From: an uncultured Catenibacterium sp.
GTDB taxonomy: Bacteria > Bacillota_I > Bacilli_A > Erysipelotrichales > Coprobacillaceae
Length of the DNA: 64,000 nucleotides
Assembly (NCBI RefSeq): GCF_900540685.1
Contig: NZ_UQGS01000001.1
Direction: 5' to 3' (one strand)
The position numbers and the translations under genes are program-made. The notes beneath the pieces were generated by a model. The model had not been told where the DNA came from and ran no database searches. It saw only the letters and a list, made by a program, of their open reading frames with translations. Positions 1-64,000 of this stretch are shown piece after piece. Within the stretch, counting starts at the first letter, position 1; the number at the start of each line of letters is the position of its first letter.

Positions 1-118
1 TGTAGTTTACCCCTTACATTAATCTTAGTCAATTGTTTTGTACAATTTCTTTGTGAAATTATTAAAATCTCATTACATTTTAGCTTTATCGTAAATATTA
101 TGAACGTTTAATCAAAAC

Positions 119-153
119 ACAAAAAAAAGGAGATAACATCTCTGTCATCTCCT
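119..153 (-). terminator. Rho-independent terminator downstream of the oppA-like gene
   Basis: Inverted repeat aggagat...atctcct (128-153) followed on the minus strand by a T8 run (plus-strand A8 at 121-128). Confidence 0.6.
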
Positions 154-183
154 CGGCCACTCTGTTTTGACACAAAGTAGAGG

Positions 184-1803
184 TTATTTTACTTTAACAT
201 ATTTGAATGTATAAGGAACACCTACTGGTACCTGTACTAATCCGCTAACGTTCTTAGCCTTTAATGCAGCAGAACCTTTTTCGAATACTGGGATATCAGC
301 TAAATCTTCCATAGCTACCTTTTCAGCTTCTACCATTAAGCTCCAACGTTTAGTTAAATCTGATTCAGTCTGAACCTGTTCCATTAATGCATCATATTTT
401 GCATTACTATACTTACCATAGTTGTTTGAGTTACCAGTTGAAAGTAAGTTCAAGTAAGTAGTTGGATCAGCGTAGTCTGGTCCCCAACGAGTACATGCTA
501 CCTGGAAGTTACCATTAGCCTGTCTGTTATAGATTCTGTCTTTCTTAACAGTTGCAACCATGTTAACCTTTAAGCCTTTTAACTTAGAGAATGAACCCTG
601 TAAGTATTCAGCCATAGTATCCATTGGTGATTCATCAGTACCATATAATAAATCAATAGTGATTGTATCAGTACCTAATTCCTTCTTAGCTGCATCTAAA
701 TATTCCTGAGCTTTCTTCTGATCATAGCTTACATATTTATCTGCATCATCACGGAAGTCTTTACCAGCTGGGCTAATAGATAACTGAGATGGAACGAAAC
801 CAGTTGCTTCTTTAGAACCATCTTTTAATACGTTTTCACATAAATCTTTTCTGTTGATTGCATAAGATAATGCATATCTTAAGTTCTTATTAGCAAGCGT
901 ATTATTCTTTACGTTTACCTGTAAGTAGAATAAGTAACCTTCATTGAAAGTAGTGAAAGTATCTTTATCTTTATACTTATCTACTAATGTAGAGTTGATT
1001 GTAGCATAGTCAACTTTACCGTTATCGAAGTTCTGAGCAGCAGTCTTAGGATCCTGTACTAAGTACATTTCAAGATTCTTAGTTCCTACTGTTTTAGCAT
1101 CATAGTACTTATCGTTCTTAGTGAATGTTGCTTTGTTTCCCTTAACCCACTTAGTCATTGTATAAGCACCATTTGAAATAGTGTATTCTGGCTTAGTACC
1201 ATAGTTCTTACCACATTTTTCAACGAACTTCTGGTTCTGTGGGAAGTAGCATGGGAATGCCATTAAGTCTGTAAAATATGGAACCTTGTTATCAAGTTCT
1301 ACTACTAAAGTCTTATCATCTTTAGCTGTAACACCAAGAGTTGCCATCTGTTCATCAGTTGCGTTACTACCTAAATCAATTAAAGTATCTGCATTCTTAA
1401 CTGAAGCACCTCCGCTACCTAACATATAAGCATAGTTACCAGCTTCTTTGATGATCTTACGCCAAGAATAAACGAAGTCATTTGCAGTAACCTTGTCACC
1501 ATTTGACCATTTAGCATCTCTTAAGTGGAATGTGTAAGTCTTACCATCTTCGCTTACGTCCCAGCTCTTAGCTAATGCAGGTGCAGTCTTACCTTTGTTG
1601 TTAACGGCTGTTAAACCATCTGTAATAGCATGAATTGCGTTGAATGACATACCATCATCAACGACTGTAGAATCCATACCCTGGATATCTAATTCACTTG
1701 CAAATCTGAATGTATCAGTATCTGTCTTAGAACCACAGCCAGCTAACATTCCTGCAGCAGTTGCAGCGGTAAGCAATACTTTTACTGTTTTACCTGTTTT
1801 CAT
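184..1803 (-). CDS. oppA: Oligopeptide ABC transporter substrate-binding lipoprotein (family 5 SBP, OppA-like)
   Basis: 539 aa. N-terminal signal plus lipobox LAGCGS. Length and composition typical of OppA/DppA-family peptide-binding proteins. Assigned from translated sequence only. Confidence 0.7.
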   Translation of the reverse strand: MKTGKTVKVLLTAATAAGMLAGCGSKTDTDTFRFASELDIQGMDSTVVDDGMSFNAIHAITDGLTAVNNKGKTAPALAKSWDVSEDGKTYTFHLRDAKWSNGDKVTANDFVYSWRKIIKEAGNYAYMLGSGGASVKNADTLIDLGSNATDEQMATLGVTAKDDKTLVVELDNKVPYFTDLMAFPCYFPQNQKFVEKCGKNYGTKPEYTISNGAYTMTKWVKGNKATFTKNDKYYDAKTVGTKNLEMYLVQDPKTAAQNFDNGKVDYATINSTLVDKYKDKDTFTTFNEGYLFYLQVNVKNNTLANKNLRYALSYAINRKDLCENVLKDGSKEATGFVPSQLSISPAGKDFRDDADKYVSYDQKKAQEYLDAAKKELGTDTITIDLLYGTDESPMDTMAEYLQGSFSKLKGLKVNMVATVKKDRIYNRQANGNFQVACTRWGPDYADPTTYLNLLSTGNSNNYGKYSNAKYDALMEQVQTESDLTKRWSLMVEAEKVAMEDLADIPVFEKGSAALKAKNVSGLVQVPVGVPYTFKYVKVK

Positions 1804-2041
1804 ATATTCTCCTCCTGTAGTATTTTTTGTTTTCTACTATGGTGATAAGTTTAGTCTAAAAATTGTATACTGTCAACATAATTTCACATAAAATTTTGTA
1901 TTTTAGTGACAATTACCGTTTTTATTCGTACATTTACTAAATTCTAAACAATTGTATATATTTTTTAGTAACTTTTTATCACTTCGAGAGAAGATTGTAC
2001 TAAATTCCGTACAATAATTCAAATTGTAAAGGACGTATGCA

Positions 2042-2074
2042 CAAAAAAATGAACAATACAAACATGTATTGTTC
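2042..2074 (-). terminator. Rho-independent terminator downstream of the 2088..3074 gene
   Basis: Hairpin gaacaatac-aaacat-gtattgttc followed by a T-run on the minus strand. Confidence 0.5.
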
Positions 2075-2087
2075 ACTTCTTGTGTTT

Positions 2088-3074
2088 CTATTTTTTTAGC
2101 TTGTTTTGGTAGTCCTGTAATGCTTCTGCCGCATATGCTTCCGCATTCGATTCATTGATCTGATTGTAGTTCTTTGCCTTATTTGTAACCTTTGTAGAGA
2201 ACTCTTTCTTATAAGTCACAATAGTGCGATAGTCTACTAGCTTGTTATAATCACTGCTCATTGAGTCATAAGACTCTACAAGAGCATACTCATAAGCATG
2301 ATATGTACTATGGAGTAATGCCTCTAATAGAGTAGTAGAAGCTGCATGGTCTAATTGACTGATATCAAAAGTAATTTCCTTTGATTTATTATTATATTGG
2401 GCATAAGGATGTTTCAGATTACTTCCTGCACCTACTTTTATTCTTGCAGATATACCTAGATAGTCTCTCTCATTATTACATATAGTCTGTAATGTGTTGA
2501 GCTTTTCTTTACGTTTAAGTTTTGACCAGTTCTGTAGGTTCTTTAATGATTTATCATCATATTTTCTTATATATGCATCTGTATTATTGGTGATCTTTGT
2601 AGATGATTGAATAAGTGAAGAACCAAATAGAGTAAAGCTTAATACAATCACAAGTGATAATAGAGAAGCTAAGCCTATTACCAGCTGTGATTTCTCTAAT
2701 AGTGAGTTGTAGTTTCTTCTTTTTACCTTATAGAAATAGAATCCTATATAGACAAGATCAAGTCCAATAAGTAGTGTCCAGACAATACCTAAAGGTATAG
2801 GCAATAGTAATATATAAGCAAGTGTCGTATAGATACCAAAAGGTATAAGTACGTTTGTCGCAATACTTAAGTAGTTTCTTCTATCATCTTTTTCAAAGTA
2901 GATGAGTCCAAAGCTGAGTACTGTGAGCAAGAATAATACAAGCTTAGATTGTAGTAAGGAACAGCCTGGAATCACTCTAAAGATAAATATACAGAATATA
3001 ATAAGAGTAATGAAATAGGCTATGACAGCCCTAATAATGAAATCTTTAAGTGTAAATGTATTATGTTGTTTCAT
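2088..3074 (-). CDS. Hypothetical integral membrane protein (N-terminal multi-TM region plus C-terminal soluble domain)
   Basis: 328 aa ORF. About 5 hydrophobic helices in the first 170 aa, then a polar K/N/Y-rich domain. No recognisable motif. Confidence 0.5.
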   Translation of the reverse strand: MKQHNTFTLKDFIIRAVIAYFITLIIFCIFIFRVIPGCSLLQSKLVLFLLTVLSFGLIYFEKDDRRNYLSIATNVLIPFGIYTTLAYILLLPIPLGIVWTLLIGLDLVYIGFYFYKVKRRNYNSLLEKSQLVIGLASLLSLVIVLSFTLFGSSLIQSSTKITNNTDAYIRKYDDKSLKNLQNWSKLKRKEKLNTLQTICNNERDYLGISARIKVGAGSNLKHPYAQYNNKSKEITFDISQLDHAASTTLLEALLHSTYHAYEYALVESYDSMSSDYNKLVDYRTIVTYKKEFSTKVTNKAKNYNQINESNAEAYAAEALQDYQNKLKK

Positions 3075-3151
3075 AACTTCGCCTCCTGATATTAATTTTA
3101 TCGTAAATACAAGTGAAAAAGAAGCCTAAAAGAAAAAGCCAGAGAACTGGC

Positions 3152-4492
3152 TTAGACATTCGTGAGTTTTTTCTTTTTTACAACTAGATAAGCGATCACA
3201 ATGGATAGAGAAGTGACTGCCCAGCTGATTGGGTAGACAACTAAGACTGACTGGAATGTATGGATTTTTGCGAAAGCAATAAAGATCCAGGCAAGTCTTA
3301 ATGCACATGTGAAGACAATACAGAGTACTGTAGAAATCATTGGATTTCCTAGTCCTCTGAGTGCACCTGACATGATTTCTATAGTCATATTAAGTACTTC
3401 AAATGCGACTACTATAGAAATACGGATACAGGCTATTTTCACAATGGCAGGATCTGATGTGAATATTCCTGCAAGAATTGGTGAGAAGGTGATGAAGAGT
3501 GCACTGATTGCACCTGTAAAAATAGTACCAAGCAACATACACCATCTAATAGACTGGATACATCTTCTGTAGTTTTTAGCACCATAGTTTTGTGATGTAA
3601 AGGTAATGGCTGCCTGGGCAAAACCTGTAATTAAGAAATAAGAATACATTTCAAAGTTTAAGGCAACAGTGGATGCAGCGACAATATCAGCACCTAAGCT
3701 ATTAATAGCTGATTGGATGATGATATTAGAGATATTAAACAACATGCCTTGAATAGCTGCAGGAATGCCTATAATGAGTATTTCTTTTGTATAGACCCAT
3801 TCCATCTTCATTTTATCTAGTCTGACTTGTAATGCGCCTTCTTCTTTAGATAATATTCTAAAGAGTAATAAAGAGCTAGTGGCATCTGCGATAGTAGTAG
3901 CTAAGGCAACACCGGCGACATCTAACTTAAATAAGATGACAAATACTAGATTCAATACTACATTGACCGTACCTGAAATGATTAAACAATAGAGTGGTCT
4001 TTTGGTATCTCCACCCGCTCTTAGTATGGCAGATTCAAAGTTATAAATAGTTAAGAAGAACATTCCTATAAAGCATATTCTTAAGTAGAGTACTGCAAGA
4101 GGTAGTACTTCTATCGGTGTGGACATGAGTTCTAGTAATGGACGGGCAATAATTTCTCCAATAATAGAAACAATTAAGCCAGTAATAACTGACAATACAA
4201 GTGCTGTATGAATAGCCTGATTGGCTCTATCTTCTTTTTGTGCTCCTAAGAAACGCGATATAATAACATTCGCTCCTACTGAGAAGCCTACAAAGATTGT
4301 GATAAATAGATTTGTGATTGGGGCAGTACTTCCTACTGCCGCTAATGAATGACTACCTGAAAACTGTCCTACAGTCGCTACATCACAGGAGTTGAATAAC
4401 TGCTGGATAATACTTGTAGCTGCCAAAGGTAATGCGAATGCAAGGATCTTATCCCATAATGATCCTTCTAATGGATTAATTCTTTTAGCCAT
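3152..4492 (-). CDS. MATE family multidrug/oligosaccharidyl-lipid efflux transporter
   Basis: 446 aa, 12 predicted TM helices, MATE-like sequence character throughout. Confidence 0.8.
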   Translation of the reverse strand: MAKRINPLEGSLWDKILAFALPLAATSIIQQLFNSCDVATVGQFSGSHSLAAVGSTAPITNLFITIFVGFSVGANVIISRFLGAQKEDRANQAIHTALVLSVITGLIVSIIGEIIARPLLELMSTPIEVLPLAVLYLRICFIGMFFLTIYNFESAILRAGGDTKRPLYCLIISGTVNVVLNLVFVILFKLDVAGVALATTIADATSSLLLFRILSKEEGALQVRLDKMKMEWVYTKEILIIGIPAAIQGMLFNISNIIIQSAINSLGADIVAASTVALNFEMYSYFLITGFAQAAITFTSQNYGAKNYRRCIQSIRWCMLLGTIFTGAISALFITFSPILAGIFTSDPAIVKIACIRISIVVAFEVLNMTIEIMSGALRGLGNPMISTVLCIVFTCALRLAWIFIAFAKIHTFQSVLVVYPISWAVTSLSIVIAYLVVKKKKLTNV

Positions 4493-4652
4493 GATTTTCC
4501 CCCTTCTTGACCTATTCTATCCTTAAAGTATACTTTAAGGTCAATACTTTTTATTCCTACTGAAATACTATACTTATTTATTTTTTATGATGCATTTTTT
4601 CTCAATTAGAAATAATTTTCCTATATAATAAAGTTGAAAGGAGGTTTCAGGT

Positions 4653-5177
4653 ATGAAGAAACTATTCACATTATTATTATCGTGTATGTTGGTATTTGGT
4701 TTAAGTGCATGTACAAACAATAATAAAGATACAGGTAAGACGGATACAACAACACAGACAGAAGAATCTATGGATGATGCATTCTATAAGGATCTAAAGA
4801 CAGCTTTAGAAGAAAGATGGAAAATAGAAGAAAAGGATGCAGAACTCACTACAGAAATCTATACTCGTTATGTAAATACTGAACTTAAATATCTAAGTAA
4901 GTATGAAAATAAAGAAGATTCGTTTAAGAATCATGAAATTGGTGAAGCAGCTGAAGATTATGTAGAAACTTTGATTGAGGGTAAACAGATGGCTTATCTG
5001 ATTGATAAGGATTATACTAAATGGCATCAAGAGTATGAAGATGAAGTGTTTGAAGAAAGTACTGAAGCTGTGTATAAGCTCAATAGTATAAAGAAGATTA
5101 CTTTCGAAAATGAAGAATATCAGAAGATGTTTGATCGTCTTGTGAAATATGGAGAGGAATATAGTAAAAGGGATTAA
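4653..5177 (+). CDS. Hypothetical lipoprotein
   Basis: Signal peptide with lipobox LSAC. Acidic and charged mature region. aggagg RBS upstream. Confidence 0.55.
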   Translation: MKKLFTLLLSCMLVFGLSACTNNNKDTGKTDTTTQTEESMDDAFYKDLKTALEERWKIEEKDAELTTEIYTRYVNTELKYLSKYENKEDSFKNHEIGEAAEDYVETLIEGKQMAYLIDKDYTKWHQEYEDEVFEESTEAVYKLNSIKKITFENEEYQKMFDRLVKYGEEYSKRD

Positions 5178-5179
5178 TT

Positions 5180-5443
5180 ATGGATAATATTGTGGTATTA
5201 AATGATGCAAATGGAAATGAATTAGAGTTTGAATATCTTGATGTAATCGAACATAATGAAGAAACATATGTTGTGTTGTTACCAGCAGATGAAGAAGCAG
5301 ATGAGGTAGTGATCTTGAAATGCGAAGAATCAGAGGATGATCCTGATGAAGAAAACTATCGTTCAGTAGACGATGAAGCACTACTTAATGAACTGTTTGA
5401 AATCTTTAAAGAAAAGAATGCAGATAACTTTGATTTTGATTAA
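5180..5443 (+). CDS. DUF1292-family small acidic protein
   Basis: 87 aa, very acidic. The NDANGNELEFEYLDVIEHNEETYVVLLP pattern is typical of DUF1292. Starts 3 nt after the preceding stop. Confidence 0.55.
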   Translation: MDNIVVLNDANGNELEFEYLDVIEHNEETYVVLLPADEEADEVVILKCEESEDDPDEENYRSVDDEALLNELFEIFKEKNADNFDFD

Positions 5444-5447
5444 GAAC

Positions 5448-5475
5448 GAGGGGCACCTGATGGTGCCCCTTTATT
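5448..5475. terminator. Bidirectional terminator hairpin between convergent genes
   Basis: ggggcacc-tgat-ggtgcccc perfect hairpin followed by ttatt. Lies between the + strand DUF1292 gene and the - strand ogt. Confidence 0.6.
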
Positions 5476-5962
5476 GTGCTTCTAATTTTAATAACGCTTC
5501 TTTTCTTTCTATTCCACCTGCATAGCCTGTTAAGCTTCCATTACTGCCTAATACTCTATGACAGGGTACTATAATACTTATTCTATTATGTCCTACTGCA
5601 CCACCTACTGCCTGTGCAGAGAATCTTTTAACACCCCTTCTTTTTGCTAGTATATTCGCAATTTCTCCATAAGTCATAGTACTTCCATAAGGGATATGAC
5701 ATAGAATCTCCCATACTTCCTTTTGGAAATCTGTACCTATAAAGTGAAGAGGAAAATCAATGGATGGCTGTTCTTGTTTAAAGTAGAGATCAAGCCATCT
5801 TTTTACTTTTAGAATAAGTTCTGTATCTTTTTCTTCATAAGGTTCTTTTAATCCTGATGCATAATACTTCTGATTCTCAAACCATAAGCCATATACACCT
5901 ATTTCATCTACTGCGATAAGTATATCTCCTAGTGGTGATTGATAGTGTCCAATATGAGTCAT
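5471..5962 (-). CDS. ogt: Methylated-DNA--protein-cysteine methyltransferase
   Basis: 163 aa with the PCHRV active-site motif (IVPCHRVLGSNGSLTGYAGG) and the C-terminal DNA-binding HTH of the MGMT family. Confidence 0.85.
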   Translation of the reverse strand: MTHIGHYQSPLGDILIAVDEIGVYGLWFENQKYYASGLKEPYEEKDTELILKVKRWLDLYFKQEQPSIDFPLHFIGTDFQKEVWEILCHIPYGSTMTYGEIANILAKRRGVKRFSAQAVGGAVGHNRISIIVPCHRVLGSNGSLTGYAGGIERKEALLKLEAQ

Positions 5963-6828
5963 AAGAAGTCCTCCATAATCTTCTTAGCAAGCTTATAAGC
6001 ACCATATTCTGGTGTATGAATAGGTGGTTCTATTGTTTCATTTAAAACAGGTAGAATATAGTGAGAAGCCTGTTCAAATACGCCTCCTATATAAGAAATA
6101 CGAGGTGTTGAGTTATATTGTTTTAAGAGTGTTTGTATGAGTGAACGAATTTCTAAGGCTGCCTGTCTATATATTTCTATTGCATAAGGATCTCCCTGAT
6201 TGGCAGCTAAGCCATTGATATAAGCATAGGATGCAATAGATGTACGATTCATGTTATTCATAAACGTGATGATATCATAATCAATATCTAGATGACATTC
6301 TTCCATAATTAGATCATAAAGAACTGTTTTTTCTAGTCTACCATCTATTTCTTTACAGAATGTATGAAACATCTTCTTCGCAATCCAATAAGCACTGCCC
6401 TCATCCCCTAATTGATAACCCCAGCCTCCACAACGTGTGAGCTTATTATTCTTAAGTGATAAGGCAATACTGCCTGTACCTGCAATAACGACAATACCAT
6501 CATGACCATCTAGTGCACCTTCTATCGCAATTCTTACATCACTTTCTACTACAAAAGGTCTAGGGCCAAATGCTTCTTTACAAATATATTCTATTTTATC
6601 TCTTAATTCTTTTTGTTGGCCATATCCTGCTAGTCCCGCACCAATAATTGCATTATGATCAGGATCTAGCTGATTGACACCATCTCTTAATATTTCAATG
6701 GCTTGATCTTGTGGCTGAGTGAGAACATGTACTGTAGGAAGTATTAGTTCTTTTAAACGTGTTCCATTCTCATCAAAGAGAACCATCTTTGTTTTTGTAC
6801 CTCCGCCATCTATACCTATATACAACAT
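5959..6828 (-). CDS. BadF/BadG/BcrA/BcrD-type ATPase, probable MurNAc/GlcNAc kinase (MurK-like)
   Basis: 289 aa. N-terminal IGIDGGGTKTK phosphate-1 motif of the ASKHA sugar-kinase fold. Overlaps ogt by 4 bp and sits directly downstream of murQ. Confidence 0.7.
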   Translation of the reverse strand: MLYIGIDGGGTKTKMVLFDENGTRLKELILPTVHVLTQPQDQAIEILRDGVNQLDPDHNAIIGAGLAGYGQQKELRDKIEYICKEAFGPRPFVVESDVRIAIEGALDGHDGIVVIAGTGSIALSLKNNKLTRCGGWGYQLGDEGSAYWIAKKMFHTFCKEIDGRLEKTVLYDLIMEECHLDIDYDIITFMNNMNRTSIASYAYINGLAANQGDPYAIEIYRQAALEIRSLIQTLLKQYNSTPRISYIGGVFEQASHYILPVLNETIEPPIHTPEYGAYKLAKKIMEDFL

Positions 6829-6833
6829 TTCTG

Positions 6834-7724
6834 TTACCTCATAGTTTTAGTGATACTTCCATTGTTTTTTAGTAGAGCTTCTTCACATTCTTTTTCATCT
6901 TTACCTGTTAAACCAGATAGAATCGCAATCTTTACATTGTAGTGACATTTAGTTAATAATCTGATTGATTCTTCTTCAGAACAATCTAAAGATTGTGAGA
7001 CAATATTGATGGCTCTTGTTTTAAGTTTTTCATTGGTAGGCTGTAAATCAACCATGAGATTTTTATAGACCTTTCCTCTTTTAATCATGGCAGAAGTAGA
7101 AATCATATTTAAAATAAGTTTTTGGGCAGTACCTGCCTTCATTCTCGTAGAACCAGTAATGACTTCTGGACCTGTAATGACTTCAATTGGATAGTGGGAG
7201 TATTTTGATATTTCTCCATTATGAACACAACAGATAGAAACTGTCTGGCATCCTAATGTGCGCGCATATTCAAGTCCGCCAATGACATAAGGTGTTCTGC
7301 CTGATGCTGCAATACCACATACAACATCTTTGTCTGTTAAGTGAATATTCTTTAAGTCCTCCACAGCAAGATCCTGAGAATCTTCTGCACCTTCTATAGC
7401 TTCTGTGAGCGCTTCTTTTCCACCTGCGATTAATCCCTGTACAAGTGTAGAATTCACACCATATGTAGGAGGACATTCCGAAGCATCTAATACACCTAAT
7501 CTACCTGATGTACCTGCACCAATATAAATCAATCGACCGCCTTTACACATCTGGTGATAAATACAATCAACCGCAATTGATATTTGTGGTAGAACATCTT
7601 TTACAGCTAAAGCCACTTTCTGATCTTCATTATTAATAGTAGTAAGAATATCTATAGTAGACATTTCATCTATATGTAATGAATCAGGATTAGACTGCTC
7701 TGTATCTAATTGATTTAAGTTCAT
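6834..7724 (-). CDS. murQ: N-acetylmuramic acid 6-phosphate etherase
   Basis: 296 aa SIS-domain protein with the MurQ N-terminal region (IYIGAGTSGRLGVLDASECPPTYG). Confidence 0.85.
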   Translation of the reverse strand: MNLNQLDTEQSNPDSLHIDEMSTIDILTTINNEDQKVALAVKDVLPQISIAVDCIYHQMCKGGRLIYIGAGTSGRLGVLDASECPPTYGVNSTLVQGLIAGGKEALTEAIEGAEDSQDLAVEDLKNIHLTDKDVVCGIAASGRTPYVIGGLEYARTLGCQTVSICCVHNGEISKYSHYPIEVITGPEVITGSTRMKAGTAQKLILNMISTSAMIKRGKVYKNLMVDLQPTNEKLKTRAINIVSQSLDCSEEESIRLLTKCHYNVKIAILSGLTGKDEKECEEALLKNNGSITKTMR

Positions 7725-7805
7725 TGTTGGTTCCTCCTTTCTATATCATTATAAGCGTGATGAAATCTCATTTCTATAATAAAAGACCCATAGTGAAATA
7801 TGAGT

Positions 7806-8641
7806 CTACTTTTTGAGTATAGAGACATTGTCTTTAGAATCTATGAGATTCTTTTTATGGTCTTCAAAGTTCTTTTTAAACACACCGTAATACAATAAAT
7901 CAGTTATCACAAATGAAGAGATACGAGAAGAGATAGCACCTAGACGTAATTCTTTTTCTTCACTTGGTACTTTAAGTGAATAGTTACTAAGTTTAGAGAT
8001 TGGATTAGGATTAATCTGTGTAATAGAGATAAATGATATTTGTTTTTCATGTAATACTTTAGCGATATCTACTAAACCAGTGGTAGAACCTGAGTAACTG
8101 ATAATAAGTGCTGCATCATTTTGATCCATGCTTTGGGTAAAAGTCATCTGTACATGTAAGTCAGGATTATATATCACCTTCTTACCTATACGCATGAGCT
8201 TTTGATAGATATCTAAATCAATAACTGATGAACCACCTACACCAAAGAGATAGATAGTAGATGCATCGTTAAGTAAGTCTATAGATGCTTCTAGTGTATC
8301 TATGTTGATTAACTGATATGTTTTTAAGACTGTATTCATGTTTAGCCTACAGCCTTTTTCTACTAGTGTACCAATATCATCATTTACATCAAAGATTAAA
8401 TCTACTTCTTGTTTTTCTTCTTTTGTAGATTGGGCTAAGTTCATCTTTAGATCACTAAAGCCTTTAAAACCTATCTTCTTTGAGAAACGGATAATAGCAG
8501 CCGCAGAGGTATTTGTCTTCTCACCTAGTACTTGTGCAGAATCCTGTAAAACATCATTTTCTAGTATGTATTCAGCTATGAGTTTTTCTGTAGGTGTATA
8601 GCTATCATTGTATTCTTTAATTCTTAAGTATGCATTCATAG
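7806..8641 (-). CDS. murR: RpiR/MurR-family transcriptional regulator (HTH plus SIS)
   Basis: The ORF track extends the frame to 8741. The start at 8641 (MNAYLRIKEY...) is preferred because it has a perfect GGAGGTGA RBS 5 nt upstream and the RpiR HTH begins there. A C-terminal SIS domain is present. Confidence 0.8.
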
Positions 8642-8694
8642 GATCACCTCCGATTAATCCTATTATAGCATATGCAAAGAGTTGTTTTGTATAT

Positions 8695-8722
8695 AAAAAT
8701 ATCCCCTGAAGAGGGGATTGGA
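8695..8722 (-). terminator. Hairpin terminator/attenuator upstream of murR
   Basis: Perfect palindrome atcccct-gaa-gaggggat, followed on the minus strand by atttttat. The same hairpin is copied at 9911-9928 and, degenerate, at 10805-10822. Confidence 0.45.
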
Positions 8723-8901
8723 AATCATGAGGTTTCCGCATTTATCATTTTATAGAAAACGTGAACTTATTTATGAAGAATATAGGAAAGCATCATAAGT
8801 GAATTGTTCACATCATTTTATTCAATGCTTAAGAAGATTACCAAGATTCAATCTATTTCATTGTCCTTCTTATGATTTTTTTGTTCATTATTCTTATTAA
8901 A

Positions 8902-9486
8902 TTATATTTTTCCTTCAAGATTTAAATATATCACTTTGCCGTAAAATATAATTCTTTTTACCTTTATGTTTTTTAACTTTTTTCCTCTATTCTTACCCTT
9001 TAACATTTTATTCCAATATTCATCTATTTCTTTATTAGTTAAACTATCGTCAAATACCTTTGAATAGTTTATGAATTGTTCTTTGATATCGTCATTAGTC
9101 ACACTATCGGAATGATTTAGAACAGCAACTGCCATTTTATTCCCAAACATGTTTTTACGTTGTATCCATATTTCTAATTTCTCGTTTGATATATCAACTA
9201 TACTAGGCGAATCTTTTCCTTCAAGTTTTTTCATACTTACCATATCACTAGTAATATCTGGATCATTAATTTCGTTATATTTATTCAAAAAAGAATTAAT
9301 ACTTTCATCTTTTTTATAAATCAACTTTTCTTTTACCTTTTTCTTAAATCCAAAGAAACTATTTTCTAATATGTCTTTAGTTGTACTTTTTGATTTATTT
9401 GTTGTACCACAACTTACTAATACCAAGCAAAGAAGCAGTATGATTATTCTTTTCACATTAACACTCCCATTCACTTTACATTGCAC
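8902..9486 (-). CDS. Hypothetical lipoprotein
   Basis: 194 aa. Signal peptide IIILLLCLVLVSCG with lipobox. K/N/E-rich mature part. Confidence 0.5.
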   Translation of the reverse strand: MQCKVNGSVNVKRIIILLLCLVLVSCGTTNKSKSTTKDILENSFFGFKKKVKEKLIYKKDESINSFLNKYNEINDPDITSDMVSMKKLEGKDSPSIVDISNEKLEIWIQRKNMFGNKMAVAVLNHSDSVTNDDIKEQFINYSKVFDDSLTNKEIDEYWNKMLKGKNRGKKLKNIKVKRIIFYGKVIYLNLEGKI

Positions 9487-9495
9487 TAAACATTA

Positions 9496-9702
9496 CTATT
9501 TGTTAAATCCGTATTTTGATTTCACATTTATACCATATCCAATAATTGCACCAACTATACCACCGACAATATGTGTCATATTTGAAATATTATTCTGAAC
9601 CGCAATACCTTCATATACCTGCTGCCCAATAAAAATAGCTGCAACCAATATAAATGTAAAAGGAATTTCTCCTTCTCTAAAATCTGTAAATGAAGCATGC
9701 AT
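9496..9702 (-). pseudogene. C-terminal remnant of a rhomboid-family intramembrane serine protease
   Basis: 68 aa with two TM helices. It carries the rhomboid TM6 histidine motif (NMTHIVGGIVGAIIG, pattern AHxxGxxxG) but lacks the N-terminal TM helices including the GxSG serine. Confidence 0.45.
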
Positions 9703-9726
9703 TATAAATGCAAATACTACTTCACT

Positions 9727-9950
9727 CTACTTCTTGTGGTTTTTCTTCTTTAGTAGATTGAGAAACGGATATTAGCTGTTGCAGAATCTTGTAAGATATA
9801 GTCAGCTATTAGATTTTCTGTAAAGGTATAGCTATCTATTCTTAAGTATGCATTCATAGGATTACCACCGATTAACTATATTATAACATATGAAAAGAAT
9901 TGTTTTGAATATGAAAATATCCCCTGAAGAGGGGATTGAGAACTATTTTA
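9727..9950 (-). repeat. Degraded duplicate of the murR 5' coding region plus its upstream hairpin (copy B)
   Basis: Alignable by eye with 8400-8722, with one internal deletion. It retains the RBS and ATG-AAT-GCA-TAC (MNAY) start, then diverges or truncates. Confidence 0.7.
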
Positions 9951-9966
9951 AATAATCTTAATTACA

Positions 9967-10554
9967 TTACTCATCATCTATCAAATTAAAACTATTGAGC
10001 ATTTTATGTTTTACTTTCTTAGCCATACCTGGATCTAACTTATTCAAAAACATTTCAAAATCAATTTGTGATTTTGTTTTTATTTCTTTTAATTTTTTAG
10101 CATCCGCAATCTTTCTTTTTGCTTCACTTTTAGGATATCCACCACCAAATGGTTCTGAAAATAATGCTTGGATTGTTTTCTCTAAATTCTTTTCACCTGT
10201 ATATGTATATTCTTCTCCAAGAGGTAAAGATACTACATTTCCGTTATTGATCTGTGCAAATAAATAAGCATCTTTCGCAGTTGGAACATACCCACATAAA
10301 ACACCAGGCATACTATTACAAGCAAGCATCATCCCTTGCCCTGAAGAACATCCAGTTACCACAAAATCAACTATATGGCTGTTTATAAGCATTCCAATCA
10401 ACAACGCAATCTCAACATAAGTATAGTTTTCATCTTCATCTACAAAACATCCAAAATTAATAACTTCTGCATCTTTTGCATATTTCTTTGTATATTTATA
10501 AAGCATCTCATTTTTTGATACTTGTGAACTTGCTTGTACTACTGCTATCTTCAT
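9967..10554 (-). CDS. RpiB/LacA/LacB-family sugar-phosphate isomerase with C-terminal extension
   Basis: 195 aa starting MKIAVV. The active-site-region pattern VTGCSSGQGMMLACN corresponds to ICGTGIGMSIAANK of RpiB. About 40 extra K/E-rich C-terminal residues. Confidence 0.65.
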   Translation of the reverse strand: MKIAVVQASSQVSKNEMLYKYTKKYAKDAEVINFGCFVDEDENYTYVEIALLIGMLINSHIVDFVVTGCSSGQGMMLACNSMPGVLCGYVPTAKDAYLFAQINNGNVVSLPLGEEYTYTGEKNLEKTIQALFSEPFGGGYPKSEAKRKIADAKKLKEIKTKSQIDFEMFLNKLDPGMAKKVKHKMLNSFNLIDDE

Positions 10555-10574
10555 TGATATTCCTCCAATAGTGT

Positions 10575-10825
10575 ATCTATGTTTATAAGACTGTATTCAT
10601 ATTTAATCTGCTTTTTGCATCTTTAGATCACTAAGCCCTTAAAACCTGTTCTCTTTGAGAAACGTATATTAACTGTTGCAGAATCTTGTAGGATATAGTC
10701 AGCCATTAGCTTTTCTGTAAGAGTATAGCTATCAATCTTAAGTATGCATTCATAGGATTAACACCATTATAGCATATAAGAAGAATTGTTATGTATATGG
10801 AAATATCCCCTAAGCAGGGGTTACT
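10575..10825 (-). repeat. Second degraded duplicate of the murR 5' region (copy C)
   Basis: Matches 8325-8722 with internal deletions and point changes. Reading frame destroyed. The hairpin copy is degenerate. Confidence 0.65.
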
Positions 10826-10859
10826 TAATCTGAATAAAAATTGAAAGAGAAAACAAATT

Positions 10860-12300
10860 TTACCCTAAAAAAAGTGCATAAAGCCCCTTTCCCCAAATGG
10901 AAGGCTATTCTATTTGAGGTGAGTTCGTAGATTCTTTTCTGATGAGTTGTAGAATCTCTGCTTCAGATAAGCCGGTGCGGCTGAGCTGATTGAAGGCATT
11001 TCGTAAATTATTTTTAACGTATTCGATTCGCTGCTTCTTTGTTGTTTCAACATCTGCCATGTCTGTTGGGTTAAATACTTCACCGGTTTTTAAAAGGTGA
11101 TAGACAGCAGTAAGTATTTTTCTTGCAATCGCAATGATAGCTCGCTTCTTACCGCGTCTTTTAGATATCTTTTTAAATTTGGCTGCATAGTAATCGCAGT
11201 TCTTATCTTTTACGGCAGCATGTGCAACCTGAACAAGACAAGGCTTAAGATAAACACCAGCTTTTGAAACTTTAACCGATTTCTTTTTGCCAGCTGATTC
11301 ATTACATCCAGGAGCTAATCCAGCCCATGAAGCAAGTTTACGATGAGAGGACCACTGAGACATATCGGTGCCGATTTCAGAGATAATGGTAATAGCAGAT
11401 TTTCTATTGATTCCTGGTATTGTACAAAGAATCTGTATGTATTCTTCGTAGTTGGCAACCATCAAGTCAATATGGTGCTGTATTTCATCAAGAAGAGAAT
11501 CAAGATATTCCATATGTTTCTGAACGATTTTAATTCTGTCCTTTTGAAACTGATTTAGTTGAATACCATCAACAGCACTAAGGATGTCTTCATGAGATGC
11601 TTTACAACCGGCATGAACTTTAGAAAGAATATCTTCACTTGTATATGGATCATTTGATAAAATAGTATCGACAATAGCGGAAGCAGATTTACCAAAGATA
11701 TCAGAAAAAACAATATCAAGTTTACAGTTTCCAGTAGTCAAAGCGTTTTGGAAACGATTCTTTTCAGAAGAACGCATATTGACAAGTTTATACTGATAGC
11801 GGGTAAATTCCCTGAGGACGCGGATATCCTTTTCAGGGATATAGCTGGATCTGACAATACCGAATTTAAAGAGGTCGGCAATCCATTTGGCATCCTTATT
11901 GTCATCCTTCTCACCTTTGATAGCCTTGACCCATTTAGGATTGGCAACAACGACATTAGAAATATGGCCTTCTAATGCATTGTATACAGGGATATAGTAC
12001 TTGCCGGTTGATTCCATGCATACATTTTGACAGTTGTTTTCAATAAGCCAATTCTTGAATTGAATGAGTTGGTTATTGAAGGTTGAGAATCTTTTTTTAA
12101 TGTACTTGGGTTTGACGGATTCAGAGATGCAGATAACAGCAACAATGAAAGATTTGTGCACGTCAACACCACAAGATCTAGGGTAAACAATCTCCATAAA
12201 TAAAAGGCTCCTTATAAGAATATAGAGAAGGAGCTCAGTGACTGACTGATCAACACTAAAAGATTAAACTCAAGTCAATGATTAATCTGCAGACTTAAAA
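10860..12300 (-). mobile_element. IS110-family insertion sequence (boundaries approximate)
   Basis: Single transposase ORF. IS110 elements lack terminal inverted repeats, so the ends cannot be set by eye. Flanked by the murR-fragment copy C and CRISPR array 1. Confidence 0.45.
10905..12197 (-). CDS. IS110-family transposase
   Basis: 430 aa with an N-terminal DEDD-type IS110 catalytic domain. The C-terminal Transposase_20 signature region reads HRKLASWAGLAPGCNESAGKKKS. Confidence 0.8.
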   Translation of the reverse strand: MEIVYPRSCGVDVHKSFIVAVICISESVKPKYIKKRFSTFNNQLIQFKNWLIENNCQNVCMESTGKYYIPVYNALEGHISNVVVANPKWVKAIKGEKDDNKDAKWIADLFKFGIVRSSYIPEKDIRVLREFTRYQYKLVNMRSSEKNRFQNALTTGNCKLDIVFSDIFGKSASAIVDTILSNDPYTSEDILSKVHAGCKASHEDILSAVDGIQLNQFQKDRIKIVQKHMEYLDSLLDEIQHHIDLMVANYEEYIQILCTIPGINRKSAITIISEIGTDMSQWSSHRKLASWAGLAPGCNESAGKKKSVKVSKAGVYLKPCLVQVAHAAVKDKNCDYYAAKFKKISKRRGKKRAIIAIARKILTAVYHLLKTGEVFNPTDMADVETTKKQRIEYVKNNLRNAFNQLSRTGLSEAEILQLIRKESTNSPQIE

Positions 12301-12559
12301 GACATACTCATGTGTGCTTGAAAAGATCAGCCTTGCACTGGTTATTATACTGTTTTGACTTGAACGAGTTGCAAGAATCTACAACTCACCCCACCGTGCT
12401 TTGTAGTGTAAGACTCCTTCAATTAAAATATAAAATAAGATGCCTGCACAAACAAGAATTATTCATTTCTATGTGTGCCTTGGAGCTGCAGGCGGAAAGG
12501 AATGTGAGGTTATTATGAACGATTTTTGATCTGAATGCACTACAGCTCTCAGAGAAGAG

Positions 12560-12960
12560 ATTTCCGTCCCCAACAGGGGTTAACTATTATGAATTATTTG
12601 AAGCACTCTATGGCGATGACTATGAAGTCATTGACACAAGTTTTCGTCCCCAACAGGGGTTAACTATTATGAATCAAATATGACAACAAAGAAGGTTACA
12701 ACAACAGTTTCCGTCCCTAACAGGGGTTAACTATTATGAATAAAGTCATGGTATAACATTAGAAAAATTGGATGAAGTTTCCGTCCCCAACAGGGGTTAA
12801 CTATTATGAATCAAAAGAAAGGCTTAAAGGAATTAGGAAAAATCTTGTTTCCGTCCCCAACAGGGGTTAACTATTATGAATATTTCCATGGTTCTTACTG
12901 GCAATAACTGGAACTCAGCAGAAGTGTTTCCGTCCCCAACAGGGGTTAACTATTATGAAT
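12560..12960 (-). CRISPR. Orphan CRISPR array 1, leaderless (6 repeats, 5 spacers)
   Basis: 35-nt repeat gtttccgtccccaacaggggttaactattatgaat (plus strand). Spacers are 35-45 nt. The first (low-coordinate) repeat is degenerate (gattt...), repeat 2 is gttttcg, repeat 3 is cctaac. No conserved leader on either side. Minus orientation inferred from arrays 2 and 3. Confidence 0.9.
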
Positions 12961-13213
12961 CTTCCGGTTCAACAGCAACCTCGACTTTGTCTCCCTTTGC
13001 ATGAGTTGCAGGTTCCTGTGTCTTGTTTCCATCGGTTACAAAAGAGGTCGTCCCATTTTGCGTCTGGCTAAGTGTCGCTACATAGTCCTGAGCAATCTCG
13101 CTCTCAATCCCTGATTCTTCCGCATAAACGACAGAGATAGGAACTGCTGAGGAGAATGCCATCAGAAAAGAAAGCGTCGAAGCCACACTTCTTTTTAAGA
13201 TAGTTTTCTTCAA
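12953..13213 (-). CDS. Hypothetical small secreted protein
   Basis: 86 aa with a clear Sec signal peptide (KRSVASTLSFLMAFSSAVPISVVYAEE). Lies in a noticeably GC-richer segment (12961-~13400). Its 3' end overlaps the last CRISPR repeat. May be cargo of an inserted element. Confidence 0.3.
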   Translation of the reverse strand: MKKTILKRSVASTLSFLMAFSSAVPISVVYAEESGIESEIAQDYVATLSQTQNGTTSFVTDGNKTQEPATHAKGDKVEVAVEPEDS

Positions 13214-13496
13214 TTGGAATACTCCTTTCTTTTTAGAACTTTTAGTTCTTTGATATCTTACACATCAGCAGTAGAGCATTGTAGCGGATGATTTCTACAT
13301 TGGACTTAAGCCAATGGAAAGACCGAAAATTGTTTTCGACCGGTTATCCCTTTCCGGTCTATTTTTGGTACGATAAAAACAGTACCGATTATAATATGTA
13401 AGAAAAACATTTTTAAACTCGTTCGATTGCACTAAAAATCGGAGACTTTTTTATTTTTTGTCGCTCAATTTAAGAAAAGTGTTGCTATAGGCTATC

Positions 13497-14552
13497 TTAT
13501 TCAGCAAAAATACCATAACGATACTCGTAATACGCTTCCTTAAGTGAAATAGGCATAGGTGTAGCTCTTACCATTTCATTACTGAAAGCTTCGGTATCTA
13601 TAATCATTCTAAGGATCTCAGAAGCCATTTCCTCTTTCTTGAACTTATAGTTAGCCTGCTTCTTGAGAAGCAGGAAATCTAGATACCCCTGTATGTATCT
13701 GGTTCCAACGCCTCTTGTTGTCTGTATCATTGAGCTTACTTCTGTCATCATCTGATTGACAGCACCTAATGATTTACCATCATCAGTAAGATATTTCTTC
13801 TCTATAGGAGATGTTTTAATCTTATTGTTTACTGCTTCAAGATAGTTGGCAAACTGCTGTATGCTTGCCTTTGAATCTGATATGAACTCTTTCACATCTT
13901 CAAAGTAGTCTTCATTCGCTTTATATTTATCGAATGATTCACTTCCAAGACCTGATACCTGCATCATCATATGATCATTTTCATCTGTAACACATACAAT
14001 GGCAACCTTATGATGAGATATTCCTCTATATGCAGCCTGTTTACCTCTTTTCTTTGAGTATCTGGGCATATTCTGAGGGCGTGTTCCCTTTAGGTTGATA
14101 CTTTTATACTGTGTATCTATTTCAACTTCACCAGATAATTTCTGATGACCCATGATTTCAGATGCTGCATGATAAAGTTTATGACGCATATAGAAGCAGG
14201 TTGTCTTGCTTGTTCCTAAGATGTGAGCTTCATTATCTAGAGTCATTTTATATAGCTCTAGTTCAATGAAGTGACGCCACTGGTCTAGAGTGAAGTGAGA
14301 CCAGTAAAATAAGGTATTGGTTCTATCACCAAAGGATTTGTGACAGTCAAGACAGATATATCTCTGGTGACCGTTCTTATCCTTTCCATTCTTCTTGAAA
14401 TGAACTGAACCACAGAAAGGGCATGCCTTATGAGATGGATCAATATCTTCATCATTCTGTTCATATAATGATTCAATAAGCTTGTTTACATAATCCTTAT
14501 CCTTAGATCTTAAATAGTTTTTTACCTGGTTTTCAGTTATCATAGCACTCAC
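13497..14552 (-). CDS. Zinc-ribbon transposase, IS1595-family-like
   Basis: 351 aa. The N-terminal CPFCGSVHFKKNGKDKNGHQRYICLDCHKSF zinc ribbon is typical of IS1595/ISXO2 (and IS1 InsA) transposases. The length fits IS1595. Family call by pattern only. Confidence 0.45.
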   Translation of the reverse strand: MSAMITENQVKNYLRSKDKDYVNKLIESLYEQNDEDIDPSHKACPFCGSVHFKKNGKDKNGHQRYICLDCHKSFGDRTNTLFYWSHFTLDQWRHFIELELYKMTLDNEAHILGTSKTTCFYMRHKLYHAASEIMGHQKLSGEVEIDTQYKSINLKGTRPQNMPRYSKKRGKQAAYRGISHHKVAIVCVTDENDHMMMQVSGLGSESFDKYKANEDYFEDVKEFISDSKASIQQFANYLEAVNNKIKTSPIEKKYLTDDGKSLGAVNQMMTEVSSMIQTTRGVGTRYIQGYLDFLLLKKQANYKFKKEEMASEILRMIIDTEAFSNEMVRATPMPISLKEAYYEYRYGIFAE

Positions 14553-14782
14553 CTAACCTTTTAAGATTATTTTACAACTATTCAAAAAATCATGACTTGA
14601 GTTAGAGTGCTATAAAGTAGAAAATTAGGCGTTAAGTTAAATTTAATGATCTAGTAGCAACATTTTTCATAAACTGAGCGTTTTTTGTTTGTAATTGAAT
14701 CATCACAAGAAAAAATAGGCAAAAAATAGATCCAACCATCTATGATCGAGTCTATCCATTTCTTATTTAAACTAGGACAATA

Positions 14783-16042
14783 TTAATTTGTTTTTCTTTT
14801 TCCACAAGAAGAACATTTCTGACCGGTAACTACTGTTTCTGTCCAGGCCGCTTTATCAGTAACAGTTTTTGTACCAACTTTTACTCTCTGAGTTTCGTAT
14901 ACAGCGTCGTGATGAACTGTTTCGTAAATATCTCGAGAACTACAAGAATGTCCATACTCTAACATGTGGTCGGTCATCTCACTAGGGTTGGATGTACTAA
15001 ATCCACATTGACGGCACGTCTTTACGGTCTTAACGTAAACTTTCTCATTCCAGGCATCTTTTACTTTAACCTGTCTATTTTCATAAACATCTTCCTGATG
15101 AGTTTCTGCTGGATGATTCACAGTTTTTGTAACGTTAACCCAGGTGTGTGTGTGAGATGGCTTGTTGTTTGAGCTGCTTCCACTATTTGAATTGTTTGAA
15201 CCAGAATTTGGTTTGCTAGAGCTTCCTCCATTGTTTGAACCAGAACTTGGTTTGTTTGTGCTACCAGAATTGTCTTTACTACCAGATGTAGAAGGCTTTT
15301 TAGTTTCTTCCTTCTTATCATCCTTTTTCGCTTCTTCTTTCTTAGTTTCTTCTTCTGGACTCATTGTTGGTGTAGCTGTAGTTTCAGTTTTTACTTCTGT
15401 ATTAGTAGAAGCATCAACCACGTCGCCTCCAGTTACAGTTGTAGAAGCAGGAGCTTTCTGTTCTGTTTTAACTTCGGTTCCATCAGACTTTTTAACAGTT
15501 TCTCCATTATCTGTACGGACTAGTTTATTCTGGTCAGCAAGCTTTTGCGCTTCATCCTTGTTTACAACGACTGTATCTTTTTTAACCTTAACTGTTTCAG
15601 TTTTAGTCTTATCAGTAGATTCTTTATCTGTCTTGGTTTTATCAGTAGACAACTTATCCTTTACAGTTTCAGACTTGATGAAAGCATCTTTGAATGCGTC
15701 ATAAGCTGTGCGATCAGTTGTAATACCGAAGGTAATCTTATAATTTCCTGTTTTTGAAGTGTCTACTTTAGAACTGTCTACATCAATACCTTTTACGATA
15801 GAGCTATCGTATAACACTCCATCAAGGTAATCCACGTCCTTGGAACCTTCTAATACATACATATCATCGATACCAGTATATGTATCTTTGATTGCGTCCT
15901 CGTCAAGCTTAGTCGAATTCGTTGCTACTTTATTCGTACTTTCCACTTTTGTGTCTTTCTTTGCGCCACATCCTGTTGCTGCTCCAGCAACCATGAGCGC
16001 AGCTAAAATCATTGAAATTCTTTTTACATTCTTGTTTGCCAT
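14783..16042 (-). CDS. Lipoprotein with low-complexity T/K/S/N-rich linker and duplicated C-terminal Cys-pair modules
   Basis: The track ORF extends to 16099. The preferred start is MANKNVKRISMILAALMVAGAATGC (lipobox). There are tandem DKTKTD.. and SGSNN.. repeats. Two C-terminal modules each end in CxxC (CRQCGF...HSCS and CSSCGKRK). Confidence 0.55.
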   Translation of the reverse strand: MANKNVKRISMILAALMVAGAATGCGAKKDTKVESTNKVATNSTKLDEDAIKDTYTGIDDMYVLEGSKDVDYLDGVLYDSSIVKGIDVDSSKVDTSKTGNYKITFGITTDRTAYDAFKDAFIKSETVKDKLSTDKTKTDKESTDKTKTETVKVKKDTVVVNKDEAQKLADQNKLVRTDNGETVKKSDGTEVKTEQKAPASTTVTGGDVVDASTNTEVKTETTATPTMSPEEETKKEEAKKDDKKEETKKPSTSGSKDNSGSTNKPSSGSNNGGSSSKPNSGSNNSNSGSSSNNKPSHTHTWVNVTKTVNHPAETHQEDVYENRQVKVKDAWNEKVYVKTVKTCRQCGFSTSNPSEMTDHMLEYGHSCSSRDIYETVHHDAVYETQRVKVGTKTVTDKAAWTETVVTGQKCSSCGKRKTN

Positions 16043-16367
16043 TGTTTGTTCCTCCTGTGCAATATAAATTTTTTCCATGAGCTTTTTGAAGTCACTCATG
16101 ATTCGAAGCTTTCTTCTTCGCCTCTCGCTATATATATGTCAGAAAATGCAAAATTCTTCATTTTTACATACAGCTATTTTCCTGTATCTAATTTTAGGAA
16201 CATTTTTGGGCAAATATAGTAGCTTTATCATAATTTTGGCAGAACACCCCCACCTCTATAGGTGGTGGGATGAATGCCTTCTAAAATATTTTGGCTTACG
16301 CCTCCGACCATGAAACTGTCGGGTTCTTCCCTTGCGGGAGTGGTTCACATCGCCAATGTTAATAACA

Positions 16368-16912
16368 GTTTCCGTCCCCAACAGGGGTTAACCATTATGA
16401 ATATTGAAGCTGAAGACATCCAAAAAATATTTGCTAAGGGTTTCCGTCCCCAACAGGGGTTAACCATTATGAATTTGAAATATGCGACATCAGATGAAGT
16501 TGATTTGCCGGATGTTTCCGTCCCCAACAGGGGTTAACCATTATGAATATTAGCGGAGTTAGCGAAAGAATTAGGTCATACATCGTTTCCGTCCCCAACA
16601 GGGGTTAACCATTATGAATCTTCAAAAGGAGAAATTATATATTTAACAAAAGAAGATGAGTTTCCGTCCCCAACAGGGGTTAACCATTATGAATTGGAAA
16701 GATCGGAACAACAGGCAGACAGTTTGAGGGTTTCCGTCCCCAACAGGGGTTAACCATTATGAATTTTTCATTTTATCATTTTCAACCTCTTTTTTTTTAT
16801 TAGGAAAGTTTCCGTCCCCAACAGGGGTTAACCATTATGAATACTTATAGAGTTAATAATGATTACATCATGGTAGTGTTTCCGTCCCCAACAGGGGTTA
16901 ACCATTATGAAT
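16368..16912 (-). CRISPR. CRISPR array 2 (8 repeats, 7 spacers), downstream of csm6
   Basis: 35-nt repeat gtttccgtccccaacaggggttaaccattatgaat. It differs from arrays 1 and 3 by one C/T (aaccatt vs aactatt). The conserved leader is at the high-coordinate end, so the transcribed (minus-strand) repeat ends ...GACGGAAAC. Confidence 0.95.
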
Positions 16913-17099
16913 CCTTACCTACAAAACCCTGATAAACACTACTTAAAATAACCAAAATGCGTGGCAAAACTACTTTTAGTATTCATAACCATAAGATTTC
17001 CTACAAAACCTTCATTTTTCCCAGTATTTGTCAGTAGCGTGGCAAAAAGTATAGATAAGAGTGTTCTATATCATCAAGAACACTCTTATCATACTTTAA
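16913..17099 (-). promoter_or_regulatory. CRISPR leader of array 2
   Basis: About 187 bp, near-identical to 26835-27030. Contains a perfect 10-bp-stem palindrome (17058-17086, agagtgttct-N9-agaacactct) 14 nt after the csm6 stop. Also two copies of GCGTGGCAAAA and an AT-rich promoter region adjacent to the first repeat. Confidence 0.75.
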
Positions 17100-18437
17100 T
17101 TAATCAATTCTTTCAATAATCAACTGATTCATCAAATCATAACTATTCCAGTATTCATCCTTAATATCTAAATCTGTATAACTAAATACTTTCTCTATCT
17201 TTTTCATAATCGCATTAGAAGAGAAGTTAGTCTTATCCTTTATTACATCATCTGTAACACAAACCATTTCATGTGCTGTAATATTACGAATATTACCTTC
17301 TACACTACGTAGATCTGAAACTAGATTTGCTGCTTCTTTTCTACTACTAGGTATGAAATCATTCAATAATACAACCAATGGTTCAGAATATATAGGACCT
17401 TCTTTAAAACCATTTAAATAGTAATTATTCAATGATTTCAAAACATCACTATCATTTAGTTTATCTAAATCCCATACACGCATAGAATGCTTTTTCTTCT
17501 TCTCTATTTTACAATACTTATTAATATCAATGCCTATTTCATGTTTTAATACCAATTCAAATAAGTCCACAAATAAAGGTGTAATAGATCTAATAAAGTC
17601 TGCATATTCATGTCTTCTTCTCTTTACATCAATATTTAATGCATACTCAAATAGTTTAATACCTTTATCATCCTTTACAGGAAAACAATAAGCCTTTTCC
17701 TTTAAAGACATCTCTAATGCTTTCTTATAATCCAATGATTCTCTATACTTAGCCATTTCAATCAAAGAATAATAACCTTTATCCATAGCACTCTTCTTAA
17801 TAGTCTTAGCTACTTGTAATGCTGCAGAATAATCATAAGCTTCTATATGCTTCTTAATAATTTCTTCTTTCTTAATAATAGCTAATGTAGGACATTCTAC
17901 TTCTATACATCTATTTGCAGAATCTGGGTTATTATCTTCATCTAATTCCCATAAAGTCTCATAATCATTTTCTTTATGAGAATGTTCATTAAGTTTACCT
18001 GTTGGTGTTACAACCTGTATTGTACGACAAGGTAATTCTCCTAATGTCTTTAATACAACTAACCCACTCTTCATTGCTGGTGTACCAGAAGATATATTTA
18101 AAAGGAATTCATCATCTTCATCCATATCTCCCATAATATCCATTAATATATTTCTGAAATCCTTATAGAAGTAATCAAACTCTTGTACTCTTGTAAGTTC
18201 TTTACGTTCTATATATTCCACATCTATATGTCTATTCTGTAATTCAGCTAATTTCTCTATGCAGTATCCATATGGATTATACTTGTGATGCTTTTCAGCC
18301 ATCTCCTTAGATAAATATAAAATAACTTTATCTGGCTTATACTGTCTGCATATATGCAACATAGAACCATCTCTGTAGTTATTTTCAGATATTGGATCAG
18401 TACCTCCTACAGGAGAAAACAAAATCTTTTTACCCAT
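17100..18437 (-). CDS. csm6: Csm6 CARF-HEPN ribonuclease
   Basis: 445 aa. C-terminal HEPN R-X4-H motif (NIRNITAHE). N-terminal Rossmann-like CARF region. Position at the end of a csm operon. Confidence 0.75.
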   Translation of the reverse strand: MGKKILFSPVGGTDPISENNYRDGSMLHICRQYKPDKVILYLSKEMAEKHHKYNPYGYCIEKLAELQNRHIDVEYIERKELTRVQEFDYFYKDFRNILMDIMGDMDEDDEFLLNISSGTPAMKSGLVVLKTLGELPCRTIQVVTPTGKLNEHSHKENDYETLWELDEDNNPDSANRCIEVECPTLAIIKKEEIIKKHIEAYDYSAALQVAKTIKKSAMDKGYYSLIEMAKYRESLDYKKALEMSLKEKAYCFPVKDDKGIKLFEYALNIDVKRRRHEYADFIRSITPLFVDLFELVLKHEIGIDINKYCKIEKKKKHSMRVWDLDKLNDSDVLKSLNNYYLNGFKEGPIYSEPLVVLLNDFIPSSRKEAANLVSDLRSVEGNIRNITAHEMVCVTDDVIKDKTNFSSNAIMKKIEKVFSYTDLDIKDEYWNSYDLMNQLIIERID

Positions 18438-18438
18438 G

Positions 18439-18768
18439 TTATATCACAATAATATCCTCAGATTCTTCACTTTCATCTTTACCCCAGGATATTATCTGCC
18501 CCTTTCCATTAATCTTGTATATTCTTACACTATCTTGAGTCCCTATTCTTTTAGGTATACCTTTGACTAGTTTATCAAATTTATTCTTTCTTAAGTGTGC
18601 TTCAAAAGCTGATTTCTGTACTCTTACTCCATAGCCTGATAACCATTTCGCAAATCTTTGTCTCTTTCTATTATCCACAATATCATAGATAATCAATACG
18701 AACACTTTTCTGATTGATTTATTCTCATCAACCTCAAAGAAATAATCTTCTCTTTCCATAATGATCAC
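18439..18768 (-). CDS. cas2: Cas2
   Basis: 109 aa with a Cas2 signature (VFVLIIYDIVDNRKRQRFAKWLSGYGVRVQKSAFEAHL). Overlaps cas1 by 4 bp. Confidence 0.85.
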   Translation of the reverse strand: MIIMEREDYFFEVDENKSIRKVFVLIIYDIVDNRKRQRFAKWLSGYGVRVQKSAFEAHLRKNKFDKLVKGIPKRIGTQDSVRIYKINGKGQIISWGKDESEESEDIIVI

Positions 18769-19763
18769 CTAATCATAATAGGAGAATACATTGATACATC
18801 TTCATGTATAATAGCGTCTACTAGTGAACTCATTTGAAAAGATATCGCACTTCTGAAACTTACTGGATAATCAATATAATCTAAGTATTTCTGACATATC
18901 TGAAACTTATTTTCTAGTTTCTTGATGAATTTATTCAATGCTTGTTTAGAGATATAAATCCCTTCTCCATCATCTGAATAAAATTCATCAATATGCACTT
19001 CATGTCCATTGATCATACTCATAACAGTAGAGTCTATAAGAACAGCTCTCCATTCTTCCATCATATCACTTGCAAGTGTTGGATGTTTTTCTGCATCTCT
19101 AAGAAGAAATCCAAAGTATGCATTTAAACCTTTTATCTCTATTTCCCCATAGAGTTCATTCATCAAGATAGAATAGCCTAGACTCAACATAGAATTAAAT
19201 GCATCACGAGGCGGTCTTTTACTTCTTCCTTCAAACTTAAATGCATCATCAATACAGATGGATAAGCCTTTAAAATAATACTTTGCAGCACATCCTTCAT
19301 ATCCCATGAGTTCTTCTATATTCTTTACACAATTCACTTTTCTTAAAGCGCTCTTCATATGTAATTCAATATCACTTATATTATGATTTGTGCTTTTAGA
19401 ATATCTTCTCAATACTACAATCTGATTGTGTATCTTAGCATAAATGATTTTCTTAGAAAGTTCTAATGCGAATGGTTGGTCATATAAACCTGCCTGCTTT
19501 CTTTGAAGAGAAACTTTAATATGACCTGTTGAAGATAACCTGCCAAAATAGTGACCACCCTTAGAAAAATAAGATAAAGAAATACCTTTCTTTAAACATT
19601 CTTGGATACATTGTGTTGTGACTTGTGCGTGCCCTAATAAAGTAATACCGTCAATACTTTCTACTGGAATAGTACGAACCATTCCATCTTTATACTTGAC
19701 TGTTATTCTATTATCCTGTTTACCTATCACACAATTACTTTTATCAATATACAATATACTCAT
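18765..19763 (-). CDS. cas1: Cas1 integrase
   Basis: 332 aa with Cas1 motifs (GYEGCAAKYYF, RSKRPPRDAFNSMLSLGYSIL, HPTLASDMMEEWRAVLID). No RT fusion. Confidence 0.9.
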   Translation of the reverse strand: MSILYIDKSNCVIGKQDNRITVKYKDGMVRTIPVESIDGITLLGHAQVTTQCIQECLKKGISLSYFSKGGHYFGRLSSTGHIKVSLQRKQAGLYDQPFALELSKKIIYAKIHNQIVVLRRYSKSTNHNISDIELHMKSALRKVNCVKNIEELMGYEGCAAKYYFKGLSICIDDAFKFEGRSKRPPRDAFNSMLSLGYSILMNELYGEIEIKGLNAYFGFLLRDAEKHPTLASDMMEEWRAVLIDSTVMSMINGHEVHIDEFYSDDGEGIYISKQALNKFIKKLENKFQICQKYLDYIDYPVSFRSAISFQMSSLVDAIIHEDVSMYSPIMIR

Positions 19764-19828
19764 AACGCTTCCTCCTTGTATTGTCCCTTAAAAGAGAAGG
19801 AGAAAGCTGATACTTGGTTACCCAAGTA

Positions 19829-20971
19829 TCAGTTAAGTTCTTCTATTTTGTCTAATTGACATAAACCCATTTGTAGTAACTGATCATGATAATATGTACA
19901 TTTGATTGTATGTGGAGAAATACCATAGAGACGTAAGTCATCCTCATGTTTATGAAGATTACGTCTTGTCTTCTTATCAAATGTTGTTGTATTAACCATA
20001 ATCTGCTGAACTATACGCACTGTTTGTTCACTGTCTTCTCCATCAAATAGTGGATAAACAGCTGTTTTACTAGCATATCCACTTCCTCCACCTAGAAATA
20101 CAGATTCATCATCTATGTACTGAACTGCAGTGAATGGTTCAACAAAATACTTATTATAATTGTCATCAAAGTAGTTAATGGATTCTAAAATATCCTCTTT
20201 AGTATATGGACAGATGCTTGTATCAATAGTAACTGTAAATACAATGTCTGTACCAGGCTTTAAGCACTCTCTTACTGAAGGTAAGTTTTTAGCCCCCTTC
20301 TTAACATGTACATCTACTTTTTGAGCTAATGTAAGATCTTCTACTGATAATGGTTCACTATCACTCACAATAAATCCAGCCATTATATCATTGACTGCAT
20401 CATCATACTTTGTATCTGGTCTATGTAATGTTCTAAAGGTTTTTGCTTCAATATCCTGGATATTTCTAGATAAATATCTCTTTTTGTTGGTTTCTTTTTC
20501 AAATACTTTCTCTTTGAACTGCTTTCTTTGAATCGTATAATCCTTTGAATGATTAATTAATCTATCTGCAAGAAAGATTGTTCTAAACATACCTTTAAGA
20601 GAACTACCTGGAACATAAGGATTTCCATAAGGATCCTTTACAAACTCCAACATGACATTTCTTCTTTTCGTTTCTTCGATATCCCCTTTATCCAAAGTAT
20701 ACTTAATACATTTATCAATAATAGAATTATTAATCTGATTCTTCTTTATCCAAACACCTAAATTTTCATGTTCATCTAACATAAAAGCTTCAAAAGAATT
20801 GAGCTTATTGATTTTCTTTAGTTCTAGATAAAACTTTGCGATATCAATGACTGCAATCTGATTATTCTTATAGAACAAGTATTCCTTTTTAGATAATTCT
20901 TTCCCACTCCCAATAAATACAGGGCCTACTACTTTTAAATGTATACGATAAGACTTTAAATAGTTCTTCAT
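19829..20971 (-). CDS. csm5: Csm5 (Cas7-family RAMP)
   Basis: 380 aa RAMP with G-rich loop PGSSLKGMFRTIF. Position after csm4. Confidence 0.75.
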   Translation of the reverse strand: MKNYLKSYRIHLKVVGPVFIGSGKELSKKEYLFYKNNQIAVIDIAKFYLELKKINKLNSFEAFMLDEHENLGVWIKKNQINNSIIDKCIKYTLDKGDIEETKRRNVMLEFVKDPYGNPYVPGSSLKGMFRTIFLADRLINHSKDYTIQRKQFKEKVFEKETNKKRYLSRNIQDIEAKTFRTLHRPDTKYDDAVNDIMAGFIVSDSEPLSVEDLTLAQKVDVHVKKGAKNLPSVRECLKPGTDIVFTVTIDTSICPYTKEDILESINYFDDNYNKYFVEPFTAVQYIDDESVFLGGGSGYASKTAVYPLFDGEDSEQTVRIVQQIMVNTTTFDKKTRRNLHKHEDDLRLYGISPHTIKCTYYHDQLLQMGLCQLDKIEELN

Positions 20972-21897
20972 ACTTCTACCCCCATAAATAATGGTTTTGC
21001 ATACTTATACACAGAATGGTTCCCACCTGAAGATACATCATAAACATCTCCCTCATAAGTCTTATTAAAGCAAGAACCTGCTTTAAATAAGTAAATATCT
21101 TTCTTTCTACGCTGTTCTTTAGAATAAGTATATGAGTCTACGAAACCACTTCTTTTTACAAGTAAATAACGTGAATCATCTAAAACATCATCTAGTTCAT
21201 CTTCTGTAGGAAGAGATACTGAGAGCGTCATGACTTCACCTTTTGTATTAAGACGTTTATTTAATTCTTTTGGTAATTCTGCTATTTCTAAATCAAAGTG
21301 TCCTAAGCCAGAATTCTTCTTACCACCAATACCTGATAAACTTAACATTTCGAATAATTCATCAAATAAGTCTAATATTTCTTGAGAATCATAACCTACA
21401 ACTATATATAAGCCATTCTCTTCTTTAAATCGATAAATACCTACACGATAAGGAACTGCTTCTTCGTTTCCTCTAATTGATGCAGAAGTTTTTAATGCAT
21501 GTACACCTAATTTTTTAATATCAGAACCTTTATTAATAGGATATTGTCCTTTAAGATACTGATCTAATAAAGAAACCTGTATATATTCTAGTTTCTTAAA
21601 CTTCTTACGTGTTGTCATATCTTCACTTTGAACCACCTGTTCAATCTTCTTCATTGGTTTAGGAATAAAAAACTCTTGATTCATATAAGGAAATGCATCA
21701 GAGAATACCAAATGATTCTCTTTAACACTTTTTAATAATGTCTCTAACTTATCAATCTTAAGTGCTTCTATACATAAAGCAGAAAAGAGAGTATCTGCCT
21801 GAAAAGTGATTTCTGATTTTTCTAAGGAATGTTCACCAAAATGTACACCCTGTGTAAAAATCATTTTATAAATCTTATAGTTCATGGTGCCTACCAC
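20968..21897 (-). CDS. csm4: Csm4 (Cas5-family RAMP)
   Basis: 309 aa. RAMP-like N-terminus (FTQGVHFGE) and glycine-rich segment SGIGGKKNSGLGHF. Gene order supports the call. Confidence 0.75.
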   Translation of the reverse strand: MVGTMNYKIYKMIFTQGVHFGEHSLEKSEITFQADTLFSALCIEALKIDKLETLLKSVKENHLVFSDAFPYMNQEFFIPKPMKKIEQVVQSEDMTTRKKFKKLEYIQVSLLDQYLKGQYPINKGSDIKKLGVHALKTSASIRGNEEAVPYRVGIYRFKEENGLYIVVGYDSQEILDLFDELFEMLSLSGIGGKKNSGLGHFDLEIAELPKELNKRLNTKGEVMTLSVSLPTEDELDDVLDDSRYLLVKRSGFVDSYTYSKEQRRKKDIYLFKAGSCFNKTYEGDVYDVSSGGNHSVYKYAKPLFMGVEV

Positions 21898-21903
21898 CTT
21901 TCA

Positions 21904-22611
21904 TTATTGAGATACTTTACTTAAAATCTCATTGATTTTATCTTTTACACTCTTATCTAATTGACCAATTGCTGCTTTTGCATGTAAATTAGTGAATTTA
22001 ACTTTACCATATCCTCTAGAACCACTACCACCTAAATAATCAAACTGAAGCATCTTGAAGGCTTCTGCAATGAGTTCAATATCTTCATATAAATCATCCA
22101 TATTATCTACTTCATAAAGGATATCTAAATCAAATTCTGAACCTCTTACAACTCTTTCAATCTGTCTTGGATTCGCAACTGCAGTAGCACGGTTAATTGT
22201 ATTTTCAAACTTAACTTCTGTTAAGCTGTTTAGACCTTTATTTCTTAATTCATCAGCATTAGAAAGAATCATATCAGAAATCTGGATTCTACTCTTTTTT
22301 ATATGATTCTTTTCGGCACTACCAAATACTCTTTTGATTCTTTCACAATCCTGATCAGGTTTATCCGCAACTGATTCATTATATTCTTTCGCAAGTAGTG
22401 TACGCATCTTTCCTTTTAATGAGCTTCCTGGAATCATTGGACAACCTGAAAGTACATCTTTAATAACTGGAGAATCAACTGCACCAATTGCAGCAAAAGC
22501 TGACGAACCTCCAATATGCATTCCTGTTAATACTTCAATTTTTCCTTTAATCTGAATTTTTGTATACATAATCCTACTGATCCTTTCCACCATGATATTT
22601 ATGGAATGCAA
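21904..22611 (-). CDS. csm3: Csm3 (Cas7 backbone subunit)
   Basis: Csm3 signature IKGKIEVLTGMHIGG...PVIKD...PMIPGSSLKGKMRTLL. The true start is probably the internal Met (MYTKIQIKGK) near 22569. Confidence 0.85.
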   Translation of the reverse strand: MHSINIMVERISRIMYTKIQIKGKIEVLTGMHIGGSSAFAAIGAVDSPVIKDVLSGCPMIPGSSLKGKMRTLLAKEYNESVADKPDQDCERIKRVFGSAEKNHIKKSRIQISDMILSNADELRNKGLNSLTEVKFENTINRATAVANPRQIERVVRGSEFDLDILYEVDNMDDLYEDIELIAEAFKMLQFDYLGGSGSRGYGKVKFTNLHAKAAIGQLDKSVKDKINEILSKVSQ

Positions 22612-22951
22612 CTAATGCTTCCATATACTGATAATATTGAATATATCTTTTTCTAGTTTTAATACTTTTTAAGAAAGGAAGAAGCTTAGCTGTTTCAATA
22701 AAGCTTTTCACTTTCTCATCTCGACCTGCTTCATAATAGAATCTTACTGTGAGATAACTTACTCTATCTAATAATTCTTCAGATAAGTTCTCTTCTGGGT
22801 ATTCTAATACTTCATTGAGGATATCTGCAGACATAGCCAATAAGTTTCTAATTTGTGAAACTGTTAATAATCCAACAGGTTTCCCCCTCTGATTCTTTTT
22901 TGTTTTTAATACTTTAATTGTATTTTCTACTTTATCTAGATCTAAACTCAT
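22574..22951 (-). CDS. csm2: Csm2 small subunit
   Basis: 125 aa alpha-helical protein between cas10 and csm3. Assigned by size and position. Confidence 0.65.
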   Translation of the reverse strand: MSLDLDKVENTIKVLKTKKNQRGKPVGLLTVSQIRNLLAMSADILNEVLEYPEENLSEELLDRVSYLTVRFYYEAGRDEKVKSFIETAKLLPFLKSIKTRKRYIQYYQYMEALVAFHKYHGGKDQ

Positions 22952-22954
22952 AAA

Positions 22955-25303
22955 CTACTCCTCACTTTCTCTTAGAGAATAAACAAATATGTTAATAGCT
23001 GTCTTTAGTTCACGACAGTCTTTTTCATTTTGATACCACTTATACATATGATCTGAGAATTCTTTATATGCTTCTTTTTCAGCTATAGTTGCTTTAGAAT
23101 TAGGTTCCATTCTTGCAAGTAAGTAAACAAATCTCGCAAAGTTAATTCCTTCATTTCTCTTTCTAATTAACTCTAATAAGTGATATAAGAACGCTTTTCC
23201 TCTTTCTGTATCAGACTTATCACCATTCATAGACTTTCCAAAGAACTGGTCTAATACTGCATATTTCTCTTTAATAACTCTTTCTGTAAAGTCACCCCAG
23301 GTATATGTACCATCACTAATATGATCTTCTTCACCTTCTTTATGATCTTTACCATCTTCAAATAATGTGATTGAATTCTTACCTTCATGACCTTTAGACT
23401 TATCTTCCATTTCTGCCACTTCATCAGCAATAACACTAATTGGATAAGTAGATGTATATAAACCAATACCACCTGATATAGTGAGTGTATTTTCTGTATA
23501 AGCCTTTAAAGAATCTTTTATATCAACAGCAAGTTCAATGACATCATTCCATGCACCAACTATAAATAAGTCATCTCCACCTGAATAAACAATAGCTGCA
23601 TGACGTGGATGACCTTCTTCATAATCAATATAATAAGACCCTTTCTCTAAAATACTCTTGATATGATATTTAAAGAATAAAGATAACTGTCTTGATAATG
23701 TGGCTGTACGAGAGAGTGTCATATACTTATCTGGAAAACCTGCTACAAAGGCATGTCCTAAGTTATCTACATCCGCTCTAAGTACAGCAATTCTCTTGAT
23801 ACCTTTTGATTTCTCAGCCAACTTTACAAATTCATCTTCAGAATGATAATCCCCTACCCATAGTTTAGTAGAAATACTCTTACCTGTATGAGGGTTATTC
23901 TTACAATAGGCTCTTACAAAAGAGTCATCGTTGACCATTCTTTCTTTTAGAGTTTCTTCACTATCAGATACAAGGTAATAGTCACCAGGTAATGGTAAAC
24001 CCTGTTTACTTTGTTTAGTGATAGAGAAGAAATCCATATCCATTAATTTCTTAGAGAATTTAATTAAAGATTCACAGATAGAACATTCTCCATTCTCATT
24101 CACTTTGCCTAGTCTCTTACATACTCTACATTCTCTTTCATAGTCATCTGCCTGTATCTTGTTTAATGCGATGATTTCTGTGGCTGTATAACGATGAGAT
24201 TTGTTTAATGAAAGCTTTGTAGAGAGATCTCTATAAAGTGCTGAATAAGAACCGTTTGGTTCATTCTGTAGATCTTTACTACTGCAAGGAACATAAGCAC
24301 CTGCAATATATAGAGCTGTCTGGAAGTGTTTTAAGAACCACTTATTCACATTATTGATTTCTTCATCAAATAGTGTTTGTGTTTCTTTCGTATTAGGCAG
24401 AATCATATAGCAATGACCACCACCACTATAAATAAGATTGGCACGTGAAAGATGAAGTTTATCTAATAGTGTATCAATAATATGTTCCATCATGATTTCT
24501 AGATAGAAAGAACGTGAACGTAAAGATTTCAATGCACTCTTAGTTGTAATAGTGTAAATAAACTTCTGTATTCCAGAGATATCTAGTGAAGCAAGTAAGA
24601 ATGCTTTCTTATCATAGAATAGAGATGCATTCTTATATAACTCTGTCTTGTAATCAGTAATATTTTGTTTCTTTAAGTAGGCATAGATAGCACTGGCGAA
24701 TGCAGCTGTGAGTTTTACATGATCATATAGTGATATATCAGCCACTTCTTTCTTAGATGTAGAAGAAGGCACAAATGATAAATTGGCTTCTAATACTTCT
24801 AATAATGAATTGATATAAGCATGATCTTTTAAATCTAATCCATTCAAGTTAGAAGATATATTACTTAATATTTCACTGTATTGTGATGGATTGAATTCTG
24901 TTTTTGTATTGGTAGGATAGTTGATATTATCCTTTAAACTTCCAGCATGATAATATAAATTACCTTTATTCCCATTTAAGAGATTAAATACAGGTTGTAA
25001 TGCAGTATGTATTTCAAATCCTTTGTCTTCTATTTCTTTGTTTCTTCTATCTGCACCAGAAGCGATATTATCCGCAATATAAGTAATATACGCAATAGAA
25101 TCATCTTCAATAGAAGATTGACGTAAAGCATCAGCATGATGATATCTTACTGCATTTAGAATATCTTTATCATCTGTATACTCTTTAAGATACTCATAAC
25201 CACTTTGACTATGTTTACGACTATCCATTCCTTTTCTATAAACAACTTTACCTATATCATGAAGCAAGCTTCCTATGATGATTTTAGTTTCATGATCTGT
25301 CAT
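22955..25303 (-). CDS. cas10: Cas10/Csm1 large subunit
   Basis: 782 aa. N-terminal HD motif (IIIGSLLHDIGKVVYR). Intact cyclase GGDD motif (IVYSGGDDLFIVGAW). Cys-rich treble-clef segment (CRVCKRL...CSIC). Confidence 0.9.
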   Translation of the reverse strand: MTDHETKIIIGSLLHDIGKVVYRKGMDSRKHSQSGYEYLKEYTDDKDILNAVRYHHADALRQSSIEDDSIAYITYIADNIASGADRRNKEIEDKGFEIHTALQPVFNLLNGNKGNLYYHAGSLKDNINYPTNTKTEFNPSQYSEILSNISSNLNGLDLKDHAYINSLLEVLEANLSFVPSSTSKKEVADISLYDHVKLTAAFASAIYAYLKKQNITDYKTELYKNASLFYDKKAFLLASLDISGIQKFIYTITTKSALKSLRSRSFYLEIMMEHIIDTLLDKLHLSRANLIYSGGGHCYMILPNTKETQTLFDEEINNVNKWFLKHFQTALYIAGAYVPCSSKDLQNEPNGSYSALYRDLSTKLSLNKSHRYTATEIIALNKIQADDYERECRVCKRLGKVNENGECSICESLIKFSKKLMDMDFFSITKQSKQGLPLPGDYYLVSDSEETLKERMVNDDSFVRAYCKNNPHTGKSISTKLWVGDYHSEDEFVKLAEKSKGIKRIAVLRADVDNLGHAFVAGFPDKYMTLSRTATLSRQLSLFFKYHIKSILEKGSYYIDYEEGHPRHAAIVYSGGDDLFIVGAWNDVIELAVDIKDSLKAYTENTLTISGGIGLYTSTYPISVIADEVAEMEDKSKGHEGKNSITLFEDGKDHKEGEEDHISDGTYTWGDFTERVIKEKYAVLDQFFGKSMNGDKSDTERGKAFLYHLLELIRKRNEGINFARFVYLLARMEPNSKATIAEKEAYKEFSDHMYKWYQNEKDCRELKTAINIFVYSLRESEE

Positions 25304-26043
25304 CCATTATCCCTCCTTACGATTTGTATAGCGCCCATTCCTAAACCTGTTTTAATACCTACACCAGAATATTCCCCAAATTCTAGTAATAGTCTTATAA
25401 ACTTTGCAGCTGTATCAGTACTTGTGACTTTAATAGTCATAGTACCAAAGAAAGAAGGAATTTTTACTCCCTGTAAGGGGAATAAATAAGAGCGAAGATT
25501 ATATTTTACTATCTCACTTCCTTCTACAAGCATATCTAATGTATCTTCATCAAACATACTGGCTTCTTTAAGTACAGAATCATATTTATTCATTAAACTC
25601 TGATAAATTAAGCGTAAATCAGGATAGTTGATATATCTGCAATAGCTTTTAAAAGACATAGGTGTAAGTATTCTTATTTCTAAATATCTTTCTGCAGGTT
25701 TATTGTAGAAGTGATCCATTAATTGTTCCTGGGATACCATCTTTAACTGTTTAGAAACAAATGAAATGGGTTCTTTTTCTTTATTTAAAGTAATCTGCTG
25801 GATAGAATCATCCAATATTGGATTCATCATATAGTGTGATGAATCCTCATCACATGTACATATTGTCCAATATACTTTGTCTTTGTCTTTATAAACATAT
25901 TGGCTATAAGGATGTCTATTCTGTTGGTGAAGAATAGATACATAGTCTGTATCCATTAATTCAAATAGTGCTCCTTGAAAACAAGAAGACTTTCTAAAGT
26001 CTATTTTGTCTGTAGCCAGTTCTATTTTTAGTTTCTTATACAT
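25300..26043 (-). CDS. cas6: Cas6 crRNA endoribonuclease
   Basis: 247 aa. C-terminal glycine-rich loop GIKTGLGMGAIQ typical of Cas6. First gene of the operon. Overlaps the cas10 start by 4 bp. Confidence 0.75.
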   Translation of the reverse strand: MYKKLKIELATDKIDFRKSSCFQGALFELMDTDYVSILHQQNRHPYSQYVYKDKDKVYWTICTCDEDSSHYMMNPILDDSIQQITLNKEKEPISFVSKQLKMVSQEQLMDHFYNKPAERYLEIRILTPMSFKSYCRYINYPDLRLIYQSLMNKYDSVLKEASMFDEDTLDMLVEGSEIVKYNLRSYLFPLQGVKIPSFFGTMTIKVTSTDTAAKFIRLLLEFGEYSGVGIKTGLGMGAIQIVRRDNG

Positions 26044-26397
26044 CAGGTTCCCTCCTCAATAATGTATACGCTTACTATATTATAACATAATATTTATTGT
26101 ATCCTTTCATCCACCATCCGATAATTGTAACTTTCATTGTTTAAATGAGATGAATATTTTATCGAATAGTTTATTATATAGTATTTTGTTTTGTTTTCAA
26201 ATAATTATTTAAAATTTAGTAAAAATTGGGAATAAAATACTCCTACTCCTTTACAGTATGAGTAAAGGAGTAAATTAGAATATCAGATAAAGTATGGGAT
26301 AAAGACACAATTAGAGAAGAATTAAGAAATCTATGCATAACCTACAACAATAAAATGAGATGTTTAAGTACTTTATAGGTTATTGAACATTATCAGA

Positions 26398-26430
26398 TTG
26401 TTAAAAAACATCCTCTAGGGGATGTTTTTT
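26398..26430. terminator. Palindromic terminator-like hairpin at the leader-distal end of array 3
   Basis: aaaaaacatcctctaggggatgttttttt. A/T runs on both sides, so it could be bidirectional. Confidence 0.5.
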
Positions 26431-26834
26431 TGTGTGTCCCCTAAAGGGGTTAGCTATTATGAATAATTCAAGTTGCTCAAAAGCTTGAGAAAGAACGAGA
26501 AGCAAAGTTTCCGTCCCCAACAGGGGTTAACTATTATGAATTTTATCCAAATGATACATACATAAAAAAAGGAATTATCAGGTTTCCGTCCCCAACAGGG
26601 GTTAACTATTATGAATCGTATCAAACAGTTCGAATGTGACAAGAAAGTCAACAACGTTTCCGTCCCCAACAGGGGTTAACTATTATGAATTATCGATATC
26701 AAGAAGAGTGGAGATAACGGGAATCTCCGTTTCCGTCCCCAACAGGGGTTAACTATTATGAATAACGCTTCACTACATCTATGCTTTTTGTAGTGTCAAG
26801 TTTCCGTCCCCAACAGGGGTTAACTATTATGAAT
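26430..26834 (-). CRISPR. CRISPR array 3 (6 repeats incl. degenerate terminal repeat, 5 spacers), upstream of cas6
   Basis: Repeat gtttccgtccccaacaggggttaactattatgaat (T-variant, same as array 1). The terminal repeat at 26430-26464 is degenerate (gtgtcccctaaaggggttagctattatgaat). Leader at the high-coordinate end. Confidence 0.9.
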
Positions 26835-27030
26835 CCTTACCTACAAAACCCTGATAAACACTACATAAAATAGCCAAAATGCGTGGCAAAACAACTTTTA
26901 GTAATCATAACCATAAAATATTCCACAAAACGTTAATTTTTCCCAGTATTTATCAATAGCGTGGCAAAAATACAAATAAGAGTGTTCTTACATCATTAAG
27001 AACACTCTTATCATACTTCAGTCAATTAAC
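26835..27030 (-). promoter_or_regulatory. CRISPR leader of array 3
   Basis: Near-identical to 16913-17099. Palindrome 26979-27008, followed on the minus strand by cttatttgtattttt (terminator-like). Two GCGTGGCAAAA boxes. Confidence 0.75.
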
Positions 27031-27075
27031 TCTTTCAATAATAATCCTGATATTTCAGAACTAATCAGACCTTTC

Positions 27076-28539
27076 TTAATCTAGAAAATATGCTGCTACT
27101 TTATCTTTACCAACTAATATTTCTTCAGTTGGAACACCACATGATTTAGCTAACTCAATAGATCCTTCAAACGCAAGAGATATATCTGGTGCAAATGCCT
27201 TATCAAGTAATTCCATAAATATCTGCATATCTTTACCCATTTCATCTACAAACTCTTGATACTGTTCATTGAGTTCTTTATCCACAATATATATCGATCT
27301 TCTATACTCTTCAAATATCTTCTGTTCATAAGATGAGAAGTTATCTTTTGCAATCTGATACATCATAGTTCCTACTGTATTACCAATAACTGCACCTATA
27401 ACTGGTACAGGAATAAGTACTTGTCCTGCAAATGAAGATAGTGCACTTACTGATGCATCCAAGCACAACATTTCAGAATTTTCTATAAATGTTTGTTCGT
27501 CTATTTGTCCTTGTTTTAATTGATAAACTTGATCTGCCACTCCAAAAGATGCTGTTACTATAGCACTCGCTACTGCTGCAGGTGTTGCACTATAGTTAGA
27601 AAGTGTATAAATTGATGCACCTCTAATACCACCCTTTAAAGTGCCTTTTCCTGTTGCTCCTGCAATATCTTTCCAATCATCACCATTGAAATCTTTAAGT
27701 TTCTTTCCTTCTTTTCTCTTTTTATTGATTTCTAAGCATAATGATGAAGCTCCTTCAATTCCTGCAGAAACAACTGTTGCTTTTACGCCTTCAGATAATT
27801 TAGGTGCAGCTTCCTCTTTTGCATGAGCTACTCTTTCCTTATTTGTTTTCTTTAAGCTATCAACTTCTTTTGAAAAAGTCTCCTCATATTTACCTTTCTG
27901 AACCTCATCATATCTTAATTTAGATGGTTCTACTTTTTCAAAAGGAATATCTCCTTCTTCAAAGAACTTATGCACTTCTTTCCACTGTTTCAATGAAAAT
28001 TCACCTGTAGAAGTAGGCATCTTATTAGCCTTTTCCTCTGGAATAGAGAGTAGCCATTTAATTCTATCATAATGGTCCTTTGGAATTTGATAAGCTTTAT
28101 TGTTATCTAAATAGTCTGGATATTGATTAAAATGTTGACGAATAGCATATAGTGATAAATGCCCACCTGAATTCACAAATTTCTGTTGAATCAATATATT
28201 TCCTCTTTGCAAATCATCAGGACCATTATCATTAATCCACTTATAGATAGGAACTTTACCCACTATCTGTTCTCGTGCGTTACCAATACCACATTCTGAA
28301 ACTTCTGCAATAAACCCATGCATTCCCTTTACGCCACCACGACCTTTTCCATTATTAACTATATCTACACTAATTTTATTTAATGTTTCGTTTATAGTAG
28401 CCATAGCTTCATTTAAATTAGATTGTTCTTGCTTCAACACCTCATCCATCTGATTCAAGCGTACTTGATTTAAATAGTTAATCCAGGAAGCAACAGCTTG
28501 TTCCTGTCCACTTTTAATAATTGTAGTCTTATCCATCAT
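27076..28539 (-). CDS. Hypothetical coiled-coil protein with Gly/Ala/Val-rich hydrophobic core segment
   Basis: 487 aa. N-terminal helical region with G-rich patch (NNGKGRGGVKGMHGFIAEVSECGIGNAREQ). Hydrophobic stretches AAVASAIVTASFGVA and SALSSFAGQVLIPVPVIGAVIGNTVGTMM. No signal peptide. Family not recognisable. Confidence 0.5.
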   Translation of the reverse strand: MMDKTTIIKSGQEQAVASWINYLNQVRLNQMDEVLKQEQSNLNEAMATINETLNKISVDIVNNGKGRGGVKGMHGFIAEVSECGIGNAREQIVGKVPIYKWINDNGPDDLQRGNILIQQKFVNSGGHLSLYAIRQHFNQYPDYLDNNKAYQIPKDHYDRIKWLLSIPEEKANKMPTSTGEFSLKQWKEVHKFFEEGDIPFEKVEPSKLRYDEVQKGKYEETFSKEVDSLKKTNKERVAHAKEEAAPKLSEGVKATVVSAGIEGASSLCLEINKKRKEGKKLKDFNGDDWKDIAGATGKGTLKGGIRGASIYTLSNYSATPAAVASAIVTASFGVADQVYQLKQGQIDEQTFIENSEMLCLDASVSALSSFAGQVLIPVPVIGAVIGNTVGTMMYQIAKDNFSSYEQKIFEEYRRSIYIVDKELNEQYQEFVDEMGKDMQIFMELLDKAFAPDISLAFEGSIELAKSCGVPTEEILVGKDKVAAYFLD

Positions 28540-28544
28540 TTACA

Positions 28545-29675
28545 CTACACCTCTACATTCTCACTAAGTGTTGCAGCAAGTGACTTTGCATTATTCACAA
28601 GAGTCCCCAACAACATTTGTTGGTCTTCAGATAGTTCTAAGAAATTCTTTCCATAACAAGGCATACACTGACCATATTGAGTATTCAACATTTCTCTTAA
28701 CTTTGATGTCTTATCAAGTAATTGTTTAACTGCATAATTAATCTCTTTAATAGATTCTACATTACGTAAAACTGCTTCAATCTCTTCTTTTTTCTCTTTG
28801 CCTAACTTCATCTTCTTATTAGCAAATAACACCACTGAAGCAAGTAATGTAGCACCACTAATAGACCATCCAACAGGTCCTGCAAGAGCTAAGAATGCAT
28901 TTCCTGCAGCCATTCCTCCACCACCAGCTGCTAGAGCACCCCCTCCAAGCCAAGCTAATTTTGCACTTGTTGCTGCAGCACCTGATAAAGCTGATATAGC
29001 TGTTCCTGTAGATGCTGTACCAAATGTTGTCGCAACCCACATTGCTGCACTAGGTGCTAAACTTGCAACAGCAACACCACATGATAATCCTGCTCCTACA
29101 CTTAATGCGGATTTCTTTGCTGCACTTAATTCATCTACAGCATAGTCACATACATCTTTAAACTTCTTCTTTTCTACTTGAATATCCTGAAGATCTACAT
29201 CAAAACTCTTAGGATGATTCGCAATACTATTAATCAATATTTCTACATTATTCAACACATCTACTGAACGTTCTCTTTGTCTTAATATAGATGAACCATA
29301 GCCTTCAAACTCTGCATATTCCGCATTATACTTATTCACCGCATCATGTAATTGATCGTCAAGACTGACTTCTTTATGGTCTTTAAAATCTTCAACAGAT
29401 TTCTTAAAAGATTCAGCACCTCTATAAAGCATATCTCCACCATCTTTAAGTCCTTGAGATACAAATGAAGCACCATCTTTTGCACCTTGAGAAACTGTAT
29501 CAAATATTTCAGTACCCATTTTCTGTATATCAATATCTTTTAATTTATCTCCTGCAGCATCACTTAGTTCCTTAGCACGCTTATCTATCTCTGCATCAGA
29601 AACTGCTTTAACTACTTTCACTCTTGCATCATCAATTCCATCTTTGACATCATCAATCATTTTACTGATCTTCAT
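28545..29675 (-). CDS. Hypothetical coiled-coil protein with ~95-aa glycine-zipper hydrophobic core
   Basis: 376 aa. Charged, helical N- and C-terminal thirds flank LSVGAGLSCGVAVASLAPSAAMWVATTFGTASTGTAISALSGAAATSAKLAWLGGGALAAGGGGMAAGNAFLALAGPVGWSISGATLLASVVLFA. 6-bp spacing to the downstream gene. Confidence 0.5.
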   Translation of the reverse strand: MKISKMIDDVKDGIDDARVKVVKAVSDAEIDKRAKELSDAAGDKLKDIDIQKMGTEIFDTVSQGAKDGASFVSQGLKDGGDMLYRGAESFKKSVEDFKDHKEVSLDDQLHDAVNKYNAEYAEFEGYGSSILRQRERSVDVLNNVEILINSIANHPKSFDVDLQDIQVEKKKFKDVCDYAVDELSAAKKSALSVGAGLSCGVAVASLAPSAAMWVATTFGTASTGTAISALSGAAATSAKLAWLGGGALAAGGGGMAAGNAFLALAGPVGWSISGATLLASVVLFANKKMKLGKEKKEEIEAVLRNVESIKEINYAVKQLLDKTSKLREMLNTQYGQCMPCYGKNFLELSEDQQMLLGTLVNNAKSLAATLSENVEV

Positions 29676-29688
29676 AAGTTCTTCCCTC

Positions 29689-30162
29689 CTACATACCTTG
29701 TTCTTTTCTTATTTGTTTTATCTGATCTTTATATGTCTTATTATTCTCTTCACTCTTTACTGGAATAGAATATCTCTGTATATATTCTATCACTTTCTTT
29801 TGTTCTTCTAATACTCTTATCGTATTATTGATTTTATTTACTTTCTCTTCTATTACAGTTTCCTGTTTTCCTCCTTCTAGAATGAGTTTGATTTTCTTCA
29901 AATCAAACCCCATTTCCTTATACCATAAGATTTCCCATAGTCTTTCCATTGTCTCATCATCATAGAGTCTATAATTATTCTTTGATCGTTTAACAGGCAA
30001 TATACCTTCATCATCATAATACTGCAATGTACGCTTACTCACTCCTGATAACTTACTAACTTCCTCAATCTTCTTAAACACGTTATTTACATCCTCATAG
30101 CTTGAGGATACGCTATCACGTAAACGTGATAGCAATACCCACCCTACGAATCTCCTTTCCAT
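29689..30162 (-). CDS. MerR-family transcriptional regulator
   Basis: MerR HTH (VSKLSGVSKRTLQYYDDEGIL) followed by a coiled-coil dimerisation helix. The true start is probably downstream of the annotated ATG. Confidence 0.7.
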   Translation of the reverse strand: MERRFVGWVLLSRLRDSVSSSYEDVNNVFKKIEEVSKLSGVSKRTLQYYDDEGILPVKRSKNNYRLYDDETMERLWEILWYKEMGFDLKKIKLILEGGKQETVIEEKVNKINNTIRVLEEQKKVIEYIQRYSIPVKSEENNKTYKDQIKQIRKEQGM

Positions 30163-30610
30163 TAAAGAAGATGTAAAATTCGCGTATTTAAAAAGATGGG
30201 CAATATACCCATCAAACCGTTAATTCTATTGGAGTTAATCTATAAAATTTATATCAAGAAAGAACTGTTTCACTTATAGTAAGATCTATGAAGTAAAGAA
30301 TATCCTGATGTATCCTATTCAATCATTATGTCTATTAATATTAAACATAATCAAGAAATGAAAGAAGAATATTGTATATTACCTACTATATTTCGATATT
30401 GTGGGTAATTGGAAAGACTAAGCGAGCTTAGAATCAATCATAGAAGCACATAATCTAAAGAATAAGAAACTAGAAATCATCCTACACACATTAAGATTAA
30501 AGGATAATCTATAATTTTTTCTAGTTTTTTGAATTTTATTGAATTTAGTAATAGAGTTTTCTACAATAATCATAGAGGAACTTAATTGATATTAAGCCAC
30601 TCCTTAAATA

Positions 30611-30652
30611 AAAAAGCCTATTGGGATGCAACTCCCGCAAGGCTTTTTTATT
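30611..30652 (-). terminator. Rho-independent terminator downstream of the XRE-regulator operon
   Basis: aaaaaagcc-tattgggatgcaactcccgcaa-ggctttttt. A/T tracts on both sides. Confidence 0.55.
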
Positions 30653-30795
30653 ATTTATAATATAATATTTATAAGGGGTTTTAATTAAAGTTTTTTATTT
30701 GTTTTTTTGTATTCATTTGCATTGAAACCAGGAATTTATTAGTATACTTATAGAATGTTTTTTTCATAATATATTTTCCTTTTTGTCTGGCCTGT

Positions 30796-31200
30796 CTATT
30801 CATTAGACAGGCTCTTTTCTTGAATACATTTAAGTAAATCTTCTGGTGTAACATTATATAATCTTGATAAAGCTATAAGATTAGTTGTATTGGGATCACT
30901 TGTTCCATTCTCCCATTTTGAGACAGCCTGTCTACTTACACCTAATGTTTCAGCGACAAACTCTTGAGTCATCTTACAGCGTAATCTGTTTTCCTTAAGG
31001 GCTTCTCCTAATGATTTCGCATGAACCTTTTTCTCTTCTCTTACTTCTTTAGAATTAATATACTTCTTAAGAGCTTTGACTACTAATAAAAAGAGATAAA
31101 CAGATGCACCAAATAAGGAGATCATAAATACAATATACATGATGCCAATACTATAGCTAATTACTTCATAATACATATCCAGCCTCCTAGGTTGTTCCAT
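30796..31200 (-). CDS. Membrane-anchored XRE-family HTH regulator
   Basis: 134 aa. N-terminal TM helix (IGIMYIVFMISLFGASVYLFLLVV). C-terminal HTH_XRE (MTQEFVAETLGVSRQAVSKWENG). Confidence 0.65.
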   Translation of the reverse strand: MEQPRRLDMYYEVISYSIGIMYIVFMISLFGASVYLFLLVVKALKKYINSKEVREEKKVHAKSLGEALKENRLRCKMTQEFVAETLGVSRQAVSKWENGTSDPNTTNLIALSRLYNVTPEDLLKCIQEKSLSNE

Positions 31201-31558
31201 AATGCTTGATTTTGTCTAAAGCATATTCTGGAACGTCTGATTCTGATACAATCCTTTGATTAGTGACTATGTTCTTCTTTGTAGTTAACTTAATATAAGT
31301 TCCCGGATCATAGGTGTTAATAAATGTGACACGACTTGATTCTCCCATCGCATTAAAACAAACAAGAACATATTCTTTACCAATAGGTTGTTTGTGACCA
31401 AGATCATCGATGAGCCATGATTCTCTATTCACATCCCTACGGGGAATCTGTGTATAGTAACAGTTAGATACAGTATGGTCAGTACTGTAATATCTAGCCG
31501 TTATAGTAACTATACTGATTAGAATAATAAATACAAACAATATGCCCTTCTTTTTCAT
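31187..31558 (-). CDS. Small secreted protein, DUF1093/YxeA-like
   Basis: 123 aa with signal peptide (ILFVFIILISIVTITA). Its 3' end overlaps the regulator start by 14 bp. Family call tentative. Confidence 0.4.
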   Translation of the reverse strand: MKKKGILFVFIILISIVTITARYYSTDHTVSNCYYTQIPRRDVNRESWLIDDLGHKQPIGKEYVLVCFNAMGESSRVTFINTYDPGTYIKLTTKKNIVTNQRIVSESDVPEYALDKIKHYGTT

Positions 31559-32129
31559 ATAGCCCCTCCAATTTATATTGATTAATACAACAAAAAACTT
31601 CCATGATCATGCAAGAAGATATTAGTTATTCAATCATGGAAGTTTATTTATGAGATTCTATGAGGTTTATAAGCAGGATGGTACAGAACATCTTATGTTG
31701 ACTACTATATGAAAGCTTTATTCGATTACTTTTGTTCTGTACGTCAGGAAATTCGAGAGTACCCATATTTAATCCTATTATGAGTGGAAAGAAGTTGAAA
31801 TGGATTAAATAGCATAAAAAAATTGAATGATGTAAAATCACCTATAAAATCTCATAACTGGCAAACCTATTCATACTGTAAGACAAGTTTAAGTAGTTTA
31901 TACAAATCCTAGAGAGCATTGAAATACTATCACTATTAGAAGAATGTCGTGTGAGAAGTCACGAGTCGTAAAGGTTCAATATATACTTGTCTTTGATATC
32001 GTCCATTAAGGGAATATTCTGGACTTTAAAGTTCTATGAATAGTGCCTCTACAAGTGTAGGCCTAAAAATCAGTTACCTCCACCAACTATCACGTAAACT
32101 TAAGTTGACATAACATGTTTTCCTCGGAA

Positions 32130-32154
32130 ATAAAAAAGCCCCAAAATAGGGGCT
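32130..32154 (-). terminator. Rho-independent terminator of the P-type ATPase gene
   Basis: agcccc-aaaata-ggggct hairpin followed by T6 on the minus strand, 6 nt after the stop. Confidence 0.65.
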
Positions 32155-32159
32155 ATACA

Positions 32160-34271
32160 TCAATTATCTAATAATGATGTAGAAGATGATATCGCAAAAA
32201 TAAATGTAGAACCATTATGAATAAGTGATGTTGTACTCGCAGGTAAGATACCAAACATACCTAATAAGATTAAACCAGTATTTAAAGTGACTATTCTTGT
32301 ATAGTTACGTTTAATACGTTTCATTAATAGTGCAGATAATTGTTTAAATACCACTATTTCTTCTAATGATGATGAAGTTAATGTCACATCTGCAAGTTCT
32401 CTCGCAATATCTGAACTATCTTGTAAAGAGATAGACACATCTGCACAGGACAAGGCTGGGGTATCATTGACACCATCACCTACCATGACAACAGTATGTC
32501 CTTCATCTCTTAACTTTTTCACATATTCTGCCTTATCTTCTGGTAATACACCAGCTAAATAGCCATCAATATTGAGTTCTTCCGCAATATGCTTAGCCGC
32601 ATTTTCACTATCACCTGTTAACATAATGATATTCTTAAAACCACTATTTCTTAAATTTTGAATAGTTTCTTTTGCTTCTGGTTTTAATGGATCATAAATA
32701 GAAATAATACCTGCAAGTTCTCCTCCTATTGCGAGGAATATTAAAGAACTCGCTCCTTCACTTTGAAGGTTATTAATAAGTGTTTCTATTTCTTCTGTTT
32801 TAGTCACATGTTCATCTTCAAACACAAAATGATCACTACCTATGACAGCACGCTGATCACGATAAATAGTCGCAATACCGTGCGCAATAATATACTTGAC
32901 TTCTGCATGTTCTTCTTCATGATGTAGCTGTTCAAGTGAAGCCTGTTTTACTATCGCATTCGCTACACTATGTGGGAAATGCTCCTCTAGACAAGCTGCA
33001 ATACGTAATACTTCTTCACGTGTATAGTTTCCTAGAGGTGTCACCTTCTGGACAAATGGCTGAGCATTTGTGAGAGTCCCTGTTTTATCAAAGACAATTG
33101 TATCTGCCTGATCCATTGCCTCTAGGTATTTACCACCCTTAACCATGACTGAATGACGACCTGCTTCCTGCATCGCACTAATAATAGAAATAGATGTAGA
33201 TAACTTGATCGCACATGAATAGTCTACAAGTAGTACTGATGAGGCACGTGTAAGATTTCTAGTCGCAAGTAATAATCCAAAGAAAGCCACAAAACTATAA
33301 GGGACAATCGCATCAGCCAAATGTTCTGCACCTGACTGAATACCTGCTTTGAGTGATTCATTCGTATCAATCATATCTACGATCTTATTAATACGACTGT
33401 CTAGTTGTAGATTTCTTACTTTTACATAAATCTTTCCTTCTTCTACAACTGTACCTGCAAAGACAGAACTACCTTGTTTCACCATCTTACTTAATGGTTC
33501 ACCAGTAAAACTAGATTCATTGATCATAGCTTCACCATTCATGACTTCACCATCGACTGGTACCATAGATCCTGTCTGTACAATCACTATATCTTCTTTT
33601 TGTAAGTGTGAAGTAGGAATCTGTTTTTCTTTTCCTTCTTCTAATACCCATACTTTATCAATATTCACAGACAATGTTTCTTTCAACTGCAATGATGTTG
33701 TTTTCTTTGTATAGTCTTCAAGTAATGAAGAGATATTCAATAGGAACATAATATTACGTGCTGTACCCCATTGTCCTGATAATAAAGAAACAGAGATACT
33801 TGTGGCATCTAGTACGGGAACATCTATACGTTTATGTACAAGAGAATCTAATCCTTCTTTCACATACTGGATTGTATGATATATAGTTAATACGTTTCTT
33901 ATTGGTAAGGGTAGAAACCATTTAGAGGCATATCTTCTTGCGATAATACCAGTGAATTTTCCAATGTATTGATCGTTGATATCACGGTGATCTATAAGAT
34001 ATTTGTTTTCTTTAATGAGCTTTTCATAGGGTGCATCATCAAAGTGAGGTATATCTAAAGAGTTGATTTTGTCAATCAAAGCATCCCTATTTTCTTTACT
34101 ATAAGTAAATAAAATAGAACCAGTTCTTTCATTGACATCGGCTGATTCAACCATATCCCATTTACATAATGCGAAATGTAAAGCAAGTGCTTTATTTCTA
34201 GAAAAGCGATAACGTCCATAACGTATTCTCATACGTCCTGGTATGTCATGTACAATCTGATACTCTAACAT
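32160..34271 (-). CDS. P-type (P1B-like) cation-translocating ATPase with atypical TM6 motif
   Basis: 703 aa. Has the DKTGTLT phosphorylation site, GDGVNDTPAL hinge and TGD. At the position of the usual CPC metal motif it has YSC (DYSCAIKL). The N-terminal HMA-like domain lacks CxxC. Confidence 0.8.
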   Translation of the reverse strand: MLEYQIVHDIPGRMRIRYGRYRFSRNKALALHFALCKWDMVESADVNERTGSILFTYSKENRDALIDKINSLDIPHFDDAPYEKLIKENKYLIDHRDINDQYIGKFTGIIARRYASKWFLPLPIRNVLTIYHTIQYVKEGLDSLVHKRIDVPVLDATSISVSLLSGQWGTARNIMFLLNISSLLEDYTKKTTSLQLKETLSVNIDKVWVLEEGKEKQIPTSHLQKEDIVIVQTGSMVPVDGEVMNGEAMINESSFTGEPLSKMVKQGSSVFAGTVVEEGKIYVKVRNLQLDSRINKIVDMIDTNESLKAGIQSGAEHLADAIVPYSFVAFFGLLLATRNLTRASSVLLVDYSCAIKLSTSISIISAMQEAGRHSVMVKGGKYLEAMDQADTIVFDKTGTLTNAQPFVQKVTPLGNYTREEVLRIAACLEEHFPHSVANAIVKQASLEQLHHEEEHAEVKYIIAHGIATIYRDQRAVIGSDHFVFEDEHVTKTEEIETLINNLQSEGASSLIFLAIGGELAGIISIYDPLKPEAKETIQNLRNSGFKNIIMLTGDSENAAKHIAEELNIDGYLAGVLPEDKAEYVKKLRDEGHTVVMVGDGVNDTPALSCADVSISLQDSSDIARELADVTLTSSSLEEIVVFKQLSALLMKRIKRNYTRIVTLNTGLILLGMFGILPASTTSLIHNGSTFIFAISSSTSLLDN

Positions 34272-34307
34272 TCTCTTATCACCTAAAAAATAGGAAATGG
34301 CTATTTC

Positions 34308-34568
34308 CTATTTTGCTTCTTTCTTGCTTTTTGCTTCAGCATAGATATCTTTTGCGTCTTCTACAATTGTGTCATAAGTTGCAAGAGCTTCATCCTTGAT
34401 ATGCATTCCAGTCGCAACTGATTTAACTGCTGCATTTCTTGCGCAGTCACTCTTTACGAACTTACTACCTGCCACTGTAGCGGCTACACCACCTACAAAT
34501 GACCATAATAATTTGTTTTTGAATAAGTCTTTCATATTCTTTTCCTCCTTGTTAGTTATATCTAACAC
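34308..34568 (-). CDS. Hypothetical small protein
   Basis: 86 aa, with a GGAGGA RBS. Amphipathic with one hydrophobic segment (LLWSFVGGVAATVAGS). Immediately upstream of the ATPase gene. Confidence 0.4.
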   Translation of the reverse strand: MLDITNKEEKNMKDLFKNKLLWSFVGGVAATVAGSKFVKSDCARNAAVKSVATGMHIKDEALATYDTIVEDAKDIYAEAKSKKEAK

Positions 34569-34609
34569 TGTAATAATAACACCACAGAGAAGGTTTGTGA
34601 ATAAAAATA

Positions 34610-35464
34610 TTAGAGAAGCATAACTAATGTACCAGAGACAATTAGTATTAATCCAAGTAATGCTTTTTTAGATAGCTTTTCATGAAAAATAAGATAAGAG
34701 AATAACACAGTAAATAGAATACTGAGCTTATCTATAGGAGTGACTAAGCTTGCTGGTCCAGTCTGCAGAGCATGATAGAAGCATAACCATGATCCACCTG
34801 TAGCTAAGCCTGATAAAGCGATAAATAGATATTCTTTCTTTGGAATACTTTTCATATTCATTTCACTATGTGTCACAAAGACCACAATCCAACTCATTAT
34901 AAGTACAACACTTGTACGAATAGCTGTTCCTAGGTTACTTTCAATATTTGTGATTCCTATCTTACCAAGTATAGTCGTCAAACTTGCAAAAATAACTGAA
35001 AGCACAGCATAAAGTAACCAGGCATTATTTGTCTGTTTATTTTCTTCCTTCTTTTCTACCATTAAATATGTACCTGTTGTAAGAATGATCATACCTATGA
35101 TCTTATAGACTGTGACACTTTCTTTGAAGAATATAAGAGAAAGAATGATCGTCAATACAACACTTGTCTTATCTACAGCTGTAACTTTATTAATATTACC
35201 TAGCTGTAATGCTTTGAAATAACATAACCAGCTCGCTCCAGTAGATATTCCAGAAAGAATTAAGAATAGAAATGTCTTATGAGTGATTGTATGGATTGTA
35301 GAGAATGAGCCTACTATTCCTACCATAATCCATGAGAAGACAAGTACCACAATTGTACGTAATGCAGTGGCTAGATGAGAGTTTGTATGTTCAATACCAC
35401 ATTTTGCAAGTACTGCAGTGAGACCTGCAAAAAAGGCAGAACCAAATGCATAAAGAATCCACAT
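34610..35464 (-). CDS. EamA/DMT-superfamily transporter
   Basis: 284 aa, 10 TM helices in two EamA-like halves. Confidence 0.8.
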   Translation of the reverse strand: MWILYAFGSAFFAGLTAVLAKCGIEHTNSHLATALRTIVVLVFSWIMVGIVGSFSTIHTITHKTFLFLILSGISTGASWLCYFKALQLGNINKVTAVDKTSVVLTIILSLIFFKESVTVYKIIGMIILTTGTYLMVEKKEENKQTNNAWLLYAVLSVIFASLTTILGKIGITNIESNLGTAIRTSVVLIMSWIVVFVTHSEMNMKSIPKKEYLFIALSGLATGGSWLCFYHALQTGPASLVTPIDKLSILFTVLFSYLIFHEKLSKKALLGLILIVSGTLVMLL

Positions 35465-35466
35465 AA

Positions 35467-35498
35467 AAAGCCTCCTTATAATACTATTATAGGAGGCT
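35467..35498 (-). terminator. tkt terminator hairpin overlapping the EamA RBS
   Basis: aagcctcct-N14-aggaggctt. On the minus strand the 3' arm AAGGAGGCTTTTTATG supplies the SD and spacer of the EamA gene. Confidence 0.5.
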
Positions 35499-35511
35499 TT
35501 AATACATTTGT

Positions 35512-37512
35512 TTAGAATTCTTTGATTGCGTTAATAACGTCTTCTACAGTTAAATGGAATTCCTTGAATAAGTCTGCTGGCTTACCTGAAGCTCCAAATG
35601 TATCCATAGTGACATATTTACCCTTGAATCCTGCGAATTCACCCCAAGATAAACGGCTTCCTGCTTCTACAATAATTCTATTTTCTACACATGATGGTAG
35701 AATAGCTTCCTTGTATTCTTCAGACTGTTCTCTGAATAATTCCTGACAAGGCATAGAAACGATTCTGATATTTAAGTTAGGGTCTTTTAATTGTTCTTTT
35801 GCTTTTACGGCTAAGTCTACTTCTGAACCTGATGCAATGATGATGATATCTGGCTTACTCATACAGTCATCAATGATATAACCACCTCTTAAGGCACCTC
35901 TATTACTTCCTACCATCTTAGGTAAGTCCTGTCTAGAAAGAATAAGAGATGTAGGTGTTTCTTTTGAACTCATAGCGACATACCAGCCGGCTTTTGTTTC
36001 AAATTCATCACATGGTCTAAATACATACATGTTAGGCATTGCACGAAGCATAGTTAACTGTTCTACTGGTTCATGTGTTGGTCCATCTTCACCTACACCA
36101 ATACTGTCATGAGTAAATACATAAGTAAGTGGAAGCTTCATTAATGAAGATAAACGAGCCATAGGTTTTACATAGTCACTAAATACAAAGAATGTAGCAA
36201 CATATGCCTTTAATCCACCATACAACATTAAACCATTACCTACTGCAGCCATAGCCTGTTCTCTTACACCAAAGTGGATATTACGTCCACCATAGTTATC
36301 TGCACTGAATTCACCTTCACCATTTAATACTGTTTTATTAGAAGGTCCTAAGTCAGCTGAACCACCAATGAAGTTAGGGGCAAAATCCTTAATAAGGTTC
36401 ATTGTTTCACCACTTGCAGCACGTGTTGCGATATTGTGATGTTTATTAGCCCAGAATAATGGGTTATCCTTGAAGATTCTTTCAAAGTCTGTATTGAAAT
36501 ACTGTTCCCATACAATCTTCATTTCTGGATATTCTTCAAAGTATTTATCCTGCATAGATGTCCATGCATCATATAGATCATCTACACGTTTCTGTGTAGT
36601 AGCTAAATAGTCATATACGTCTTCTGGTACATAGAATTCTTCCTGTGGAAGACCAAGCTTTTCTTTAAGTGCCTTGATGTTATCCACGCCTAGAGGTGCA
36701 CCATGAGTGCTTTCTGAACCTTCGTTTGGACTATCTTTACCGATTGTAGTCTTGATTTCAATGAACTTAGGTTTACCTTTAATAGTCTTTGCTTTTTCTA
36801 ATGCAGCAAGTACTTCGTCTAAGTTATCTCCATCTTCTACAGTTAATGTTTCAAAACCAAATGCTTTTACTCTATCTGATACATTTTCTGTAAATGTGAT
36901 ATTTGTGTTACCTTCGATAGAAATGTTGTTTGAATCATATAAGATGATGAGCTTTTCTAACTTAAGTGTACCAGCAAGTGATAATGCTTCTGAAGAGATA
37001 CCTTCCATCATACATCCATCACCAGCTAATGCATAAACATAATGATCAAATAGATCATAACCTGGTTTATTAAATACAGTGGCTAAATGAGCCTGACCCA
37101 TTGCCATACCAACAGCCATGCCTAAGCCCTGTCCTAATGGACCTGTAGTCGCATCTACACCTACTGTATGTCCATATTCTGGATGGCCTGGTGTAAGTGA
37201 TCCTAACTGTCTAAACTGCTTTAAATCATCCATAGTCAAACCATAACCATATAGATGTAATAAGCTATAAAGCATACTAGAACCATGTCCTGCTGATAAA
37301 ATAAAACGGTCTCTATTAATCCATTCAGGATGTTTAGCATCATGGTTTAATACCTGTGACCATAATACATGAGTGAATCCAGCAGCCCCTAAAGGAAGTC
37401 CTGGATGTCCTGAATTTGCTTTCTGAATCATATCTGCACAAAGTGCTTTAATCGTATATACTGTTTTCTGATCAATCTTGTTCATTTTTTCTGTTTTTCT
37501 CCCATTCATCAT
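35512..37512 (-). CDS. tkt: Transketolase
   Basis: 666 aa ORF with TPP-binding motifs (ANSGHPG..., GDGCMMEGIS). The real start is probably the internal MNKIDQK (near 37485). Confidence 0.9.
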   Translation of the reverse strand: MMNGRKTEKMNKIDQKTVYTIKALCADMIQKANSGHPGLPLGAAGFTHVLWSQVLNHDAKHPEWINRDRFILSAGHGSSMLYSLLHLYGYGLTMDDLKQFRQLGSLTPGHPEYGHTVGVDATTGPLGQGLGMAVGMAMGQAHLATVFNKPGYDLFDHYVYALAGDGCMMEGISSEALSLAGTLKLEKLIILYDSNNISIEGNTNITFTENVSDRVKAFGFETLTVEDGDNLDEVLAALEKAKTIKGKPKFIEIKTTIGKDSPNEGSESTHGAPLGVDNIKALKEKLGLPQEEFYVPEDVYDYLATTQKRVDDLYDAWTSMQDKYFEEYPEMKIVWEQYFNTDFERIFKDNPLFWANKHHNIATRAASGETMNLIKDFAPNFIGGSADLGPSNKTVLNGEGEFSADNYGGRNIHFGVREQAMAAVGNGLMLYGGLKAYVATFFVFSDYVKPMARLSSLMKLPLTYVFTHDSIGVGEDGPTHEPVEQLTMLRAMPNMYVFRPCDEFETKAGWYVAMSSKETPTSLILSRQDLPKMVGSNRGALRGGYIIDDCMSKPDIIIIASGSEVDLAVKAKEQLKDPNLNIRIVSMPCQELFREQSEEYKEAILPSCVENRIIVEAGSRLSWGEFAGFKGKYVTMDTFGASGKPADLFKEFHLTVEDVINAIKEF

Positions 37513-37518
37513 TGTTAA

Positions 37519-37550
37519 ATATTATACCTGTTCTCTTTTTGTGAATGCAA
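37519..37550 (-). promoter_or_regulatory. Putative sigma-A promoter of tkt
   Basis: Minus-strand TTGCAT-N18-TATAAT immediately upstream of the tkt ORF. Confidence 0.35.
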
Positions 37551-37555
37551 GATAT

Positions 37556-38743
37556 TTAGTACTTCACATTCCAATTCATTGCCGCATTATATAAGAAATA
37601 CAGGCCATACATTAAGCATCCTTCATCAAAGACAGTGGCTTTATTATGGAGACCATAAATATAGCCATCCTGTTTACATCCTGCAGCTAAAGTCACAAAG
37701 ACAGATGGTACATTGACTGTAATATGACCAAAGTCTTCTGAGATAGTAAGAGGTGATTCTAACTTCTTGATATAACCACCAAATACATCTTTTTCTGTGT
37801 CTATAATAGATTTAAGTAATGTAGGATCATTATAGACACTAGGTGCCTGCTGTAAGATTGTAATACCTGCCTGAGCATGATACATAGAGGCAATACTTTG
37901 AACTAACTCATTCACTCTTCCCATAATATATTCCTGATCATCTGGACGATAACTTCGAAGTGAACACTTCATATAAGCTGTTTCTGGTATGATATTATGT
38001 GCTTTACCTGCATTCATAATACCGATTGTAAGTACATCATCATGACTCATGCTTATTTCTTTAGGAATAATTTCCTGTAACTGCTGGTAGATATGAACAG
38101 CCACACGTAAAGCATCAATCCCCTTTTCTGGCATAGAACCATGGGAACTCTTACCGGTAATATTGATTTCAAAGATTGTAGAAGCGGTTGTCATCGCTTT
38201 ACGGATTGTACGTATAGTCCCTGTCTTATCTTCTGTAGCGGGCATGACATGTAACCCTACTGCTGCATCTACACGAGGATACTTCAATACACCATCCTCT
38301 ATCATCATCTTACATCCTACTAGTCCTTCTTCATGAGGCTGGAAGACAATCTTGATCTGTCCTTTAAGTTTCTTTTCATTCTGTTTTAATAGTTTGGCAC
38401 ACATCAGCATCATAGATGCATGCATATCATGTCCACAGGCATGCATCGATCCATTAATAGATTTAAAAGGTAAGTTCGTATGTTCTACTAAAGGTAATGC
38501 ATCCATATCACTTCTAAGTAAAAGAATCTTCTTATCATGTGGACCGACTAATATTTCAATACTTCCTCCTGGATTCACAATAATATTTTCATAACCATAC
38601 ATCTCCAACATCTTTACTATATATTCCTGTGTCTGAGGAAGAGGATGACCTACTTCCGGATGTTCATGAAAATGTCTTCTCAGTCGTATTAATTCTTGTT
38701 CAATATCCTTGTTGTTGGATATCCATTTCTCTATCTTTTCCAT
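37556..38743 (-). CDS. M20D-family amidohydrolase (aminoacylase/hippurate-hydrolase type)
   Basis: 395 aa with the MHACGHD metal-binding motif. Confidence 0.8.
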   Translation of the reverse strand: MEKIEKWISNNKDIEQELIRLRRHFHEHPEVGHPLPQTQEYIVKMLEMYGYENIIVNPGGSIEILVGPHDKKILLLRSDMDALPLVEHTNLPFKSINGSMHACGHDMHASMMLMCAKLLKQNEKKLKGQIKIVFQPHEEGLVGCKMMIEDGVLKYPRVDAAVGLHVMPATEDKTGTIRTIRKAMTTASTIFEINITGKSSHGSMPEKGIDALRVAVHIYQQLQEIIPKEISMSHDDVLTIGIMNAGKAHNIIPETAYMKCSLRSYRPDDQEYIMGRVNELVQSIASMYHAQAGITILQQAPSVYNDPTLLKSIIDTEKDVFGGYIKKLESPLTISEDFGHITVNVPSVFVTLAAGCKQDGYIYGLHNKATVFDEGCLMYGLYFLYNAAMNWNVKY

Positions 38744-38752
38744 AACCTACAC

Positions 38753-39595
38753 CTACTTTTCTAATTCACTAATAATACGTTTTGTATCAATAATCTTCTG
38801 CGAATATTCTTCTTTATTACGTTTTACTAATCCATAATAGAGAAGATCTACCACAATAAGTGAAGAATAACGAGAACTCATAGCTCCAATACGTAATGGC
38901 TGTTCCTGTGAAGGAATAGTCAATACATGATCCACTAATTTACCTAACTTATTATAAGCAGACTGGGTAATAGCCACAGTAGGAATATGCATTTCCTTAG
39001 CCCATTTAGCCGCAGTCACAATACTTTTTGTTTCTCCACTATATGAAATAAAGACCGCAAAATCTTCTTCTCTCATAGCCGGCACAAATGTCATCTGTAG
39101 ATGAATATCTGGATAGTAGCTTGCAGGCTTTCCTATTCTCATAAGCTTATGTCTAAAATCTTCGCAGACAATAGAAGAACCCCCTACTCCAAATAAATAG
39201 ACATGCTTAGCCTTTTCTAATTTATTCACAACAGCTTCTAATGAAGAAGCATCAAGAAGCTGATATGTTTTATCAATCGTTACTATCTGAGATTGATGGG
39301 TTTTTGCCATGAGTGTTGCCATATCCTCATCAGGATGTAATAAATTATCTACTTCTGGTATTTGTTCGACTAGATCTTTTGCGAGTTCTATCTTTAATTG
39401 TGGAAAACCTGTATAACCAAGCTTCTTCGCAAATCTTACTATAGCCGCAGATGAAGAATGTGTCTTTTCTCCAAGTTTAATTGCAGAATCATCAAGTACA
39501 CTTTCGATATGATTTAATATATATTGTGCTATTTCTTTTTCTGTTTCTGTTAAACTTGCTTCTTTAATACGCGTAATACAACTCATAAAAAACAC
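38753..39595 (-). CDS. RpiR/MurR-family transcriptional regulator (HTH plus SIS)
   Basis: 280 aa paralogous to the 7806..8641 product (same HTH and SIS layout; shared SSRxSSL segment). Confidence 0.8.
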   Translation of the reverse strand: MFFMSCITRIKEASLTETEKEIAQYILNHIESVLDDSAIKLGEKTHSSSAAIVRFAKKLGYTGFPQLKIELAKDLVEQIPEVDNLLHPDEDMATLMAKTHQSQIVTIDKTYQLLDASSLEAVVNKLEKAKHVYLFGVGGSSIVCEDFRHKLMRIGKPASYYPDIHLQMTFVPAMREEDFAVFISYSGETKSIVTAAKWAKEMHIPTVAITQSAYNKLGKLVDHVLTIPSQEQPLRIGAMSSRYSSLIVVDLLYYGLVKRNKEEYSQKIIDTKRIISELEK

Positions 39596-39823
39596 TCCCC
39601 CTTTTTATAATTACCCTTAAAAAAAGTATACCATGATTTTTCTTGTTACATCGTATTTTTCATATCTAATCATGAAAATAGATGCCTATTTAATATTTTT
39701 TATCACTTCATTAAAATTTTTATTATCATTAAATATTTCATTTTATCATGAATACAAGGCTTTATTTTTCGCTTAATCCTATTTTTCTATGTGATAAATT
39801 AGCGTTATTATGATAATTTATTA

Positions 39824-39852
39824 TTGACATGACTATTTTCTCTCCGTATAAT
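39824..39852 (+). promoter_or_regulatory. Sigma-A promoter of the amt-glnK fusion gene
   Basis: TTGACA (39824-39829), 17 nt, TATAAT (39847-39852). Both hexamers are consensus. RBS AAGGGGGAG 6 nt before the ATG at 39904. Confidence 0.55.
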
Positions 39853-39903
39853 GCAGTCATACCAGAAAGGTAAAAACATAAACATGTTAAAGGGGGAGTG
39901 CTT

Positions 39904-41595
39904 ATGGCAAAGGTTTTAACTGAGGTTTTTGGTATATGGTACTTAATTGGTGCCGCATTTGTATTCTTTATGCAGGCTGGCTTCGCAATGGTAGAAGCTG
40001 GATTCACACGTGCTAAGAATGCAGGAAATATCATCATGAAGAACTTGATGGATTTCTGTTTAGGAACTGTTGCTTTTCTTATTGTAGGTTATAGCTTCTT
40101 ATGTGGGAGTGATGTAGCTAACGGATTTATTGGATGGGTTGGTTTTGGAAATGGTCCATTAACTAACTTTGCATCTACTGATTGGTCTAGTTTCGTATTT
40201 AACTTAGTGTTCTGTGCAACTGCAGCAACTATCGTATCTGGAGCTATGGCAGAAAGAACTAAGTTCTTAAGTTATTGTATTTATTCTTTCGTTATTTCAT
40301 TAATTGTTTATCCTATTGAAGCCCATTGGGTTTGGGGACCAAATGGCTGGTTAGCCGCAATGGGATTCCATGATTTTGCAGGTAGTGCAGTTATTCACTA
40401 CGTTGGTGGTTTAACTGCTTTAATTGGGGCTAAGCTTCTTGGTCCTCGTATTGGTAAGTTTAATAAAGATGGATCACCAAACGGTATTCCTGGTCATAGT
40501 TTAACTATTGGTGCTTTAGGTGTATTTATTCTTTGGTTTGGTTGGTATGGATTCAACGGTGCTGCTGCTAAGAACGGTACACAGCTCGCTACAATCTTTG
40601 CAACTACTACAGTTGCACCAGCACTTGCAACATGTACTGTTATGATCTTTACTTGGTTAAAGTATGGTAAACCTGATGTCGCTATGAGCTTAAACGGTTC
40701 ACTTGCAGGTTTAGTTGCCATTACTGCTGGTTGTGATGCAGTTAACGTAATGGGTGCTTGTATTATTGGTATTTTATCTGGATTTACTGTTTGTTTCTTT
40801 ACTTGGTTATTAGATTATAAATTACATATCGATGATCCAGTTGGTGCTGTTGCTGTTCATTTTGGTAATGGTTTACTTGGTACTATCTGTGTTGGATTAT
40901 TTGCCTGCGGTACTGACACAATGCCTAAGGCTCAGGGTCTATTCTACGGAGGAGGCTTTAAGTTATTAGGTACTCAGTTACTTGGCTTATTATGTATTGG
41001 TGTTTGGACTGCTGTATTAATGACTATTACATTCGTAGTTATTAATCATACTGTTGGTCTTAGAGTTACTGAAGAAGAAGAAATCACTGGTCTTGATAAG
41101 CTTGAACATGGTTTAGAGAGTGCTTATGCAGGTTTCGCATTAGAAACAGAAACTTATACTGGTGCTACTGCTGCAACTGTTTCTGCTCCTGAATTAAGTA
41201 TTACAGAAGCTGTTCCTACTGTTGCAGTCAATGGAGAAGGTAAGATCAGTAAGATTGTAATTATTGCGAAAGCAGAAAAGATGGATGCCTTAAAGGTAGC
41301 TATGAACGATATTGGAGTTGCTGGTATGACAGTGACAAGAGTATCTGGCTGTGGTGTTCAGAAAGGACAGACTGCTTATTATAGAGGTGCTAAGGTTGAT
41401 ATCCAGTTATTGCCTAAGGTAAAGGCTGAAATTGTTGTGTCTAGCATTCCTGTACAGACAGTTGTAGATGCAGCAAGAAGTGTTCTATACACTGGTCATA
41501 TGGGTGATGGTAAGATCTTTATCTATAATGTAGAGAATGTCGTTAGAATCTCTTCTGGTGAACAGGGTGCTGAAGCCTTAAGCTATGAAGACTAA
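39904..41595 (+). CDS. amt: Ammonium transporter fused to a C-terminal P-II (GlnK/GlnB-like) domain
   Basis: The Amt/MEP/Rh channel occupies the first ~420 aa. A linker is followed by a ~110 aa P-II domain (KISKIVIIAKAEKMDALKVAMNDIGVAGMTVTRVSGCG...). The start is set at ATG 39904 (MAKVL) rather than the track's GTG at 39898. Confidence 0.8.
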   Translation: MAKVLTEVFGIWYLIGAAFVFFMQAGFAMVEAGFTRAKNAGNIIMKNLMDFCLGTVAFLIVGYSFLCGSDVANGFIGWVGFGNGPLTNFASTDWSSFVFNLVFCATAATIVSGAMAERTKFLSYCIYSFVISLIVYPIEAHWVWGPNGWLAAMGFHDFAGSAVIHYVGGLTALIGAKLLGPRIGKFNKDGSPNGIPGHSLTIGALGVFILWFGWYGFNGAAAKNGTQLATIFATTTVAPALATCTVMIFTWLKYGKPDVAMSLNGSLAGLVAITAGCDAVNVMGACIIGILSGFTVCFFTWLLDYKLHIDDPVGAVAVHFGNGLLGTICVGLFACGTDTMPKAQGLFYGGGFKLLGTQLLGLLCIGVWTAVLMTITFVVINHTVGLRVTEEEEITGLDKLEHGLESAYAGFALETETYTGATAATVSAPELSITEAVPTVAVNGEGKISKIVIIAKAEKMDALKVAMNDIGVAGMTVTRVSGCGVQKGQTAYYRGAKVDIQLLPKVKAEIVVSSIPVQTVVDAARSVLYTGHMGDGKIFIYNVENVVRISSGEQGAEALSYED

Positions 41596-41603
41596 AGAAA
41601 GAT

Positions 41604-41633
41604 GAGACTCGATTATTCGAGCCTCATTTTTTT
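41604..41633 (+). terminator. Rho-independent terminator of amt
   Basis: gagactcg-attatt-cgagcctc hairpin followed by T7. Confidence 0.6.
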
Positions 41634-42080
41634 GACGAGTAATAAACCTATAATAAGTGAAATAATATCACTGATACATTGTGCAAGAAGAATACCCATA
41701 TAACCTAATAATGATGTAAGGACAACCATTACAACAAAGAATATCACACCCTGTCTTGATAAAGAAATAATCATTGCGCCTGTCGCATAACCTGCTGATT
41801 GAAAGAGTGTTGTAAGTATCAATATAACACCTACAAAAGGTGTAGAGATAGATAAGCATCTCAACATTGTACTTCCCTGTGAGACAATTGTTTGATCCTT
41901 CATGAAACATGACATGATAGAAGGTGTAAAGAGACATAATACAAGTGTCATAATACAGGCAAAGGATATAATGACTAAAGCATCAAAGCGTAAAACTTCT
42001 TTAAGTCTCTTTTTATTGTGTGCTCCAATACAATATCCAATGAGTGGCTGTGCACCAAAGGCAAAGCCAACAAGAACCAT
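41613..42080 (-). pseudogene. C-terminal fragment (~150 aa, last ~5 TM helices) of a MATE efflux transporter
   Basis: Only the C-terminal third of a MATE protein is present. The 5' boundary coincides with the 3' end of the SLH-protein ORF. Confidence 0.5.
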
Positions 42081-43740
42081 CTAAAGTTTGCTGGTCAATT
42101 GCGCCTTCTGAATCACCTACGTAAATTCCTGCTTCCAAATTTGCATCAGGATTTAATGTAAACATAACATTTTTGCATATAGGTTTTCTCATACCTAATT
42201 GAAAATTTACGATTGCATCAGCTGTTATTTTTAAGTCAAGTGATCCTTTTATTTTTATATGATCTGAACCAGGAATTTCAACCTCAAAAGGAAATTTTCC
42301 ATAGTTAGGAGTTGATATACTTCTTCCCTCAAGAGCACTCATACGGACTCCCTCTGCTGGTTCAAATTTTGAAACATCAGCATGAAGTTTTCCTTGCATA
42401 TTCATACTCTTGATTGCTTCTTCCCTCTTAGGTTCAGTTGTACTTAAAACAATTTTGTTACCATTTTGTTGTACAGCTGTAACCTTATAACAAGCATAAT
42501 CTTTTACTGCAATTATATCTCCAACCTTAACTCCTTTTGTCTTACCGTCTGCATCCACAGTTAATGTTGTTCCATCAATTACTGCTTCTTCTTCATTTAA
42601 GACAATGACACCATCTGCATAAGTAATATCACTTTGAGGTGTATCACTCACTTTTGTTGATGAAAGTACATCTTCAACAACCTTTAATGCTTGATTTGCT
42701 AAACCACGTGTACCATTTCCCGTAGGATAAAAATGATTATCGATTAAATTAATAATACCTAAATCAACAGCTAAATATGCATTTTTTAAGTCAGTAATAT
42801 CACCTGCATCTGCGCAAGATAAATCCTCTCCTGGCTGAAAACCTAATGCTTTAACTGTTGTCACAGCAATAAATTCTCTTGAAGCAACTGTTTGAGGATG
42901 AAATTCTTGATTATTTAAATCTACAATTCCATAAGCAACTGCATAATTAATACTATCTTCTACAATTGTACCAGTTGTATCGCTAAAATAAGGTTGATCA
43001 AGAGTATCTTCAATTTTTTCATAATGCATAGCCGCTACTAAGCGATTAATCCATTCACCCCTTGAGATAGTATCTTGGTCTCCTATTTCACCATCATTTT
43101 CAATCTCATAAGAAACATCTAAACCAAATTCATAATTCTTATTGTTAAATACAACATTCTCTTTTAGCTGCATTTCTTTTTGTATATTATTTGCAGCTTT
43201 AACAGTTCCAATATTACCAACTACCATAGCTGCTGCAATGAACAAAGATAATAGTGCTCTTGCCTTTTTTGACTTAAGAACTCCAATAATAACAAAAATA
43301 CTAATAACTAGAGATACAATCCACCATCCTATTTTTGTTGAATCACCAGTTTTAGTAGCACTGTTTTGTTTATCTACTTTTTTTTGATTTCCACCATCAG
43401 CTTTAGTTTTATCATCACCTTTGATTGAAATGTTATCTTTTAAAGTTACTTTGACAGAAACCACTTTACTTTCAGAACTATTTAATGAATCAATTGTTAT
43501 ATTTTTATTTCCTTCAATATCAAATTCTGACGGAATACTGTTTTTTAAATCAATATTCTTTACAGCATGATCAGAAATATTTTTTACATCAATTTTAATT
43601 GTTGCATCTTTTTCTGACGTCTTTTCAACTACATAATTGACTTTCAAATAATCATCTTGCTTATCTAAAGCTTGCACAGGAACGATAAAAACTGACAGTG
43701 CCATCAAAAATGACAAGCAAAACGCAACTACTTTACGCAT
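42013..43740 (-). CDS. Cell-surface protein with SLH (S-layer homology) domain(s)
   Basis: Signal peptide. N-terminal beta-rich domain. Two hydrophobic segments separated by KSKKARA. Then an SLH motif (FSDTTGT...INYAVAYGIVDL...FHPQTVASREFIAVTTVKALGF). The last ~25 codons read into the MATE fragment in another frame (WLCLWCTATHWILYWSTQ), so the 3' end may be rearranged. Confidence 0.55.
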   Translation of the reverse strand: MRKVVAFCLSFLMALSVFIVPVQALDKQDDYLKVNYVVEKTSEKDATIKIDVKNISDHAVKNIDLKNSIPSEFDIEGNKNITIDSLNSSESKVVSVKVTLKDNISIKGDDKTKADGGNQKKVDKQNSATKTGDSTKIGWWIVSLVISIFVIIGVLKSKKARALLSLFIAAAMVVGNIGTVKAANNIQKEMQLKENVVFNNKNYEFGLDVSYEIENDGEIGDQDTISRGEWINRLVAAMHYEKIEDTLDQPYFSDTTGTIVEDSINYAVAYGIVDLNNQEFHPQTVASREFIAVTTVKALGFQPGEDLSCADAGDITDLKNAYLAVDLGIINLIDNHFYPTGNGTRGLANQALKVVEDVLSSTKVSDTPQSDITYADGVIVLNEEEAVIDGTTLTVDADGKTKGVKVGDIIAVKDYACYKVTAVQQNGNKIVLSTTEPKREEAIKSMNMQGKLHADVSKFEPAEGVRMSALEGRSISTPNYGKFPFEVEIPGSDHIKIKGSLDLKITADAIVNFQLGMRKPICKNVMFTLNPDANLEAGIYVGDSEGAIDQQTLDGSCWLCLWCTATHWILYWSTQ

Positions 43741-44035
43741 AATTTTCCCTTCTTCCTTTAAAATAATATTGTCTTATTAACTACAGTACTTCTTAAACTA
43801 ATAATACTATTCAATAATTATAATCCCTCCTTTATATTAATTATAAAGGAGGGATTTTCGGATTATTAGGTGTTCCAAAATGTGTGACACGCCAAGTAAT
43901 ATTATTTTTACACCAACAACATATTTAGCTTGTAATATTTTCTTAAATAACATTTTTTAACCAATAATGACATATTACAAATCAATCATAATATATTATC
44001 TATACTGTAAATAGAGAAGTATCGGAGGGAGATAA

Positions 44036-45364
44036 ATGGACAAATATACGTTTGCAAGCGTTTTAAAAGAGCATATTAGTGAATCAAAATTATCAATTGC
44101 GTCTTTATCAAGACTTTCTGATGTCAATCGAACTATGATTCAAAAATATATTTCTGGCACTCAATTACCTGCTAATCATGAAATATTAGACAAGATTCTT
44201 AATCATCTTGCTCTCACAAATTCACAGAAAGAAGAATTATCTCAACTATATAAGATAGAAAGAATAGGATTAGACACATATAAGCATCTTCTCAATTTAA
44301 ATTCTTTTATAAGTCAACTTTCAATACATAATCAAAGTCAGGCTAAGTGTCATATTCAAGTTCACTTTAATCAACCAATGACACAGGCAACTAATAAAGA
44401 AGAATTAAAAATGCTTCTCTTTTCTTTCTTGTCATCACTAGACAATGAAACTGTAGATATCATATTAAACGTGAATGATACACTCTATCCTATTATTCTT
44501 CCATTTATAAAAGAGAGAAAATTGGATACTCATATTATCTTATGTTTATCAAATCAATCTATACATTATTCAATGAATCTCTTTCAGTTAGAAAAACTAT
44601 TGCCTCTTCTAGAATCAAATCATGTGTCAGTTCATTACACATATATAGATTGTCCAACACGTTATTCTCTATATCCTTTTTCTATAAGTTCAAAAGATAA
44701 ACTCCTGTTGATCAACAATGATATATCACAAGGATTATTAATTAATCAAAGTAATAATCAAAAGGAATTCAATGATCATTTTATAAATACCAGTCTATTT
44801 GTAGAATCCTATTATAACGATATTGCTAAGCTTAATGGTCTATTAACACTATCCAATGAAAATCAAAAAGTATGCTGTTATTGTGGAGATGTGTTTCTTC
44901 TTCCTTATATAGATGAACAATTGTTAGAAAGTCACTATATAGGAAATGAGGCATATAAAGGAGAACTGTTCTATCGTTTTAAATCATTTAAGGAAAATCA
45001 ATTCCAATTATATTGTCAATCACCTATTATTACAAAACATTACCTACCTCTTGGATTGCCATCTACACTATTTAAGCCTTTTACTACTAAAGAAATTCAA
45101 TCTATCTTAATAAAAATGTTAGAAGATATTCCATACAATACAGAATTAAATCTATTAAAAAACAACATCCTTGATAAAGATGTTGTCATTATGACAGGTA
45201 CAACAGGGTCATTCATTTCTAATCACTTATTATCTTTTACTGTATTAGAATCTACTATCAATAAAAGTTTGAATTTGCTTCCACTTCTATTCAAGGAACT
45301 TAAAGAATCTGTCTATACAAAAGAAGAAAGCATATTCTACTTACAATCATATATCAAGGAGTAA
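44036..45364 (+). CDS. HTH (XRE-like) protein with ~370-aa helical C-terminal domain, paralog 1
   Basis: 442 aa. N-terminal HTH (LSIASLSRLSDVNRTMIQKYISG). GGAGGGA RBS. RRNPP/Rgg/NprR-like architecture, but family not confirmed. Confidence 0.5.
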   Translation: MDKYTFASVLKEHISESKLSIASLSRLSDVNRTMIQKYISGTQLPANHEILDKILNHLALTNSQKEELSQLYKIERIGLDTYKHLLNLNSFISQLSIHNQSQAKCHIQVHFNQPMTQATNKEELKMLLFSFLSSLDNETVDIILNVNDTLYPIILPFIKERKLDTHIILCLSNQSIHYSMNLFQLEKLLPLLESNHVSVHYTYIDCPTRYSLYPFSISSKDKLLLINNDISQGLLINQSNNQKEFNDHFINTSLFVESYYNDIAKLNGLLTLSNENQKVCCYCGDVFLLPYIDEQLLESHYIGNEAYKGELFYRFKSFKENQFQLYCQSPIITKHYLPLGLPSTLFKPFTTKEIQSILIKMLEDIPYNTELNLLKNNILDKDVVIMTGTTGSFISNHLLSFTVLESTINKSLNLLPLLFKELKESVYTKEESIFYLQSYIKE

Positions 45365-45367
45365 CCT

Positions 45368-46789
45368 ATGTCACAATTCTCAGACTTACTTTCTATTTAT
45401 ATAAAAGAATCACCTTTTAGTATTAAAAATCTTGCAAATGAAATTCAAATAGATCGAACTATTCTCCAGAAATATATTTCTGGGAAACGTTTTCCTACTA
45501 GTTATGCTACTATTCAAAAAATAATCTCTCATCTTACTCTTACAGACCAGCAAAAGTATGATTTAAAGAAAGCATATCAAATAGAAAAGCTTGGTTTAGA
45601 CCAATACAGTTATCTCCTTAAAATTAAGTCCATTGTAGAAAATATCCACTACATTGAACCTTTATCATTTACAACAGAATATCAGTTTGACATCAATAAA
45701 TCATGTGCTTCAAATCTTGATGATTTATTGATATTTACCCAATTTATTCTTAATGATGCAAGTACAACTGATCATAAATTGCAAATCTGTTTACCTGCTT
45801 CCAACAAAATCTATGAATTAATCAATCATACTGTATGCCTTGATGGACATATATCTTTAGAACATCTTTTGTATTTAGATAACGATATATCTAATTATCA
45901 GAACATGTATAATCTAATACAGTTTGAAAATTGTTTTCCTACATTATTATCGGACCATTGTACTATCAAATATATTTATCAGCATTCAGATTCTACTTTT
46001 AACAGTCAGAATATGTATCCCTATTCTATTCATAGTCAAAATTATACGTTATTAATCAACAATAAATTAGATTCAGGAATGTTGTTGAAGGATGAAATTA
46101 ATGATTATCTTCATACTCAATTTGAACAATTATTTATGAAAGGATATCCCTATAGTTCTTATCATTATTCAGATTCGGGTTATCTACCATTTTATTCTTT
46201 TTTCAACAAAGAAATCCTTCCATTCTCTTCTCTCCAAAGAAAACCTAACATCTTATTTGTATTAGATAACGATATGTTAGAAAGACATTGTATGAGAGAT
46301 AAGGAAGAATTACTAAATGATTTAGATCATTATAGAAAGCATATAAACAGTATTCTGCTATCTGATGAATTTCATTTGTATTTTACCAAAGGTGGTTTAC
46401 TTGAATTAATACAGACTGGAGTTATTGATGATATTTCATCATCACTTATTACACCATTTGATAATGAAGAAATACAATTACTCTTACATCGATTAATGAA
46501 TATTAACAAGCACCATCATAACTTCTATCTACATCTTATTAAGGAAGACTTTAAATTTCCTGAACACTGTCTAATTGCCTATCAGGAAGATCACGAGGTC
46601 TTATTTGGTGTGAAAGGAAAGAAAGGCTACCACAGTTTTATACTGAATGAACCTACAATTAAAAGAGAAATGTTTCACTTGGATATATTAATGAATATAG
46701 AAGACATTATTTATACTGAAGAAGAAACACTACAAGTCATTGAAGAATCTATCCTACAAACACAAAGACTTAGACACCTAAATGTCTAA
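45368..46789 (+). CDS. HTH (XRE-like) protein, paralog 2
   Basis: 473 aa. The N-terminal 90 aa clearly align with paralog 1 (FSIKNLANEIQIDRTILQKYISG ... LGLDQY). Starts 4 nt after the paralog 1 stop with an AAGGAG RBS. Confidence 0.5.
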   Translation: MSQFSDLLSIYIKESPFSIKNLANEIQIDRTILQKYISGKRFPTSYATIQKIISHLTLTDQQKYDLKKAYQIEKLGLDQYSYLLKIKSIVENIHYIEPLSFTTEYQFDINKSCASNLDDLLIFTQFILNDASTTDHKLQICLPASNKIYELINHTVCLDGHISLEHLLYLDNDISNYQNMYNLIQFENCFPTLLSDHCTIKYIYQHSDSTFNSQNMYPYSIHSQNYTLLINNKLDSGMLLKDEINDYLHTQFEQLFMKGYPYSSYHYSDSGYLPFYSFFNKEILPFSSLQRKPNILFVLDNDMLERHCMRDKEELLNDLDHYRKHINSILLSDEFHLYFTKGGLLELIQTGVIDDISSSLITPFDNEEIQLLLHRLMNINKHHHNFYLHLIKEDFKFPEHCLIAYQEDHEVLFGVKGKKGYHSFILNEPTIKREMFHLDILMNIEDIIYTEEETLQVIEESILQTQRLRHLNV

Positions 46790-47323
46790 GTCTTTTAATA
46801 TGTCTTCAGATTCCACAAAATCAGGATCCATATGAGTTAAGAAATGCCACTCATCTGAATCTCTATACAAGATGGCTTCGCCATCTTCAGAACCAAAATA
46901 AGCTCTCTCTACATCATGTCCTTTAGATTCTAAGTACTCTTTAACACATCTATAGTTATGTTCTCTTTTTTCTATGTAGTCCTTCAATTCATCATTAGGA
47001 ATAGAATAAGCATCCACTCTTGTTGCTCCTTCTATCATTCCATTTCCTGGTATAGATAAGTCAGTCATCTCATTCCAATAAATATCTACCTTGCCATCAC
47101 CTGTAAACATATATGAAGTCAAAGGTACAATATGACCATTATATTTGAGTTCTACATAATCAGGTACAATAGTAGGATCAAAGTATTCATACTCAAACCC
47201 TTCTATCACTTCATAATGATAACCATGTAATTGTGATATAAACTCTCTACCTTCCTCTATTGTATGAAATAAGCCAACATTGTTACTTAACTCACCTTGA
47301 CATAGTTGTAGTATATACATCAT
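46778..47323 (-). CDS. Hypothetical protein, last gene of the WYL operon
   Basis: 181 aa, acidic, no recognisable motif. 8-bp gap after the WYL gene. Confidence 0.45.
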   Translation of the reverse strand: MMYILQLCQGELSNNVGLFHTIEEGREFISQLHGYHYEVIEGFEYEYFDPTIVPDYVELKYNGHIVPLTSYMFTGDGKVDIYWNEMTDLSIPGNGMIEGATRVDAYSIPNDELKDYIEKREHNYRCVKEYLESKGHDVERAYFGSEDGEAILYRDSDEWHFLTHMDPDFVESEDILKDLDI

Positions 47324-47330
47324 GTATCTC

Positions 47331-48359
47331 CTATTTTTTATAGTAGCTTAAGTTCTCTTCTAATCCATCAGTAATAGCTTTCTTAAGTTTCTCTGGACCT
47401 ACCACAATAATCATTGAACCAAACTGTCTAATCCAGTTCATAAGACCTGTATTAAAGATAATACCTTCTACACGTGTTTCATACCATTGATGATCATTCT
47501 CTGTTGGTGAAATAGTCTTATTAATAGTAATATCTTTCCCTAAACGTGATACAACTTCTCTAATAAGTACACCATCAAACTTAATATGTAGTGTAATTTC
47601 ATCTCCATCAAAGAAACTATTCATTGATTTCGCAAGTGACTGTTTTAATGATTCACTCATCTTTTCTTCATCATCAAAATCAAAATAATAAGTACGACTA
47701 TAATCTAACTCTCTAATACGATCAATACGGAATGTAGTCAGAGAATCCTTATGCTTATTATAATAAGCACGTAAATAGTAATGACCATCCACAATGACTG
47801 TATTATAAGGACTCACATTATAGAACTCATGATTCAATCCTGCATTCCCTTTAGTAGAATGTGTTTCTATAGGATGATCATCTTGAATAGTATAGTCTAC
47901 ATACTGGAAACGTATATCCTTCTTATTACGTATAGCGTTAGTAATTTTCTTTAAGTTCTCACGAAGTGAGTATACTTCATCTTCATCATCTTCTAATTCT
48001 GGGATGATTAAATAATTCTTCTGTTTAGCTGGAGAGAACTTTAATAGTTTATCAATAAGTTCTCTCTTATCTGCACTACTTAAGTCCTGACGATAATTCA
48101 CCATATCTATAAGTAATTGTATCTGTGCTTCATCAAAACAACCTGTTTCTATAATATAACCAAAACGTCTGACTGCTTTAATGATTTCTTTTCCAAACAT
48201 TAAAGATGTAAATGCATTAATCTGTTTAATCACTGCATATACAGCTTTTAAACCAATATCATAACCTTTTTCTTCTAATTGACGCTGTATATCTTCTGCA
48301 CTGATGCATTCTTCTGAATTCATCAATAATGAGAAGACAGCCCACATTTTTTCTCCCAT
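47331..48359 (-). CDS. HTH-WYL-WCX transcriptional regulator (BrxR/CapW-like)
   Basis: N-terminal wHTH. WYL core YYLRAYYNKHKDSLTTFRIDRIRELD. C-terminal WCX-like segment (WYETRVEGIIFNTGLMNWIRQFGSMIIVVGPEKL). Confidence 0.8.
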   Translation of the reverse strand: MGEKMWAVFSLLMNSEECISAEDIQRQLEEKGYDIGLKAVYAVIKQINAFTSLMFGKEIIKAVRRFGYIIETGCFDEAQIQLLIDMVNYRQDLSSADKRELIDKLLKFSPAKQKNYLIIPELEDDEDEVYSLRENLKKITNAIRNKKDIRFQYVDYTIQDDHPIETHSTKGNAGLNHEFYNVSPYNTVIVDGHYYLRAYYNKHKDSLTTFRIDRIRELDYSRTYYFDFDDEEKMSESLKQSLAKSMNSFFDGDEITLHIKFDGVLIREVVSRLGKDITINKTISPTENDHQWYETRVEGIIFNTGLMNWIRQFGSMIIVVGPEKLKKAITDGLEENLSYYKK

Positions 48360-48943
48360 CTTATGCCTCCTGATACCTGGTAAGATACCTTTTTACTATA
48401 ATGATCCACAAGCTGGAAATAACCAATTAAGTCATAAGATGCATAAAGATTTAAAAGTGATTCATCTGGTTCTACTTCACACTTCTGTAAGTATTCATAT
48501 GCCCCTTCTATATCTTCCTCTACTAAAGAGAAATAAGCAGCTTGTGCATAAGTAATCACTTCTTTATCTACTAATAAAGAGATAAGCGCAAGATATGAGA
48601 AAGGCATCAAATGTCTCACAATACGGTATACATCTAATGGTGATCCATTGTGCAGCATATAGTTACATAAATTCTTATTCAATGATTGAATACGTGGATG
48701 TTCTCCAAATAAGTATTCAATCATTACGAGATGATTTTCTAAACATTGCATATCATCGATTTCATAGAGCTTCTTTAAGGCAAGACCCAAGTATTTCTTT
48801 TGGTGTTCCTTAATATAACCTTCTATTTTCTTCTGATTTCTGCAAGTATCAATAAATGAATCATGATATACATCAATGACATCTAAATAGTCCTTTAATT
48901 TATTTAATGAGATTGATGTAATTTCTTTATAACTTTCTAACAT
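48323..48943 (-). CDS. Hypothetical all-alpha protein
   Basis: 206 aa. Its 3' end overlaps the WYL gene start by 37 bp, which suggests translational coupling. Confidence 0.45.
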   Translation of the reverse strand: MLESYKEITSISLNKLKDYLDVIDVYHDSFIDTCRNQKKIEGYIKEHQKKYLGLALKKLYEIDDMQCLENHLVMIEYLFGEHPRIQSLNKNLCNYMLHNGSPLDVYRIVRHLMPFSYLALISLLVDKEVITYAQAAYFSLVEEDIEGAYEYLQKCEVEPDESLLNLYASYDLIGYFQLVDHYSKKVSYQVSGGIRWEKKCGLSSHY

Positions 48944-49055
48944 ATTCTTTCCCTCCTCTTTTTTCTAACACTATTATAGCGAAGAGAAAGAATTCATGCG
49001 TTAAAGTTAAGGCTGATAACACCTATTTATAGGTGTTATGATAATTTTCTTTTTA

Positions 49056-49958
49056 TTAATAATCCCATAAGTTCATATCTGGGTAGTTTGTTTCATATAA
49101 GAACTGTTCATTCATGACTTTAGTCAATATAGCAGCCCAGAGTATTAATGCATAAAATGAGTTATTTAAACATTGTACTGTTCCTCCACCATTGACCTTA
49201 TCTTCATAAACATAGAGTTCTTCCTTTTGTGATGGTACATAATCTAATTCATCTAGATCATCTAATATACCATCATAGGGACGTGTACTCATTTCTTCTA
49301 TGACATCAATCCACTTCTTATAAGCTTCTTCTGTATGATCATATGAGAAGAAACGTATCGCAGCACGCAGTTTATATATAGCTGCATAGACTGCATTGAA
49401 TGTAAGTTCTGTATAAGGTTTTTCTGTAATGAGCTTAGGTAAGAATATACCTGGCTTAAATGTAAGATGTATACTAGGTTTGACATCTGTATAGTCATGA
49501 GTGATACCAACACTCGTACGTACATATTCTCTTGATAGTTTAATTAATGCAAGACAGACACACATATTTGCATATTTCATATCATCCACTAAAGGAAGCG
49601 AAAAGCCTAAGTCAGCCCCATATTGTCTAGAGAAGAAAGGTTTAAAGACGGCTTCTTCATCATATTTATAAGTCACCGCAAAGGTATAGTCCTTAAATGT
49701 AATACCATGAGTCTTAAGAGAATCTCTTAATGTTTCATCATAATCCTCATAATTGTCCTCCAACATATCCTCTACAACTTCACCACTTGTCATAACAGCT
49801 TGAAAGCTTAATTCCTGTAAAAGGACTGCTGCATCTAGTCTTTTAGTAATTTCACCCTTGGTGATACACGTCATATCACCGCTTTTTAATAAATAACGTA
49901 AACTTTGTGTTGCTGCACTTGTTTGTACAACCATTTCAAATTCTCTTTGCATGGGCAT
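49056..49958 (-). CDS. Hypothetical protein, first gene of the WYL operon
   Basis: 300 aa, no recognisable motif. A hairpin (aacaccta-ttta-taggtgtt) lies in the 112-bp gap to the next gene. Confidence 0.45.
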   Translation of the reverse strand: MPMQREFEMVVQTSAATQSLRYLLKSGDMTCITKGEITKRLDAAVLLQELSFQAVMTSGEVVEDMLEDNYEDYDETLRDSLKTHGITFKDYTFAVTYKYDEEAVFKPFFSRQYGADLGFSLPLVDDMKYANMCVCLALIKLSREYVRTSVGITHDYTDVKPSIHLTFKPGIFLPKLITEKPYTELTFNAVYAAIYKLRAAIRFFSYDHTEEAYKKWIDVIEEMSTRPYDGILDDLDELDYVPSQKEELYVYEDKVNGGGTVQCLNNSFYALILWAAILTKVMNEQFLYETNYPDMNLWDY

Positions 49959-50000
49959 CCTCCTTTCTATATGAAAAAAAGCAGATTCATCATCTGCTTC

Positions 50001-50861
50001 CTATTCTGCGAGATTTTTGATGAATTGGATTCCTACACCACCAATTCCCATATGAGCACCTACCACTGTAGGTAGCTCTCTCATGGTAACTTGACATGGA
50101 CCTAATTGTTCTTCAAGATAGTCTCTCACACGCTGACCTTCTTCAGGCACAAGAACATCTTCAATCGCAAACGTATAATCTTTCGCATTTGCGCCTCTTT
50201 CAATACAACGATCCGCAAGTAGCTTACATGCCTTACGTGTTGTTCTTACTTTACCTAAAGTATCAATCTTACCGCCTAATTCACTATTTAATTCCATGAC
50301 TGGCACAAGCTTCAACATATTACCAAGCATTGCGACTGCAGGTGTAATACGACCGCCCTTTTTCAAATGATTCAAGTTTGGTGTAAAAATAATAGTACCT
50401 GAATGCTTAATCATATCTTCAAGCTTCTCTTTAATTTCAGAAACAGTTTTACCTTTCTCTACAAGATAACGTGCTGCTTCCACAAGCTTCTTTTGAATAT
50501 ATGCTGTACCTTGAGAATCTATCAAAGTAATTGGCATTTCTACTGAACTAGCAGCCACCTGCATTCCATTTAATGTAGATGATAAACCAGTTGCGATAGG
50601 AATTCCAATTAACTCATCACAGCCATCATTCTTCGCTTCTTCCATAGCCTTCATTAAAGAACCAGTCGAAGGCTGAGATGTAGTATACATATCATCTGTT
50701 TCCTTCATCTGATTAAATACATCAAGACTTGTAATATCTAATTGATCTAAATATGTCTGACTATCATGACCAATACATAATGGTGCAACATAAATACCCT
50801 CATGTTCACCATTGATATCAATCTGACAGCCACTATCTGCAATAATACCTATTTTACTCAT
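50001..50861 (-). CDS. degV: DegV-family fatty-acid-binding protein
   Basis: 286 aa EDD/DegV fold signature (KIGIIADSGCQIDIN...). Confidence 0.85.
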   Translation of the reverse strand: MSKIGIIADSGCQIDINGEHEGIYVAPLCIGHDSQTYLDQLDITSLDVFNQMKETDDMYTTSQPSTGSLMKAMEEAKNDGCDELIGIPIATGLSSTLNGMQVAASSVEMPITLIDSQGTAYIQKKLVEAARYLVEKGKTVSEIKEKLEDMIKHSGTIIFTPNLNHLKKGGRITPAVAMLGNMLKLVPVMELNSELGGKIDTLGKVRTTRKACKLLADRCIERGANAKDYTFAIEDVLVPEEGQRVRDYLEEQLGPCQVTMRELPTVVGAHMGIGGVGIQFIKNLAE

Positions 50862-50955
50862 TTCAATACCTCATTAGTGATAAATCACTACGTACATTAT
50901 AGTTTATTTCTTTTTATTTTACAACTTTTACGCTATAATACGAACGGGTGAAACT

Positions 50956-51552
50956 ATGAGATCAATCAAAGAAACAACGACAAATACAATCATTATTAAG
51001 AAATCAGAGTTCATTACTACCCTGATTCCATGTAATGATGAAAATGAAATAAAAGACTTAATAGAACTCTATTCTAAAGATGATGCAACACATAATTGTG
51101 TAGCTTATCGAGTAGGTCCTTTAGAAAAAGCGGATGATGATGGAGAACCATCAGGTACTGCAGGACTTCCTATGTTGAATGTATTACAGAGACAAAAGAT
51201 TGATAATGTGATTGCGATTGTGACACGTTATTTTGGTGGCATTAAACTAGGGGCAGGAGGTTTAACTCGTGCTTATACAAATAGTGTTGCAGATGCATTA
51301 AAAGAAGCAGAAATAGTCGATAAAGAACTTGTTAAACTATATCGCATTAGTGTTGACTATCACTTCAGCCGTAAGGTATCTTATTTAATACAATCTAAGA
51401 ATCTATTATTAATGAATACTGAATATGATGATGAGGTTCACTATGATGTTTATTTAAGAGATACATCTTTCTTAGATGAACTCAATGAACTGACTGCATC
51501 CAATATGCATTATGAGGTTGTAAAGGAAGATTATATTCCTGTTGAGGTATAA
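50956..51552 (+). CDS. yigZ: YigZ/IMPACT-family protein (UPF0029)
   Basis: Signature DDGEPSGTAGLPMLNVL ... GGIKLGAGGLTRAY. Confidence 0.8.
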   Translation: MRSIKETTTNTIIIKKSEFITTLIPCNDENEIKDLIELYSKDDATHNCVAYRVGPLEKADDDGEPSGTAGLPMLNVLQRQKIDNVIAIVTRYFGGIKLGAGGLTRAYTNSVADALKEAEIVDKELVKLYRISVDYHFSRKVSYLIQSKNLLLMNTEYDDEVHYDVYLRDTSFLDELNELTASNMHYEVVKEDYIPVEV

Positions 51553-51554
51553 AT

Positions 51555-52109
51555 ATGTCTAGTATAGAAATATTATTAATCGGTATTGGTTTATCCATGG
51601 ATGCTTTTGCGGTATCTGTATGTAAAGGATTATCTGTAAAGAATCTCTCTATTAAGAATGTATTATTATGCGGTGTATGGTTTGGGGGATTCCAGGCATT
51701 GATGCCTTTCATTGGTTATTGTCTAGGTTCCGCATTTAGTAGTTTAGTAGATTCTATTGATCACTGGATTGCGTTTGTCTTACTCGCATTTATTGGAATC
51801 AATATGATTAAAGAATCTTTTGAAGAAGAGAAACAGAATGATGACTTCTCTTGGAAGACTATGTTGATGCTGGCGATTGCGACTGCCATTGATGCACTTG
51901 CGGTAGGTATTACGTTCTCTTTTGAAGCAATCAATATCTTCATGGCTATTTCTATTATTGGCTTAACTACATTTGTGATTGCATCTGCTGGTGTTTATAT
52001 TGGTCATGTGTTCGGGAATAAATATGAACAGAAAGCACAGATCACTGGTGGTATTATTCTTATTCTAATAGGTATTAAAATTTTAATTGAAGGTTTAGGA
52101 ATTATTTAG
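51555..52109 (+). CDS. mntP: Manganese efflux pump MntP
   Basis: 184 aa, 6 TM helices, two DUF204 halves each with the LSMDAFAVS / ATAIDALAVG motif. Confidence 0.85.
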   Translation: MSSIEILLIGIGLSMDAFAVSVCKGLSVKNLSIKNVLLCGVWFGGFQALMPFIGYCLGSAFSSLVDSIDHWIAFVLLAFIGINMIKESFEEEKQNDDFSWKTMLMLAIATAIDALAVGITFSFEAINIFMAISIIGLTTFVIASAGVYIGHVFGNKYEQKAQITGGIILILIGIKILIEGLGII

Positions 52110-52167
52110 GGAATCTACGTGATTCTCTTTTTTATTTGATTATAATAGTATATAAGAGGTGATTTAA

Positions 52168-52611
52168 ATGAATGAATTGTCAAAATTATATCAGTTAGTA
52201 TTAAACAGAGAATTAGATATTCCTAAAGGTCATATTCTAGATATCAAGAAGATTGATCATAAGCTTCTTGCATTTATGCAATGTGTGTATAATACAGGCG
52301 AACTAGGACATGTTTATACATTCTGGGATAAAGATACTAAGGTTGATCAAAACGCTCTTTTAGACACTTATATTGAAGGTATGCGCTTATTAATAAGTAT
52401 TGCGTATGACTTACAGATTGATGAAATCAAGAATCATGAAGAAATGCCTGAAAAGAACAGTTCTGTTGATCTACTCTTTAAAGTGAACCAGGATATTCTA
52501 GATTTAAGAAATGGTTATAGTCCTATTAAGTTACAGGATGCTTTAGATGATTATTTCCATTTTGGATTTTCTCTAGGTATCACATTTGATGAAATGTTGG
52601 AAGGATTGTAA
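52168..52611 (+). CDS. Hypothetical all-alpha protein, possibly dimeric dUTPase/NTP-pyrophosphatase-like
   Basis: 147 aa. Weak resemblance to the all-alpha dUTPase_2 family. Tentative. Confidence 0.3.
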   Translation: MNELSKLYQLVLNRELDIPKGHILDIKKIDHKLLAFMQCVYNTGELGHVYTFWDKDTKVDQNALLDTYIEGMRLLISIAYDLQIDEIKNHEEMPEKNSSVDLLFKVNQDILDLRNGYSPIKLQDALDDYFHFGFSLGITFDEMLEGL

Positions 52612-52692
52612 AAAAACATAATAAATACATAGAGAATACATACGAATTACACAACTTACCTGTATAGTATAGGCATGAAAGAGGTGATTCTT

Positions 52693-52811
52693 ATGATCTA
52701 TATTATTCTAACTATTATTGCAGTATTATTAGTAGCACTCATCATGGGAGTTACAAGTAAGTATACAAATAAAAAAATCCATGATATCAATCATGAACTG
52801 AATATACATTG
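52693..52811 (+). CDS. Putative 39-aa single-TM membrane peptide (not in the ORF track)
   Basis: MIYIILTIIAVLLVALIMGVTSKYTNKKIHDINHELNIH, preceded by a strong RBS GAAAGAGGTGA with 6-nt spacing. Confidence 0.35.
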
Positions 52812-52840
52812 AGACTCCCCCATGAACGAAAAGAAGGCAG

Positions 52841-54097
52841 CTATTGTGGCTGTCTTCTTTTCATTTGGATTCCCTCGTATTCGCTATGAATACTTTTTAC
52901 GATGCTATTGAAATCATTGTCCGGTACTATAACATCACATATTGAATCGGATGAACCATAGACAAGACTTTCTTTAATACCTAACTTTTCTTTTAATCTT
53001 TCCAGCATGTTTTCAGGAGTGGCTTCATAAGACAATATCTTAAGTAAGCACATGCCTTCAAAATAATCTTCTTCTACAAAATATCTCAATTGTTTATGTA
53101 ATCCTAAGTCTATCAAATCATCTATGATATCGTAGATGATCTCTTTTGTGTTTAATACACTTATGTAAAGGGGTTGATAGGAGTGTGTAGGCATACCAAA
53201 GATGTAATTACGATAAGGGGATTGACGCATCATATCATAATAGTCCATTTGTTCGGACTGGTCGAAACTATTATAATATGTGAGTAATACATCGTCTTTA
53301 AGAACGTGATAGAAGTAATTAAGATGTTTATCATCTAATAATTGAGTGATCTTAGTACCTAAGTTTTGCGGTAATGAATAGGTACAGAGTAATTCATTTT
53401 TTGGTACGTCATACAATATTGCGCCATCTAATGCGATGACCGGGAGATGTAACTTAAGATGTTCAATTTCTGCCTGCATGGATGCAGGTGTTCTTTTTGT
53501 GATGATAGTAAACAAGGCACCATCATCTACTAGCTTATTCAATTGTGTCTTATTGAAGTCATTTAACTGCTGGTGGGCTGTTTGTTCCATATCATCTAGT
53601 TCAGCTACAAAGAGAACATCATTTCTTCTTTTAACTGGCAAGTGTAATGTACAAACAAGATAACCAACCCCTACACCAATACATGTATCTAAGACACGAT
53701 AGAATAAAAATGCATAAGGTGAAATACCTGCATGGGGAATCACTGCAACACTTAAATATGCAACGCATGCCATAAAGGCCATATGCTGTACTTTGAATAA
53801 GACTGTTAAGTAAATAGTCAACATGATAAATAATGCATTGAGTAGATCCCATGCGAGATCAATATGGATGAAAGGCTGTAAGAACATGACAATAGCTCCT
53901 GTAATAGCTCCTATAAGTGTGCCGAGGGCTCTTACAAGTGCCTGGTTCTTTTCATTCTCTTTATCTGGCTGAATACAGATAATTGTGGTTATAAGGACAT
54001 AGAAAGGTGATCTCTGTACACCAAAGAGAGTGAATAATACCATGATGATGAAAACGGCAATACTTGTTTTAATAATTCTTAATCCAATTCTAGGCAT
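52841..54097 (-). CDS. FUSC/ArAE-like membrane protein with C-terminal HAD-like soluble domain
   Basis: About 150 aa N-terminal multi-TM region (FUSC_2-like), then a degenerate HAD/Cof-like domain (LFVAELDDMEQT, LPVIALDGAILYD). Confidence 0.4.
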   Translation of the reverse strand: MPRIGLRIIKTSIAVFIIMVLFTLFGVQRSPFYVLITTIICIQPDKENEKNQALVRALGTLIGAITGAIVMFLQPFIHIDLAWDLLNALFIMLTIYLTVLFKVQHMAFMACVAYLSVAVIPHAGISPYAFLFYRVLDTCIGVGVGYLVCTLHLPVKRRNDVLFVAELDDMEQTAHQQLNDFNKTQLNKLVDDGALFTIITKRTPASMQAEIEHLKLHLPVIALDGAILYDVPKNELLCTYSLPQNLGTKITQLLDDKHLNYFYHVLKDDVLLTYYNSFDQSEQMDYYDMMRQSPYRNYIFGMPTHSYQPLYISVLNTKEIIYDIIDDLIDLGLHKQLRYFVEEDYFEGMCLLKILSYEATPENMLERLKEKLGIKESLVYGSSDSICDVIVPDNDFNSIVKSIHSEYEGIQMKRRQPQ

Positions 54098-54099
54098 AA

Positions 54100-54906
54100 T
54101 TACAACTCCAAACTATCATTGCCGGCTTCAGCCATCATTTTTTCTCTACAAGATAATACTAATCCATCAATGATTTCCATATGTTCAACCATTTGTCTTC
54201 TAAACAGATGAGTAGGAAGTAAAATCGCGATTTCATCATAGTCTTTATCATTCTTCTCTCCTGTCTCTTGTCCATAATAGACACGAGCTAGAGGGGCTTC
54301 TTTTTGAATACTGAAGAATGTATCCCAGATGATTGCATAAACCTGCGCAGCTGTCAGATGAAGCTTCTTTGTATCAGGAAGTGCATATAATAACAGAATG
54401 CCTCTGACTGCATCTGTCTTTCTTTGATCCACTGAACCGTCACTCTTATAATAACGTTCTATATCATAGCCATCAGCCAAATAAACAAGGGAACGGGGAA
54501 CAGGCTGATGATGTGAGAGGATATCTTTAAAACGTCTCATCGTATGGTGTGAGACATCCTTCCCCTCTAACAGGTCTCCATAAGGTGATGTCAATAGTAC
54601 TGGATTTTCTCCTGCTTTACCATGAAATGTTTGAGGAATCAAATAAGCATCACGTAATAAATCAAACATAGATTTACCACATATAGCCAGTAACAATGCA
54701 CTAATATCCTGATTAGAATAACTGTCTAGAACGATTTTTGAAAAGGTCTCATTGTTTAATTCTTCTGATCCTTGAAAATCTTCTAGGCTTGAATTGAATG
54801 TTTCTCTTAGTCTTGCACAAGCTTCTTTACTTGAGAGTATTTTGTGAAATATGTTCTCTACTTCTTGAACACGTGGAAATAATGGTTTCATAGTTCTAAC
54901 CTCCAT
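54100..54906 (-). CDS. Hypothetical protein
   Basis: 268 aa. Its 3' end abuts the start of the FUSC-like gene (start 54097). No motif recognised. Confidence 0.45.
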   Translation of the reverse strand: MEVRTMKPLFPRVQEVENIFHKILSSKEACARLRETFNSSLEDFQGSEELNNETFSKIVLDSYSNQDISALLLAICGKSMFDLLRDAYLIPQTFHGKAGENPVLLTSPYGDLLEGKDVSHHTMRRFKDILSHHQPVPRSLVYLADGYDIERYYKSDGSVDQRKTDAVRGILLLYALPDTKKLHLTAAQVYAIIWDTFFSIQKEAPLARVYYGQETGEKNDKDYDEIAILLPTHLFRRQMVEHMEIIDGLVLSCREKMMAEAGNDSLEL

Positions 54907-55005
54907 CCACTTGTGATTATAGACTTTCTATATCATATGTAAAATGTATCTTTGAGATATTGATAATATGTTTATTACATAACAAAAAAAGTGATCCGTA
55001 ATGAA

Positions 55006-55551
55006 TCACTTGTAATAGTCTTTTGTATATTGAGACATTTCCTGTTTAAATAAACGCATAAGTATAGGTGCACAAAGTAAGTAAAAGACAAAATTACCTG
55101 CTGCATGGAATGTATCAAATAAGAGTCCTTGTGCATAATAGATACCAAACCAGACAGGACCACCAATGATCAATTGTTCAAGGGAGACGACAAATCCAAA
55201 GACATAACCCATTAAAAAGGCATATATAGCCATTAAGAATAAGGGTGGTTCTTTGTTGATTTTCTTATAGAAGTCACTGATACATTGAGTGAGTAAACAG
55301 ATGACAACCCATGAAAGAATCTGGAAGATTGTCCATGTCCCCATACCTAAGATCATATTGGATGCAACAGTAGTGACTACTGTCAGTTTAATCCCAAATG
55401 AGAGTCCAAATAAGAGTACAGATATAATAATGATAGATGTAACAGGTTTAAAGTTAGGGAGTGCCTGTAAGGCTACTCTAGAGGCAATATTAACTGCTGC
55501 AAGAATACCTATGAGACATATTTCTCTTGTCTTATTGTTCAGCGTTGACAT
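55006..55551 (-). CDS. ECF-transporter S (substrate-capture) component, possibly cobalamin-specific
   Basis: 181 aa, 6 TM. Last gene of the B12-linked operon, with a DUF4430 protein immediately upstream. Confidence 0.5.
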   Translation of the reverse strand: MSTLNNKTREICLIGILAAVNIASRVALQALPNFKPVTSIIIISVLLFGLSFGIKLTVVTTVASNMILGMGTWTIFQILSWVVICLLTQCISDFYKKINKEPPLFLMAIYAFLMGYVFGFVVSLEQLIIGGPVWFGIYYAQGLLFDTFHAAGNFVFYLLCAPILMRLFKQEMSQYTKDYYK

Positions 55552-56296
55552 AATACCAGATGACTTGATCTCCTGCTTTTAACTTATAAGCTCCTGCCCC
55601 AATATTAGGTGGTGTGCCATTGACCTTATACATCCATCCAGAACTTGGGCCATGATCAAATTCCTTTAATCCATCTATTCCTGATACATAAACAGTAGAA
55701 CCAAACCCTTTTGTAGAGATACTCTTACCATTCTGTTTTGCAAGTTCTCTTAAGACACTATAAGCTGTAGAAGAACTATTTACTTCTATATTCCCCTGCA
55801 TCATAGTTGTATTGATCCCAATAACCTGCACTGAAACAGTCTGTTTAACAGGTGTATCCTGCTTAGGTGTTTCTACCTGTTGAGGAGCAGAGGTTTCTTG
55901 TTTATTAGAAGAATTGTTTGTTTCTGTCTTCTTTGTCTCTTGTTTAGTAGAAGAAGATTTTGTTTCTGTCTTCTTTGTTTCCTGCTTCTTAGTCTCTTGT
56001 TTAGTAGTAGACTTTGTCTCTGTCTTTTTTGTATCTTGTTTCTTGGTCTCTTGTTTACTAGAAGAATCAGATGATTTTGTATCAGTCTTCTTTGATTCTT
56101 CTTTTGACTCTATTTGTGTTGTCTCTACTGTTTTAGATATCTCTTTCTTCTTTGTGCTATTCTTTATTTCTTTACTAATAGTAGCTTGAGGCTCAAATTG
56201 TCCCGTTACGCCACGATAAGCTGTAAAGCCAAATATAAAGACAAAAGCGATTGCGACAAAGGCAATCGCTAATTGTTTAGTTGTGAATTTCTTCAT
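55532..56296 (-). CDS. DUF4430-domain surface protein (transcobalamin beta-domain-like) with K/T/E-rich repeat linker
   Basis: Signal/TM anchor, then (KTETKSTTKQETKKQETKK)n repeats, then a C-terminal DUF4430 domain (VSVQVIGIN...GWMYKVNGTPPNIGAGAYKLKAGDQVIWYY). Confidence 0.55.
   Translation of the reverse strand: MKKFTTKQLAIAFVAIAFVFIFGFTAYRGVTGQFEPQATISKEIKNSTKKKEISKTVETTQIESKEESKKTDTKSSDSSSKQETKKQDTKKTETKSTTKQETKKQETKKTETKSSSTKQETKKTETNNSSNKQETSAPQQVETPKQDTPVKQTVSVQVIGINTTMMQGNIEVNSSSTAYSVLRELAKQNGKSISTKGFGSTVYVSGIDGLKEFDHGPSSGWMYKVNGTPPNIGAGAYKLKAGDQVIWYYVNAEQ
55880..56110 (-). repeat. Imperfect tandem nucleotide repeats encoding the K/T/E-rich linker
   Basis: Reiterated ttgtttctgtcttctttgt(c/t)tcttgtttagtag units. 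Likely length-variable. Confidence 0.6.
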
Positions 56297-57402
56297 TATT
56301 TCTTTTTACTTTTAATAACTAATACGATCACACCAACAGCTGCGATAGCTGCGACTACATATGCCATCGCATTTGTGTTATCACCTGTATTGACTACTTT
56401 TACTGTTTCTTTCTTTGGTTCAGTAGTAGTTGTAGTTGTTTCTGGCTTTACAGCTGGTGTAGTTGTGTTAGGTGTAGTAGGTGTTTCTGGTTCAGTCACT
56501 ACTGGTGTAGTAGTCTTTGTATAATCTCTTCTAGCCATTAATACAAAGCTTCCGTTATTAATAACGCCAAGGGCTCTAGCCCCTTCTACTGATGCATAAG
56601 CGTTAGGTTCTAACTGGAATGAACTGTAATTTAAGGCATTGAATGTACCATCTTCATTCTGATAAGAAAGTAAATAGTTATATGCATTTGTATCTAATGT
56701 ATAACCTGCAGTAGATAATCCTTCTAATACACAAGACTGAGTATCTGCATTTCCACCCCATCCGATATCATAAGAACCATCAGTCGCATTTAATTTAGAC
56801 TGTACAAAAGTATATGCTTTTGAGATAGCTGCTTCATAAGTAGAACGTCCTGCAACACTTAATGCTTCCATAGCCCATCCAGTTGTATCTAAATCGGCAT
56901 TCTGTCCCTTATATTCATACCAGTAAGCACCATTATCCATAGCCATAGTAGATAACTTATCTGCAACAGTTTTTACCTTAGGTGAGTTAACTGTTTCTAA
57001 AGCCATTAATGTCCAAATAGTAGCCCCACATCCACCATTTGTATCATTTGTAAGAGTACCATCTTCCTGTACTCTATTTTCTAGGATTTCAACTAAATTA
57101 GTCTTATTGAAATCTTTTGGATTTTCACCTAATAAAGAGATGGCGATAATTGACTTTGCGAGATCACCATAACTTGCAGTTGTATAATCTGTTTCCTTGA
57201 AGTTGTTTAATAAAGCATCAGCCTTATAATCAGCTTCCATACCTGTTGCTTCATACGCAATAACGGCATCAGGACTATCTAAAGTAATAGTCTTTAAATA
57301 ATTCTGTGATTTAAGAAATGCATCATCACTCGCAAAAGCTGCTGAGAATGATAACGCAAAAGTTAATGCGATAGAAGTTAATACTGTAAATAATCTTTTC
57401 AT
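56296..57402 (-). CDS. Cell-wall-anchored alpha/alpha-toroid (prenyltransferase/squalene-cyclase-like) protein
   Basis: Signal peptide (MKRLFTVLTSIALTFALSFSAAFA is the preferred start). alpha6/alpha6-barrel-like repeats. T/P-rich stalk. C-terminal sorting-signal-like VNTGDN plus hydrophobic helix plus KSKKK. Confidence 0.5.
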   Translation of the reverse strand: MKRLFTVLTSIALTFALSFSAAFASDDAFLKSQNYLKTITLDSPDAVIAYEATGMEADYKADALLNNFKETDYTTASYGDLAKSIIAISLLGENPKDFNKTNLVEILENRVQEDGTLTNDTNGGCGATIWTLMALETVNSPKVKTVADKLSTMAMDNGAYWYEYKGQNADLDTTGWAMEALSVAGRSTYEAAISKAYTFVQSKLNATDGSYDIGWGGNADTQSCVLEGLSTAGYTLDTNAYNYLLSYQNEDGTFNALNYSSFQLEPNAYASVEGARALGVINNGSFVLMARRDYTKTTTPVVTEPETPTTPNTTTPAVKPETTTTTTEPKKETVKVVNTGDNTNAMAYVVAAIAAVGVIVLVIKSKKK

Positions 57403-57403
57403 T

Positions 57404-59776
57404 CTATTCTCCTCCAAATACTTTATCCGCAAAACGCACTGTTTCCATTGCGTCTTTCGCATAACAATCTGCACCGATACGATCTGCATATTCCTGAGTC
57501 ATAACGGCTCCACCTACTACAGTTAATGTATCAGGTTTCTTTTCTTTTAATAGTTTAATCGTATCCTCCATGCTGACAACTGTTGTCGTCATTAATGCAC
57601 TAAGTCCTACGAGTTTCACATCTTCCTTAATGGCAGTATCCACAATCAGTTCAGGTGGGACATCTTTACCTAAATCAATGACATCATAGCCATAGTTTTC
57701 TAACATGACCTTCACAATATTCTTTCCAATATCATGAATATCACCTTTAACTGTCGCAATGATGATTTTTCCCTTCATTTCTCTTGGTTTACCTGCCATG
57801 GATTCCTTAATGACTGCAAAGGCTGCTTTAGCTGCTTCAGCACTCATTAACAGCTGTGGCAGGAAGATTGTACCTTTTTCAAAGCCTTTACCGACTTCAT
57901 CAAGAGCTGGAATCAATTCTTCATTGATGATTTCTAGTCCTTCTTTAGTCTCAAGCTGTTTCTTTGTCGCTTTACCTGCGTTTTCACTCATACCACGCTT
58001 GATACTTTCATATAAAGACATATCAACTGCTTCACTCTTCACAGGTGCTGGTGCACTATTTCCATAGGCACTAATATATTCTGTAAAGTTTGTATCAAGT
58101 CCACTTAAGGCAAGATAAGCACGATATGATTTCATCATTGCTTCTGATGAAGGATTGATGATCGCACAGCTAAGTCCTGACTGCATCGCCATAGTAAAGA
58201 AGTTCGCATTCACAATTGGTCTTTGTGGAAGACCAAAAGAGATATTAGAGACACCTAAAATAGAGTGTCCATGTAATTCATCTCTAATAATACGTAATGT
58301 TTCTAATGTCGCAATGGCTGAAGTAGGATCTGATGAAATAGTCATAGCCAATCCATCAATCACAATATCCTTTGGTTCAATACCATATTTACTTGCTTCA
58401 TTATAGATCTTCTTCGCAATACGAATACGATCTGCCGCATTATCAGGAATACCATCTTCATCTAAGGCAAGTCCTACGACGACACCACCATATTTCTTTA
58501 CTAATGGGAATACAGCATCCATGGATTCCTGTTTACCATTGACTGAGTTGATCATAGCCTTACCGTTATAATGTCTTAAGGCTGCTTCTAAGGCGATTGG
58601 GTCCGATGTATCAATCTGTAATGGCAATGCGATGACAGATTGTAACTTCTTCATTACTTCTACCATCATCTTAGGTTCATCTATTTCTGGTAAACCTACA
58701 TTGACATCTAGAATATGTGCTCCTGCATCTTCCTGTTTTAAACCTTCAGATAAGATATAGTTAATATCTCCATCACGTAAGGCTTGTTTGAATTTCTTCT
58801 TACCAGTTGGGTTAATACGTTCCCCAATAATCACTGGTTTAGGACCTATTTCTACAGCCTGTGAGAAAGAAGTCACTACAGAGATATTCTTCTTTACAGG
58901 TGGTTCAATAGGTAAATCTTTCACTAAGTTGATTGTCTTAGATAGATATTCTGGTGTTGTTCCACAACATCCTCCTAATACATGTACATTTAAAGAGGCA
59001 ATCTCTTTCATCTCTAACGCAAAGTCATCTGCGCTCATATCATAATAAGTATGACCTTCATCATCTGTCTGAGGTAAGCCGGCATTAGGTGTCACAATAA
59101 TTGGTGTAGAAGAGACTTTAATCATTCTTTCTACAAAAGGTTTGATTTGTGATGGACCTAATGAACAGTTAATACCCAATGCATCAATATGTAACCCTTC
59201 AAGTAAGGCAACGACTGATTCAGGTGTACCACCTGTCAACATCTTACCTTTTTCATCAAATACAACAGTGGCACATACAGGCAAGTGTGAATGTTCCTTA
59301 GCGGCTAGTACTGCAGCTTTTAATTCATAGCTATCCTGCATTGTTTCAATAAGGATCACATCTGCCCCTGCTTTAGTTCCGTATTCAATGACTTCTGCAT
59401 AAATATCCACTGCATCATCAAACGATAAATCTCCAAGTGGTTCTAAGAGTTTACCAGTAGGACCTAAATCAAGAGAAATAAGGGCATCTGTACGTCCTGT
59501 AAGTTCTCTTGCCTTCTTTGCATGTTCTACTGCTTTTGTAACTATTTCTTCTAGATTATCAGGATATTTCAATCTGTTGGCACCAAATGTATTGGTGTTG
59601 ATGATATCACATCCTGCTTCTAGATAACCTTTATTTAATTCTATAATCTTTTCTGGATGGTTGATATTCCATGTTTCAGGTAGTTCACCAGCCTGTAAGC
59701 CCCAGCTCTGAAGTACTGAACCAGTACCACCATCCCAGAATAACCATTCTTTTGTCAGTCTTTCTTTAAATCCCAT
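57404..59776 (-). CDS. metH: Cobalamin-dependent methionine synthase, short form lacking activation domain
   Basis: 790 aa with Hcy S-methyltransferase, pterin-binding and B12-binding domains. B12 site DxHxxG is GDIHDIGKNIV. No C-terminal AdoMet domain. Confidence 0.9.
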   Translation of the reverse strand: MGFKERLTKEWLFWDGGTGSVLQSWGLQAGELPETWNINHPEKIIELNKGYLEAGCDIINTNTFGANRLKYPDNLEEIVTKAVEHAKKARELTGRTDALISLDLGPTGKLLEPLGDLSFDDAVDIYAEVIEYGTKAGADVILIETMQDSYELKAAVLAAKEHSHLPVCATVVFDEKGKMLTGGTPESVVALLEGLHIDALGINCSLGPSQIKPFVERMIKVSSTPIIVTPNAGLPQTDDEGHTYYDMSADDFALEMKEIASLNVHVLGGCCGTTPEYLSKTINLVKDLPIEPPVKKNISVVTSFSQAVEIGPKPVIIGERINPTGKKKFKQALRDGDINYILSEGLKQEDAGAHILDVNVGLPEIDEPKMMVEVMKKLQSVIALPLQIDTSDPIALEAALRHYNGKAMINSVNGKQESMDAVFPLVKKYGGVVVGLALDEDGIPDNAADRIRIAKKIYNEASKYGIEPKDIVIDGLAMTISSDPTSAIATLETLRIIRDELHGHSILGVSNISFGLPQRPIVNANFFTMAMQSGLSCAIINPSSEAMMKSYRAYLALSGLDTNFTEYISAYGNSAPAPVKSEAVDMSLYESIKRGMSENAGKATKKQLETKEGLEIINEELIPALDEVGKGFEKGTIFLPQLLMSAEAAKAAFAVIKESMAGKPREMKGKIIIATVKGDIHDIGKNIVKVMLENYGYDVIDLGKDVPPELIVDTAIKEDVKLVGLSALMTTTVVSMEDTIKLLKEKKPDTLTVVGGAVMTQEYADRIGADCYAKDAMETVRFADKVFGGE

Positions 59777-60423
59777 TACTCTACCCTCCTGAATTCACAT
59801 TGTGCAGGACAATTGGCACAGTCTTTTGTATGACGAGGCTGTGCGTGATGTGTAATACCAATGATCGCCGTCACTGATTTGGATGGGACCATTAAGAGAC
59901 TTTCTAATAAACTAATACCAATCTTATCCATCTTTAATAAACGCATAAAATCCTTCTGATGATCTAATGCGAGATCTCCATAACCAGGCGAAAAGCGTGG
60001 CTTTAAGAATTCATTATTCTTATGTGCCTCCTGATTGAGTTCTTCATTCACTTCATCACAATAAGCCTCTATCATGGCAGCACCTGCTGCCTGATAGATC
60101 ACTGCATCACTCATCTTAGTGAGTTCTGAACGTTTAATGAGACGATCTACTTCTATTCCGATTGTAGCCGCAAAGAGATAAACAGCATGACATCCTTTTA
60201 AGTTATTCTCTAGATTACGACTATGAATAACCATATCACCAATAGTAATTGTATGATTCTCTATTGAAAGAGGGAATCTTTTGACTATATGACGTGGTAC
60301 AGCTGTTTTCTGTAATACTTCGATACAGTTATCTAATGCACTATTGATTTCAGTCAAATCACCTTCAATGGATTGACGGTATCCTAAATAACGTAAAGCT
60401 TCTTTACGATTGATTTCTATCAT
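59776..60423 (-). CDS. Stand-alone MetH reactivation (AdoMet-binding activation) domain protein
   Basis: 215 aa. PRFSPGYGDLALDHQK matches the RxxPGYxxxPEH signature of the MetH activation domain. Overlaps metF by 4 bp and abuts metH. Confidence 0.6.
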   Translation of the reverse strand: MIEINRKEALRYLGYRQSIEGDLTEINSALDNCIEVLQKTAVPRHIVKRFPLSIENHTITIGDMVIHSRNLENNLKGCHAVYLFAATIGIEVDRLIKRSELTKMSDAVIYQAAGAAMIEAYCDEVNEELNQEAHKNNEFLKPRFSPGYGDLALDHQKDFMRLLKMDKIGISLLESLLMVPSKSVTAIIGITHHAQPRHTKDCANCPAQCEFRRVE

Positions 60424-61283
60424 TTAAGAAGCTCCGATAAATTCTTCATAATACCTTCGGCTACATCTGGCTTATTCATAGTATAAACATGAATATGTTT
60501 TACACCATTCGCAATTAAATCAATAATCTGTTCAGATGCATAGACAATACCTACCTGTTTCATGATTTCTGGATTATCACCAAATGCATCCACCATCATC
60601 TTGAAACGATAAGGAATAATAGATGTACCTGACATCTGTACAGCACGGCTAACCTGTTTAGCGTTAGTAATAGGCATAATACCAGCGACTACAGGTACAT
60701 TAATACCAGCTTCCTTGATCTTATATAAGAAGTTATAGAAAACATTGTTGTCAAAGAACATCTGAGTTGTTAAGAAGTCTGCACCAGCTTCTACTTTCTC
60801 TTTTAAATGCTGGATATCTTCCTTAATACTAGGTGATTCTACATGTCCTTCTGGATAACATGCTGCCCCAATACAGAAATCACCTTTCTCTTTAAGTTCC
60901 TTGATTAACTGACAGGCATACTGGTAATCTTCTCCCACCTTACCATCTGCAGGAATATCTCCTCTTAATGCCATGATGTTTTCAATACCATTTTCTTTAA
61001 ACTGTTCGACCATATGCTCTACATGTTCTCTTGTAGAAGAAACACATGTCAAATGAGCCATGACTTCAACATCATATTTTTCATGGATATCTTTCGCAAG
61101 TGCAACAGTATGTGCACTTGTTCCTCCACCTGCACCATAAGTCACAGACATGAAACTTGGATTTAAAGACGCAATCTTTTCTGCAGCCTTTAAGACATTT
61201 TCATATTTACTGCTTGTCTTAGGTGGAAATACTTCAAAAGATAAAGTGACTTTATCTTCATTTAGTAAATCAATAATTTTCAT
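60420..61283 (-). CDS. metF: 5,10-methylenetetrahydrofolate reductase
   Basis: 287 aa TIM-barrel MTHFR sequence character. Confidence 0.85.
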   Translation of the reverse strand: MKIIDLLNEDKVTLSFEVFPPKTSSKYENVLKAAEKIASLNPSFMSVTYGAGGGTSAHTVALAKDIHEKYDVEVMAHLTCVSSTREHVEHMVEQFKENGIENIMALRGDIPADGKVGEDYQYACQLIKELKEKGDFCIGAACYPEGHVESPSIKEDIQHLKEKVEAGADFLTTQMFFDNNVFYNFLYKIKEAGINVPVVAGIMPITNAKQVSRAVQMSGTSIIPYRFKMMVDAFGDNPEIMKQVGIVYASEQIIDLIANGVKHIHVYTMNKPDVAEGIMKNLSELLK

Positions 61284-61319
61284 ACATACTTTTCCCCTTT
61301 TTCCTAATTCTACCTTATT

Positions 61320-64000
61320 TTATTTTGAAACACTAGTGTGTGTTTTATAATATTGTTTCAAAACTGAATCTAAGAACTCAGTAGAAGCGGATACATAGTA
61401 GGGTTCCATACCACTCACAATAGTTAATTTACCATCTGTGTATTTCATTTGTGGCTTCTTGAACATATGATTCACATACGCAAAGAACTTCTGTCCATCT
61501 AAGTCTTCTAAGAACACTTGAGAGAAACGTATTTCTAGTCCCTGACTTCCATCCTTTACATCATCAATAAGTGGATCATGTGAAAGGATATCAAATCTTC
61601 TTTTGACTACGATATTACGTACCTGTGATGGAAGAACACCATAGAGGTCTGTGAGTTCATGTTCTACACGTTTAAGTGTTTCTAGATCATTGGCTTTATA
61701 GACACGCTGATAAAGTTCTAGTTTTTCCATATCACTCTCTACATAATCTTCTGGAATATAACCATCTACAGGGACATTACGTGATGGGACAGTCTCATCT
61801 TCCTTGATCTTACCCTGCTTTTCATCAATCGCATCCTGTAAGATCTTCATATACATATCAAAACCGACCTGATCAATAAAGCCTGCCTGTTCACCACCAA
61901 GAATATCACCACTACCGCGAATAGAGAGGTCTCTCATCGCAATCTTATAACCAGAACCTAATTGTGTGAATTCTTTAATAGCTGTAAGTCGCTTTTGAGC
62001 TTCTTCTGTCATCGCACGATCTTTTGTATAAAGAAGATAAGCATACGCGATACGTTCACTTCTACCTACTCGACCCTTAATCTGATAAAGCTGTGCCAAA
62101 CCAAACTTATCCGCATTCTCAATAATAATTGTATTCGCATTAGGTATATCAATACCTGTTTCAATAATCGTTGTACATACTAATACATCATATTTCTTTT
62201 CCACAAAGTCAGTCATGACATCTTCTAGTTCTGTCTTATCCATCTTACCATGTCCTACCCCAATACGTGCATTAGGTAAAAGAGTCTGGAGAGTAGAAGC
62301 TGTTTCATAGATGTTTTCTGTTCTATTGTGTAAATAGAATACCTGACCATTACGTGATAATTCTCTTTCGATAACCTGTTTAATTAATGCCCAGCTCTTT
62401 TCTGAGACATATGTCTGTACAGGTAATCTATTTAATGGTGGTGTTTCTATTTGTGAGAGTCCTCTAATACCCATGATGGACATCTGTAATGTACGAGGAA
62501 TAGGTGTGGCAGTGAGAGTCAATACATCAATTGTTTTTCTAAGGTTCTTGATTTTCTCTTTCTGTCTTACACCAAAACGCTGTTCTTCATCGATACATAG
62601 TAATCCTAGATTCTTGAACTCAACATCCTTAGAAAGAATACGATGTGTACCGACTAATAAATCAATATTGCCTTCCTTTAAATCAGATAGAATCTGTTTC
62701 TTTTGTTTAGTCGTTGTAAAACGATTGAGTAACGCAATATTCACAGGGAACTTCTCAAAACGCTTCTGCATTGTACGATAGTGCTGAGATGAAAGGATAG
62801 TCGTAGGACATAAGAAAGCACATTGTTTCTTAGATACAATGGCTTTAAAGCAGGCTCTTAAAGCCACTTCTGTCTTACCAAAACCAACATCCCCACATAA
62901 TAATCTATCCATAGGACGAGGTGTTTCCATGTCCTTCTTGATTTCTTCTACAGCCTGTGCCTGGTCAGGAGTGAGTTCATAACCAAACTCACTTTCAAAC
63001 TCTAATTGAAGATCCCCATCAGGTTCAAACGCAAAACCTGGCTGTCTCATTCTTTCTGCATATAAGTTAATCAGATCATCCGCCAAACCATCTACCTTCT
63101 GTCTGACTCTTGCTTTTTCTTTAGCCCATTTAGGTGAACCTAAAGCGTGAATACGAGGTGGTTTACCATCTCTTGATGAATATTTTCTAATTAACTGGAA
63201 CTGTTCCACTGGAACATAGAGGATATCATTACCCTTATAGGCAATATGTAGATAATCCTTATGTACACCATCTACAACTAATGTTTCAATACCCATATAT
63301 TGTCCAATACCACTTGTATCATGAACAACATAGTCTCCTACCTTTAATTCATTGTAGTCAGAGATCTTAGTCGCATCTCTGTACTTAATATATTTCTTCT
63401 TAGTTTCCTGCACCTTGAAGAGTTCCTGACTTGTGAGTAATACAGTCTTCTCTTCCACAAAGTTCATTCCACAAGGTAAATGTCCTAGGAAGAGGTTTAC
63501 TCCATCATAGAGCTTATTTGTAGCACTTGTAAGAGTAAAAGGAATGGCATGATCAGTGAATAAGTTGACGAGTACATCTATCTGACGCTTTTCATCTACA
63601 CCAATCATGACACGATTGTATGTAAGTAAGTCCTTTAACTGACTGATGAAGACTTTTTCATTGGCCATAGAAATCATGACAGGCTGGGTCATAAACATGA
63701 TCTGCTTATCATTTTCTCTAAAACGGACAAAGTCTACATTCTGATGTTTAAGTATATCCTGAGGATTATTAATAAGCTTAAGTCCTCTGATCATCTGTCC
63801 TATTTCTTCTAGTTCATGATAATAGAGGTAATTCTCTTCCATATATGTCTTATAAGATGCAAGAATAGAAGCCAAAGATGCAGTAATAATAGTATAGTCA
63901 CTTGCATAATCCATAATTGTGGCAGTTTGAGGGAATAAACCTAAATACTGATAAATACGTGGATTATAGTCATGTGCTTTTAAAGATTCAATATCTAAGG
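61320..64000 (-). CDS. mfd: Transcription-repair coupling factor Mfd (C-terminal ~890 aa; N-terminus beyond the window)
   Basis: RecG-like SF2 helicase motifs (GDVGFGKTEVALRA, DEEQRFG, TATPIPRT), an upstream RNAP-interaction region, and a C-terminal TRCF domain. The frame remains open to the window edge. Confidence 0.9.
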   Translation of the reverse strand, partial: LDIESLKAHDYNPRIYQYLGLFPQTATIMDYASDYTIITASLASILASYKTYMEENYLYYHELEEIGQMIRGLKLINNPQDILKHQNVDFVRFRENDKQIMFMTQPVMISMANEKVFISQLKDLLTYNRVMIGVDEKRQIDVLVNLFTDHAIPFTLTSATNKLYDGVNLFLGHLPCGMNFVEEKTVLLTSQELFKVQETKKKYIKYRDATKISDYNELKVGDYVVHDTSGIGQYMGIETLVVDGVHKDYLHIAYKGNDILYVPVEQFQLIRKYSSRDGKPPRIHALGSPKWAKEKARVRQKVDGLADDLINLYAERMRQPGFAFEPDGDLQLEFESEFGYELTPDQAQAVEEIKKDMETPRPMDRLLCGDVGFGKTEVALRACFKAIVSKKQCAFLCPTTILSSQHYRTMQKRFEKFPVNIALLNRFTTTKQKKQILSDLKEGNIDLLVGTHRILSKDVEFKNLGLLCIDEEQRFGVRQKEKIKNLRKTIDVLTLTATPIPRTLQMSIMGIRGLSQIETPPLNRLPVQTYVSEKSWALIKQVIERELSRNGQVFYLHNRTENIYETASTLQTLLPNARIGVGHGKMDKTELEDVMTDFVEKKYDVLVCTTIIETGIDIPNANTIIIENADKFGLAQLYQIKGRVGRSERIAYAYLLYTKDRAMTEEAQKRLTAIKEFTQLGSGYKIAMRDLSIRGSGDILGGEQAGFIDQVGFDMYMKILQDAIDEKQGKIKEDETVPSRNVPVDGYIPEDYVESDMEKLELYQRVYKANDLETLKRVEHELTDLYGVLPSQVRNIVVKRRFDILSHDPLIDDVKDGSQGLEIRFSQVFLEDLDGQKFFAYVNHMFKKPQMKYTDGKLTIVSGMEPYYVSASTEFLDSVLKQYYKTHTSVSK

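Follow-up and report, generated by a model that had tools for sequence, protein, structure and literature searches.

The 64-kb stretch of uncultured Catenibacterium DNA analysed here (hereafter, the window) carries what is, judged from its sequence, a complete and ordinary RNA-sensing type III-A (Csm) CRISPR-Cas system of a gut bacterium, undamaged at that level and recently used. The locus makes more sense as two modules than as a single effector operon with adaptation genes lodged within it, and its leaders carry a pair of short boxes, probably a hitherto undescribed signal that marks the insertion point of new spacers. To the combination of a III-A locus, a two-module history and boxes that dock Cas1-Cas2 we assign, as the best explanation as a whole, a probability of about 0.7.

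A complete type III-A gene set

Nine genes follow one another on the minus strand in the order cas6-cas10-csm2-csm3-csm4-csm5-cas1-cas2-csm6. All nine pass their curated NCBIfam cut-offs and have agreeing Pfam domains, which bears out the completeness, gene order and strand claimed in the earlier note and supports every Csm and Cas assignment. The features of this region are as follows, with NCBIfam bit scores and, in brackets, cut-offs:

26173-26200, minus strand: promoter-like TTGAAA-16-TATAAT
25300-26043, minus strand: cas6, 63.4 bits (58.65)
22955-25303, minus strand: cas10/csm1, 784 bits (170)
22574-22951, minus strand: csm2, 56 bits (30.6)
21904-22611, minus strand: csm3, 220 bits (90)
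20968-21897, minus strand: csm4, 305.7 bits (55)
19829-20971, minus strand: csm5, 120 bits (38.3)
19807-19832, minus strand: 11-bp hairpin, -16.9 kcal/mol, z -7.0
18765-19763, minus strand: cas1, 259.5 bits (71.7)
18439-18768, minus strand: cas2, 52 bits (24.5)
17100-18437, minus strand: csm6, 502 bits (150)

Cas10 contains both the HD motif (LLHDIGK) and the cyclase GGDD motif (SGGDDLF), Csm3 has the Asp motif IGAVDSP, and Csm6 comprises CARF, 6H and HEPN domains, the last with the motif RNITAH. The same full gene set is found in the III-A systems of S. epidermidis RP62a, S. thermophilus and L. lactis, whose Cas10 proteins are the best solved relatives of the Catenibacterium protein (7uzw, E = 4e-169; 6xn3, 3e-159; 6nud and 6ifn, ~1e-145), and Csm6 matches S. 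thermophilus Csm6' (8pcw), Enterococcus italicus Csm6 (6tug) and S. mutans Csm6 (4rgp). The true start of csm3 is probably the ATG at 22569 and that of cas2 the ATG at 18759. The 386-nt gap before cas6 holds the promoter-like site, a candidate promoter of the cas operon identified purely as a consensus match (11/12).

The genes make up two translationally coupled blocks, cas6-cas10-csm2-csm3-csm4-csm5 and cas1-cas2-csm6. Interference in type III-A systems is established to proceed from Cas6 through the Csm complex and Cas10 to Csm6. Following this scheme, minus-strand transcription entering from the leader side would yield pre-crRNA, and Cas6 would cleave its repeats to leave an 8-nt ACGGAAAC tag. 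The Csm complex would pair with complementary phage transcripts, whereupon Cas10, with HD and GGDD intact, would attack DNA and make the cyclic oligoadenylate that switches on the CARF-HEPN RNase Csm6.

Three arrays and a duplicated leader

A 35-nt repeat occurs in 19 copies at three or fewer mismatches (0 expected), distributed over three arrays, two of which are preceded by a leader unit:

12560-12960, minus strand: array A, an orphan without a leader; 3 of its 6 repeats have point mutations
16368-16912, minus strand: array B, downstream of csm6, 8 repeats and 7 spacers
16913-17123, minus strand: leader unit B, with box 1 at 17037-17047 (-135), box 2 at 16959-16969 (-57) and a hairpin at 17046-17097
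26430-26834, minus strand: array C, upstream of cas6, 5 perfect 35-nt repeats, a degenerate terminal repeat (26430-26464) and 5 spacers
26835-27045, minus strand: leader unit C, with box 1 at 26959-26969 (-135), box 2 at 26881-26891 (-57) and a hairpin at ~26967-27019

The arrays that had been reported at both ends of the locus are thus confirmed as B and C, but the number rises to three with the orphan A, whose first repeat abuts a truncated signal-peptide ORF and which is flanked by genes for an IS110 transposase (10905-12197) and an IS1595-family transposase (13497-14552). Every repeat of array B has a G variant (ATAATGGTT). The repeats end in ...GGGGACGGAAAC, the same handle as that of S. 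thermophilus CRISPR2. Transcription of the arrays in the direction of the cas genes, as proposed earlier, is supported by the repeat orientation (a 3' ...ACGGAAAC handle in the minus-strand sense), the position of the leaders, the degenerate terminal repeats at the low-coordinate ends and the antisense match of spacer B1. This leader-proximal spacer (16843-16877) agrees in 34 of 35 bases with an IMG/VR viral contig, where the matched stretch is the 5' end of a coding ORF and the spacer is antisense to it. Because of this match, and because the two arrays of the sister species L001 hold independently acquired spacers overlapping the same protospacer, the locus appears to have been recently active.

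Alignment of the two flanks with each other showed that the leaders are homologous, ~90% identical overall (92% for 16878-17048 against 26800-26970; 87% for 17067-17120 against 26989-27042). In the window the homology continues into csm6, covering ~24 nt at its 3' end, and in L001 it likewise takes in the csm6 tail. Leader unit C retains this tail as a remnant at ~27019-27045, which indicates that it is a copy of the csm6-adjacent unit. The leader-array cassette would therefore have sat after csm6 and been duplicated, together with the last ~24 nt of that gene, to a position upstream of cas6. The palindrome and T-run noted previously are present in both leaders, but the stem has 14 perfect base pairs instead of 10 (~21 bp in the fold; -25.5 and -23 kcal/mol, z -8.6 and -6.1) and the T-run belongs to box 1. 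Similarly, the hairpin directly follows the stop of the preceding gene in copy B (csm6) but not in copy C, where, with the csm6 remnant in between, ~57 nt separate it from the stop codon of the 27076 gene. Sigma-70-like TTGAAA-17-TATGAT sites at 17116-17088, with the -35 element within the last csm6 codons, and at 27038-27010 overlap the 5' arm of the hairpin; as 10/12 consensus matches of a kind that shuffled sequence also gives, they are putative leader promoters.

Two modules as the better reading

The position of cas1-cas2 between csm5 and csm6, set apart earlier from the S. epidermidis and S. thermophilus layouts, was confirmed, but it is usual in a large clade. As a rule, the 58 species-level relatives carry cas1-cas2-csm6 downstream of csm5: ~40 have the same relative order, at least 25 have the arrangement csm5-[array]-cas1-cas2-csm6, and 9 more partial loci are consistent with the latter. 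The slot of the array varies: L007 and L031 have the array behind cas2, and L009, L001 and the window have it behind csm6. In Catenibacterium the slot between csm5 and cas1 is empty save for the 11-bp hairpin, which overlaps the csm5 stop codon and precedes a T-rich tract and a ribosome-binding site, and at which we place the divide between the effector and cas1-cas2-csm6 modules. Given that csm5 and cas1 are split by a hairpin here and by an array in most relatives, the adaptation genes do lie between csm5 and csm6, as claimed, but two modules fit better than their inclusion in an effector operon. The Catenibacterium order would then be a derived form of a widespread layout of effector module, leader-array and cas1-cas2-csm6, the direction of relocation being suggested by the frequency of each layout rather than by a rooted tree.

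Alternatively, the placement of cas1-cas2 might reflect a special functional coupling unique to this locus, whereby the adaptation genes are co-expressed in the effector operon. The nine genes do form an unbroken run on one strand, with start and stop codons that touch or overlap inside each of the two blocks, and the csm5-cas1 gap is just 65 nt. We nevertheless regard such coupling as very unlikely, since that gap contains the stable hairpin and T-rich tract, the shared order usually comes with a whole array between csm5 and cas1, and the cas1-cas2-csm6 block is also found with the other array positions.

Close counterparts of the locus are the III-A loci of Lachnospiraceae and other gut Clostridia (L003-L057), which have the same two modules, the same cas1-cas2-csm6 block, the Catenibacterium repeat family and a twin-box leader at -57 and -135; by contrast, their leader-array lies mostly between csm5 and cas1, not after csm6 with a copy upstream of cas6, and their Cas1 proteins are only 40-63% identical to that of Catenibacterium. 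This set includes Petralouisia muris, Butyribacter intestini and Zhenpiania hominis. In the III-A loci of S. epidermidis, S. thermophilus and L. lactis, cas1-cas2 stand at the upstream end, whereas Catenibacterium has them between csm5 and csm6, and its two leader-bearing arrays plus one orphan further distinguish it from these models. The Mycobacterium tuberculosis type (cas6-cas10-csm2-6-cas1-cas2), the relative gene order of which recurs in L024 and L037, resembles Catenibacterium in that adaptation genes follow effector genes along one strand, but has csm6 before rather than after cas1-cas2.

Twin boxes at fixed distances from the array

On the minus strand, TTTTGCCACGC occurs exactly four times in the 64 kb, against 0.32 expected at one mismatch or fewer, and the four sites are the boxes of the two leaders. 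Two boxes per leader had been noted earlier and are present in both, albeit 78 bp apart from start to start rather than ~70. In most of 38 leaders, TTTT[G/C]CCNCGC boxes stand at -57 and ~-135 from the first repeat. Strict same-strand matches in the 904 kb of loci scanned fell within 6.5 kb of leaders in 37 of 42 cases, 17 of them exactly at -57 and 15 exactly at -135, and only 6 strict matches lay on the opposite strand. A metagenome scan, which fixed the box-to-box spacing alone and was independent of the locus set, returned 40 hits, and in 30 of these a CRISPR repeat began exactly 57 nt past box 2. Box 1 is conserved less well than box 2, and several loci have a degenerate copy of it; the rare spacing variants of box 1 (+11, +20, +22 and +22 bp) are near one or two helical turns, a post hoc argument from four loci.

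The boxed leader accompanies a common Cas1-Cas2 clade across effector types. Besides III-A, it is present in III-D loci (L011, L020 and L038) and in a type VI-A locus (L048; Cas13a, E = 1.5e-152), which have different effectors and 43-58% identical cas1-cas2; the VI-A repeat is unrelated and its box-1 spacing is 98 bp. A III-A locus of Fusobacterium, whose repeats are of the Catenibacterium family but whose Cas1 is only 38% identical, has no boxes in its leader, so that the link to Cas1-Cas2 consists of co-occurrence plus this single negative outgroup. As the box-bearing organisms are mostly Bacillota, the sole exception being one Synergistales MAG (L037), host lineage and Cas1 clade are partly confounded.

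That the distances to the array stay the same across three CRISPR types and dozens of distantly related gut bacteria suggests that the boxes are probably an integration signal, and this conservation strongly supports the earlier proposal of a candidate leader-binding site. In the leader, a ~140-nt unit, the boxes would place the Cas1-Cas2 integrase on the first repeat, alone or with a DNA-bending host protein, and Cas1-Cas2 would insert spacers where leader and first repeat meet in arrays B and C. If so, the leader, and not the repeat, would be the main address for this Cas1-Cas2 clade.

The boxes could instead be transcriptional elements read by RNA polymerase or a regulator, either UP or -35-like parts of a promoter or operators of a pre-crRNA regulator, with no role in integration. 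Leaders normally contain the array promoter; furthermore, the window box includes TTGCCA, a 5/6 match to the -35 consensus, T- and A-runs adjoin the boxes, and in several leaders the interval between the boxes contains TATAAT-like hexamers near -95 to -88. This we consider unlikely. Among 32 non-redundant leaders, no sigma-70-like -35/-10 pair occurs at a consistent position, the common box variant TTTTCCCCCGC is unlike a -35 element, and what stays invariant in the box is CGC and the T-run. These loci share no conserved regulator gene, and only cas1-cas2 co-occurs with the boxes in III-A, III-D and VI-A loci. The 57-bp distance, kept within 1 bp across the three effector types, is what an integration signal should show, and a promoter does not need it.

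An integration signal could, however, be read by a conserved host nucleoid-associated or architectural protein that recruits Cas1-Cas2 indirectly, as IHF does in types I-E and I-F. Bacillota, as far as we know, are without IHF, and HU binds DNA with little sequence specificity; hence, we know of no candidate host protein that would recognize a GC-rich 11-mer. The boxes also occur in the Synergistales MAG, follow the Cas1 clade across effector types and are missing in Fusobacterium, although host and Cas1 clade are inseparable there. On the other hand, most box-bearing loci come from one phylum, two direct copies with near-whole-turn spacing variants would suit an architectural complex, and integration in types I-E and I-F requires a host factor that folds the leader, with upstream motifs 50-200 bp from the repeat in use (bioRxiv 10.1101/2023.05.26.542337). 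We view such a host reader as unlikely and favour docking of Cas1-Cas2 at the boxes; in the S. epidermidis III-A system, cas1, cas2 and the leader-repeat are enough for acquisition (PMC8860600).

The upstream motifs of type I-E and I-F leaders, which serve IHF-dependent integration and are contacted by Cas1 or Cas2, are the closest analogy for the boxes. In both cases, short conserved motifs keep a fixed, phase-sensitive distance to the leader-repeat junction, with one ~50 bp and another 100-200 bp upstream. They differ in sequence, with binding of the boxes being predicted, and in arrangement, the boxes being two direct copies and the I-F motifs an inverted pair; no DNA-bending site analogous to that of IHF was found.

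Finally, the boxes might be functionless fossils, the leader representing two decayed repeat-spacer units. Their 78-bp spacing falls in the repeat-spacer period of 70-78 bp, and there is a superficial likeness between CCCCCGCAAA and the CCCCGnAAG stem-loop found in many repeats. This scenario, already disfavoured, is highly improbable: similarity between boxes and cognate repeats is at the level of shuffled or control leader segments (mean z 0.22 and 0.05 against 0.34 and -0.39), the boxes persist unchanged beside the unrelated VI-A repeat, and the Fusobacterium leader lacks them despite the shared repeat family. Moreover, box 2 carries 1-1.8 bits per position, equal to the functional repeat, whereas the flanking leader positions are near 0.

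The type III-A locus and its arrays

Nine contiguous open reading frames on the minus strand (17100-26043) encode Cas6, Cas10/Csm1, Csm2, Csm3, Csm4, Csm5, Cas1, Cas2 and Csm6. All nine score above the curated NCBIfam cut-offs and each contains the corresponding Pfam domain, which supports every assignment behind the complete type III-A gene set and order that the earlier note had proposed. Cas10/Csm1 matches TIGR02578 with 784 bits against a cut-off of 170, carries the Pfam HD, Csm1_B and palm2 domains with intact HDIGK and GGDD motifs, and has as its nearest solved structures the Cas10 subunits of the Csm complexes of S. epidermidis, L. lactis and S. thermophilus (E 4e-169 to 1e-145). Csm2-Csm5 are each recognized above cut-off (TIGR01870, TIGR02582, TIGR01903 and TIGR01899), the aspartate motif of Csm3 (IGAVDSP) being intact, as are Cas6 (63.4 bits versus a cut-off of 58.65), Cas1 and Cas2. 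Csm6 (TIGR02672, 502 bits; Pfam CARF, 6H and HEPN) has RNITAH as its R-X4-H motif and is closest among solved structures to S. thermophilus Csm6', E. italicus Csm6 and S. mutans Csm6. The nearest solved structures of Cas1 are those of type I-D, I-C and I-G systems, and the structure matches included no integration complex from the clade of the window Cas1. The nine genes are closely packed in two blocks, cas6 through csm5 and cas1 through csm6, with a gap of 65 nt between them. In this gap, an 11-bp hairpin (-16.9 kcal/mol, z -7) precedes a T-rich tract and a ribosome-binding site. The locus is a standard type III-A system, a member of a well-known kind.

The position of cas1-cas2 between csm5 and csm6, singled out in the earlier note, is borne out but is no peculiarity, because cas1-cas2-csm6 downstream of csm5 is the rule among 58 related loci recovered in a Cas1-anchored scan (one genome per species), the layouts of which were derived from tblastn searches with the window proteins and an array finder. 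The two closest loci belong to Catenibacterium (Cas1 96% identical), whereas the others come mainly from Lachnospiraceae and other Clostridia (40-63%). At least 25 loci have the order cas6-cas10-csm2-5-[leader-array]-cas1-cas2-csm6, and nine truncated contigs show [array]-cas1-cas2-csm6. The array is located between cas2 and csm6 in loci L007 and L031 and after csm6 in L009 and Catenibacterium, in which the internal csm5-cas1 slot is empty; the order is csm6-cas1-cas2 in L024 and L037. The locus consists of an effector module and a cas1-cas2-csm6 module, with the leader-array cassette in differing slots. Two loci (L041 and L057) have two tandem arrays between csm5 and cas1, where the leader may have been duplicated internally. 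Gut Bacillota commonly have this gene order, and the interest of the system lies in its leader rather than in the locus.

The 35-nt repeat, ATTCATAAT(A/G)GTTAACCCCTGTTGGGGACGGAAAC on the minus strand, ends in ACGGAAAC at its 3' side, from which Cas6 would be predicted to leave an 8-nt 5' crRNA tag, and occurs in 19 copies in the window versus 0 expected. The arrays are as follows:

12560-12960, minus strand: array A, six repeats, three of them with point mutations; without leader
16368-16912, minus strand: array B, after csm6; eight repeats
26430-26834, minus strand: array C, before cas6; five repeats and a degenerate terminal repeat, then a terminator-like hairpin

Arrays B and C bracket the cas genes as previously described, but the leaderless array A brings the number of arrays to three rather than two. 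Array A is flanked by an IS110 transposase gene (10905-12197) and an IS1595-family transposase gene (13497-14552), its first repeat abutting a truncated ORF (12961-13214 region) with an N-terminal signal peptide, and is probably an IS-displaced, decaying fragment. The ORF at 13497-14552 was also considered as an ancillary effector on a weak CARF_TM match (E 0.0017), and was rejected as an IS1595-family transposase with an N-terminal zinc ribbon. The G variant of the repeat is found in all eight repeats of array B and is missing from arrays A and C and from the locus of the sister Catenibacterium species (L001), which fits the build-up of array B by copying of its first repeat. Transcription of the arrays in the direction of the cas genes, as claimed earlier, is supported by the ACGGAAAC handle at the 3' end of the repeat, by the position of the leaders and by the degenerate repeats at the low-coordinate ends, a terminal decay in which array polarity is visible.

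Leader duplication and spacer acquisition

The leaders upstream of arrays B and C align with 92% identity over 171 nt and 87% over a further 54 nt, in agreement with the duplication proposed in the earlier note. The homology extends into the last ~24 nt of csm6 (…IIERID*), and leader C, located 10 kb away beside an unrelated gene, has a remnant of the csm6 tail. Since the csm6 tail is present in both leaders of the sister species as well, the duplication is older than the split of these Catenibacterium species. In 5' to 3' direction on the minus strand, the leader unit comprises a promoter-like site, a hairpin, box 1, box 2 and the first repeat. The promoter-like site (TTGAAA-17-TATGAT; sigma-70-like, 10/12 consensus matches) has its -35 element in the last csm6 codons and its -10 element in the 5' arm of the hairpin; to judge by this consensus match, its presence within the duplication would account for the copying of the csm6 tail.

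The hairpin has AT-rich stems with four GC pairs, ~21 bp in the predicted fold and folding energies of -25.5 and -23 kcal/mol in the two copies. A palindrome followed by a T-run had been reported here as terminator-like; the stable stem and the T-run stand, but perfect pairing covers 14 bp instead of 10, and the U-run doubles as box 1 (TTTTGCCACGC), so that the T-run is common to the box and the 'terminator'. In a terminator scan, copy C was terminator-like, whereas copy B, with a loop of > 8 nt, was not called. Two boxes are indeed present in each leader; box 2 starts 78 bp beyond box 1 (not ~70 bp, as first estimated) and 57 bp ahead of the first repeat.

The window and the sister species have no spacers in common. 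In the latter, independently acquired spacers in the two arrays overlap the same 22-nt target, which indicates that acquisition takes place at both arrays with a leader. Spacer B1 (16843-16877), the one next to the leader in array B, has 34 of its 35 bases in common with an IMG/VR viral contig (L059). It runs antisense to the opening codons of a plus-strand ORF (543-1136), and its flank lacks complementarity to the predicted crRNA tag. As far as one spacer match can tell, this is the predicted configuration that transcription-dependent type III targeting requires. No target was identified for the other spacers; spacer C1 had no exact match in IMG/VR, the spacers of arrays B and C had no match in cultured phage genomes (blastn 'distant' mode), and no spacer had a self-target elsewhere in the window at up to five mismatches.

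Position and conservation of the boxes

When 38 leaders were anchored on their own first repeats, the motif TTTT[G/C]CCNCGC was found at -57 and ~-135 in most of them. Across 904 kb of loci, 37 of the 42 strict same-strand matches lie within 6.5 kb of leaders, 17 of these 37 at exactly -57 and 15 at exactly -135, and the opposite strand has only six matches. In 32 non-redundant leaders, box 2 (TTTTsCCnCGCAAA, -57 to -44) reaches 1-1.8 bits per position, equal to the repeat itself, with most other leader positions near zero; weaker conserved features include an A-run (-65 to -61), a T-run (-97 to -93), GGG (-17 to -15) and AGG (-3 to -1). An independent metagenome scan, in which the pattern specified the two boxes and the distance between them and nothing else, returned 40 matches; in 30 of them, a CRISPR repeat begins exactly 57 nt beyond box 2. 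These 30 are mainly of the csm5-[leader-array]-cas1 layout, together with one VI-A-like and two III-D loci, and the other 10 are GC-rich non-CRISPR sequences or end before any downstream sequence. In four loci, box 1 is displaced by +11, +20, +22 and +22 bp, shifts that are close to one or two helical turns, a suggestive pattern recognized post hoc in these four loci. One leader (L009, 12684-12841) has three boxes, at -157, -57 and -37. Local alignment of the boxes to their cognate repeats, compared with shuffled sequences and control segments, gave no signal, and an origin as fossil repeats was rejected.

Association with one adaptation module

Boxed leaders also accompany other effectors. 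A type VI-A locus of Lachnospiraceae (L048) encodes Cas13a (E 1.5e-152) and has an unrelated repeat, boxes at -57 and -155, and a Cas1 that is 43% identical to the window Cas1 and belongs to the same clade. The same Cas1-Cas2 clade and a boxed leader are found with type III-D genes (Csx10, Csx19) in three loci (L011, L020 and L038), the first of which is from Eubacterium plexicaudatum ASF492:

L048, 3453-7253: cas13a
L048, 7426-9861: leader-array
L048, 9992-11315: cas1-cas2
L011, 2483-3603 and 10001-20191: Csx10, Csx19, TIGR03986 RAMP and DxTHG CARF-like protein

The type III-D genes of L011 are interspersed with transposase genes of the IS4 and IS481 types and with a TnpB gene. Conversely, a Fusobacterium III-A locus of the same repeat family (Cas1 38% identical) has no boxes; this outgroup was the top match in a search for close plasmid-borne relatives of the window Cas1, none of which exceeded 38% identity. 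In these comparisons, which include one outgroup only, the boxes appear to co-vary with the adaptation module and not with the effector or the repeat.

Whether the boxes have a role in integration is, in our judgement, an even bet. They are best explained as an integration address, because they are conserved at the level of the repeat, hold their position to within ≤1 bp, are orientation-specific, and are independent of effector and repeat while co-occurring with one Cas1-Cas2 clade; the candidate site for a leader-binding factor in integration or regulation that the earlier note had envisaged gains strong support from conservation. Such an address would be comparable to the upstream integration motifs of type I-E and I-F leaders (bioRxiv 10.1101/2023.05.26.542337). 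As expected of motifs of that kind, the boxes keep a constant distance to the leader-repeat junction, whereas the intervening sequence is not conserved. In the S. epidermidis III-A system, cas1, cas2 and the leader-repeat suffice for acquisition, the leader elements not having been dissected there (PMC8860600). Our literature search, of limited coverage and hence weak as evidence, returned nothing specific on a leader motif of type III-A systems or on such a system in Catenibacterium.

A purely transcriptional function of the boxes is unlikely. No consistent promoter geometry was found across leaders, the best pairs of -35 and -10 elements being spread from -143 to -33, and a common sigma-70 promoter position was rejected on the same distribution, so that a candidate promoter is assigned in the Catenibacterium leaders only. 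The box is not known to match convincingly the consensus sequences for cre, CodY, Rex, LexA, ComK or sigma-54.

To the integration reading in its full form, namely, that the twin boxes form a leader code which one Cas1-Cas2 clade recognizes and which addresses integration in place of the repeat sequence, we assign a probability of roughly 0.4. The known leader-folding mechanism needs IHF, which the box-bearing hosts are not known to have; the reader of the boxes could be either Cas1-Cas2 itself, through direct contact, or a host architectural protein. A leader code of this kind would allow one adaptation module to serve effectors of types III-A, III-D and VI-A, despite their unrelated repeats, in bacteria without IHF, and would make the leader-array cassette a portable unit able to fill any of several locus slots. 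Here, two copies of the cassette bracket the cas genes as direct repeats, through which the entire locus could also be lost, as in the cas-less contig L090. The boxes make it directly testable how adaptation modules of types III and VI locate the leader when the host has no IHF, and a fixed-distance motif common to three effector types provides precise and cheap targets for mutation. If the boxes are indeed an address signal, they would explain the swapping of adaptation modules between CRISPR types and aid the design of heterologous spacer-recording systems.

A cas-less variant and the surroundings of the locus

Directly upstream of leader C, two ORFs (27076-28539 and 28545-29675) match the PADLOC candidate defence system PDC-M09 (M09B, E 6e-215; M09A, E 5e-125). 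In the sister species, only a 144-nt remnant of one PDC-M09 ORF is detectable, which places the CRISPR locus in a variable defence island. A neighbouring MerR-type gene (29689-30162) has an HTH that also matches 'mad1' (E 7e-13).

A Catenibacterium-like contig from a human gut metagenome (L090), ~94% identical to the window, carries merR, PDC-M09A/B, leader C and one degenerate repeat, and then continues at window position 16147:

L090, 1417-4812: window 30196-26799
L090, 4813-5525: window 16147-15436
Window 16148-26798: missing from L090; arrays B and C and all nine cas genes

By this alignment, the contig is a natural variant without cas genes in which a solo leader-repeat remains as a scar, and the deletion would fit recombination between the leaders or arrays that flank the locus as direct repeats. 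The variant suggests that such flanking repeats make the whole immune locus easy to lose.

The 220 nt that separate array B, at its last repeat, from the upstream region of a lipoprotein gene (16148-16367), also absent from L090, look GC-richer than the neighbouring sequence by eye and had no match in Rfam; searches for known RNA families gave nothing credible in 12000-31000 at gathering thresholds or in 16050-17150 at E ≤ 1. The predicted lipoprotein (14783-16099, between arrays A and B; signal peptide ...AATGCG), for which no family assignment was found, has low-complexity Ser/Thr/Lys-rich tandem repeats and C-terminal Cys-rich motifs, with DNA repeats of 39 nt at 15189-15273 and 30 nt at 15592-15651. 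A minus-strand ORF (55532-56296) contains tandem repeats at 55896-56066, with periods of 42 nt and 54 nt, that have no relation to the CRISPR locus.
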